Source: Geotalea uraniireducens Rf4 (lineage in GTDB: Bacteria > Desulfobacterota > Desulfuromonadia > Geobacterales > Geobacteraceae). From it: a stretch of DNA of 32,000 nt. The stretch covers positions 4,260,001-4,292,000 of the forward strand of contig NC_009483.1 of NCBI RefSeq assembly GCF_000016745.1, written 5' to 3'. The notes under the pieces are model-generated. The model worked only from the letters and a program-made list of their open reading frames with translations. It was not told the origin of the DNA and searched no databases. Both the position numbers and the translations under genes were made by a program. Positions within the stretch are counted from its first letter, which is position 1. Each line of letters starts with the position of its first letter. Shown in pieces: positions 1 to 32,000 of this stretch.

Positions 1-679
1 CGACGATTTCCGGCAGTGTCCACTCCCGCTTACGCAACTGGTTGGCTTTATGCAGCGCATCGTCGGCAAAGCCGTCGTCACCGAGGATACGCCCTTCGCA
101 TGTTCCGCTGTGAAACTCGTTTCTTCGTTCCTCACCCATTCCATCGGCAACAAATTGCCGATACGCCTTGCGGGCAGAATCGGTTCTGCGGCCAAGCAGC
201 GAGAGCACCCATTCGGTAGTCAGCCACGGCAGCACTTCACTGCCGAGATAGGCGCGATGGCCGCTCCACGGGTACTCCTGCGGAAGCGGCACCATGTCTG
301 CCCGAACCGGATTCAGGTGGACATAACGCACGAGCTCCAGCAGGTACGCGTCCGCGTCCAACAGGAGCGCCTTGTATCGCCCCTGGAAGAGATGTCCCGT
401 GCGCCCTTGGGTGTAGTTGACCCATTTTGTATAGCGCAGTGACAGGTTCTGCATGATGAGCGAGAGAGGGGTGTCAGCCACCTGTACGACAAGGTGAATG
501 TGATTCGTCATGCAGCAAAAGCCATGAATGCGGTAGCCGAATCTTTCCACGGATTCCTGCAGAAAGAGGTAGAGCCGGAAGCGGTCTGCATCCTTGAAGA
601 AAATCGGCTGGCCGGCATTGCCGCGAAGTATTACGTGATAGACGGCTCCGGGATAATGAATGCGAGGTTTACGTGCCAT
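1..679 (-). CDS. IS200/IS605-superfamily Y1 (HUH) transposase-like protein, RayT/COG1943-like; C-terminal end runs off the window
   Basis: Absent from the ORF track because there is no stop inside the window. Hand translation of the minus strand from ATG (679-677) stays open to position 2. It reads MARKPRIHYPGAVYHVILRGNAGQPIFFKDADRF...FCCMTNHIHLVVQV (H-I-H = HUH motif)...GHLFQGRYKALLLDADAYLLELVRYVHLNPVRA (Tyr region)...EYPWSGHRAYLG. The track ORFs 50..442(+) and 494..727(+) are its antisense shadows. Confidence 0.75.
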   Translation of the reverse strand, partial: MARKPRIHYPGAVYHVILRGNAGQPIFFKDADRFRLYLFLQESVERFGYRIHGFCCMTNHIHLVVQVADTPLSLIMQNLSLRYTKWVNYTQGRTGHLFQGRYKALLLDADAYLLELVRYVHLNPVRADMVPLPQEYPWSGHRAYLGSEVLPWLTTEWVLSLLGRRTDSARKAYRQFVADGMGEERRNEFHSGTCEGRILGDDGFADDALHKANQLRKREWTLPEIV

Positions 680-713
680 GTTTACAGGATATCAACAAAT
701 GTCCGAATGTCTA

Positions 714-777
714 GCCTGACCCCATGATTTCACCATGATTTCACCATGATTTCATGATTTGCCTGACCCCATGATTT
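714..777. repeat. Array of five CATGATTT octamers, bracketed by a 17-nt direct repeat GCCTGACCCCATGATTT
   Basis: CATGATTT occurs at 723-730, 734-741, 745-752, 753-760 and 770-777. GCCTGACCCCATGATTT occurs at 714-730 and 761-777. The array lies 35-100 nt upstream of the transposase-like start codon. Confidence 0.8.
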
Positions 778-810
778 GCCCCGCCACACTTGAGCCCCAC
801 TTCACGCTTT

Positions 811-1758
811 CTAGGCCAGGAACTCACAGATATGCTTTGCGATGACATCTCCGTCTTCCTCGAGAGCAAAATGTCCCGTATTCAGCAGGTGGAAGTCGAG
901 ATTCTTCAAATCCCGTTTGTACGGATGGGCACCCGCCGCCGGGAAAATCTCGTCATTCGCGCCCCACACGATCAGCGTCCGCGGCTGGTGCTGGCGGAAA
1001 TATGCTTGCCAACTGGGATATAGAGGCGGATTGCTGCCGTAGTCGTAGAACAGTTGCAGTTGGATCTCCGCATTGCCTGGCCGATCCAGCAGTCTTTGGT
1101 CGACGTGCCAGTTGTCAGGGCTGATCGCCTCTTTGTTGCGAACCCCGTTGGTGTACTGCCACTGCGTTGCTTCTAACGTCAAGAGGAAGCGGAGCGCGTC
1201 TTCGTTCGACATATTGGGCTGCTTGTAAGCAGCCTTGATATTTTTCCACCATTCGTTGTCAAGACCCTTGTTGATGGCCCCACGATCTTTCCAGTACTCC
1301 TTGATCGGCTCCCAGAAATTGTTGTCAATCCCTTCGTCGTAAGCGTTACCATTCTGGATGATCAGTGACTCGACACGCTCGGGATATTTCGCGGCCAGAC
1401 GGAAGCCGATTGGAGCGCCGTAGTCCATCAGGTACAGGCTGTAACGTTCGAGCCCGAGTTTCACGGTGAACTTGTCGAGGATCTCGCTGAGATTATCGAA
1501 GGTGTAGTCGAACTCATCGACCCTAGGTATCGAACTGTTCCCGTAGCCGGGGTAGTCCGGGGCCACCAAGTGAAACAGGTCCGCCAGGGCAGGGATCAAA
1601 TCTCGGTACATATGCGAGGACGTCGGAAAACCATGCAGCAATAGCAGGGTAGGCGCTTCCCGCGAACCGGCCTCGCGATAGAAGATCGATTGCCCATCGA
1701 TTTCGACGGTGCGATACATGACCGCGGGAATTCGAGTAACGATGTTCGTTGAATTCAT
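811..1758 (-). CDS. Alpha/beta-fold hydrolase, epoxide hydrolase / haloalkane-dehalogenase-like (Asp nucleophile class)
   Basis: Track ORF 811..1851, trimmed to the internal ATG at 1758, which is preceded by AAAGGAGGAG. It contains the [10 protein letters not shown] oxyanion motif (HGxP), LMDYGAPIG (sm-x-D-x-sm nucleophile elbow) and a C-terminal NTGHFALEE (catalytic His). Confidence 0.8.
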
Positions 1759-1871
1759 GATTCTCCTCCTTTTGTGATCGCGTGTACGCTCCGCATAACA
1801 TACGCTTAACCTGCGAAGGGGGCTTGTCAGGTTGAAGCGATTGTTCGGCAATTTTTTTGGTGATGAATTCC

Positions 1872-2036
1872 TTATACTTTACCATAAAGTTTTCGTAATT
1901 CATCTTTTGCAACTTCAAGGACTTTCAGCTGTTCTCTATCCAAGTTTTTCCCAGCTCGATTAATATAGAATACAAGCATTGACATTGCCGAACGAAATGG
2001 AGTTGCTTTTCTTCGAATACTATTCGCTGCTGACAT
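1872..2036 (-). CDS. Small ORF (54 aa) resembling the C-terminal part of DUF3175-family proteins; possibly a truncated remnant
   Basis: Hand translation gives [54 protein letters not shown]. It is below the track size cutoff. The [16 protein letters not shown]...AK-ELR pattern matches my recollection of DUF3175. It is shorter than typical family members. Confidence 0.35.
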
Positions 2037-2077
2037 TTTTAAAGATAATGCAATTGCTTTGACTCACGTCGGTTGTC

Positions 2078-2229
2078 TGGGTACCGGCGTTCCCCCCGCC
2101 TGCAGTATCAAACTTGATATCCAGTCCGGCAACGAGTAAAAAAGGCTCTTTCTCCTCGTCGAAAAGGCGGTACTTGCCGCCGAAGCTGAAATCGCCCACC
2201 CCGTCCCGTTTCTCGTACTCCGGCTCGTT
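2078..2229 (-). pseudogene. Start-less fragment of an outer-membrane beta-barrel (MetA-pathway/transporter-like) gene
   Basis: The minus-strand frame reads NEPEYEKRDGVGDFSFGGKYRLFDEEKEPFLLVAGLDIKFDTAGGGNAGT. It has no start codon and is abutted by the stop of the upstream transporter gene. The GD-x-S/E-x-G-x-KYRL...L-x-V-K/I-x-PT/DT pattern resembles that family. Confidence 0.3.
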
Positions 2230-3884
2230 TACATCAGGAGAAGGAGCAAAAGTTGCACGGCGAGGATCTTGCCGATGGTGGCCACCGGGTAGACCGAGGC
2301 GTAGCCGATGTTGGGGAGGTCGTTGCCGGTCTGTTCCAGCGCGTAGCCCAGCACTGCCGGCTGGGTCTGCATGCCGGCGACCATGCCGATGAGGAGGCTC
2401 ATGGGTATCTTCAGCAGCCGGTGTCCGATCCAGAGCGTGGCGAGCGCCGTGATGCAGGTGATTACCGCGCCGGCGGCAAAGATCGCCACCCCTCCCCCCT
2501 TGGTGAAGGTCGAGACAAAGCTGTAGCCGGCGCGGGTGCCGACCCCGGCGAGGAAAAAGACCAGCCCGATCTGGCGCAAGGTCATGTTGGCGCTGTACGG
2601 GAGACTCCAGACCATCCGGCCGGTGCGACCGACGGTCCCAAGAATCAGGGCAACGATCAGCGGCCCGCCGGCAAAGCCGAGTTTGAGGGTGATCCCACCC
2701 GGCATGGGTATGGGGACGATGCCGAGCAGGAGCCCGAGCGCCAGGCCAAGGCTGAAGGTCATGATGTCCACCTCGCTGACCGCCCGGTAAGAGTCGCCGA
2801 AAAAAACGCTCACTGCCTCCATCTGATCGATGTGGCTCAACACCCGCACCCGGTCCCCCAACTCCAGCACCATCTCGTCGTGGGGGAGAAAGTCATCGTC
2901 ACCGCGCCGCACCCGCGTCAACACCGCGCCGAAGCGCTCCTGCAGGTTGAGCTCCTTCAGGGTGCGCCCGGCCACCTGGGGATTGGAAACGAAAATCCGG
3001 CGATAGTCGTACTCGCTCCGGTCAAGCCCGATATGCTCGCTGCTCAGTCCACCGAGGAAGGCGGCAACCTGTTGCAGATCTTCCACGGTCCCCACCACGA
3101 TGACCATATCGCCCGCTTCAAGGATCGTCTGCGGCGTTGAGAGAAAAACACGCTCTCCCCGCTTGATGCGGCCGAACATGACGTCCCATTTCAGGCTGCG
3201 GCTCAACTCTTCAATGGTCTTCGCCCCCCGGTCGTCGCGTGTCACCCGGATGGTGCAGTTGAGAAGCGGTTCGTTGCTCGCGCCGAAGGTACGCAACCTC
3301 TTGGCCTCGGCAGCATAATCGACCCGCCAGAGACGCTGAACGATGCTGACGGCAAGCACCACGCCGATCACGCCGACGGGATAGGTGATCGAATAACCGA
3401 CTACCGGCTCAGCCAGCATCTGCTCAAGCGCCCTCGCAGGCACAGTGTGCTTGATGGTCTCCAGGGCGCTGGCCAGGGCGGGGGTGTTGGTCAGGCAGCC
3501 GGAAAACATGCCGGCGGTCAGGGTCGCTTTCAGGTGGAGCACTTTCTGGACGATGATGGTGAGTCCGACGGCGAAGAGGAGCATGCCGATTACCAGCAGG
3601 TTGTTGCGCACCCCCTCGCGCCGGAGAGATGCGGCAAAGGCCGGACCGCTGGACAGGCCGACCGTATAGACAAACAGCCCGAGGCCTAAGATGTAAACGA
3701 TCTCCGGCAATTTCAGATCCGGGTGAAGGGAACCGATGGCCAGCCCGACGAAGAGGACCGCCGCCACCCCTAGGCTGCTGCCGCGGATCTTGACCCTGCC
3801 AAGGGGATAGCCGATGGCGGCCACAAGAAAAAGGAGCATGAGGGGATTATCAATGAGTATTTTGAGCATGCGCGTACCAATCAT
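2229..3884 (-). CDS. Putative transporter of the YidE/YbjL (aspartate:alanine exchanger, AAE) family with two central TrkA-C/RCK_C-like domains
   Basis: 551-aa ORF. Hydrophobic N- and C-terminal halves flank soluble repeats (VTRDDRGAKTIEELS...GDMVIVVGT and VSNPQVAGRTLKELN...LELGDRVRVLS). An alternative start is the ATG at 3869. Confidence 0.8.
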   Translation of the reverse strand: MIGTRMLKILIDNPLMLLFLVAAIGYPLGRVKIRGSSLGVAAVLFVGLAIGSLHPDLKLPEIVYILGLGLFVYTVGLSSGPAFAASLRREGVRNNLLVIGMLLFAVGLTIIVQKVLHLKATLTAGMFSGCLTNTPALASALETIKHTVPARALEQMLAEPVVGYSITYPVGVIGVVLAVSIVQRLWRVDYAAEAKRLRTFGASNEPLLNCTIRVTRDDRGAKTIEELSRSLKWDVMFGRIKRGERVFLSTPQTILEAGDMVIVVGTVEDLQQVAAFLGGLSSEHIGLDRSEYDYRRIFVSNPQVAGRTLKELNLQERFGAVLTRVRRGDDDFLPHDEMVLELGDRVRVLSHIDQMEAVSVFFGDSYRAVSEVDIMTFSLGLALGLLLGIVPIPMPGGITLKLGFAGGPLIVALILGTVGRTGRMVWSLPYSANMTLRQIGLVFFLAGVGTRAGYSFVSTFTKGGGVAIFAAGAVITCITALATLWIGHRLLKIPMSLLIGMVAGMQTQPAVLGYALEQTGNDLPNIGYASVYPVATIGKILAVQLLLLLLM

Positions 3885-4005
3885 TAAAAGGAATGGGTGA
3901 TGTCGTTCTTATCGGAAAGTATAGCCCAAATATTGACAATAACAGCCACCAGCAACCACGACTTTTGCGGAGGATGAGTCCCATGCGGCATGACAAGGAA
4001 AGCTC

Positions 4006-4194
4006 TTAAAAATCGATTTTAAATTTCGACGGCACCGCATCCCCTTTTTTTATTATCTTCTGACCCTGGGGCGCCTGGACAAACCTGAGAAACCGCTTTA
4101 TTCCCGGTGTCCGTTTCTTGCCGAGGACAAGGTTGAATTCCTTGACCATCGGCCACTGCCCATTTTTCACCGTCTCAAACATTGCACCCTTCAT
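4006..4194 (-). CDS. 62-aa ORF resembling only the C-terminal end of a periplasmic phosphate/anion-binding (PBP-like) protein; probable remnant or orphan small gene
   Basis: Track ORF with GGAGG 5 nt upstream of the ATG. The ending ...KRFLRFVQAPQGQKIIKKGDAVP is like the tail of PstS-type binding proteins. No N-terminal domain is present. Confidence 0.3.
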   Translation of the reverse strand: MKGAMFETVKNGQWPMVKEFNLVLGKKRTPGIKRFLRFVQAPQGQKIIKKGDAVPSKFKIDF

Positions 4195-4287
4195 GCAGAC
4201 CTCCGGGATTAATTGTATGCAGGAGCATTTAACTTATCGGCGGAAGTATTGAGGAAGTTAAGTCTGTTTTTGCCCAATCCATCCGTC

Positions 4288-4848
4288 TTATCCATTGTCG
4301 CGCTCCCGGCAATGGACGCAGTTCCGATAGCCGGTGCAGGGTTTGAAGACAGAGATGAGCATCAGGTAGAGGAGGACGATGGTCTGGAGGACGCCAAAAA
4401 TCACGTCCACGTAATAGGTGCGAAAATAATCCGGGTCGGCAAAGGCGCCGAAGCCGAGGACATCGCTCAGCGCAGCCAGCCTCCTCATCCATGGGGCAAG
4501 ACAGAGGGAGCCAAAAACCATCGCCGCCACAGTAATGGTCCACTTGGTGACGACCCAGCGGCAGGAGGTGAGCCGCAGGTTGGCCACCAAACAGAGCGCC
4601 ACCCCGCTCAGAAAGCAGAGGGCCGCAGAGGGAATGATGAGAAAGTTGTCCAGATACTGGATGCCGACGTTGAAAGCGAACAGCGCATCGCCGCTGCCGG
4701 CCAGGCGGCTCAGGTAGAGGAGGACCATGACGCTAAAGCCGGCGCCGACCCAGAGGCATGAGGAAATGATATGAAGGTACTTGAGGAACAGTCGAATACG
4801 GTGAAATTCCGGAAGCGTTTGCATACCAGGGCATCTCCTGGAGCCCAA
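4288..4848 (-). CDS. Hypothetical integral membrane protein (about 4-5 TM segments)
   Basis: 186-aa track ORF, hydrophobic throughout. The ATG at 4824 (MQTLPEF...) is an alternative start. No family was recognised. Confidence 0.5.
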   Translation of the reverse strand: MGSRRCPGMQTLPEFHRIRLFLKYLHIISSCLWVGAGFSVMVLLYLSRLAGSGDALFAFNVGIQYLDNFLIIPSAALCFLSGVALCLVANLRLTSCRWVVTKWTITVAAMVFGSLCLAPWMRRLAALSDVLGFGAFADPDYFRTYYVDVIFGVLQTIVLLYLMLISVFKPCTGYRNCVHCRERDNG

Positions 4849-5060
4849 GTATAATTGTCGGCAATCCGCCGACTAAAATAAAGTATGTATACCGTTCGAT
4901 GCGTATACTTTTATCCTGATGCAAAATGTACTCACCAGATCGGTGACTTCTCAAAATCTTACAACGGGTTAAAAACATTCGTGTTTATTCGTGTCATTCG
5001 TGGCTAACTGCCGTTTTTGGATTTATTCGACAGCTACGATTCCCCCCCAACTCCCGATAC

Positions 5061-5099
5061 AAAAAAGCCCCCGGCTCAATGAGCACGGGGGCTTTTTCC
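5061..5099. terminator. Rho-independent, bidirectional-looking terminator downstream of the sfrA-like gene
   Basis: AAAAAAGCCCCCGgctcaatgagcaCGGGGGCTTTTT. A GC-rich 8-bp stem is flanked by an A-run and a T-run, 30 nt after the stop at 5131. Confidence 0.6.
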
Positions 5100-5130
5100 A
5101 TACATGCGGACTGACCTTCGACCGACAGTA

Positions 5131-7662
5131 TCAGGCCTTTTCCACCTTGACGCCGACCATGTTGGCATTTCCAGCCAGCAGAGCATTTGCGTTGAGGTCG
5201 CGGAAGTGGATGGGGGCAAAGAGCAGACCGGGCTGGAGTTTTTCGCTTACCCTGGCCTTGCCGGTTATGCTGCCGCTTGCAGAGCTGACCTTGACCGATG
5301 CGCCGTCGACGATCCCGAGCTTTGCGGCGTCGCCGGCAAATATTTCGATGTACCCTTCAGCCGACACGGAGAGGTTGTTTTCCGAGCGTGTGGACATGGT
5401 ACCGTTGTGGAAGCCGATCGCTCCGACCAGAATCTGGAACTGGTCCGTTGCCGTTGCAGCCGGGGATGCCAACGGTGAAAAGGCCAACGCGGTTTTAAGC
5501 GCCGCTGCCTGCTTGCCGGTCCCGGCGCAGCGCCCATCTACAACCGAGCACTCTCCGCTGTACAGCGGGGAAAGGTCCTTGAATTCCCTGAGAAGTTCAC
5601 CAGGTGAATAGACGTGGCTGGCAAAGGTGAGGCGATTGTACAATTCAGCTATAATATCCCAGTCCTCACGAGCGTCTCCGACAGCGTCCACCGCCTTGCC
5701 GAGACATTGCACCCGGTTGTCGGTGGTTGTGAACGAACCGCTCTTTTCAGCGGCAGCAGCTGCTGGGAAAACCACGTGAGCCAGTTGCACCACTTCACTG
5801 TTGAAGATGTCCTGGACGATCAGAAGTTCGAGCTTGGCCAGCGCCCTTTTGATCCTGCCGTTGTTGGGGAACGTGGTCAGGTCGCTTCCCAGGAGATAAA
5901 GGGCCTTGATGGAACCCTGCTCGATCCCGTCGATGATCTGCCAAAGGTCTTTTCCCTTTGCGGTCGACGCCTGATAACCGGAAAGATGGTCGGGACTTAC
6001 TCCCACATCGAGCAGCCCCTGGGTGTTGTTCTTGGCGTCGACGGGGAACAAGCCGCCGGAATCCTTGCCGAGACAGCCGGTGAGAAGCGCCAGGTCGGCG
6101 AGGGCCGCGACCTTTTCTGCGGCATGGGTGCTCCGCATGAGATCGGAACCGAACAGGATGGCAACGCTCTTTTTCCCGCCGATCAGGGTGGCGGCCTCGC
6201 GCAGGTCGGCCTCCGCCACACCGGCAGCAGCAGCCAGATCGGCAAGTGACTGGCCGGAAAGGGCTGTTTTCAGCGTATCCAGGTTGTTTACCTTGCCCTG
6301 AACGAATTCCTTGTCCTCAAGGCCCGCATCGAGAATGGCCTTCATCAGGCCGTTGATCAATGCCTGTTCGCTGCCGGGTCGGTATTTCAGGTGGTTGTTG
6401 GCGAATTTCTTCAGCTTCACATCGCGCATGTTGGCCAGCACCAGTCGGGCATCGTTCTTTGTGGCTGCCTTGATTACCCGGTATTCGGCTCCGGTCGCCT
6501 CGGCGTTCAGATCGGTGCCGATGACCAGGATGGCCGCAGCCGTGTCGATCCGGTCAATGGCAGCGCTGGCGCCGGTGAATCCCAGCTTTTCCTTGAGAAC
6601 CGCCTGGGCACCGGCATAACCGAGACGTGCCTCGGAATCGATATGGTTGGTGCCGACTGCTACGCGCATCAATTTCTGGAACAGGAAGTTCTCTTCGTTG
6701 GTAACCCGTGGCGAACCGATACCGGCCACCGCATCAGGTCCCGATGCCTTGACAATGTCCAAAAGTTTGTCGCTGGCATAGGCCATTGCCCTGTTCCAGT
6801 CCGACTTGGACTGTGAACCGGTTTCTTCTCTCACAAGCGGAGTGGTGACCCTTTCGGCGGAATTCAGGTAGCTATAACCGAACCGGCCATTAATGCAAAG
6901 ATTGCCGTGGTTGAAGGTGGCATCGTCGCTTGTGACACGCTCGACCTTCCCGTTGCGGGAATGGTATTCGATCTGGCAGCCATTGCCGCAGAAGGCGCAG
7001 ACGCTCTTGGTAATCTTGAAGGTCCAGGGGCGGCCCCTGAACTTGAACGGCTTGCTGATCAGGGTGCCGGTGGGGCAAGCAGCGACGCAGTTGCCGCAGA
7101 ATTCGCAGTTGAGCGGTTTGCCGTCAATGGTGTCGATGATGGTCGCTTCGCCGCGATTGACAACCGCGATGGCATCGCAGCCGACTATTTCATGGTCCAC
7201 CTTGACGCACTTTTCACAGAGGATGCAGCGGTTCGGATCGCTCTCGATCAACGGCCAGTCGTAACGAATCTGCCGTCTTTCGAGAAGAGCCGAATACTCC
7301 TGCTTCGCCACGTCGAGACCGTAGCAGGCGTCCTGGAGATCGCACTCACCGCCGGCATCGCAGACCGGACAATCCAGCGGATGGTTCACCAGCATCAACT
7401 CCATTACCTTGCGTCTGATCTCGGTCAGCTTATCCGACTGGGTGGTGACCTTGATCCCGTCCTTGACCGGCGTGTTGCAGGCGGTCATGGTGCGATCGAC
7501 CCCCTCGATCTCAACCGCACAGACGCGGCAAGCGCCGGTGGGAGACACCTTCTGCAGCCAGCAGAGGGTCGGTATCTTGATGCCGACTGTCGCCGCGGCA
7601 TCAAGGATCGTCGTCCCCTTGGCCACCGTTGTATTTTTGCCGTCGATTGTCAGATTGACCAT
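5131..7662 (-). CDS. sfrA: NuoG/FdhA-like molybdopterin-domain iron-sulfur oxidoreductase, alpha subunit of an SfrAB-type NADPH oxidoreductase
   Basis: 843 aa. It has an N-terminal 2Fe-2S pattern ([10 protein letters not shown]...C), [21 protein letters not shown] and [14 protein letters not shown], followed by a molybdopterin-oxidoreductase-like body. It is paired with an upstream GltD-like gene. Sizes and order match my recollection of Geobacter sulfurreducens SfrA/SfrB. Confidence 0.7.
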
Positions 7663-7813
7663 GTTATCTTTACCTCTGATTTTTTTCAGCTCTTTATTTT
7701 TTTATATAACTTCGGCCGCTGGTCGCGCTCAAAAATGCCCGGGAGCAAGACGTCGAGGAACAAGCAGGGGAGCACAAAGGCAACGCCGCAGATGGGCGTT
7801 TTTCCGCGGGAAG

Positions 7814-9832
7814 CTATACTGCAACCATGGCTACCCGGTAGCATCGCAGACACCGCTCCGCCTCGCGCACCGCCTGGCTGTTCGTGAAGCCGAGCTCAAC
7901 CTCGCAGTAGTTCTTGTAGCTGGCCCGCTCCTTGCCGTGTACCTCGGCCTGGTGCGCCCTTGCAGCTGAATCGAGCCAGGGAACGCTCTCGGTCTTATCA
8001 TAGACACCCATGTAGTTAAGGATGTCTTCCATGTATTCGTCGTCGGTAAGGTAAGCCTTCCCCTCTTCCAACCAGCGCTGAATGACCTTGGCGGCGCGAT
8101 GACCGCTGCCGATGCAGGCAACGGCGGTCAACGGACCGATCTCTGCGTCACCGCCGGCGAAAATCCCGTTACAGTCGGTAATCAATGTTCTGGACTGGGA
8201 GTTCCCCATTCCGTCCTTCAGTTCCTTGCCCGCCGCATCCTTATAAGGGATGTACTTGGTGACGATGGTGTTCCACTTGGTGATGTCAATGCCCAGGTCG
8301 GGCGGTATGAAGCCCAGGTCCGGATCCTGGCCGATGGCCGGGATGACGGTGTCGCATTCGACAACGAATTCGCTGCCAGCCATCGGTTCCGGCCGACGTC
8401 GGCCGGATGCATCCGGCTCGCCCAAGGCCATCCGCACGCATTCCACGCCGGTTATCCGGTCATTGGCATCGACGATGATCCTGGTCGGTAGGACCTGGAA
8501 TTCAAACTTGACCCCTTCCTCATCGGCGCCGTCCACTTCCCATACGTCCGCCGGCATCTCTTTGCGGGAGCGGCGGTAGAGCAAGATAGATTCTTCGGCA
8601 CCTTCCCGGAGGGCAACCCGCACGCAGTCAATGGCAGTGTTGCCGCCGCCGACAACCACGACCTTTTTCCCCATGCCGGTCGGTTTACCCATGTAGGCCT
8701 CGCGCAGGAAGTCGATCCCTCCCTTGAGGAAGCCCTTGTAACCCTTGTCTTCGCCCTCGACACCCATCGGCTTGGAACGGTGCGCACCCGGCGCGAGAAA
8801 GACCGCGTTGTATTTCGACTTCAACTCGGCCAGGGAGATATCCTTGCCGATCCTTGTGTTATAGATTATCTCAACGCCCATGGCGGATATGATATCGATG
8901 TCCCGTTGCAGCAAGTGACGCGGCTGACGGTAGGGAGGAATGCCGACTGCGACCATGCCGCCGCCGAACCCTTCGGGAAGCGCCTCGTAGATGGTTACCG
9001 GGTATCCTTCCAAGGCCAGGTAATAGGCCGCGGCAAGACCGGCAGGGCCGGCGCCGACCACGGCAACGGTCTTGCTCTTGCGCGGTTTCGGCTGCATGGG
9101 CGGTTCGATCTTGTGCTGCCACTCGTAATCGGAAGCAGACCTTTTCAGCACCATGATGCTGATCGGCTCGTCCACGTTCTTGCGCCGGCAGGCCGTTTCG
9201 CACGGATGGGGACAGACACGGCCGCAGACCGACGGGAGCGGCATATTGTCGCGGATCGCCGCCAGCGAATGCCCGAAATGATAATCCTTGATCCCTTCGA
9301 TATAGGCGGGAATGTCTATATGCGCCGGACACTTGTCCTGACAGGGGGCGGTATACTTATCGATGTAGCTGAACTCTGCAGCCGGCTTTTTAGCGCTGTT
9401 TATATATGCAAGGAAATCGTTACGGAAATATTTCACCGCATCAAGCACCGGCACCGTGGAGCTCTGACAGAGGGTGCACTTGCAGTTTTTCAGGAGATCC
9501 GCCAAGTCCTCAATGGTTGCCAGGTCGGCCTCTGATGCCTTCCCGGCAATGATCGCAGCCAGGGCATCCATGAGGACACGGGTCCCTTTCTTGCCGGGGG
9601 TGCACTTACCGCAGCAGTACAGGGTCTGTACGCGCCGCATGTATTCGGCAGCCATCACGGGAACATCCACGTCCTTATTGAAGACGATGATGCCGTCCCA
9701 TCCCATGAAGGCAGCCATCGGCCGCTCACCGTCATAGGTTACAGGTAGCCGGAACTGCGCCTCCGTGCCGGCGCCGCCTGCGCGGTTATCAACAATATTT
9801 CTTCCCCAGCTGGAAAAAACCACCTGTGCCAC
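7814..9832 (-). CDS. sfrB: GltD-like NADPH-binding FAD/iron-sulfur oxidoreductase, beta subunit of an SfrAB-type complex
   Basis: 672 aa with a GTG start preceded by GGAGG. Cys clusters are present (CGKCTPG, CGRVCPHPCETACRR). Two Rossmann motifs are present (VVGAGPAGLAAAYY and VVVGGGNTAIDC). The C-terminus has a ferredoxin-like CLRCY. Confidence 0.7.
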   Translation of the reverse strand: MAQVVFSSWGRNIVDNRAGGAGTEAQFRLPVTYDGERPMAAFMGWDGIIVFNKDVDVPVMAAEYMRRVQTLYCCGKCTPGKKGTRVLMDALAAIIAGKASEADLATIEDLADLLKNCKCTLCQSSTVPVLDAVKYFRNDFLAYINSAKKPAAEFSYIDKYTAPCQDKCPAHIDIPAYIEGIKDYHFGHSLAAIRDNMPLPSVCGRVCPHPCETACRRKNVDEPISIMVLKRSASDYEWQHKIEPPMQPKPRKSKTVAVVGAGPAGLAAAYYLALEGYPVTIYEALPEGFGGGMVAVGIPPYRQPRHLLQRDIDIISAMGVEIIYNTRIGKDISLAELKSKYNAVFLAPGAHRSKPMGVEGEDKGYKGFLKGGIDFLREAYMGKPTGMGKKVVVVGGGNTAIDCVRVALREGAEESILLYRRSRKEMPADVWEVDGADEEGVKFEFQVLPTRIIVDANDRITGVECVRMALGEPDASGRRRPEPMAGSEFVVECDTVIPAIGQDPDLGFIPPDLGIDITKWNTIVTKYIPYKDAAGKELKDGMGNSQSRTLITDCNGIFAGGDAEIGPLTAVACIGSGHRAAKVIQRWLEEGKAYLTDDEYMEDILNYMGVYDKTESVPWLDSAARAHQAEVHGKERASYKNYCEVELGFTNSQAVREAERCLRCYRVAMVAV

Positions 9833-9914
9833 TTCAGCCTCCGCGAAACCCTGTTAAATTATATCTGAAAAACCACTTATCTTGTCGTATTTATTGAACA
9901 AATTTCGACTTTTC

Positions 9915-9935
9915 AATTGTATACAGTATGCAATT
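9915..9935. promoter_or_regulatory. Near-perfect 10-1-10 palindrome AATTGTATAC-A-GTATGCAATT in the sfrB / aminopeptidase divergent intergenic region (candidate operator)
   Basis: Read directly from the sequence, with one mismatch between the arms. It lies about 85-100 nt upstream of the sfrB GTG in an A/T-rich region. Confidence 0.3.
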
Positions 9936-10135
9936 ATTAGCACAAGACATATTCATAAATCAAGGGAAAAATCGTAAATCATCCGCTTTTACTGAAGGTT
10001 GCCAGCCGTCTCCCTCTCTGGTATACATAACTTTCATGCCTGGCAAAATTGGTTTTCTGCCCTGATACGGGAATCAATGAATCGCCCGGCACAAAATACA
10101 TTTTGGCACGCCACGCCATGCAAGGAGAACCTGTC

Positions 10136-11260
10136 ATGTACAGCAAAGCCTTCTCGGATCTTTTCAGCATCAACATGGGGGTAAAAAGCGGGGAGCGCAT
10201 CCTGGTCTTCAGCGATACGATCCGCCCCGACGAAACGCCATCTGCGGCTGATGCGGACCGCCGCGCCAGGCTGTTGCAGACCGCTGCTGATGCGGCTGCC
10301 TATGCCGGGAAGATATACGGCAACACCACTTTCATCTCGTTCCCCGCCACCACCGCCTCCGGCGCTGAACCGCCGGAAGCTCTCTGGCGAGCAGCCTTGG
10401 GTGACAGTGCTGCCGACAAGCTCGTGGAGGCTGGCATCCTGCCACGGCTTCTATCCAAGGAGGCCACCCCGGAAGAAGTCGAACGAGCCAGAGAAATCGT
10501 CATTATGGGAAAAGGAGCCGTTGCCGATGTGGTAATTGCTCTCGCCAACAATTCCACCAGCCACACACGCTTCCGCTCCCTGATAAACGCCGCCGGCGGA
10601 CGCTTCGCCAGCCTTCCCCACTTCGACCCAGCGATGTTTTTCACCTCCATGCAAGTCGACTGGCAGGCCCTTGTCGAACGAACCGCCAAGCTCGCCGGAG
10701 AAATAAACGGTGCCGTGGAAATCGAAGTGACCACCCCCAACGGCAGCCGGATGCGTATCGGCAAGCAGGGAAGGATTGCCGAAGGGGACGACGGCCTTTT
10801 AACCGCGCCGGGTAGCTTTGGCAACCTGCCGGCCGGCGAAGTCTATCTGGCGCCGCTGGAAGGAACATGTGAAGGAATAATGGTTCTGGAGTATGCGCCA
10901 AACCGCAAACTCGTCTCGCCGATTGAGCTTGTAGTTAAGAACGGGATTGTCACCGAGATTCGCGGCGATGAACCGTACAGACATAAACTGGAGCAGAAAT
11001 TCGCTGAGAGCGCAAAAAATCGGAATATCGCCGAGCTGGGAATCGGCACCAACGACAAGGCGAGCAGGCCGGACAACATCCTCGAAGCGGAAAAAATTCT
11101 CGGCACCATCCATATTGCCCTGGGGGACAATTCCGGCTTCGGCGGCACCGTCAGCACCCCGTTCCACGAGGACTACGTGTTTTACGAGCCGACGCTGACC
11201 GCCATCATGGCCGACGGGACGGAGAAAATCCTGCTGCGCCAAGGGCAACTTACTATCTGA
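10136..11260 (+). CDS. Aminopeptidase, peptidase family M29 (aminopeptidase T/AmpS-like)
   Basis: Track ORF 10049..11260, trimmed to the ATG at 10136, which is preceded by AAGGAGA. Motifs GNLPAGEVYLAP, ELGIGTN, GTIHIALGDN and PFHEDYV are typical of M29 enzymes. Confidence 0.75.
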   Translation: MYSKAFSDLFSINMGVKSGERILVFSDTIRPDETPSAADADRRARLLQTAADAAAYAGKIYGNTTFISFPATTASGAEPPEALWRAALGDSAADKLVEAGILPRLLSKEATPEEVERAREIVIMGKGAVADVVIALANNSTSHTRFRSLINAAGGRFASLPHFDPAMFFTSMQVDWQALVERTAKLAGEINGAVEIEVTTPNGSRMRIGKQGRIAEGDDGLLTAPGSFGNLPAGEVYLAPLEGTCEGIMVLEYAPNRKLVSPIELVVKNGIVTEIRGDEPYRHKLEQKFAESAKNRNIAELGIGTNDKASRPDNILEAEKILGTIHIALGDNSGFGGTVSTPFHEDYVFYEPTLTAIMADGTEKILLRQGQLTI

Positions 11261-11306
11261 CTCAATGGATTCGGCACACTTTCTCCAGTTTTGCCTTAAT
11301 TGCGAT

Positions 11307-11334
11307 TAAAGCCGGCGCCTATATATGCCGATAT
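11307..11334 (+). promoter_or_regulatory. Candidate sigma-28 (FliA) promoter upstream of the FapA-like gene
   Basis: TAAA (11307-11310), a 16-nt spacer, then GCCGATAT (11327-11334). The consensus is TAAA-N15-GCCGATAA. The site is about 60 nt upstream of the ATG at 11395. Confidence 0.35.
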
Positions 11335-11394
11335 GTACTGCATATACCCTCAGCCGCTGTCAATGCGGCAGGCAAACGTTAAAGGGGTGCTGAA

Positions 11395-13029
11395 ATGGCC
11401 GAAGAAGCAAAACAGGAGAAGGGATTAACCTTCCAGATAAGCCCAGACGGCGGCAAGTTACTCGCCACGTACGAGCCCGTCGCACAAAAAGTCCCAATCG
11501 ACACTGACTGGGTCTGGCAGGCGCTTGATGCTCAAAATTTATCAGACCTGTTCATTCTTGATGACGCTCTTTCCAATCTGGTAAAGAGGTGCGCCGTTGC
11601 CGCAGACCGATTCACGATGCAGATCGGGGAACGCAGGGATGGCACGCTGGCATTGACCGTTGCTCCAGATCTGATGTCGGCGTATATCACCATCACATCT
11701 GCATACGGCGGCAATGCCGTCACCTCCGAGCAGATACTCCAGGCTCTCCAGGAACAAAAAATTGTCAGCGGGATTCTCCATGATGAAATAGAAAAGGCTG
11801 TTGGTGAAAGGGAGGTCCTGAAAAGGGAAATTGCCAAAGGCCGTTCGCCGCAACCAGGAGAAGATTCCCAGTTTATCAGCCTGATCCCGGAAATGAGGGA
11901 AAGATGTCCCCTGGCAGACGACACGGACAACGTTGATTACCGCAATCTGGGCGGCATCGTCAGCGTCAAATCGGGCGACCCTTTGATGCGGCGCTATCCG
12001 GCGACCAAAGGGACGCCTGGCGAAAACATTCTGGGAACTCCGTTACCAACAACCGACGGCAACGACATAGCATTTACTCCGAACCTCAGTGGCACCGTCT
12101 TCGCGGAAAACGACAGTGATCTGCTTCTGGCAGCCATTTCCGGGCTACCCGTCCAGGTGGATCACGGCATCATTGTCGAACCGGTCATCAATCTCAAGAA
12201 TGTCGACCTCTCTTCCGGTAATCTGCACTTCGAAGGCACGGTAAACATCGCCGGTGATGTAAAAGCCGGGATGGAAGTAAAAGCAACGGGTGACATCATT
12301 ATCGGCGGCGTCGCCGAAGCCGCAAAGATCGAAGCCGGCGGCAACATCGAAATAAAAGGGGGGGTAATCGGCCAGAGAGAAGTGAGAAACCAAAAAGGCG
12401 AACTGAACCCCGACATTTCATACGTTCATGCCGGCGGCTCGGTCACCGCGCAATTTGTGGAGAACGCCTGCATTATCGCCGGCCGCGACATCAATATCCG
12501 TGAAGTGGCTATGAAGAGCGAACTCACCGCCGGAAACGAAGTAATAGTCGGAGAGCAAGGAATGAAAAAGGGGCACATCATCGGCGGCGTCTGTCGAGCC
12601 ACCACCCTTGTCCATGCCATCATTGCCGGCTCCCCCGCCAACGTCAGCACGAGAATTGAAGTCGGTGTCGATCCGTCCATCAGCGAAAAGCTCTCCATTG
12701 TCAAGCAGCAACTGGAGGAAAAGGAAAAACGACAGGAAGAAACCGCCAAGACATTGGCATACATCCGCGACAACCCGGCCAAGGTTGATGCAGGAATGGC
12801 CAGACTGAAGGAACGGGTCTACAACATCCAGCAAGCAGAAATCACAGAACTGACCGGACAAAAAAAACGCCTGCAAAAACGGCTTGAACTGGTCAACAAC
12901 GCCAGAATAGAAATAGAACGAACCGTATACTTCGGTGTCCATCTCATGGTTGGGGACAAGACCCTCCTGATCGAAGATGACCTGGAAAGCAAAACTTTCA
13001 CTCGCGGAGAAGAAGGAATCGCATACTGA
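11395..13029 (+). CDS. fapA: FapA-family (flagellar assembly protein A, DUF342) protein
   Basis: 544 aa. It shows the typical DUF342 organisation, with a beta-helix-like repetitive core (GNLHFEGTVNIAGDVKAGMEVKATGDIIIGG...GGNIEIKGGV...) followed by a C-terminal coiled coil. Confidence 0.75.
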   Translation: MAEEAKQEKGLTFQISPDGGKLLATYEPVAQKVPIDTDWVWQALDAQNLSDLFILDDALSNLVKRCAVAADRFTMQIGERRDGTLALTVAPDLMSAYITITSAYGGNAVTSEQILQALQEQKIVSGILHDEIEKAVGEREVLKREIAKGRSPQPGEDSQFISLIPEMRERCPLADDTDNVDYRNLGGIVSVKSGDPLMRRYPATKGTPGENILGTPLPTTDGNDIAFTPNLSGTVFAENDSDLLLAAISGLPVQVDHGIIVEPVINLKNVDLSSGNLHFEGTVNIAGDVKAGMEVKATGDIIIGGVAEAAKIEAGGNIEIKGGVIGQREVRNQKGELNPDISYVHAGGSVTAQFVENACIIAGRDINIREVAMKSELTAGNEVIVGEQGMKKGHIIGGVCRATTLVHAIIAGSPANVSTRIEVGVDPSISEKLSIVKQQLEEKEKRQEETAKTLAYIRDNPAKVDAGMARLKERVYNIQQAEITELTGQKKRLQKRLELVNNARIEIERTVYFGVHLMVGDKTLLIEDDLESKTFTRGEEGIAY

Positions 13030-13058
13030 ACCTTTATTGACGGAACTCCTTGCCGGTG

Positions 13059-13088
13059 TTGACAAAGGGCATCAGCTTAATGTTAAAT
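13059..13088 (+). promoter_or_regulatory. Candidate sigma-70 promoter for coaE
   Basis: TTGACA (13059-13064), an 18-nt spacer, then TTAAAT (13083-13088). Confidence 0.3.
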
Positions 13089-13115
13089 GGTGTCTGTACG
13101 CAAGGAGGTGAACCA

Positions 13116-13727
13116 GTGCACATAATCGGCTTGACGGGGGGAATCGCCTCAGGGAAAAGCACCGTTGCAAAACTGCTGGAGAGTCACGGAGCCGTAGTGA
13201 TCGATGCCGACCAACTTGCACGGGAAGTAGTGGCTCTGGAAGAACCGGCCTATAACGACATAGTCGCCGCCTTTGGCAAAAGTATCCTGAACGAGGACCG
13301 CACCATAAACCGCACGGCCTTGGGAAAGATCATCTTCTGCGACCCAGAGGCCCGGCGGCGGCTGGAAAGCATCACTCACCCTGCAATCGGCAAACGAGCA
13401 GAGGAAAAGCTTGCAGAACTTAAGATGGCTGGCACACGCGTGGTCATCTACATGGCGCCACTTCTCATTGAAGCCGGCGCCACCTCACGCGTCGATGAGA
13501 TCTGGGTTGTTTATGTGGACAGGGAAGTCCAGGTGAAAAGGGTGATGGAGCGGGACAACATAACCAGGGAAGAGGCTCTGCAAAAGATTGCCGCCCAAAT
13601 GCCCATGGAAGAGAAACGGCTCTACGGCTCGGAAGTAATCGACAATCGGGGAACACTGGATCAGTTGGAAAAACGGGTTAAGGTACTGTGGGAAACGAAA
13701 GTAACGGGTAAAACAGGGAAAATCTGA
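13116..13727 (+). CDS. coaE: Dephospho-CoA kinase
   Basis: Track ORF 13050..13727, trimmed to the GTG at 13116 after AAGGAGG. It begins VHIIGLTGGIASGKSTV (P-loop at the extreme N-terminus), followed by the D-A-D motif (IDADQLAREV). Confidence 0.9.
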   Translation: MHIIGLTGGIASGKSTVAKLLESHGAVVIDADQLAREVVALEEPAYNDIVAAFGKSILNEDRTINRTALGKIIFCDPEARRRLESITHPAIGKRAEEKLAELKMAGTRVVIYMAPLLIEAGATSRVDEIWVVYVDREVQVKRVMERDNITREEALQKIAAQMPMEEKRLYGSEVIDNRGTLDQLEKRVKVLWETKVTGKTGKI

Positions 13728-13740
13728 ACATCCGACAATA

Positions 13741-13925
13741 TAAGGAGCTGTAAATGAATAACAGGGTCAAAATTGCGCTCAGATTTAGGTCGGATTTGGC
13801 CGAACTGATTGAGCTAAACCGCAGACGTAGCACGGCTACGTTGAGGATTTGGCGATTGAAGATCGGCTAAAGATGACCTGAAGATGAGATGCAAGATGCC
13901 CATGTTATTTGTTTACAGTTCCTAA
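13741..13925. repeat. Element A: 185-bp imperfect palindromic (long-hairpin) intergenic element
   Basis: The termini are TAAGGAGCTGTAAATGAATAAC and GTTATTTGTTTACAGTTCCTAA, with 18 of 22 positions complementary. The arms are alignable by eye. The apex CGTAGCACGGCTACG (13826-13840) sits exactly at the element centre. The element starts 13 nt after the coaE stop. Confidence 0.7.
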
Positions 13926-13933
13926 GGTCTAAC

Positions 13934-13966
13934 AAAAAAGCCCCCGATGAATCGGGGGCTTTTTTG
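13934..13966. terminator. Bidirectional rho-independent terminator between coaE and the convergent IclR gene
   Basis: AAAAAAGCCCCCGATgaATCGGGGGCTTTTTT, immediately 3' of the IclR stop at 13967. Confidence 0.75.
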
Positions 13967-14749
13967 TTACTTATGATAACCAAGCTTGGAGGATATTTCT
14001 TCCGAAGCCTTTAAGACGAGAGGAATCAGCTCCTTCTCCAACCTTTCATCGGTAAACCTCATGGATGGACCGGAAATACTGACGGCTCCGATAATTCGCC
14101 GCGTGTAATCGCGGATGGGAGCACCGACGCATTTGACCCCCACATCCAGCTCTTCGTTGTCAATGGCATACCCCTGCTGGGCAACCTGTGCCAAGTATTT
14201 TTTCAATTCATCCCGATCGGTTATCGTATTCGGGGTGTAGCGCTTCATTTCCTTGGAAGGGAGGTAATTAGCCAGCTCCTCGTCGGTCATGTAGGCTATC
14301 TGCACCTTTCCCGCGGCAGTGCAGTAGGCTGGCAACCTGGCGCCTACACGCGGTACCACTCGCACGGTGAGATCGGTTTCGACAACGTCCAGATAAATGA
14401 TGTGGAACTCTTTCAGGATCGCAACATAGGTCGTTTCGTTGCATTCCCTGACCAACCATTCAAGGACGGGCCGTGACTGGCGAAGAAGTCCCATCTGCTT
14501 AATGAAGGTCTGTCCCAGTTCGAGGGTCTTGAGCCCCAGTCGATAGTTCTCCGTGACCTTATTCTGCTCGATGTAATTCCTGGACTCAAGGGTTGCCAGC
14601 AACCTGAAAACATTGTTTTTATGCAGCTTCAGGCGCTTACTCAACTCGGTCACACCGAGCTCGTCCACATCGTCATGGAACTGCTCCAAAAGATCAAGCG
14701 CATGGGAAACTGCCTGAATAATATACTCTGATTTTTCTTTTTTTGCCAT
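13967..14749 (-). CDS. IclR-family transcriptional regulator
   Basis: 260 aa. It has an N-terminal wHTH (LGVTELSKRLKLHKNNVFRLLATLE) and a C-terminal IclR effector domain (GVKCVGAPIRD...GAVSISGP). Confidence 0.9.
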   Translation of the reverse strand: MAKKEKSEYIIQAVSHALDLLEQFHDDVDELGVTELSKRLKLHKNNVFRLLATLESRNYIEQNKVTENYRLGLKTLELGQTFIKQMGLLRQSRPVLEWLVRECNETTYVAILKEFHIIYLDVVETDLTVRVVPRVGARLPAYCTAAGKVQIAYMTDEELANYLPSKEMKRYTPNTITDRDELKKYLAQVAQQGYAIDNEELDVGVKCVGAPIRDYTRRIIGAVSISGPSMRFTDERLEKELIPLVLKASEEISSKLGYHK

Positions 14750-15147
14750 TGGTTACACCTACTTGATTTAAATTCCAACAGGATTTCATAAGCTTTTTAG
14801 CAGAATATGTCAAGGCATTTATCAATCACATTAAATACTCATCAAACATCCTCTTTATTATTTCATAACATAAATAAAAGGTTTGCCATATACTGGCCAA
14901 TCAAGCGGAGATCTCCCAAGAGTAAAAAACCCAAGTTCGAATCTTCAGCGGATACAATTGCAATAAATTGATAAAATACCTGTTTGAAAATATAGAATAG
15001 TGTTTTATACTTGTCAAGCAAGAAAAATTACATGCCTATAATTAGACCATGTTTGAGACATTTAACAAACGATATTAAATAGTTAGACATTATCATCAAA
15101 CCAACGAATCATGCCGGCTGTTATACTTGGTGGAGGAGATTTTATTT

Positions 15148-15603
15148 ATGCTGAACCTGCGAAAAAAAATTCTTGTCGCAATTGACGGCTCCCCCCTTTC
15201 CGACAAAGCCGCCGAAGAAGCGGTACGCATGGCGGTCGGCAACCCGAGTCAATTTAAAAGCAAGATATATGCCATGCTGGTTTTACCTAACGCCCCTCGC
15301 AATACATTTACCGACTTTGTCCCCGCAGCCCCTATTACCGAATCCAAGGAATGGGCAGAATTACGTGAACGAATCCTTTATGTAATTGAAAAGGATGCCA
15401 AGGAAGCAGGAATACCCCTGGAAATCAAGGTCGTCTACGGAGATCCGGCCGATGAACTGCTGAAGTTTGCGGAAAGGGAAGAAATCGACGTCATCGTCAT
15501 CGGCAGCTCAGGAAAAGGCTTTCTCAAAAGGAAACTGCTTGGCAGCGTATCTCACAAAGTCGCAAAATATGCCAAATGCTCCGTCTACATAATCAGGGGA
15601 TAA
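15148..15603 (+). CDS. Universal stress protein (UspA family)
   Basis: Track ORF trimmed to the ATG at 15148, 9 nt after GGAGGAG. It contains ILVAIDGSPLSDKA and the C-terminal VIGSSGKG...LGSVSHKVAKYAKCSVYII ATP-binding motif. Confidence 0.85.
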   Translation: MLNLRKKILVAIDGSPLSDKAAEEAVRMAVGNPSQFKSKIYAMLVLPNAPRNTFTDFVPAAPITESKEWAELRERILYVIEKDAKEAGIPLEIKVVYGDPADELLKFAEREEIDVIVIGSSGKGFLKRKLLGSVSHKVAKYAKCSVYIIRG

Positions 15604-15636
15604 AATCCTTTACATCATGCCTGCGTACATACGATC

Positions 15637-15665
15637 TTGACAAAAAAGGTCGTCCTCTCTATGAT
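15637..15665 (+). promoter_or_regulatory. Candidate sigma-70 promoter of the sensor kinase gene
   Basis: TTGACA (15637-15642), a 17-nt spacer, then TATGAT (15660-15665). It lies about 40 nt upstream of the ATG at 15705. Confidence 0.5.
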
Positions 15666-15704
15666 TACCTTAATTTAATCTCTCTCATTTAGCCTGACCG
15701 CTCC

Positions 15705-17288
15705 ATGGAGTGTTATGCTTTGCGTCTGCGCCTGATATCAAAACTAACCATTTCCACAAACATGGTATTGCTGATTTTCATGGTTATTTTTGCCTATGTA
15801 AACCTTGCAGCGTTAAAAAAGCTCCTTATCGAAGAAGCAGTTACAGACGCCGACAAACTGGGTGAAACCATCATCCGCGCCACCCAACACCAGATGGTTC
15901 ATGATGACCGTCAACGGATCCAGCAAGTGATAAAAGAAGTGGGGGCTGAAAAGGGAATCGACCACATCAGGATGATCAATAAAAACGGCCGCATCATTTA
16001 TTCCACCCAGGAGGAGGAAATAGGCACATTTCTCGACAAAAAAGCGGAAGCCTGCAACATGTGCCATTCCAGCAGTAACCCACGGACACACGCTTCCTCC
16101 ATGAACAGAAGCAGGATCTTTACCAGGCATGATGGAAAACAGCTTCTGGGCCTGGCCAAGGCCATTTATAACGAAGAGAGCTGTTTCTCCGCCAAGTGCC
16201 ACTTTCATCCCGAACGTTTCAGGGTTCTGGGCGTACTCGATGTTACCGTCCCCCTTGATCGCATGAATGCCCAGCTCAACTCCTACCGAGGCACAACCAT
16301 TGCTGTCACCATCCTCCTTATGGGGCTCATCTCACTCTGCATCACCATCTTCATTCAGCAACTGGTCAACCAACCGGTGCAACAACTTCTGAAGCACACC
16401 GAACAACTGGCGCGGGGAGAAATGGATACCAGTGTTTCCTTTACTTCGGGGGGTGAACTGGGAGAACTGGCTGACAGTTTCAACAATATGACGATGAAGC
16501 TCAAACGGGCAAGAGCCGAACTGGAGGACTGGGGAAAGAACCTGGAATCCAAGGTCGAAGAACGGACCCATGAGATTACGGATATCCAGGCACAGCTCAT
16601 TCGCTCGGAAAAACTTGCATCCCTCGGGGAACTTGTGGCCGGCATAGCCCACGAAATCAACAATCCGCTGACGGGTATCCTGGTTTTCTCCTCCCTTGTC
16701 AGCAAGGACCCTAAACTTGACCCATCCCTGAAAGATGACCTGGAGATCGTCGTTCAGCAGACAGAGCGCTGCAGTCAGATAGTCAAAGGACTCCTGGATT
16801 TTTCCAGGGAGTCGGTCCCCCAGAAAAAGTTTTCATCCCTTAACCGCATCATGGACATGTCACTTTCCCTCATCGAGCGTCAGGTGCTTTTCCAGAATAT
16901 CACCATAACGAAAGATTACAGCACTGACTTACCGGATATGCTGCTGGACCCCAACCAGGTCGAACAGGTTTTTGTCAATATGATCCTCAATGCCGGTCAG
17001 TCCATGCTTGATGGCGGCGATCTCCAGATCTGCACCGGCATGACAACGGACGGCTGTCACGAGTTTGTCAGTATATCCGATACCGGCTGCGGCATTTCAG
17101 AGGAAAACCTGGTGAAGATATTTGATCCTTTCTTCACCACCAAGTCAACCAAAGGGACCGGCCTGGGTCTGTCGGTTTCCTACGGGATCATCAATAATCA
17201 CAGTGGAACGATAGAGGTGGAGAGTAAGGTGGGAAGCGGCACGACTTTTACCATCATGCTGCCGACTAGACTAACAGAAATACTTTAA
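15705..17288 (+). CDS. Sensor histidine kinase: TM, periplasmic domain with CXXCH plus CX4CH motifs, TM, HAMP, DHp and HATPase
   Basis: 527 aa. The periplasmic segment contains CNMCH and CFSAKCHFH. HAMP is followed by the H-box AGIAHEINNPL, the N-box NMILNAGQSM, G1 ISDTGCGI and G2 GTGLGLSVS. Confidence 0.85.
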   Translation: MECYALRLRLISKLTISTNMVLLIFMVIFAYVNLAALKKLLIEEAVTDADKLGETIIRATQHQMVHDDRQRIQQVIKEVGAEKGIDHIRMINKNGRIIYSTQEEEIGTFLDKKAEACNMCHSSSNPRTHASSMNRSRIFTRHDGKQLLGLAKAIYNEESCFSAKCHFHPERFRVLGVLDVTVPLDRMNAQLNSYRGTTIAVTILLMGLISLCITIFIQQLVNQPVQQLLKHTEQLARGEMDTSVSFTSGGELGELADSFNNMTMKLKRARAELEDWGKNLESKVEERTHEITDIQAQLIRSEKLASLGELVAGIAHEINNPLTGILVFSSLVSKDPKLDPSLKDDLEIVVQQTERCSQIVKGLLDFSRESVPQKKFSSLNRIMDMSLSLIERQVLFQNITITKDYSTDLPDMLLDPNQVEQVFVNMILNAGQSMLDGGDLQICTGMTTDGCHEFVSISDTGCGISEENLVKIFDPFFTTKSTKGTGLGLSVSYGIINNHSGTIEVESKVGSGTTFTIMLPTRLTEIL

Positions 17289-17404
17289 AAATGAAGGGGA
17301 CTAGTTTTCTTCAGAGCGATGACTGCCGCCACGACTGAATAGGGCAATGCATACAAATATCAGCACAAAGTTCCAATGCTTCCACACATACCCGGATTGT
17401 GCTG

Positions 17405-18820
17405 CTAACTGCTGGCCTGGTTTCTGATCGAAATACCAAGCTTCTTTATCAGCGCCTGGAAGTTCGGCCGCAGCATGCCGGTTTCTTCAGCCGCACGGGT
17501 GATGTTCCAGTTGTTCCGTTTCAGCGCATTGAGGGCAAAGGCCTTTTCTACGGGCTCCACTGCGCGTTCCCGAATATGCCGTTTAGTTTCTTTCAATTCG
17601 TCGGCGCTTTGCGGAATAAATCCTGAAATAAGGCAGCTTTCGTCTCCGCCAGGCAAGGTAAGCTCAAGATTCTCCTTCTGGATAAGCCCCCCTTCAACCA
17701 GAACGACGGCCCGTTCAACAATGTTCTCGAGCTCGCGTACATTGCCGGTAAAGGGGTATTCCTCCAGCAATGCAAGGGCGTCAGGAGCCAATCCCCGGAT
17801 TTCCTTACCCATTTCTTCAGCAAATTTCTTCAGGAAGTGCGCTATCAGGAGCGGCAGATCCCCCTTCCTGTCCCGCAAAGGAGGAAGGTCTACCGGGATT
17901 ATATTGAGACGGAAAAACAGGTCTTCCCGGAAGCTTCCTTCGGCAACGAGGGTTCTGAGGTTCCTGTTGGTGGCCGCCACCAGACGGATATTGATCGGGA
18001 TGGGCTGTGTCCCGCCGATGGGGGTAACCTCGCGCTCCTGAAGAACCCGCAGCAATTTGGCCTGGGTAGTCAGGCTGATATTGGCGACCTCGTCCAGAAA
18101 AAGCGTTCCGCCATCGGCAACTTTAAAAAGCCCCATCTTGGTATGAACGGCTCCGGTAAAAGAACCTTTGACATGACCGAACAACTCTGATTCCAGCAGG
18201 TTTTCTGCCAGAGATGTGCAGTCCACTGCGACAAAGGGTTGGTCCCGCCGCTGGCTGTTCTTATGGATCGCACATGCAACGAGCTCTTTACCCGTGCCGC
18301 TTTCACCCGTTATGAGAACGCTACTATCGGTCGGCGCCACCTGCATGATCCGCCGATACACCTTTTGCATCTCCCGGCTTGCACCGATGAACATATCGAA
18401 GCCGTGATTATCCCGCAGCTCCTTGCGCAGATACATGTCATCGAACAGCACAGCTTTCTGCTCCAAGGCGTTTTCGACTTTTTCGATAATTTCTTCAGGG
18501 GTGAAAGGCTTGGCGATATAATCGACTGCACCGTTTTTCATGACTTCAACTGCGGTATCTACCGAGGAATAACCGGTGATGATAATAACCGGCATCTCAG
18601 GCTGAAGGACCTTAATGCTCTTCAAGACCTCCATGCCCCCCATTCCCGGCATTTTCAGGTCGGTTATAAGCAAGTCGAATGCCTCCGCCTGCAGCTTTTC
18701 AATGGCAAGATACCCGTTAGCAAAGGTTTCAACCGTAAACCCGCCACCATCGAGAATGCGGCGCATCCCCTCCCTGATAACCGCTTCATCATCGACGACC
18801 AGAATACGCTTTCTCACCAT
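17405..18820 (-). CDS. Sigma-54-dependent response regulator (NtrC family: REC, AAA+ and Fis-type HTH)
   Basis: Track ORF 17405..18898, trimmed to the ATG at 18820 (MVRKRILVVDDE...). The receiver has the acceptor Asp in LLITDLKMPG. Walker A is GESGTGKE, and the GAFTGA-type loop is GSFTGA. The C-terminal HTH is NWNITRAAEETGMLRPNFQALIKKL. Confidence 0.9.
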   Translation of the reverse strand: MVRKRILVVDDEAVIREGMRRILDGGGFTVETFANGYLAIEKLQAEAFDLLITDLKMPGMGGMEVLKSIKVLQPEMPVIIITGYSSVDTAVEVMKNGAVDYIAKPFTPEEIIEKVENALEQKAVLFDDMYLRKELRDNHGFDMFIGASREMQKVYRRIMQVAPTDSSVLITGESGTGKELVACAIHKNSQRRDQPFVAVDCTSLAENLLESELFGHVKGSFTGAVHTKMGLFKVADGGTLFLDEVANISLTTQAKLLRVLQEREVTPIGGTQPIPINIRLVAATNRNLRTLVAEGSFREDLFFRLNIIPVDLPPLRDRKGDLPLLIAHFLKKFAEEMGKEIRGLAPDALALLEEYPFTGNVRELENIVERAVVLVEGGLIQKENLELTLPGGDESCLISGFIPQSADELKETKRHIRERAVEPVEKAFALNALKRNNWNITRAAEETGMLRPNFQALIKKLGISIRNQASS

Positions 18821-19324
18821 TTCGCTTACCCCTTCACTGTCTGAATGTTCCATATCGCTCAATATGGCAAAGCATGTCCGGTTTATACACTGCTCCAATC
18901 CCCGCCAGATAAGCCATCAACCAGCGCAGCAATTTTCACGCCGATTTCATTTTTAGCCATTTCAAAGAATTTGTCCCGTTCAACAGCCACAACACCCGGC
19001 CCGTTTTTACTCGGCATTTTCCCGTCAGGAGTGGCAATGAAGCTGCTTAACGTCGCATAGATACGCGGCGCACCCAGGACAATCTTAAAATATATTAAGT
19101 AAACAATATTGGTAAGTCAAGCGCTAAACGCTTTCAACAAATGAGTGAAGCAAAAAACTATTTCATCATCGATCCCAACAGACAAAGGGTTTCCGTACCG
19201 TTGCATAAATAGCCACACATGGTGTATTTTTAATTATACATGCACCAAGCGAAAAGGCAAAGCATGTGATTACAATAGGTTAGAACAATAACACCCTTCA
19301 ACACCCATGCCCATCCACCTATTT

Positions 19325-19345
19325 ACGTATAAAATTTATATACGT
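19325..19345. promoter_or_regulatory. Inverted repeat ACGTATA-N7-TATACGT, a candidate enhancer (UAS) for the adjacent sigma-54 activator
   Basis: Read directly from the sequence. It lies about 100-120 nt upstream of the -24/-12 element. An A/T-rich stretch with an IHF-like TTTCAACACATTA (about 19403-19416) lies in between. Confidence 0.3.
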
Positions 19346-19441
19346 TACTCCGTTTTGCCCCGAAAGTGACTGCCTCAACAACAAGCAAAAACATCTTTTA
19401 TTTCAACACATTAACACCGTTAATTAATAAAATATTAATCG

Positions 19442-19458
19442 CGGCACAGTCGGTGCAA
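19442..19458 (+). promoter_or_regulatory. Sigma-54 (-24/-12) promoter
   Basis: cGGCACagtcgGTGCAa. GG is at 19443-19444 and GC at 19455-19456, which is the canonical spacing of TGGCAC-N5-TTGCA. It lies about 55 nt upstream of the ATG at 19513 and next to a divergent sigma-54 activator gene. Confidence 0.65.
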
Positions 19459-19512
19459 TACCATGTTTGTAAAAAGCAGCAAATCCAAGAAATGCCTTAA
19501 AAGGAGGATGCC

Positions 19513-19761
19513 ATGAAAAGCACAGTCAAAAACGCGTTACTTGTATTTATCGGCAGCGTTTCCACAGCCTTTGCAGCCGACGGAGTCGAAAAAGGAGAAA
19601 ACAGTTTGCTGCTGTTTCTCTTCCTGGGTTTTGGCGCCCTGATCATCGTCTTCCAGACGATTCCCGGCATACTGCTGTTTTTCTCAATGCTGAAGGGGCT
19701 GTTCATGTCAGCGCCAAAGGAAACCGCTCTTGCCGCTGAAAAACCCGACAAAACATCGTAA
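19513..19761 (+). CDS. Small exported/membrane protein P1 (82 aa): signal peptide plus one TM helix; uncharacterised
   Basis: A strong RBS (AAAGGAGGA) is present. The signal peptide ends ...STAFA/ADG. It is followed by the TM LLLFLFLGFGALIIVFQTIPGILLFF. It is a paralogue of the ORF at 20360..20605. Confidence 0.65.
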   Translation: MKSTVKNALLVFIGSVSTAFAADGVEKGENSLLLFLFLGFGALIIVFQTIPGILLFFSMLKGLFMSAPKETALAAEKPDKTS

Positions 19762-19763
19762 TT

Positions 19764-19889
19764 CCTATTTCAAATCAAGGATGAAATCAAGGCGGTGAGG
19801 AGTGAGGCGACGAAGGCGTACAGATAGTACGTTGAGGAGCCGAAGACAAGCCAACGAAGATAGCGCCTTGATTTGGAATTGGAATAAGG
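19764..19889. repeat. Element B: 126-bp imperfect palindromic intergenic element
   Basis: AAATCAAGGCG (arm) pairs with CGCCTTGATTT. The outer ends are CCTATTTC... and ...GGAATAAGG. The apex is CGTACAGATAGTACG (19817-19831). The element begins 3 nt after the P1 stop codon. Confidence 0.65.
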
Positions 19890-19928
19890 CACTATCTGCG
19901 AAATCAACAAAAAGAGAGGCTGAAGATC

Positions 19929-20309
19929 ATGCAAGGACTTCTCATAGCAGATGAGGACCTGGATAGCCGGAAGTTTATGGCCGACCTCTTTATCGAAGCG
20001 GGATATAACGTCATGGTAACAAACTCAGCGGCCAACGTGCTGTACGGCATTCTGAAAAAAACGGCCCAGGTGGTGCTGCTCAGCAGCGAATTTGACGAAC
20101 TGACGGCCACAGACCTGATCCCCCTGTTGAAAAAGTGCAACCGGAATTTGACAATTATCCTGGTTTCCAACGAAATGTCTCTGCCGCTCATTCGCAAACT
20201 GCGCAAGGAAGGAATTTTTTACCACGCGCTGAAACCTGTAAAACCGGAAGACCGGGAAGAGATCCGCCAAGCCGTGAAATGCGCTTTCGAAACCATGCGG
20301 GGCAATTGA
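19929..20309 (+). CDS. Stand-alone receiver-like (CheY-fold) protein lacking the phospho-acceptor Asp (pseudo-receiver)
   Basis: 126 aa. By-eye alignment to CheY shows the acidic pair retained (LLIADED). The acceptor position in VVLLSSEF is Ser instead of Asp. The T/S (ILVSNE) and K (ALKPV) positions are retained. Confidence 0.7.
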   Translation: MQGLLIADEDLDSRKFMADLFIEAGYNVMVTNSAANVLYGILKKTAQVVLLSSEFDELTATDLIPLLKKCNRNLTIILVSNEMSLPLIRKLRKEGIFYHALKPVKPEDREEIRQAVKCAFETMRGN

Positions 20310-20359
20310 AACTACACCATAAAGGACAGATAGCAAAAACATCAAATAAGGAGACGGCC

Positions 20360-20605
20360 ATGAAAACATTAACAACGCTCTTCATCACGATCACCCTTTG
20401 GTTGGTCGCAATTCCCCAGGCTTTTGCAGCCTCAACGACACGGGTATACAGCAGCGGCATTCTGGTGCTCGCTTTTCTGGGCTTCTGCGCCTTGATCGTT
20501 GTTGTTCAACTGATCCCGGCCATCATCACGTTATGGGGAATCGTCAAGGAACTCGTGGCCGGTAAGGACAAGGAAAAAGAAGCAAAAGCCGAAATATCAA
20601 ACTGA
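20360..20605 (+). CDS. Small exported/membrane protein P2 (81 aa), paralogue of P1
   Basis: Internal ATG of track ORF 20135..20605, preceded by AAGGAGA. The signal peptide ends ...PQAFA/AST. The TM is ILVLAFLGFCALIVVVQLIPAIITLW. In the core FLGFxALIxVxQxIPxI block, 12 of 19 positions are identical to P1. Confidence 0.65.
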   Translation: MKTLTTLFITITLWLVAIPQAFAASTTRVYSSGILVLAFLGFCALIVVVQLIPAIITLWGIVKELVAGKDKEKEAKAEISN

Positions 20606-20668
20606 AGCGGCTTATCGCGCAGTACGCTAAATATTTTATCTATACATATCGGAAGGGAGGATGAACTC

Positions 20669-20836
20669 ATGTTCGAACAAATGTTCTCATCGGTTGGAGA
20701 AATCAAGGAAGTCTTCACACTGGTTGATTATTACCAGTACATAAAAGGGGTTGAATACCTTATCTGCGTGGCATTCTTTGTCGGATTTCCCATTTTCTAC
20801 CGGTACATTCACAAACGGGAAAACGCAGACGACTAA
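20669..20836 (+). CDS. Tiny membrane protein P3 (55 aa), uncharacterised
   Basis: Hand translation gives MFEQMFSSVGEIKEVFTLVDYYQYIKGVEYLICVAFFVGFPIFYRYIHKRENADD. The RBS GGAAGGGAGG lies 8 nt upstream. There is one C-terminal TM. It is below the track cutoff. Confidence 0.45.
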   Translation: MFEQMFSSVGEIKEVFTLVDYYQYIKGVEYLICVAFFVGFPIFYRYIHKRENADD

Positions 20837-20936
20837 TGTTGATTGCATCGCGAAAAGAGTGTCGCCAAGAATATACGATAACAGTACGGCAGAGAATTAA
20901 CTGTTGTGATCAATCTACAAAAAGGAGAACGCCATT

Positions 20937-21467
20937 ATGTATGCTATGAAGAACTGGCTTATCGGGGGAATTTTAATGCTAGCGCTGTCCGCGGTCCCTC
21001 CCGTCTGTCAGGGGATGAACATGCCGGATTCCATCACGCTTGATTCCCTGGTTCAGCTCTACGATAAGGTGAAATTCGATCATGCAAAACATATCAATCT
21101 GATAAAGGACTGCGCTGTGTGCCACCACCACACGACCGGCACGCTGGTTGAAGACCCCAATTGCGTCAGGTGTCACAAGAACAGCAGTGAAACCAAGATA
21201 GTGGCCTGCAAAGGATGTCATTCCGCGCAGACTTTCTCGGCAGAGACTCTGAGAGAGAAGCGGCAGGGCACAAAACTCTACCACCAGGACAAGCCGGGGC
21301 TAAAAGGAGCTTACCATCTGAATTGTATGGGATGCCATACCAAGATGGGTGGACCGACCGGCTGCCTGGATTGTCACAAACGGAACAAGGCAGGAGACGC
21401 TCTCTACAATTCCGGCAAGTCTGCGCCCAAAAAGGCACAGGGAAATGCAGCGGGCCACGGTCATTAA
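20937..21467 (+). CDS. Periplasmic pentahaem c-type cytochrome (cytochrome c3 / class III-like)
   Basis: 176 aa with a signal peptide. There are five CXXCH motifs (CAVCH, CVRCH, CKGCH, CMGCH, CLDCH) plus spare His residues for bis-His ligation. Confidence 0.85.
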   Translation: MYAMKNWLIGGILMLALSAVPPVCQGMNMPDSITLDSLVQLYDKVKFDHAKHINLIKDCAVCHHHTTGTLVEDPNCVRCHKNSSETKIVACKGCHSAQTFSAETLREKRQGTKLYHQDKPGLKGAYHLNCMGCHTKMGGPTGCLDCHKRNKAGDALYNSGKSAPKKAQGNAAGHGH

Positions 21468-21528
21468 CCAAGAAAGCCGGTGAAAGATTTTACCAGGCGC
21501 TAAAATTTGAACCGAAGGAGACACGAAC

Positions 21529-22452
21529 ATGAAGCGGAGAGATTTCCTGAAAGGTTGCATGATATGTGGGGCAGCATCCTCCCTTGGCATATCGAAAAAA
21601 GCCTGGGGGAGCGGTTCCTTTGAAGGATATCCCGAAGGAATGGGGGTCCTGGTAGATCTGACTCGCTGCATTGGCTGCCGTAGCTGCGAGGCGGCCTGCA
21701 ACAAGGAACAGCAACTTCCCGAACCAAAGGTGCCTTTCGATGATCAATCGGTTTTTGAGGAGAAACGACGTCCGAGCGAAGAAGCATACACGGTCGTAAA
21801 CCGTTATGAGCAAAAAGGCGGCCCGGTGTACCGCAAGATCCAGTGCAACCATTGTAACGAACCGGCCTGCCTCACATCATGCTTTGTAAATGCCTACACC
21901 AAAACAAAAGAAGGCGCCGTTATCTATAATTCAAAAGTGTGCGTAGGATGCCGCAACTGCATGATCGCCTGTCCTTTCAACGTCCCTGGTTACAGCTATT
22001 CGAGCGCAACCAACCCGGTGGTTAAAAAATGCATCCTCTGCTACGACACCCGCCTTAAATATGGAAAACCGCCTGCCTGCGTCGAGATTTGTCCCCAAGA
22101 GGTACTCACGTTCGGCTACAGGAAAGACCTGATCAAGATCGGTCATGAGCGGATCAGAGAAACGCCGGACAAATATGTAGACCACATTTACGGTGAAAAA
22201 GAAGTGGGAGGAACAGGATGGCTCTATCTCTCCAGCGTCCCATTCGACAAAGTCGGCTTTGATAATACATTGGGAAATGAGCCGATCATCTCCAACGTCA
22301 AGGAGTTCCTCGGCACTGTTCCCATGGTGCTCACCATCTGGCCTGCCCTGTTTACCGGATTCCACCTGCTCTCTACCCGCAAAAAGGGCCATGGAGACGA
22401 CCATGGGCATGACGCACATTCAAAATCAGAGCAGGAGGACGCAAAAAAATGA
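21529..22452 (+). CDS. Tat-exported 4x[4Fe-4S] ferredoxin-type subunit with C-terminal TM anchor (HybA/NrfC/HmcB-like)
   Basis: The twin-arginine leader is MKRRDFLKG. Four Cys clusters are present: CIGCRSCEAAC, CNHCNEPACLTSC, CVGCRNCMIACP and CILC...CVEICP. There is a hydrophobic helix near the C-terminus. Confidence 0.85.
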   Translation: MKRRDFLKGCMICGAASSLGISKKAWGSGSFEGYPEGMGVLVDLTRCIGCRSCEAACNKEQQLPEPKVPFDDQSVFEEKRRPSEEAYTVVNRYEQKGGPVYRKIQCNHCNEPACLTSCFVNAYTKTKEGAVIYNSKVCVGCRNCMIACPFNVPGYSYSSATNPVVKKCILCYDTRLKYGKPPACVEICPQEVLTFGYRKDLIKIGHERIRETPDKYVDHIYGEKEVGGTGWLYLSSVPFDKVGFDNTLGNEPIISNVKEFLGTVPMVLTIWPALFTGFHLLSTRKKGHGDDHGHDAHSKSEQEDAKK

Positions 22453-23846
22453 AAACATATAAAGCAAACGGAGTGGAAATAGTCGATTCCCTCTACAAGG
22501 ATAGCGGGAAGAAAAAATGGAACTTGATGGAGAAGCTGCTCTTGGGCCTCACCCCCCGGCAGTATATTGCCCAGGCCCTGCGCAACCCTTTCAACTGGAT
22601 ATTGGCAGTTATCTTTGCCATCGGAATACCGATAATCCTCGGCCGCTTCTTCTTCGGGTTAGGATGGGTAACCCACAGTTCAAATGATTATCCGTGGGGA
22701 ATGTTTCTGGGATTCGGACTCTTCGCCATGGTGCCCCTATCCTCTTCAGGATTCCAGCTTGGAACCACATGTGAGGTCTTCGGTCGCCATGACTTTGAAC
22801 CCATTGAGCGGCTAGGGCTCTTGAACGGCCTCTTAGGCTACTTATTCGCCGTCATCTATCTCATGGTTGACCTAGGGCAACCATGGCGGCTTCCCTATCC
22901 CATGGTGGTATCCTTCGGCCCCGCGGCGGTTCTCTTCCTGGTGGCCTGGCATGTGGCCACTTACCTGTCAGTCCAGGTAGCGGAGGTTTCGGTAGCGTTC
23001 TTCGAATGGATAGGTTTCCCGATGGGCAAACGAGGGGTGAGAAAAATCACCCTCGGCCTGACCGTGGCCGGCATCATTCTTTCAACCCTTCACCAGGGCG
23101 CCTTGGGAGCTCTCTTCACCTATGCCCCCGGCAAGGTGCACCCGCTCTGGTATTCCGCCTCTTTCCAGTGGCTCCACTTTTTCGTTTCCTCGCTGCCGGG
23201 GGGGCTCTGCATGGTCATCGCGGTGAGCACCATTGCCCGTAAGACGATGGCCTGGCGTTGCGGCCAGGGTTTCAACGACAATCTGGACAAACTTACCATC
23301 GCCCTGGCCAAGGGTGCCAGCATGGGACTTGCCACTTACCTTACCATCAAGCTGATCGGCATGGCCCACGACAACAAATGGGAATACCTCGCCACCGGCT
23401 GGGGGCAATGGTACATGTTCGAAATATTCTTCGGGGTCATCCTGCCTTTGGGGCTCTTCGCCTACGCCATCAGAAACAAAAAGGTCGGGCTGGTCCGCTT
23501 CAGCGCCTTTCTTACCGTATTCGGCGTAGTGCTCAACAGGGTGAATACCGCCATGATAACATTCAACTGGAAACTGGCGGAACGCGAAATTCCCCACTGG
23601 CGTGAGGTCATCATCTCCGTCACCATTTTCGCGATTTATATCACGGTTTATCGTTTTATCCTCTACCGCCTGCCGATTCTCTATTCGTGGAAGACTGCGG
23701 ATGAGACGGTAGAAGCAACGGAAGGTGCGAGAGTACCGAAAAAAGTCATCCGTGAAGAAGAGCCGGTGCCTGTTGGAACGTACAGGACGAGGGAAGAGAG
23801 CATCATTCCCACAGCCGGCTTCTCAAGCCTGGAAAAAGGGAACTGA
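22449..23846 (+). CDS. NrfD/PsrC-family integral membrane quinone-interacting subunit (HybB/HmcC-like)
   Basis: 465 aa and polytopic. There is an ATGA start/stop overlap with the Fe-S gene, and AGGAGGA lies upstream. The gene order Fe-S then NrfD is typical of NrfCD-type modules. Confidence 0.8.
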   Translation: MKTYKANGVEIVDSLYKDSGKKKWNLMEKLLLGLTPRQYIAQALRNPFNWILAVIFAIGIPIILGRFFFGLGWVTHSSNDYPWGMFLGFGLFAMVPLSSSGFQLGTTCEVFGRHDFEPIERLGLLNGLLGYLFAVIYLMVDLGQPWRLPYPMVVSFGPAAVLFLVAWHVATYLSVQVAEVSVAFFEWIGFPMGKRGVRKITLGLTVAGIILSTLHQGALGALFTYAPGKVHPLWYSASFQWLHFFVSSLPGGLCMVIAVSTIARKTMAWRCGQGFNDNLDKLTIALAKGASMGLATYLTIKLIGMAHDNKWEYLATGWGQWYMFEIFFGVILPLGLFAYAIRNKKVGLVRFSAFLTVFGVVLNRVNTAMITFNWKLAEREIPHWREVIISVTIFAIYITVYRFILYRLPILYSWKTADETVEATEGARVPKKVIREEEPVPVGTYRTREESIIPTAGFSSLEKGN

Positions 23847-23917
23847 GCGCGCGGGCAGTGAAAAATGCCGCGTAGCCCGTCTGACCGGCAAAAATAGATC
23901 AATTACAGGAGATAATC

Positions 23918-24682
23918 ATGAGATTCCGTTGGACTGCTTATATTCTGGCGGCGCTCTTGGGAAGCGCGTCCCTGACATCCGCCTTGGAACTCAAGAACAA
24001 AACCTTCAGTACCGCAAACGCCGGCAAGGTTGTTTTCAGCCACACGTCACACCTGAAGAAGAAAAATGCCAAGAGCGCCAATGTAGGCTGCAAAGCCTGC
24101 CATAACGGCAATATGCGTGAGAACGTCCGCTATACCATGGCGGACATGGACAAGGGAAAATCATGCGGCATTTGCCATAACGGCAAAAAAGCCTTCGCAC
24201 TGGCAAAGTGCACGGTCTGCCACAAAGTGCGCGAGATCACGTTCAAGGTGAAGGAAACCGGGCCGGTCCTCTTCAGCCACGCCAAACACCTGAAAACCAT
24301 GCAATGCGGCGCATGCCACAACAAGGTTTTCAAAGCCGGCCCAAACAAGCGTGTCGACATGGCGCAAATGGAACGGGGGAAATCGTGCGGCGCATGCCAT
24401 AACGGCAAGAAGACCTTTGCCCTGGGAGAATGCACAAAATGCCACCCGGTAAAGGAGAAGAGCTATAAGGTTGCCGATGCCGGAAACGTCACTTTCAGCC
24501 ATAAGCTTCATATCGACATGTACAAGTGCCGGGAATGCCACAGCAGGCTCTACATCCCGGGTTCCGGCAACAAAACCGTTTCCATGGCCGAGATGGAGGC
24601 CGGCAAATCCTGCGGCGCCTGCCATGACAGTAAATCGGCTTTTACCGTGAAGGAAAGCTGTGACAAGTGTCACAGGACGTAG
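23918..24682 (+). CDS. Periplasmic nonahaem c-type cytochrome built from three tandem c7-type trihaem modules
   Basis: 254 aa with a signal peptide ending ...LTSA/LE. There are nine CXXCH motifs. Three repeats of V-x-FSH-x-x-H...CxxCH...MA-x-M-x-x-GKSCG-x-CH-x-x-K-x-F...C-x-x-CH are visible by eye. Confidence 0.85.
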   Translation: MRFRWTAYILAALLGSASLTSALELKNKTFSTANAGKVVFSHTSHLKKKNAKSANVGCKACHNGNMRENVRYTMADMDKGKSCGICHNGKKAFALAKCTVCHKVREITFKVKETGPVLFSHAKHLKTMQCGACHNKVFKAGPNKRVDMAQMERGKSCGACHNGKKTFALGECTKCHPVKEKSYKVADAGNVTFSHKLHIDMYKCRECHSRLYIPGSGNKTVSMAEMEAGKSCGACHDSKSAFTVKESCDKCHRT

Positions 24683-24685
24683 CGG

Positions 24686-24813
24686 GTTGTTGAACAACGA
24701 GGGCATATGAGGACGCGTTGCGAAAGGGCGATAAACCCGAACGTACAGGCAGTACGGAATGGTTTTGAGCCCTTGAGCAACAGGCAGTGCAGACCATGCC
24801 GATTTTCAGCAAC
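24686..24813. repeat. Element C: 128-bp imperfect palindromic intergenic element
   Basis: The left arm GTTGTTGAACAACG...GTTGCGAAAGGGCGATAAACC aligns with the reverse complement of the right arm GTTGCTGAAAATCG...GTTGCTCAAGGGCTCAAAACC. The apex CGTACAGGCAGTACG (24742-24756) is exactly central. The element begins 3 nt after the cytochrome stop. Confidence 0.65.
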
Positions 24814-24836
24814 ATGACAGGAGGAGGTAAACCGCC

Positions 24837-25703
24837 ATGTTAAGAAGCCTGACAGCCAGGGCCATAGTGCCGGTCGCAGTGGCGGTGACCGGGTTCGTCA
24901 TCGTCTGCTGCATTCTCCTTTACTCGGTCATGAAAACAGACATGGTCAACGACGCGGTCAGCTATGAAGCAAACCTGGCCGACACCATCATAAAGTCGAC
25001 CCGTTACGCCATGCTCAAGTCGGACCGGGAAACGGTGAGCAACATCATCGACAACATCGGCAGCCAGGACGGAATCGAACATGTGCGCATCTTCAACAAA
25101 AAAGGGCTCATCATGTTCTCGCAGCAGCATGAGGAGATCAACCGCTATGTGGACAAAAAAACTGCGGGCTGCATCGGCTGTCACGCCGGGACAGTACCGC
25201 ACGCCACCATGAGGGACATGGAGCGGGCACGCCGTTTTGTCAACACACTGGGTACGGAGGTGATTGCAATCACTGCTCCCATATACAACGAGCCCGCATG
25301 CTATACGGCCTCCTGCCACTTCCACACTTCCGGCCAGAAGATCCTCGGGACCCTTGATATCGGCCTCTCTGCGACGCCTCTTTCGAAAACGCTTTCCATC
25401 ATGCGCAGCAGGATGATGGTTTTCAGCATTATGGTGCTCATCCTCTCGGTGGGAGGAGTCGCAGCGCTTTTGAGGAGACAGGTCTTTATGCCGCTCCGGG
25501 AAATTAAGGCGTTTACAGCAAAAGTGAACCGTGGTAATCTTTCTCCCGAACTTTCAGGAATTTCCGGTGAACTGACCGAACTTGCCGGCGACATCCGGGC
25601 AATGGCCTCCAGGCTCAGGATCGCCGTCGATGAGCTCGAAAAGCTGAGAGGGGGCACGGAAGAGATGAAAGAGAAGGCAGGCGTGAACGCGAACAGCGTA
25701 TAG
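24837..25703 (+). CDS. Kinase-less sensor protein: TM, periplasmic CXXCH/CX4CH domain paralogous to the kinase sensor, TM, then HAMP
   Basis: 288 aa. It contains CIGCH and CYTASCHFH. It is collinear with the 15705..17288 sensor region (GIEHVRIFNKKGLIMFS vs GIDHIRMINKNGRIIYS; IYNEPAC...CHFH vs IYNEESC...CHFH). It ends about 20 aa after HAMP, with no H-box or ATPase domain. Confidence 0.8.
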   Translation: MLRSLTARAIVPVAVAVTGFVIVCCILLYSVMKTDMVNDAVSYEANLADTIIKSTRYAMLKSDRETVSNIIDNIGSQDGIEHVRIFNKKGLIMFSQQHEEINRYVDKKTAGCIGCHAGTVPHATMRDMERARRFVNTLGTEVIAITAPIYNEPACYTASCHFHTSGQKILGTLDIGLSATPLSKTLSIMRSRMMVFSIMVLILSVGGVAALLRRQVFMPLREIKAFTAKVNRGNLSPELSGISGELTELAGDIRAMASRLRIAVDELEKLRGGTEEMKEKAGVNANSV

Positions 25704-25867
25704 GAGCCAGTCGGACTTAGGAATGAATCTACTGCGAGAACGGAAAATCGGTCCATATTTCCGGAAATTTTCGACAAATAGGTCCACTATTCGCTCTCAA
25801 ATTTCCGATAATCTGTCCTCGATTTGCCATTCTCTCGTTACGATTCCCTAAGTCCGACTGGCTCCTA
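25701..25867. repeat. Element D: 167-bp element with 21-bp perfect terminal inverted repeats (MITE/REPIN-like)
   Basis: TAGGAGCCAGTCGGACTTAGG (25701-25721) is the exact reverse complement of CCTAAGTCCGACTGGCTCCTA (25847-25867). The inner arms are partly alignable, and there is an internal TTTCCGGAAA palindrome. Its first three bases are the TAG stop of the upstream gene. Confidence 0.8.
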
Positions 25868-25919
25868 GGTGAGCTGTTGCGGCCATCCAGCCATCGGCCA
25901 TCCGGAGATAACGCTCGCC

Positions 25920-26465
25920 ATGAAGAATCAAACCACCCACTCCTCTCAGCCGGAAGATGAGGCAAGCCTGCCGGTACAAAAGGGCACGCAGGAGAGCATG
26001 GAAAAAATCCGGCGGCTGAAGACAAAGGCAAGCCGCGGGCTTTTTGCAATGGCCCTCTTCATTGCCGTCAGCATCGGTGCAGTGCAGAATTTCGCTTTCC
26101 TCCCCACATTCACGCCTCAGATTCGAGCCATCCTCGGCACACCACCCTCGGCAAACATGATAAGCGCTGCGCTCATGCTTTACAGCTTCTCTGCCATCAT
26201 CCTCATCCTCTCGCGGATGATGAGCGGCTCCGGCAGCTACAGCGGATTTTCCCATGTGGGCTATCTCGCCGCGTTTTTCGCCTTTTATCATTTTAGCGGC
26301 GCACTGTATGAAAACTTCTGGGCCGTCTTTGCCGCCGGCACAACAATTCTCGGACTGGAAAGCTACCACATCTGGACGTTCTGTGCGGAAGAGATCAAAA
26401 AAGAGCAGGAAAGCCTGGCTGAGCATGGCGGGAGCAAAGGTAGCGGCGAGAGCGCCGGGGAATGA
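25920..26465 (+). CDS. Hypothetical membrane protein (about 4 TM), last gene before the thi operon
   Basis: Track ORF 25869..26465. Its GTG start would lie 1 nt past the end of element D, so I prefer the ATG at 25920 (MKNQTTHSS...). A hydrophilic N-terminus is followed by four hydrophobic segments. Confidence 0.55.
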   Translation: MKNQTTHSSQPEDEASLPVQKGTQESMEKIRRLKTKASRGLFAMALFIAVSIGAVQNFAFLPTFTPQIRAILGTPPSANMISAALMLYSFSAIILILSRMMSGSGSYSGFSHVGYLAAFFAFYHFSGALYENFWAVFAAGTTILGLESYHIWTFCAEEIKKEQESLAEHGGSKGSGESAGE

Positions 26466-26617
26466 CCTTGTGCGCAAAACCCCCGATAAAACGACACTAT
26501 ATGGACCAAGAAAAGAGTTGACAGAAGACGGTCAATATTGCTAGTTTACCTGATATTCGTGGGTTCATAACCACTCAAACCGCATGCCACACCCATATTG
26601 CTGAACAGACAATCGCA

Positions 26618-26712
26618 TACATCGCTGGGGGAGTTCGCAAGAACTGAGATCCGTCTTAACCGGAAACCCTTTGAACCTGATCCGGCTGATCCCGGCGGAG
26701 GGAAGCGCACTA
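26618..26712 (+). promoter_or_regulatory. TPP (thiamine pyrophosphate, THI-box) riboswitch
   Basis: CGCTGGGGGAG...CTGAGA...AACCCTTTGAACCTGATCCGGCTGATCCCGGCGGAGGGAAGCG matches the conserved TPP aptamer core (GGGG-GC...CTGAGA...ACCC-TT-GAACCTGATC-GG-T-AT-CC-GCG-AGGGAA). The P1 helix pairs CGCT with AGCG. Confidence 0.9.
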
Positions 26713-26732
26713 TTTAGGTCCACCAGACCATG

Positions 26733-26758
26733 AGCCGCTTCAGCGGCTTTTTTGTTTT
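26733..26758 (+). terminator. Riboswitch expression-platform terminator (attenuator)
   Basis: AGCCGC-TTCA-GCGGCT followed by TTTTTTGTTTT. It lies between the aptamer and the thiS start. Confidence 0.75.
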
Positions 26759-26794
26759 CAACGCCTGAATCACCTTCACAGCAATGGAGCAGCA

Positions 26795-26998
26795 ATGGAA
26801 ATAACCGTAAATGGCGACTCGACAACCATAGAAAAAATGTCCGTCCTTTCCTATCTTCAGACGCTCGATATCGATCCCCGGCGGGTCGCGGTGGAGCTCA
26901 ACCTGGATATCCTGCCGAAAGTTGATTATGAAACAACCATCATCAATGACGGAGACCGGATTGAAATCGTCCACTTCGTCGGCGGCGGCAGTTTATAA
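26795..26998 (+). CDS. thiS: Thiamine-biosynthesis sulfur-carrier protein ThiS
   Basis: 67 aa with a ubiquitin-like pattern. It lies downstream of the TPP riboswitch and upstream of thiG. The C-terminus is ...VHFVGGGSL. Confidence 0.85.
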
Positions 26999-27021
26999 AA
27001 GAAATCTTCAGGGAGATCAAC

Positions 27022-27804
27022 ATGAGAACTGATACAGATAAACTTATCATCGCAGGCCGCGAGTTCAACTCCCGCCTGATGGTCGGAACCGGCAAATATG
27101 CCGACTTTCAGCAGATGGTCAAGGCAATTGAAGTATCCGGCGCAGAAATAATTACCGTTGCCGTGCGGCGGGTAAACATCTCCGACAGAAACAAGGAATC
27201 TTTACTCGATCACATCGACACGAAAAAATACACCCTCCTGCCCAATACCGCCGGCTGCTATACTGCCGATGACGCCATCCGCACCTGCCGTCTGGCTCGG
27301 GAAGCGGGATTGTCCGACTTTGTCAAACTGGAGGTGCTGGGTGACGAAAAGACCCTGTTTCCCGACAACGAGGAACTGCTGAAAGCAGCCAAAGTCCTTA
27401 TCAAAGAAGGCTTTACTGTGCTCCCCTACACAACGGACGACCCCATCGTCTGCAAGAAACTCGAAGACATCGGCTGTGCTGCGGTCATGCCGCTCGGCGC
27501 TCCGATCGGCAGCGGTCTCGGCATCAGAAATCCGTACAACATCCGTATCATCCTCGATACGGTAAAGGTTCCGGTAATCGTCGACGCCGGCGTCGGCACA
27601 GCCTCCGATGCAGCCATTGCCATGGAGCTCGGCTGCCATGGTGTGTTGATGAATACCGGCATAGCCGGAGCAAAGGACCCCATCGCCATGGCAGAGGCCA
27701 TGAACCTGGCAGTGCGGGCAGGACGGCTTGCCTACCGGGCCGGGCGTATCCCGAAGAAGCTCTATGCCACCGCATCAAGCCCTGTCGAAGGAACAATAGA
27801 GTGA
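27022..27804 (+). CDS. thiG: Thiazole synthase
   Basis: 260 aa. It contains [10 protein letters not shown], the Schiff-base Lys region [21 protein letters not shown] and [14 protein letters not shown]. Confidence 0.92.
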
Positions 27805-28463
27805 AAACTGCGACAGATTCTCCATGGATAGATTTCAACCTCTATCTCATCACTGACCGGAAGCAGACCGAAGGTCGGAGTCTTGAATTTGTCGTCGAAG
27901 AAGCCCTGAGGGGAGGGGTCCGCGCCGTCCAGTTACGGGAAAAGGATCTCCCCAGCCGGGAACTGTACGAAACAGCCTACGAACTGCGAAAACTCACAGC
28001 CCGCCACAACGCCAAACTGTTCATCAACGACCGGGTAGACATCGCCCTGGCCGTGGATGCCGACGGCGTTCATCTGGGATACAACAGCATCCCCATCTAC
28101 CGGGCGAGAAAAATCCTCGGGGAGAAAAAGCTGATCGGCGTCTCCTGCCATAACCAGGTTCAGGCCATAATCGCCCAGGAACAGGGAGCAGACTTCATCA
28201 CCTTCGGCCCGATATACTTCACCCAGTCCAAGGCCCCCTACGGCGAACCGGTGGGCATAGTCAAACTGGCAGAGATCACCCACCTCCTCACTATACCGAT
28301 TTTTGCACTCGGCGGCATTAAACCCTATAACGTACCGGAGGTGATTGCAGCCGGCGCCCACGGCATAGCTCTCGTCTCCGCGATTCTCTCAGCTGATGAG
28401 CCGCGGACGGCGGCAAAGACCCTTATCTCTCTTCTGCCGCCGATGGAACAGCACGAAGTGTAA
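27801..28463 (+). CDS. thiE: Thiamine-phosphate synthase
   Basis: 220 aa. The GTG start overlaps the thiG stop (GTGA). Motifs are [49 protein letters not shown] and PIFALGGI. Confidence 0.88.
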
Positions 28464-28464
28464 T

Positions 28465-29424
28465 ATGTCCAACGACCAGATCCACCCCGATCTCCGCATA
28501 AACTCATACGGCTCATACCTGCGCCGTCGCTTCGGCTGCAGGGTCAGCAAGATCAACGTCGACGGAGGCTTTACCTGCCCGAACAGGGACGGCGCCCGCG
28601 GCGTAGGCGGCTGCATCTACTGCGACAACAGCTCCTTTTCCCCTGGCGGAACAGTGGCCGAGATTCCCATCGAAACCCAGATGAGCGAAGGGATGGCCTA
28701 CCACCGCACGCGGCTCAAGAGCGAAAAGTTCATCATCTACTTTCAGAAGTTCACCAACACCTATGCCCCGGTTGAGAAGCTCCGCGACCTTTACAGCCGC
28801 GCCCTGGCCCATCCCGATGTGCTCGGCATCTCGGTTGGAACCAGGCCTGATGCAATCAGCGACGAGGCGATCCAGCTCCTCGCCGGCCTGGCCCGCAACC
28901 ATTACGTCTGCGTGGAACTGGGCCTCCAGTCCATGGACGACGCAATCCTGAAGCAGATCAACCGCGGCCACACCCTGTCCGAATATCTCAACACGGTGAA
29001 CAGAATTGCCGGGCGGGGAATCGACATCTGCACACATCTCATTTACGGTTTCCCGGGCGAGACCCACGCGGGATTTCTCAAGACCGCCGACCTGATAGCC
29101 TCACTCCCCGTCAATTCCCTGAAAATTCACCAACTCCATGCCGTCAGGGGTACGCGCCTCGCCGACCTCTATCATGACGGCAGCTTCATCCCACTCTCCC
29201 ATGCCCGGTATGTGGCGGCAGTCTGCGATTTCCTGGAACTGACGCCGCCGTCAGTTACCATCCAGCGGCTCTACGGCTCCGCGCCGCTCGCAATCCGTGT
29301 TGCCCCCAACTGGGACCTGAAAAACAACCAGATGTGGTACTCTGTGGTCAACGAGCTGAAGAGGCGCGGCACCTGGCAGGGGTGCAGGCTGGCAGGGGCA
29401 GATGAGAACGTAAGCAATCTTTGA
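28465..29424 (+). CDS. Radical SAM protein of the TIGR01212 (YhcC/YtqA-like) family
   Basis: Track ORF 28396..29424, trimmed to the ATG at 28465, 1 nt after the thiE stop. It begins YLRRRFGCRVSKINVDGGFTCPNRDG...GGCIYCDN, the signature N-terminus of this family as I recall it. VELGLQS follows. Confidence 0.75.
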   Translation: MSNDQIHPDLRINSYGSYLRRRFGCRVSKINVDGGFTCPNRDGARGVGGCIYCDNSSFSPGGTVAEIPIETQMSEGMAYHRTRLKSEKFIIYFQKFTNTYAPVEKLRDLYSRALAHPDVLGISVGTRPDAISDEAIQLLAGLARNHYVCVELGLQSMDDAILKQINRGHTLSEYLNTVNRIAGRGIDICTHLIYGFPGETHAGFLKTADLIASLPVNSLKIHQLHAVRGTRLADLYHDGSFIPLSHARYVAAVCDFLELTPPSVTIQRLYGSAPLAIRVAPNWDLKNNQMWYSVVNELKRRGTWQGCRLAGADENVSNL

Positions 29425-29854
29425 TGCACGGGCTTCAGAGTTGACCAGTTGACCATGACCTGCCGCTGAACCGTACCCCCCCTTTGAAACATCCTTGCTC
29501 CCTTTCAATTTTCATAGAACAGACAACCATCGACCAGTCCAGTGCGCGGCCTCCTTTTCGGGAAGATGCGCCCCGCTTCAGCCATCCAACAATTTTCAAG
29601 GTTATTAACGAGCAACAGATGGTTTCGATTCCAGGTTATCACGTGGTTTTACTTGGATTAGGTGCCGCAATCTGCTAAAAAGGTGAACATCTTTAACGCA
29701 TTCTGCCATCGGGAATAACGGGCGTTCGATTCCGTCAATATCGCCATCTTTAAGGATCGTTTGGGGATCAGAAGCCACGGCCAGCGCAGTCACCGCTTCG
29801 AAACTTCTACCCCCAGGAACTGAAGTAAAGTCAATTTAGGGGGGGGCTGATTTC

Positions 29855-31519
29855 ATGGCACAACAAGCCTTACATATACTTTTGTCTGAGTTAATCTCCC
29901 GTTGGGAAAATGAAGTAATCGAGTTCAAAAATGTCGGTGACTCATATTCGACATCTGACATCGGCAAATATTTTTCGGCTCTTGCCAATGAAGCCAACCT
30001 GCGGGATGTTGAAAAGGCTTGGCTGGTTTTTGGTGTGAATAATAAAAGCAGATCCATCGTCGGCAGCGATTACCGGCAGGACAATGAGCGCCTACAAAGC
30101 CTGAAAATGCAGATTTCAGCGGAGACTGAGCCCAGCATTACGTTCCGTGAAATTCATGAGTTGCAAAGTGATAAGGGACGCGTAATCCTGTTTGAAATAC
30201 CTGCTGCCCCTTTGGGGATGCCGATTGCCTGGAAAGGGCATTATTACGCCCGCGCAGGCGAAAGTCTGACTCATCTTGGCCTGGATAAGCTGGATGAAAT
30301 TCGTAAACAGGTAGGGGCAACTGACTGGTCTGGTCAGGTGGCTAACGCAGCTACACTGGATCATCTGGACACACACGCACTGACTAAGGCTCGTGAATCT
30401 TTCGCCAAAAAGTACGCTAATCGTTTTGCCCTGGAAGAGGTTATGACATGGCCTGAAAGTACATTTTTGGACCGTGCAAAACTAACAAAAGATGGCCAAA
30501 TTACCCGCGCTACCATTTTATTACTGGGAAAAGCTGAAGCAGCCCATTTGCTCTCACCGCAACCAGCACAAATGACCTGGAAACTGGAGGGGGTTGAGCG
30601 TGCTTACCAACACTTTGGCCCCCCATTTCTGCTGAATACCAGCATTCTGTATCAGAAAATCCGCAATATTCAGTTGCGTATCCTGCCGGAAGATCAATTG
30701 CTCCCCATTGAAGTGGCCAAATATGACCAGAAGATTGTGCTTGAGGCATTGCACAACTGCATTGCTCATCAGGACTACGGCCGCAATGGGCGCATCATTG
30801 TCACAGAACTACCTGACAGGCTGATTTTTGAAAACGAGGGCTCGTTTTATGAAGGGCAACCAGTTGATTATATTTCTGGGCACAAAACCCCCAGACGCTA
30901 CCGTAACCCTTTTCTGGCCCAGGCGATGGCTGAGCTTAATATGATCGACACCATGGGGTATGGCATTTATGAAATGCACATTGGACAGGCACGGCGCTAT
31001 TTCCCCCTGCCTGATTATGATTTGAGCGAGCCCTACGCGGTCAAGATGACAATCCATGGCAAGATTGTTGATCCTGCCTACAGTCGTATGCTTATCCAGA
31101 AAACTGATTTGTCATTACAAGACATATTTGCCCTTGATCGTGTCCAGAAAAAACTCCCACTTGATGACGTAATGGTGAAACATTTGCGCCGAGCAAATCT
31201 TATTGAAGGCAGAAAACCCAACCTCCACGTCTCCGCTACCGTTGCCGCTGCGACAGCGAGCAAGGCGGACTATATTCGTACCCGTGCCCAGGATGACGAT
31301 TATTACACCAAGCTGATACGTGATTATCTGGTTAAGTTTGGTTCTGCAACCCGCAAGGAGATTGATACTCTGTTGTGGGGCAAATTGAGTGATGCTTTGG
31401 ATGTCGAACAAAAACAGAACAAAATCGGCAACTTGATTACCAGTATGCGAACTACAGAAACAATAGTGAATACGGGATCTCGTAAATTACCCAAATGGAC
31501 TCTCAAAGAAAAAAAATAA
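29855..31519 (+). CDS. AlbA_2 (Schlafen-like) DNA-binding domain protein with C-terminal HATPase_c_4/RecG-C-like region and wHTH; often annotated as a putative transcriptional regulator
   Basis: 554 aa. The N-terminus ENEVIEFKNVGDSY...ALANEANL...AWLVFGV is typical of AlbA_2. The central LEALHNCIAHQDY...GRIIVTELPDRLIFENEG is typical of HATPase_c_4. Composition is visibly more A/T-rich than the neighbouring genes. Confidence 0.7.
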   Translation: MAQQALHILLSELISRWENEVIEFKNVGDSYSTSDIGKYFSALANEANLRDVEKAWLVFGVNNKSRSIVGSDYRQDNERLQSLKMQISAETEPSITFREIHELQSDKGRVILFEIPAAPLGMPIAWKGHYYARAGESLTHLGLDKLDEIRKQVGATDWSGQVANAATLDHLDTHALTKARESFAKKYANRFALEEVMTWPESTFLDRAKLTKDGQITRATILLLGKAEAAHLLSPQPAQMTWKLEGVERAYQHFGPPFLLNTSILYQKIRNIQLRILPEDQLLPIEVAKYDQKIVLEALHNCIAHQDYGRNGRIIVTELPDRLIFENEGSFYEGQPVDYISGHKTPRRYRNPFLAQAMAELNMIDTMGYGIYEMHIGQARRYFPLPDYDLSEPYAVKMTIHGKIVDPAYSRMLIQKTDLSLQDIFALDRVQKKLPLDDVMVKHLRRANLIEGRKPNLHVSATVAAATASKADYIRTRAQDDDYYTKLIRDYLVKFGSATRKEIDTLLWGKLSDALDVEQKQNKIGNLITSMRTTETIVNTGSRKLPKWTLKEKK

Positions 31520-31570
31520 GAATAAAAAAAGAATAAAAAAAGAATAAAAAAAGAATAAAAGCAGAATAGA
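31520..31570. repeat. Tandem 11-bp A-tract repeat (GAATAAAAAAA, about 4.5 copies)
   Basis: Copies at 31520-31530, 31531-31541 and 31542-31552. A shortened copy follows at 31553-31560, and a degenerate GAATAGAA at 31563-31570. The repeat starts immediately after the TAA stop at 31517-31519. Confidence 0.85.
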
Positions 31571-32000
31571 ACCCTATTAAATAGCCATGAAATAAGGAAT
31601 TTGGCAGCGATAGCATAAAGATAAATATGGCGTATATTTCCAAATTATTATCGTCAGGGACAGATGTAAAGACAATACAATCGCCGTTGTTATTGTTTTG
31701 CCCGACACACCACCAAAGACCGAACAAGTAACCGTACAAGTAGGGGCGTTGCCGACAAGGGCGAAGCACGATGAAGCTGTGCTGTCGCCCCTACGAAATA
31801 GTTCTTCGCAGGAATAACCACCGACCAAGTCAAATACGACGTTGTCACCGATTATGCAACATTTATGGATATTGTGAAGTGAGGAATGCAGGCAGAAAAG
31901 GATATTCAGGGTAAATCCGATTCATATTGGAATCTTGAGGGTGGGGGAATAAGGCATAGTTTGACTTGGATGAGGATTTGGCGGAGCTGCGAGGGAGAAT

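Follow-up and report, generated by a model that had tools for sequence, protein, structure and literature searches.

The window, a stretch of 32,000 nucleotides from Geotalea (Geobacter) uraniireducens Rf4, contains a gene cluster corresponding approximately to Gura_3646–3657. It runs from a sensor kinase and a BccR orthologue through a promoter with upstream dyads to P1, a stand-alone receiver (REC), P2, P3, a cytochrome (C5), an iron–sulfur protein (FeS) and an NrfD-like protein, followed by CbcC-, CbcD- and CbcE-like genes, and ends at a TPP riboswitch upstream of thiS. Gura_3647–3657 are not named in the literature searched. The features are as follows.

15705–17288, plus strand: sensor histidine kinase (Pfam HAMP, HisKA, HATPase_c)
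17405–18820, minus strand: BccR orthologue of NtrC type, 471 aa, Gura_3647 (Pfam and NCBIfam)
19223–19240, no strand: distal dyad TGTAT-N8-ATACA (inverted repeat I1), 219 nt upstream of the −24 element
19325–19345, no strand: proximal dyad ACGTATAAAATTTATATACGT, ACGTATA-N7-TATACGT (inverted-repeat search), 117 nt upstream of the −24 element
19401–19413, plus strand: IHF-like site TTTCAACACATTA, a candidate by consensus match, with one mismatch to WATCAANNNNTTR
19442–19457, plus strand: sigma-54 −24/−12 promoter CGGCACAGTCGGTGCA, CGGCAC-N5-GTGCA (sequence and conservation)
19513–19761, plus strand: P1, at the position of GSU0597, with a signal peptide and one long hydrophobic segment
19929–20309, plus strand: REC, stand-alone receiver at the position of GSU0596 (Pfam Response_reg, E = 3.7e-9)
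20360–20605, plus strand: P2, P1 paralogue by alignment, at the position of GSU3489
20669–20836, plus strand: P3, HmcD-like single-TM protein and first gene of the module (NCBIfam HmcD)
20937–21467, plus strand: C5, periplasmic pentahaem class III (c3-type) cytochrome, Gura_3652 (five CxxCH)
21529–22452, plus strand: FeS, Tat-exported 4x[4Fe-4S] protein of HmcB/HybA type, Gura_3653 (RRDFLK, four Cys clusters)
22449–23846, plus strand: NrfD-like subunit of HmcC/HybB (NrfD) type, haem-free, ten predicted helices, Gura_3654 (NCBIfam)
23918–24682, plus strand: C9, periplasmic nonahaem cytochrome, CbcC/OmcQ-like (nine CxxCH; three Pfam Cytochrome_C7, TIGR04257)
24837–25703, plus strand: SEN, kinase-less paralogue of the kinase's sensor, CbcD-like (TM, haem-motif periplasmic domain, TM, HAMP)
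25920–26465, plus strand: TM4, four-TM protein, CbcE-like (position and comparison with related loci)

Every gene listed in an earlier note on this DNA was found as described, with two amendments to its layout. The kinase and activator, which it had called divergent, are convergent, tail to tail, and the activator diverges from the operon rather than from the kinase. The four-TM gene is present, but the start given at 25869 is less likely than one at 25920, which yields 181 aa as in related contigs.

The kinase consists of a TM segment, a periplasmic domain, a second TM segment, HAMP, HisKA and HATPase_c, and its periplasmic domain carries a CxxCH (CNMCH) and a Cx4CH (CFSAKCH-F-H) haem-c motif; among its orthologues Cx4CH-x-H is kept in 45/45 and CxxCH in 31/45. 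Orthologues 57–64% identical to it adjoin bccR-like genes in cbcBA-type loci, and it is a probable periplasmic redox sensor feeding BccR. The activator, with receiver, Sigma54_activat (AAA+) and HTH_8 domains, is 75–79% identical to those adjoining cbcBA in Geobacter sensu stricto and Geomobilimonas luticola, and in the BccR tree all bootstrap replicates (100%) group it with these activators and separate it from the BccR2 paralogues.

The −24/−12 promoter that had been recognized before the first cluster gene lies 55 nt from the P1 ATG and is kept in position and sequence in almost all related loci examined, with a YGGYAY-N6-TGCW equivalent approximately 40–75 nt 5′ of P1, far above chance; the pattern by itself is not rare in the window (4 matches versus 1.5 expected). 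The palindrome placed about 100 nt upstream, with an IHF-like A/T tract in between, corresponds to the proximal dyad and to the IHF-like site, which sits inside a 77% A+T stretch. Dyads of the proximal class occur 101–129 nt upstream in many loci, including the cbcBA-type loci L045 and L051, and many loci, whether of Hmc or of cbcBA type, have a TGTATA-N7-TATACA dyad 205–222 nt 5′ of the −24 element. Judged by sequence, both dyads are candidate BccR binding sites.

The putative operon opens with P1, REC and P2. P1, which bears the motif FLGFxALIxxxQxxP, occurs in both operon families, and P2 aligns with it at 35% identity (E = 7e-12), bearing out the proposed paralogy. REC is more highly conserved than any other protein encoded here (72–98% identical across 80 genome loci) and is indeed an Asp-less receiver: its Ser52 aligns with the phospho-acceptor Asp of BccR, and this position is S or G in 106/106 homologous copies.

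The next four genes, P3-C5-FeS-NrfD, are a four-gene Hmc/Nhc-like quinone module by sequence homology, and the suggested HMM comparison matched its members to the NCBIfam HmcA, HmcB, HmcC and HmcD models. P3 scores 21.3 bits (E = 2e-4; cutoff 34) against NCBIfam HmcD, the only model matched by 13/16 of its orthologues, and has a weak precomputed Pfam match to PF28260 DVU_0533. It accompanies C5-FeS-NrfD and gave no tblastn match in cbcBA-only loci; truncated P1-REC-P2-P3 copies also occur. C5, with five CxxCH in 68/69 orthologues and a signal peptide kept in those inspected, resembles HmcA and NhcA in their C-terminal domain: it matches HmcA residues ~397–542 (PDB 1h29 and 1gws, E = 6e-11 to 1e-10), the NCBIfam HmcA model (E = 4.7e-11) and the nine-haem cytochrome 19hc (E = 1e-5), and has no detectable homology to CbcA. 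FeS, whose RR motif is kept in 65/67 orthologues and whose C-terminal transmembrane helix is a membrane anchor, matches HmcB at 400.4 bits (cutoff 420), HybA at 200 bits and, over residues 34–297, PDB FdnH 1kqf_B (E = 6e-31). Its gene overlaps by 4 nt that of the NrfD-like subunit, which matches HmcC at 361.7 bits (cutoff 550) and HybB at 159.9 bits, has no Pfam match, Pfam NrfD included, and no PDB sequence match even by profile; the best PDB matches of its low-confidence AF2 model (pLDDT 61) are ActC and ActF (E = 8e-6 to 2e-3, TM ~0.5). This subunit presumably holds the menaquinone/menaquinol site. The module thus shares with Desulfovibrio Nhc and Hmc a c3-type multihaem cytochrome, a TM-anchored, Tat-exported four-cluster Fe–S protein, an NrfD-type membrane protein and a small subunit of HmcD type and, like Nhc, it lacks HmcE and HmcF, no similar gene being found in the cluster by gene list and domain search. 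It differs in that its cytochrome is a single five-haem domain, equivalent to the HmcA/NhcA C-terminal domain, its genes run in the order D-A-B-C, none of the four scores reaches its NCBIfam equivalog cutoff, it forms part of a metal reducer's sigma-54/BccR operon, and its presumed direction is quinol oxidation.

Behind the module, C9 comprises three c7 domains (E = 2e-49), is 52–58% identical to the 12-haem CbcC of cbcBA-type loci and is weakly matched by the QrcA model; its orthologues have 12 haems in 28 loci and 9 in 13. SEN is 30% identical to the sensor and HAMP of the kinase over 250 aa (E = 2e-47) and shares 56–62% identity with the protein in the CbcD position; its orthologues keep CxxCH in 62/65 and Cx4CH in 53/65 cases. 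TM4 has no family match in the searches, and a distant copy of it closes most cbcBA-type operons examined in genomes with both operons. The count of six genes without an assigned role is therefore too high by P3, an HmcD-like module member, and the nonahaem cytochrome, kinase-less sensor and four-TM protein correspond to CbcC, CbcD and CbcE, which are named yet uncharacterised.

In G. sulfurreducens, two hypothetical genes flanking a receiver precede cbcA and cbcB; the set follows a sigma-54 promoter and diverges from bccR (Joshi, Chan & Bond 2021), and bccR is needed to induce cbcBA and to reduce Fe(III) at potentials below −0.21 V (Joshi, Chan & Bond 2021). The likeness of the window to this Cbc5 locus, proposed in the earlier note, is real, as judged from that description and from related loci in Geobacter sensu stricto. 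Shared are the orthologous activator, adjoining haem-motif kinase, −24/−12 promoter and dyads, P1/Asp-less receiver/P2 in front, CbcC/D/E-like genes behind and thiSGE next to them, so that a frame of kinase, BccR, P1, REC, P2, ..., CbcC, CbcD, CbcE, thiS-thiG-thiE and a radical-SAM gene is common to both types. Inside it, cbcA (7 haems) and cbcB (dihaem b, PF01292) replace the HmcD-, pentahaem c3-, HmcB- and HmcC-like genes in G. hydrogenophilus and other Geobacter sensu stricto, G. luticola and Geomonas sp. RF6. In Geomonas sp. RF6 cbcBA lies in a CoaE-IclR-kinase-BccR-...-thiSGE-radical SAM frame, and in G. luticola and Geobacter sensu stricto the matching site beside thiSGE holds cbcBA, in keeping with the thiS-thiG-thiE neighbourhood given in that note. 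Further differences are the haem number of CbcC (12 versus 9 in the window) and a terminator-like hairpin 3′ of cbcB in 9/11 cbcBA loci at the thiS site (8 strong, ~20 nt past the stop), whereas the window has none between the NrfD-like gene and C9. Because cbcA-cbcB occupies exactly the module site of the same frame beside thiSGE, the reading of a module swap is right; its polarity is probably the reverse, as cbcBA-type BccR and REC sequences nest among Hmc-type ones.

We compared 80 species-level loci (~80 species), the best REC loci, each from a different genome. Hmc-type modules are present in 69, cbcBA in 20 and both in 13, so b-type and NrfCD-type modules do both occur at this locus but are not simple alternatives. 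Where both are present they form separate paralogous sigma-54 operons within 10 kb, and in the dual-operon loci examined the cbcBA operon has its own kinase, activator, promoter, P1′, REC′ and P2′. These data suggest that the Hmc-type arrangement is the commoner and probably the older one. Since the G. sulfurreducens-type BccR is nested in Hmc-associated ones, the model-organism arrangement looks like a derived chimera; the swapped form would probably be that of G. sulfurreducens, with the unrecombined one kept in the window.

We favour, at a probability of about 0.6, the reading that the window operon is the H-type member of a paralogous pair of sigma-54-controlled respiratory operons in Desulfuromonadales; Rf4 may have cbcBA elsewhere, which we count against this best explanation. 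From regulation and homology, we infer that the module works at low potential as a menaquinol:cytochrome c oxidoreductase; which way the electrons flow and how the reaction is coupled energetically are conjecture. The haem-c sensor kinase would report a reduced, low-potential periplasm and phosphorylate the BccR orthologue, which would bind the two TGTATA-N7-TATACA dyads ~117 and 219 nt upstream and, with the DNA bent at the A/T-rich IHF-like tract, activate sigma-54 RNA polymerase at 19442–19457. The transcript would encode P1, the Asp-less receiver and P2, probably with feedback or accessory roles, and the four-subunit Hmc/Nhc-like complex. The NrfD-type subunit would exchange electrons with menaquinol, and the periplasmic 4x[4Fe-4S] subunit would pass them to the pentahaem cytochrome, from which they would reach the CbcC-like nonahaem cytochrome and the periplasmic pool of PpcA type; the complex would thus do the same job as CbcBA in G. 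sulfurreducens. If so, the BccR frame that serves low-potential CbcBA in the model species drives an Hmc/Nhc-like Fe–S/NrfD complex here, through which electrons would leave the inner membrane close to the thermodynamic limit; this could cost proton-motive force if quinol protons were released on the cytoplasmic side.

The 13 loci with both modules under separate regulators imply that the two need not be equivalent in function, and the Hmc-like operon might instead be a parallel second system, for another potential window or partner, that does not replace CbcBA, with Rf4 keeping cbcBA and its own regulator elsewhere. Besides those neighbouring operons, the published counts, with cbcBA in 93/96 Geobacteraceae (Joshi et al.) or CbcA in most, speak for this tentative alternative. 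Yet neither CbcA nor CbcB has a homologue in the 32-kb window. The 10-kb surroundings of the locus are likewise free of them in Geotalea sp. SG265, G. toluenoxydans and the Geotalea-like MAG L010, the Rf4 and FRC-32 chromosomes are absent among the best 120 CbcB homologues (down to ~66% identity), and each of the 80 best REC loci belongs to a different genome.

It is unlikely, though conceivable, that the same complex runs in reverse, from periplasmic cytochromes to menaquinone, fed by H2 or formate oxidation, a syntrophic partner, a cathode or Fe(II). Desulfovibrio Nhc and Qrc are cytochrome c3:menaquinone oxidoreductases thought to reduce quinone, the closest homologues of the module are Hmc/Nhc components of sulfate reducers, its architecture faces the periplasm without a cytoplasmic subunit, and near −0.2 V the electron transfer lies close enough to equilibrium to be reversible. 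Quinol oxidation, our preferred direction, is favoured by the orthologous regulator and promoter frame, which runs a quinol-oxidising pathway induced late in Fe(III) reduction in G. sulfurreducens, and by the retention of periplasmic cytochromes of CbcC type, which are typical of electron transfer to the outside. Although NCBI and JGI label the membrane subunit 'polysulfide reductase' or 'HybB-like', it is highly improbable that the module anchors an unrecognised periplasmic reductase of polysulfide/thiosulfate type unrelated to extracellular electron transfer: neither the cluster nor any of ~70 orthologous operons encodes a catalytic molybdopterin or hydrogenase subunit, and the multihaem cytochromes are the only periplasmic partners.

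Among other known systems, alternative complex III and Qrc likewise combine an NrfD-like subunit (the model fold resembling ActC and ActF), a periplasmic Fe–S relay and multihaem c, and ActA is pentahaem like C5; the window differs in lacking a molybdopterin-like domain or subunit (the ActB N-terminal part, QrcB), in its single NrfD-like subunit and in a cytochrome related to HmcA rather than to ActA/QrcA. The putative quinol oxidase Cbc4 (CbcSTU) of G. sulfurreducens also combines its cytochrome c with a 4x[4Fe-4S] protein and an integral membrane partner, CbcT and CbcU being likened by description; its CbcS is a membrane-anchored NapC/NrfH-type tetrahaem cytochrome, whereas the window has a soluble class III cytochrome and an HmcD-like subunit.

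The cluster of the window carries an Nhc/Hmc-type quinone module inside a BccR-type regulatory frame, an arrangement that is new, widespread and uncharacterised. We built the gene map from open reading frames together with Pfam and NCBIfam scans, which recovered every element of the gene list in the earlier note. Protein records ABQ27800–ABQ27809 match exactly, the pentahaem cytochrome C5 is Gura_3652, and the window genes correspond to about Gura_3646–3657, where tags other than Gura_3652 follow from gene order.

Features of the cluster and its edges, by position in the window
15127–15603, + strand, Usp
15705–17288, + strand, sensor kinase
17405–18820, − strand, NtrC-type sigma-54 activator (BccR)
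19513–19761, + strand, P1, small protein paralogous to P2
19929–20309, + strand, REC, receiver without the acceptor Asp
20360–20605, + strand, P2, small protein paralogous to P1
20669–20836, + strand, P3, HmcD-like small protein
20937–21467, + strand, C5, 5-haem cytochrome
21529–22452, + strand, FeS, Tat 4x[4Fe-4S] Fe-S protein
22449–23846, + strand, NrfD, NrfD-like membrane protein
23918–24682, + strand, C9, 9-haem CbcC-like cytochrome
24837–25703, + strand, SEN, kinase-less CbcD-like sensor
25920–26465, + strand, TM4, 4-TM CbcE-like protein
26617–26720, TPP riboswitch (RF00059, 67.7 bits), upstream of thiS-thiG-thiE
26732–26749, terminator-like hairpin, after the TPP riboswitch and before thiS-thiG-thiE

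The kinase and activator genes, first described as divergent, are convergent; it is the activator that is divergent from the operon. The riboswitch and hairpin (26617–26749) form the 3′ end of the cluster and divide the respiratory from the thiamine genes. Recent horizontal acquisition, judged by composition, was rejected because G+C content is unremarkable over the whole cluster. The current re-annotation of C5 (WP_232278942, 148 aa) begins downstream of the signal peptide; the 176-aa form with the signal peptide is kept in orthologues and is required for a periplasmic c-type cytochrome.

The central module of the cluster is P3-C5-FeS-NrfD. Against NCBIfam models, FeS scored 400.4 bits with HmcB (equivalog cutoff 420), NrfD 361.7 bits with HmcC (cutoff 550) and P3 21.3 bits with HmcD (E = 2e-4; cutoff 34), and despite falling short of the equivalog cutoffs the three can be regarded, from their sequences, as clear homologues of HmcB, HmcC and HmcD. 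The HybA and HybB scores of FeS and NrfD were lower than their HmcB and HmcC scores, and HmcD was the only match of P3 and of 13 of 16 P3 orthologues; P3 also has a weak precomputed Pfam match to DVU_0533, the HmcD gene. C5 contains five CxxCH motifs, as do 68 of its 69 orthologues, and aligns to the C-terminal domain of the 16-haem HmcA (PDB 1h29 and 1gws; E = 6e-11 to 1e-10) as well as to that of the nine-haem cytochrome c (PDB 19hc). FeS (307 aa, ferredoxin-type domain only) resembles FdnH end to end, C-terminal anchor included. NrfD, which has NCBIfam HmcC and HybB matches and no Pfam match, yielded no match to the PDB by sequence or profile. The best fold matches of its AF2 model (pLDDT 61, pTM 0.56) were ActC and ActF of alternative complex III (E = 8e-6 to 2e-3), a likeness that is supportive only, because the model is of moderate quality.

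Several known complexes were weighed as the identity of this module. Among the cluster genes there is no HmcE- or HmcF-like gene (cytochrome b; cytoplasmic CCG protein), and this, with the Hmc-type scores and the likeness to an HmcA domain, makes the module Nhc-like: a cytochrome, an Fe-S protein, an NrfD-like protein and a small subunit, all periplasm-facing. The four-subunit make-up without E and F subunits is common to Nhc and the window module, whereas the window cytochrome has five haems and that of Nhc nine, and the window gene order is D-A-B-C. Compared with HmcABCDEF, in which HmcA has 16 haems, C5 is a cut-down form that resembles the C-terminal domain only. Membership in alternative complex III or Qrc was rejected because both complexes have a molybdopterin-like subunit, and the cluster holds no such gene or domain of the ActB or QrcB type. 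Cbc4 was set aside since its cytochrome, CbcS, is NrfH-type and that of the window is not. C5 as a diverged CbcA was likewise rejected, the match (E = 0.014) consisting of haem motifs alone.

In G. sulfurreducens, bccR (GSU0598) is transcribed divergently from the sigma-54 operon GSU0597-GSU0596-GSU3489-cbcA-cbcB, in which GSU0597 and GSU3489 are hypothetical genes and GSU0596 encodes a receiver; a terminator after cbcB is followed by cbcC, cbcD and cbcE (Joshi et al.). The resemblance to this Cbc5 locus pointed out in the earlier note matches that layout, and the same frame is seen in cbcBA-type relatives. Searches of the related loci by tblastn with the window proteins, and ORF reading of G. 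hydrogenophilus, placed cbcA (seven haems) and cbcB (PF01292) between P2 and CbcC in the same frame. Geomonas sp. RF6, a 4.19-Mb genome labelled G. uraniireducens and Geomobilimonas luticola also have cbcA-cbcB there, at the chromosomal site that corresponds to the window cluster. The proteins at the CbcC, CbcD and CbcE positions of cbcBA-type loci are 52–62% identical to C9, SEN and TM4 of the window, and the window activator is 75–79% identical to activators adjoining cbcBA. Neither CbcA (seven-haem, C-terminal TM helix) nor CbcB (dihaem b, PF01292) had a tblastn match with E < 0.2 anywhere in the window. The contrast drawn at the outset between b-type and NrfC/NrfD-type subunits holds in anatomy, with cbcB (PF01292) in cbcBA loci and the FeS–NrfD pair in the window.

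The regulatory region of the operon is also shared. A −24/−12 element, CGGCACAGTCGGTGCA, lies at 19442–19457, upstream of the hypothetical-receiver-hypothetical trio. Four matches to the −24/−12 pattern in the window against 1.5 expected are unremarkable by themselves; an equivalent element stands ~40–75 nt upstream of P1 in nearly all related loci examined, and this conservation bears out the proposed sigma-54 promoter. The palindrome and IHF-like site reported with it are present too. The former, an inverted repeat at 19325–19345, belongs to a class of TGTATA-N7-TATACA dyads that many loci, with either module, have at two constant spacings from the −24 element (~101–129 and 205–222 nt), the distal copy in the window being at 19223–19240; the latter has one mismatch and lies within a 77% A+T tract. 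Dyads and tract are compatible with a standard enhancer-binding-protein promoter.

Downstream, of the 11 loci that have cbcBA at the thiS site, the position beside thiS-thiG-thiE, 8 carry a strong intrinsic terminator ~20 nt past cbcB (L045, a cbcBA-type locus, was among those folded). Folding revealed no terminator in the 71-nt NrfD–C9 spacer of the window (z = +0.55), and a candidate terminator of any kind follows the NrfD gene in only 15 of 57 loci with the Hmc-type module (H-type). The C9–SEN spacer (24676–24825) folds strongly (−51 kcal/mol; z = −4.25 versus shuffles) and is not a canonical terminator, and no second −24/−12 match occurs on the + strand inside the cluster. Read-through from the module into C9, the CbcC-like gene, appears plausible.

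A receiver scan with one genome per species yielded 319 relatives, and the best 80 of the 319 were analysed (L007–L086, the closest relatives of the receiver and not a random sample), with 10 kb viewed either side of it. The Hmc-type module alone was present in 56 loci, cbcBA alone in 7 and both modules in 13; in the other 4 the module type was not assignable owing to contig ends. The module swap proposed earlier thus stands in its anatomy, with cbcBA in place of the Hmc-type module in the same frame, but not in its polarity or as a simple alternation: either module may occupy the thiS site, yet 13 of 80 loci carry both. In these two-module loci cbcBA forms a second operon, P1′-REC′-P2′-cbcA-cbcB, with a CbcE-like gene last in most cases, and REC′ is only 50–62% identical to the window REC. 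Full reading of three of these loci showed that the second operon has its own −24/−12 element, its own kinase and a separate activator, BccR2, which is 35–40% identical to BccR. In L034, L043 and L053 (− strand, ~200–7800) the kinase of the cbcBA operon is 650–770 aa long and lacks haem motifs, and the −24/−12 element is TGGTAYG-N4-TTGCT.

The cbcBA-at-thiS loci of Geobacter sensu stricto, in turn, have BccR (78%) and REC (76–79%) of the Hmc-associated lineage. In distance-based (NJ) trees their REC falls amid those of H-type loci, apart from the REC′ clade, and their BccR, in the tree rooted on BccR2, is nested inside H-associated BccRs. Outside the clade of Geobacter sensu stricto and window BccR were placed the BccR2 outgroup (100% of 100 bootstraps), a large all-H Desulfuromonadales group (89%), the two-operon H group (77%) and a Trichlorobacter-like H group (67%). 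The nesting of REC and BccR among H-type sequences suggests, as a parsimonious reading, that the BccR frame first served an Hmc-like module and that cbcBA moved in later in some lineages. At slightly less than even odds (about 0.45), we propose that the Cbc5 cluster of G. sulfurreducens, bccR-cbcBA, arose in evolution as a chimera in which an Hmc/Nhc-like module, the original one of the BccR frame, was displaced by cbcBA from the BccR2 operon. If this reading holds, BccR, the haem-sensor kinase, CbcC, CbcD and CbcE would be the ancestral partners of the Hmc/Nhc-like module, in an arrangement that persists in the window and in most Desulfuromonadales sampled; cbcBA would derive from a distinct, paralogous operon equipped with a kinase and an activator (BccR2) of its own, and the displacement would have taken place in the Geobacter sensu stricto lineage plus a few others.

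Three minor observations concern these loci. In Geomobilimonas luticola, two tandem P2-like genes lie exactly at the P2/cbcA junction (L091, 8348–8863) and may be the scar of recombination between the two operon families. Besides the full operon, Trichlorobacter-like genomes have, a few kb upstream of it, a second and truncated P1-REC-P2-P3 set that lacks the cytochrome, Fe-S and NrfD genes (L021 6909–7900; L039 5476–6500; also L016, L017, L018, L020, L024, L027, L032, L036 and L048). A 1,053-bp contig (L046) from a MAG labelled Draconibacterium orientale carries a Geobacter-like P1-REC-P3 fragment and is probably binning contamination.

Sequence comparison confirmed that P1 and P2 are paralogues and that SEN is a kinase-less sensor, matching the TM-sensor-TM-HAMP part of the kinase (E = 2e-47). 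CxxCH and Cx4CH-x-H motifs occur in kinase and SEN alike, and Cx4CH is found in 45 of 45 orthologous kinases. PDB sequence searches with both sensor domains gave no match, and the AF2 model of SEN, built on an alignment of two sequences, was poor (pLDDT 55, pTM 0.35). The receiver is Asp-less, as had been stated: Ser52 aligns with the phospho-acceptor Asp of BccR, and the receiver fold is retained (Pfam E = 3.7e-9). All 106 copies have S or G at the canonical position, and Asp56, four residues past it, is invariant in 105 of them; with 72–98% identity across the 80 genome loci, REC exceeds every other protein of the locus in conservation. Since P1, P2, the Asp-less receiver and the CbcE-like protein are found in both operon families, they are not module-specific subunits; one possibility, by analogy with small membrane proteins and pseudo-receivers elsewhere, is that they provide feedback on the two-component system. 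The haem-sensor proteins accompany either module within the BccR frame, and the other accessory proteins span both operon families. Each is a candidate part of a so far unstudied circuit for redox sensing and feedback.

In G. sulfurreducens, induction below about −0.21 V depends on BccR (Joshi et al.), and the periplasmic c-haem motifs of the kinase would suit sensing of the periplasmic redox state. Through four [4Fe-4S] clusters and five haems, the complex should connect periplasmic cytochromes with the menaquinone pool, and the favoured direction, by analogy with CbcBA, would be quinol oxidation at very low driving force; on that analogy, the cluster probably has a low-potential quinol-oxidising function. 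If an NrfD-type subunit released the protons of quinol into the cytoplasm, proton-motive force would be lost in much the way expected of a dihaem-b redox loop run in reverse, and this similar loss would, as a hypothesis, make the Hmc-like and cbcBA modules energetically equivalent though unrelated.

Our literature search found no paper that names Gura_3647–3655 and none that combines Geobacter with Hmc or Nhc subunits (HmcB, HmcC, NhcA); Aklujkar 2013 and several supplements (including Soares 2024) lay outside that search, so an earlier passing mention is possible. The locus is absent from the discussion of Butler et al. 2010, and reviews and surveys take CbcBA as a conserved marker. Should the Cbc5 cluster be a chimera, subsurface Geobacteraceae such as Geotalea would usually employ an Hmc-like complex, rather than CbcBA, as their low-potential inner-membrane route under BccR control. 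If what this regulatory system usually controls is an NrfD-type complex of unrelated structure, the model organism would not be representative, and surveys that use cbcBA as marker genes would overlook or misinterpret the pathway. Geotalea species, isolated from contaminated subsurface sediments, would be a case in point. Two unrelated quinone modules in one frame, a dihaem-b transmembrane wire versus a haem-free NrfD subunit, would amount to a natural test of how energy is coupled when the driving force is very low.

Downstream of a radical-SAM gene, the window encodes a 554-aa protein with SLFN_AlbA_2 and HATPase_c_4 domains (29855–31519). Two related loci, L001 and L002, have an FAA-hydrolase gene in its place, and this flank is therefore variable.

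Follow-up and report, generated by a model that had tools for sequence, protein, structure and literature searches.

An intact CbcD-type gene for a putative haem-motif receptor, with a TA-duplicating inverted-repeat element at its TAG stop codon, in Geotalea uraniireducens Rf4

Overview

We analysed a window of 32,000 nucleotides (the whole stretch of DNA under study) and found that the 288-aa open reading frame at 24837..25703 is very probably an intact, naturally transmitter-less membrane receptor; the best explanation of its unusual 3' end is that a TA-duplicating element inserted there and rebuilt the native TAG stop, leaving the protein unchanged. Truncation is refuted: the empty site in close relatives has the same last residue and TAG, the length of the protein family is uniform and the downstream DNA holds no kinase remnant. 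Overall this is an ordinary and largely known feature. Geobacter annotations already include proteins of this type, under the name CbcD (PMC7894505, PMC8396549). The 288-aa protein matches CbcD in make-up and gene position, and synteny together with the published descriptions suggests orthology to GSU0591. We suggest that the gene be annotated as an intact CbcD-type protein and not as a transposon-cut kinase.

The features discussed are as follows.

15705..17288, forward strand: full-length paralogue of the 288-aa protein, a GSU0599-like sensor histidine kinase that joins the shared two-haem-motif sensor to HAMP, HisKA and HATPase_c domains
17405..18898, reverse strand: sigma-54-dependent response regulator, BccR/GSU0598-like
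19443..19457, forward strand: sigma-54-type -24/-12 element GGCACagtcggTGCA, lying some 55 nt before the start of the operon's first gene
19513..20309, forward strand: operon head, with genes for a protein of 82 aa (19513..19761) and for a single-domain response regulator (19929..20309)
20937..23846, forward strand: quinol-oxidoreductase-like module of three genes, in the same gene order in relatives
23918..24682, forward strand: cbcC-like periplasmic cytochrome with nine CXXCH motifs and three c7-type domains
24837..25703, forward strand: cbcD-like gene, ATG start, 288 aa, TAG stop at 25701-25703
25701..25702, no strand: left TA of the target duplication, which doubles as bases one and two of the TAG stop (empty site in the related loci L011 and L012)
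25703..25865, no strand: miniature inverted-repeat element ("element D"), 163 bp, non-coding, terminal repeats 25703-25721 and 25847-25865
25866..25867, no strand: right copy of the duplicated TA target
25920..26465, forward strand: cbcE-like 181-aa membrane protein, the next operon gene and a conserved neighbour (176-182 aa)

The sensor protein and its fold

The 288-aa product is laid out as a first transmembrane helix, a single-Cache-like periplasmic domain, a second transmembrane helix, a divergent HAMP domain and a short variable tail. Two motifs for c-type haem attachment lie in the periplasmic part, C112-x2-C115-H116 (CIGCH, 112-116) and C155-x4-C160-H161-F-H163 (CYTASCHFH, 155-163). Among 40 relatives C112-x2-C115-H116 and C155-x4-C160-H161 are invariant, and this conservation is what suggests that haem is attached. 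Met59 in the N-terminal helix is invariant too.

The AlphaFold model (pLDDT 75) shows the transmembrane helices and the periplasmic domain between them. Foldseek placed a TM-sCache-TM-HAMP model of WalK at the top (E 7e-11), followed by the sensor domains of WalK, KinD, CitA and DctB, so the periplasmic domain has a single-Cache, PAS-like fold. The Pfam family sCache_3_2 was matched by 38/40 relatives. Searching the PDB by sequence with the single 288-aa protein returned chance matches to dihydrodipicolinate synthases only.

The shared sensor module claimed by the first-pass annotation was confirmed: BLASTP aligned residues 20-268 of the 288-aa protein with residues 25-274 of the kinase at 15705..17288 (30% identity over 250 aa, E 2e-47), and the kinase carries its motifs, CNMCH (117) and CFSAKCHFH (160), at matching positions. 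The same annotation had the protein ending shortly after HAMP, and this also stands. The Pfam HAMP model gave no direct match to the 288-aa protein and matched 6/40 family members at E<=1; the HAMP domain was therefore assigned from the Pfam HAMP of the paralogue through the alignment, from the predicted helix-connector-helix and from weak profile matches to solved HAMP domains. With HAMP assigned in this way, no output domain follows it, and the Pfam scan gave no HisKA or HATPase_c match. Within the cytoplasmic segment P219, G233, G244, E245 and A250 are invariant or near-invariant in the 40 relatives.

A naturally short family and not a truncated kinase

The stop codon overlaps an inverted repeat and the window also holds a full-length kinase paralogue, which together could suggest a histidine kinase cut short by a premature stop supplied with the element, or by an older deletion. 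We regard this reading as extremely improbable. In the relatives L011 and L012 the encoded protein is likewise 288 aa long and is 96% identical, and the site is empty. It reads ...AACAGCGTATAGGTGAGCTGTTGCGG..., which is what remains of the window sequence when exactly 165 bp are taken out; GTA is still the last codon and TAG still the stop. The first-pass annotation had proposed comparing loci free of the element, and there the frame ends at the same residue, an outcome that this annotation had named in advance as refuting truncation. We saw no element-free orthologous locus in which the frame runs on into HisKA/HATPase.

The family as a whole is short. Among the best 120 of 1374 homologues the length is 259-332 aa in every case, CXXCH is present in 120/120 and C-x4-CH-x-H in 114/120, and the tails after HAMP vary. 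When the sensor domain only was used as query, the closest clusters were about 270-317 aa long, and kinases of 500-560 aa appeared only at lower similarity. In tblastn the C-terminal half of the kinase found nothing better than E 62 in 25650-27100, and thus no HisKA/HATPase remnant, in agreement with the earlier reading of the downstream frames; the gene that does follow is a conserved neighbour. A sensor histidine kinase was accordingly rejected as the identity of the 288-aa protein, HisKA/HATPase_c being absent and no remnant lying downstream. Of the explanations considered at first pass, the favoured one, in which the sensor naturally lacks a transmitter and the element landed at its end, is borne out by the empty site, while the premature stop and the old deletion both fail against that site and the uniform length of the family.

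The inverted-repeat element at the stop codon

The arms 25701-25721 and 25847-25867 are 21 nt long and 100% complementary, and none is expected in shuffled sequence. The perfect 21-bp repeat overlapping the stop had been recognised at first pass and is real; its description needs refinement, since the outermost TA on each side is a target-site duplication outside the element proper, which spans 25703-25865. Counted with the TA copies, the block is 167 bp and overlaps the TAG stop. The element as a whole is a near-palindrome with the ends GGAGCCAGTCGGACTTAGG. A 4-bp (NTAG) duplication was considered and rejected, because it would need ATAG on both sides and the right side reads CTAG.

The insertion is present in the relative L027 (97% nucleotide identity) and absent in L011 (95.6%). 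We found 27 complete copies of the element in genomes and metagenomes of several phyla, several of them on different contigs of one metagenome, and their surroundings are unrelated. The length is 165-167 bp for the majority, which are flanked by two-base duplications; TA/TA is the usual pair, and CA/CA and AA/AA also occur. Even between phyla that are very far apart, the 21-bp end is identical. Terminal inverted repeats, small size, no coding capacity and many copies make it a MITE, and duplication of a TA target follows from the filled and empty sites and from the TA/TA flanks of most copies. ISY100, of the IS630 family, duplicated TA in 34/39 insertions and AA/TT in two (PMC2170065). The two-base TA duplication is the feature that points to a putative IS630-type origin, and the searches with lone repeats and plasmids gave no transposase with these ends: lone repeats at seven loci were accompanied by housekeeping genes only, and blastn of the element against plasmids gave no match. 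One viral contig carries a single element end.

The 163-bp non-autonomous element thus entered the native TAG at its TA and duplicated this TA, in the manner of IS630/Tc1-mariner transposons. Its first base is G, so TA plus G restores TAG and the protein is unchanged. The coincidence of stop and repeat arises because the target is TA, usually inside CTAG, and it is recurrent for this element family: of 45 element ends flanked by TAG, 19 directly adjoin an open frame 80 or more codons long, versus 9.3% for any TAG at the same loci (p 6e-9). Physically, the insertion has done no more than place 165 bp of hairpin-forming DNA between cbcD and cbcE, the distance from the cbcD-like stop to the cbcE-like gene growing from 51 to 216 bp.

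This spacer leads to another explanation, in which the 167-bp block is no passive transposon relic but a selected, Correia-like RNA hairpin, acting on processing, on stability or on how strongly cbcD and cbcE are expressed relative to each other. The predicted RNA fold is very stable (-80.8 kcal/mol, z -10.3), pairing is kept through two-sided compensatory changes in 22/56 pairs among 12 element copies from different phyla, and the block lies inside an operon with two co-oriented genes flanking it. However, the block is absent beside a 96%-identical protein in a relative, the copies occur in unrelated contexts with target duplications, no Rfam family matches 25703..25865, and symmetric ends recognised by one transposase would also give apparent covariation. 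A selected hairpin is in our judgement very unlikely, and the mobile-element origin is the reading that we follow.

The operon and its neighbourhood

The 288-aa gene belongs to the 3' end of a respiratory operon of the sigma-54 type, whose divergent regulators are a BccR-like activator and a GSU0599-like kinase. The operon head matches the arrangement of GSU0597/GSU0596 as described in the literature. In the oxidoreductase-like module, 20937..21467 encodes a cytochrome c with five CXXCH motifs, 21529..22452 a 4Fe-4S protein and 22449..23846 a membrane subunit of 465 aa; the module resembles Cbc4 CbcSTU. By itself the sigma-54-type element at 19443..19457 is not significant, and a whole-window scan with the sigma-54 consensus did no better than chance; only the position-specific comparison across loci is informative, the element being found, as read by eye, at the same distance in 6/6 related loci.

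The order histidine kinase, sigma-54 regulator, small proteins, receiver, oxidoreductase, multihaem c7, 288-aa-type protein, membrane protein and thiS recurs in six loci, one of which, a Syntrophales MAG, is without the multihaem c7 (cbcC-like) and membrane-protein (cbcE-like) genes. Placement of the gene between cbcC- and cbcE-like genes in a sigma-54/BccR-type cluster was found in the window and in five related loci. The gene immediately upstream in Geobacter sp. DSM 9736 encodes a hybrid kinase of another kind. An Rfam scan of 24500-27100 returned a TPP riboswitch and one chance match only.

Possible functions

The haem domain probably reports the periplasmic redox state or a haem ligand, and a HAMP domain with no output of its own would have to relay in trans to a partner, most plausibly the circuit of the paralogous kinase and BccR. 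The trans-signalling proposal draws on the precedent of the Cache_haem-HAMP (CHH) receptors, in which a HAMP domain with no fused output can signal through a non-covalently bound Ser/Thr kinase partner (bioRxiv 10.64898/2026.05.25.727664). In its specific form, the proposal is that CbcD-type proteins are trans-acting redox receptors which are co-expressed once the sigma-54 operon is switched on, read the periplasmic cytochrome pool via two haems and retune the GSU0599-like kinase/BccR by mixed dimers or HAMP contact. We put this forward tentatively, as possible but rather unlikely in that detail; if true, it would give feedback control of a low-potential respiratory branch. No Ser/Thr kinase or PP2C phosphatase gene was found in the neighbourhood (window and six related loci).

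The two conserved haem motifs can also be read as those of a membrane-anchored dihaem cytochrome, a redox subunit of a Cbc-type menaquinol oxidoreductase that would connect the complex with the multihaem CbcC by electron transfer, with the HAMP-like helices serving only to dimerise or anchor. The gene is flanked by cbcC, which encodes a cytochrome, and cbcE, which encodes a membrane protein, CbcD has been annotated as a cytochrome c subunit of Cbc5, and redox roles are thought likely for stand-alone Cache_haem proteins (PMC12889525). However, the sensor (sCache) fold and the TM-sensor-TM-HAMP layout are those of a receptor, the closest paralogues are kinases, and the conservation of P219, G233, G244, E245 and A250 in the cytoplasmic segment would be needless for a mere anchor. 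The role of a redox subunit is thus a doubtful but plausible one.

For the receptor reading, the interest of CbcD is that of a conserved, expressed, output-less putative haem receptor beside the genes on which Geobacter relies for respiration close to the thermodynamic limit. A direct test of CbcD is now worthwhile, because HAMP-only haem receptors have recently been shown to work through bound partners. For annotators, the stop codon carries a more general message: TA-duplicating elements starting with G can occupy a TAG stop with the protein unaltered, and this is frequent in the 163-bp element family described here.

Comparison with known systems

The element resembles the MITEs derived from IS630/Tc1-mariner transposons (e.g., Correia, RUP) in being small, non-coding and multicopy, with terminal inverted repeats and a long hairpin, and its target choice is like that of IS630/ISY100, with TA duplication and a frequent CTAG context (PMC2170065). 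It differs from those MITEs in that the lone-repeat and plasmid searches found no cognate transposase, in that the 21-bp end is identical across phyla, and in that the interior has compensatory changes. Chunjie, a MITE of G. uraniireducens Rf4, is likewise a small inverted-repeat element with 21-bp terminal repeats, and has inserted within an operon of what is probably the same genome without breaking the operon (PMC3184786). Chunjie is 178-235 bp long with 9-bp direct repeats, e.g., ACGACCGGT, whereas the element described here is 163 bp with a 2-bp TA duplication; identity of the two, compared by description, is excluded by the published size and repeat length.

The sensor domains of GSU0582 and GSU0935 (PDB 3B42, 3B47; PF21563) share with the 288-aa protein a periplasmic PAS/Cache-like domain with a covalent-haem motif, two flanking transmembrane helices and a following HAMP. 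Weak, sub-threshold PF21563 matches were obtained in 40/40 relatives (best E 4.3e-6); the 288-aa protein itself scored 22.9 bits, below the Pfam gathering cut-off of 27, and its profile match to 3B42 reached only E 0.68. The invariant Met59 recalls the axial ligand Met60 of GSU0935. The difference is that GSU0582 and GSU0935 have one haem and a methyl-accepting output, while the 288-aa protein has two haem motifs and no output. The CHH receptors of Pseudomonas (DUF3365) are similar in combining a periplasmic c-haem Cache domain, transmembrane helices and a HAMP without fused output; they have one haem motif, in contrast to two in the family of the 288-aa protein, and no Pfam match to DUF3365/Tll0287 Cache_haem was seen in the 288-aa protein or among the families listed for 40 relatives.

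CbcD itself is known as GSU0591 in G. sulfurreducens and Gmet_2931 in G. metallireducens, in the Cbc5 cluster cbcEDCBA, with the published gene order cbcC-cbcD-cbcE (PMC10470525). Neither of these two proteins appeared among the homologues listed, and a look-up of the clusters of ten kinase-less representatives gave MAG and metagenome names only. The cluster in the window differs from cbcEDCBA in the preceding genes, which here encode a cytochrome c with five haems, an NrfD-like membrane protein and a 4Fe-4S protein and in G. sulfurreducens CbcA (7-haem c) and CbcB (dihaem b), and in the CbcC-like protein, which has nine CXXCH motifs versus the 11-12 haems described for the c-type cytochrome CbcC (PMC10470525, PMC7894505). 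In the literature, the two signal-transducer-like proteins of G. sulfurreducens with two CX2-4CH motifs are GSU0591 ("cytochrome c family") and the kinase GSU0599 (PMC8396549, PMC3831638). CbcD is described as having HAMP and two haem-binding sites, and the 288-aa protein is like it in its HAMP and its two haem motifs. The two also agree in gene position, with the gene for the multihaem cytochrome CbcC on one side and that for the membrane protein CbcE on the other, downstream in a sigma-54 operon with a BccR-type regulator. Each has a two-haem-motif kinase paralogue, which in G. sulfurreducens is GSU0599.

Intact short sensor gene

The first-pass annotation reported two proteins with a common sensor module, one of them ending within a terminal inverted repeat, and every described item was present.

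Paralogous sensor genes
24837..25703, + strand: short sensor gene, ORF of 288 aa, TAG stop at 25701-25703
15705..17288, + strand: kinase paralogue, 527 aa, Pfam HAMP (220-267), HisKA and HATPase_c

Residues 20-268 of the short protein align with kinase residues 25-274 (BLASTP, 30% identity, E 2e-47), and one CXXCH and one C-x4-CH-F-H motif occur in both at matching positions. According to the Pfam scan, HisKA and HATPase_c follow HAMP in the kinase only, and the short protein ends there. Its TAG lies in the first of two perfectly complementary 21-bp arms (25701-25721 and 25847-25867; none expected by chance).

Two explanations had been offered for this ending: a repeat element gave a kinase gene a premature stop, or a natural transmitter-less sensor received the element at its end. 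We detected two metagenome contigs, L011 and L012, encoding a 288-aa protein 96% identical to the short protein. Their empty site, ...AACAGCGTA TAG GTGAGCTGTTGCGG..., equals the window sequence with exactly 165 bp removed and has the same last codon and TAG, and the gap from the stop to the next gene is 51 bp versus 216 bp in the window. The proposed comparison with element-free loci thus places the end of the ORF at the same residue. The short protein has 1374 homologues at E<=1e-5; the best 120 of these are all 259-332 aa long, with CXXCH in 120, C-x4-CH-x-H in 114, and variable, hydrophilic, short tails beyond HAMP. The periplasmic domain alone, searched against 1.8 billion cluster representatives, matched 976 clusters. 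Full-length proteins of about 270-317 aa are among the 14 closest (E<1e-30), and only at lower similarity do kinases appear, with lengths of 500-560 aa. On this length evidence, the short form is a clade of its own. As the first reading had noted, no kinase remnant was found downstream (tblastn, C-terminal half of the kinase as query); the neighbour there, a 181-aa membrane protein (ORF 25920..26465), is kept in relatives. Three independent lines, empty site, family length and no remnant, agree that the short protein is not truncated, ruling out the premature-stop explanation in favour of the natural sensor, which the first reading had preferred.

Element insertion at the stop codon

The native TAG supplied the TA target for insertion, and it was restored as TA+G because the element begins with G, so the overlap of stop and repeat reflects target choice, not truncation. 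This overlap is recurrent in the element family: among 45 distinct element ends flanked by TAG, 19 directly adjoin an open frame that is at least 80 codons long and terminates at that point, compared with 9.3% for TAG trinucleotides overall in these loci (binomial p 6e-9). Insertions at the stop are presumably tolerated because no protein is changed. The related contig L027 (97% nucleotide identity) carries the element at the same site and L011 (95.6%) does not, so the insertion is recent and common to a narrow lineage. The coincidence of stop and repeat is now mechanistically explained.

L027:6362-6497 and L029:560-800 both come from metagenome Ga0074193. The L027 contig ends inside the element, directly after the cbcD-like gene, while L029 has unrelated sequence, a complete element and then a cbcE-like gene. 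This arrangement is due either to sequences joined at the repeat during assembly or to a rearrangement involving two copies of the element.

Comparison of filled and empty sites defined the insert as 163 bp, GGAGCC...GGCTCC (25703-25865), between duplicated TA. Matches to the exact 21-mer or 19-mer end came from 28 metagenome contigs, one viral contig and 10 genomes, the latter spread over very different phyla (Spirochaetes, Rhodoferax, Chromatiaceae, Nitrospirota, Saccharospirillum and others). There are 27 complete copies, most of 165-167 bp. Their target duplications are two bases long, TA/TA in most cases and CA/CA or AA/AA in others, usually in the context C-TA-G. Across distant phyla, the family (window 25703-25865; L001-L010, L019-L047) keeps an end identical over 19-21 bp and a near-constant length (165-167 bp with TA). 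Single exact ends with no recognisable partner within reach occur at L004:4808-4828, L005:4601-4621 and L006:775-795, those of L005 and L006 abutting the stop of a long open frame; these may be half-elements left by deletion.

The whole element folds as a single hairpin (-80.8 kcal/mol, z -10.3), and in 12 diverse copies 22 of 56 pairs stay paired via changes on both sides, up to the element centre; either selection acts on hairpin formation as such, or a single transposase keeps the two halves in step. No Rfam family matches the element. IS630/Tc1-mariner transposases duplicate their targets in this way: for ISY100, 34 of 39 insertions had a duplicated TA and two a duplicated AA/TT (PMC2170065), and IS630 favours TA within CTAG, according to the Tenzen & Ohtsubo titles cited there. 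We base the putative assignment to this superfamily on the duplication because no transposase with the same ends was found in the loci with element ends and plasmid sequences gave no match. Identity with Chunjie, a MITE known from G. uraniireducens Rf4, is ruled out by its published description (178-235 bp, 9-bp repeats; PMC3184786) versus 163 bp and duplicated TA. The element is an ordinary TA-duplicating MITE of a widespread, apparently undescribed family.

Operon context

Six loci share the gene order listed below; they belong to Geobacteraceae and one Syntrophales MAG, the latter without the multihaem c7 and membrane-protein genes. In every locus a -24/-12-type element, read by eye, precedes the first gene by 55-75 nt.

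Order of genes
Kinase, then divergent sigma-54 response regulator
82-aa protein, receiver protein, two small proteins
5-haem cytochrome c, 4Fe-4S protein, membrane subunit
9-haem c7-type cytochrome, short protein, 181-aa membrane protein
thiS, with a TPP riboswitch ahead of it

The G. sulfurreducens cbcBA operon is described with GSU0597 first, receiver GSU0596, a sigma-54 promoter and control by the divergent BccR (GSU0598), and GSU0590-0594 is the cluster named cbcEDCBA. The two proteins of signal-transducer type reported to carry a pair of CX2-4CH motifs are GSU0591 ("cytochrome c family protein") and GSU0599 (two-component protein) (PMC8396549, PMC3831638), and in G. metallireducens the order is given as cbcC (11 haems), cbcD, cbcE (membrane protein) (PMC10470525). 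The window layout matches this literature, therefore the window pair is the counterpart of GSU0599 and GSU0591; from synteny and the published descriptions we infer that the short protein is CbcD, a protein type already annotated in Geobacter.

The quinol-oxidoreductase genes at 20937-23846 encode a 5-haem cytochrome c, a 4Fe-4S protein and a 465-aa membrane subunit (Cbc4/CbcSTU-like) in a Cbc5-like scaffold, whereas G. sulfurreducens has 7-haem CbcA and dihaem-b CbcB at the same operon position. The surrounding genes (flanking regulators, head genes, cbcCDE-like genes) are retained, and the difference looks like a module swap.

Other features of the window
26617-26720, + strand: TPP riboswitch RF00059 (67.7 bits, E 1.5e-12), upstream of thiS
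26732-26749: terminator-like hairpin after the riboswitch
26795..26998, 27022..27804, 27801..28463: thiS, thiG, thiE, 3' of the riboswitch
31505-31570: five tandem 11-bp A-rich units, AAAAGAATAAA-like, directly past the stop of a 554-aa Schlafen/AlbA_2-domain ORF (29855..31519)
13930-13969: perfect 19-bp hairpin, TAACAAAAAAGCCCCCGAT/ATCGGGGGCTTTTTTGTTA, overlapping the 3' end of an IclR-family gene (13967..14749, minus strand); resembles a bidirectional terminator, with a related arm at 5059-5078

Fold and proposed function of the short protein

The AlphaFold model (40-sequence alignment, pLDDT 75) comprises a long N-terminal helix (TM1 and periplasmic helix), an alpha/beta domain and TM2 leading to a helix, connector and second helix. 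Confidence was low around the two haem motifs only, as expected for a model without cofactor. Foldseek ranked the TM-sCache-TM-HAMP portion of WalK first (E 7e-11); next came sensor domains of WalK, KinD, CitA and DctB. Among 40 sampled relatives, PF21563 (GSU0582/0935-type c-haem sensor) gave sub-threshold Pfam matches in all 40, sCache_3_2 matched 38 and HAMP only 6; DUF3365 was not among the families found. Invariant residues in the relatives' alignment include both haem motifs, P219 at the start of HAMP, and H82, M59, M128 and H163, the latter four being candidate axial ligands.

The short protein is an intact receptor-like protein without output domain, with conserved haem motifs, a conserved HAMP-like segment and a conserved operon position. 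Its haem domain probably reports the periplasmic redox state or a haem ligand, and its free HAMP would signal in trans. The main rival follows the existing gene annotation and takes the protein for a dihaem redox subunit in the Cbc complex. It is less likely; sensor fold, kinase paralogy and conserved cytoplasmic segment all speak against the protein being no more than an electron carrier. For trans signalling by the receptor-like protein, a precedent is the Pseudomonas Cache_haem-HAMP receptor, whose uncoupled HAMP is reported to be bound and phosphorylated by an operon-encoded Ser/Thr kinase (bioRxiv 10.64898/2026.05.25.727664). Unlike in that system, no Ser/Thr kinase lies near the short-protein gene, and the most plausible partner would be the paralogous kinase/BccR circuit, which, if true, would provide feedback on the operon.
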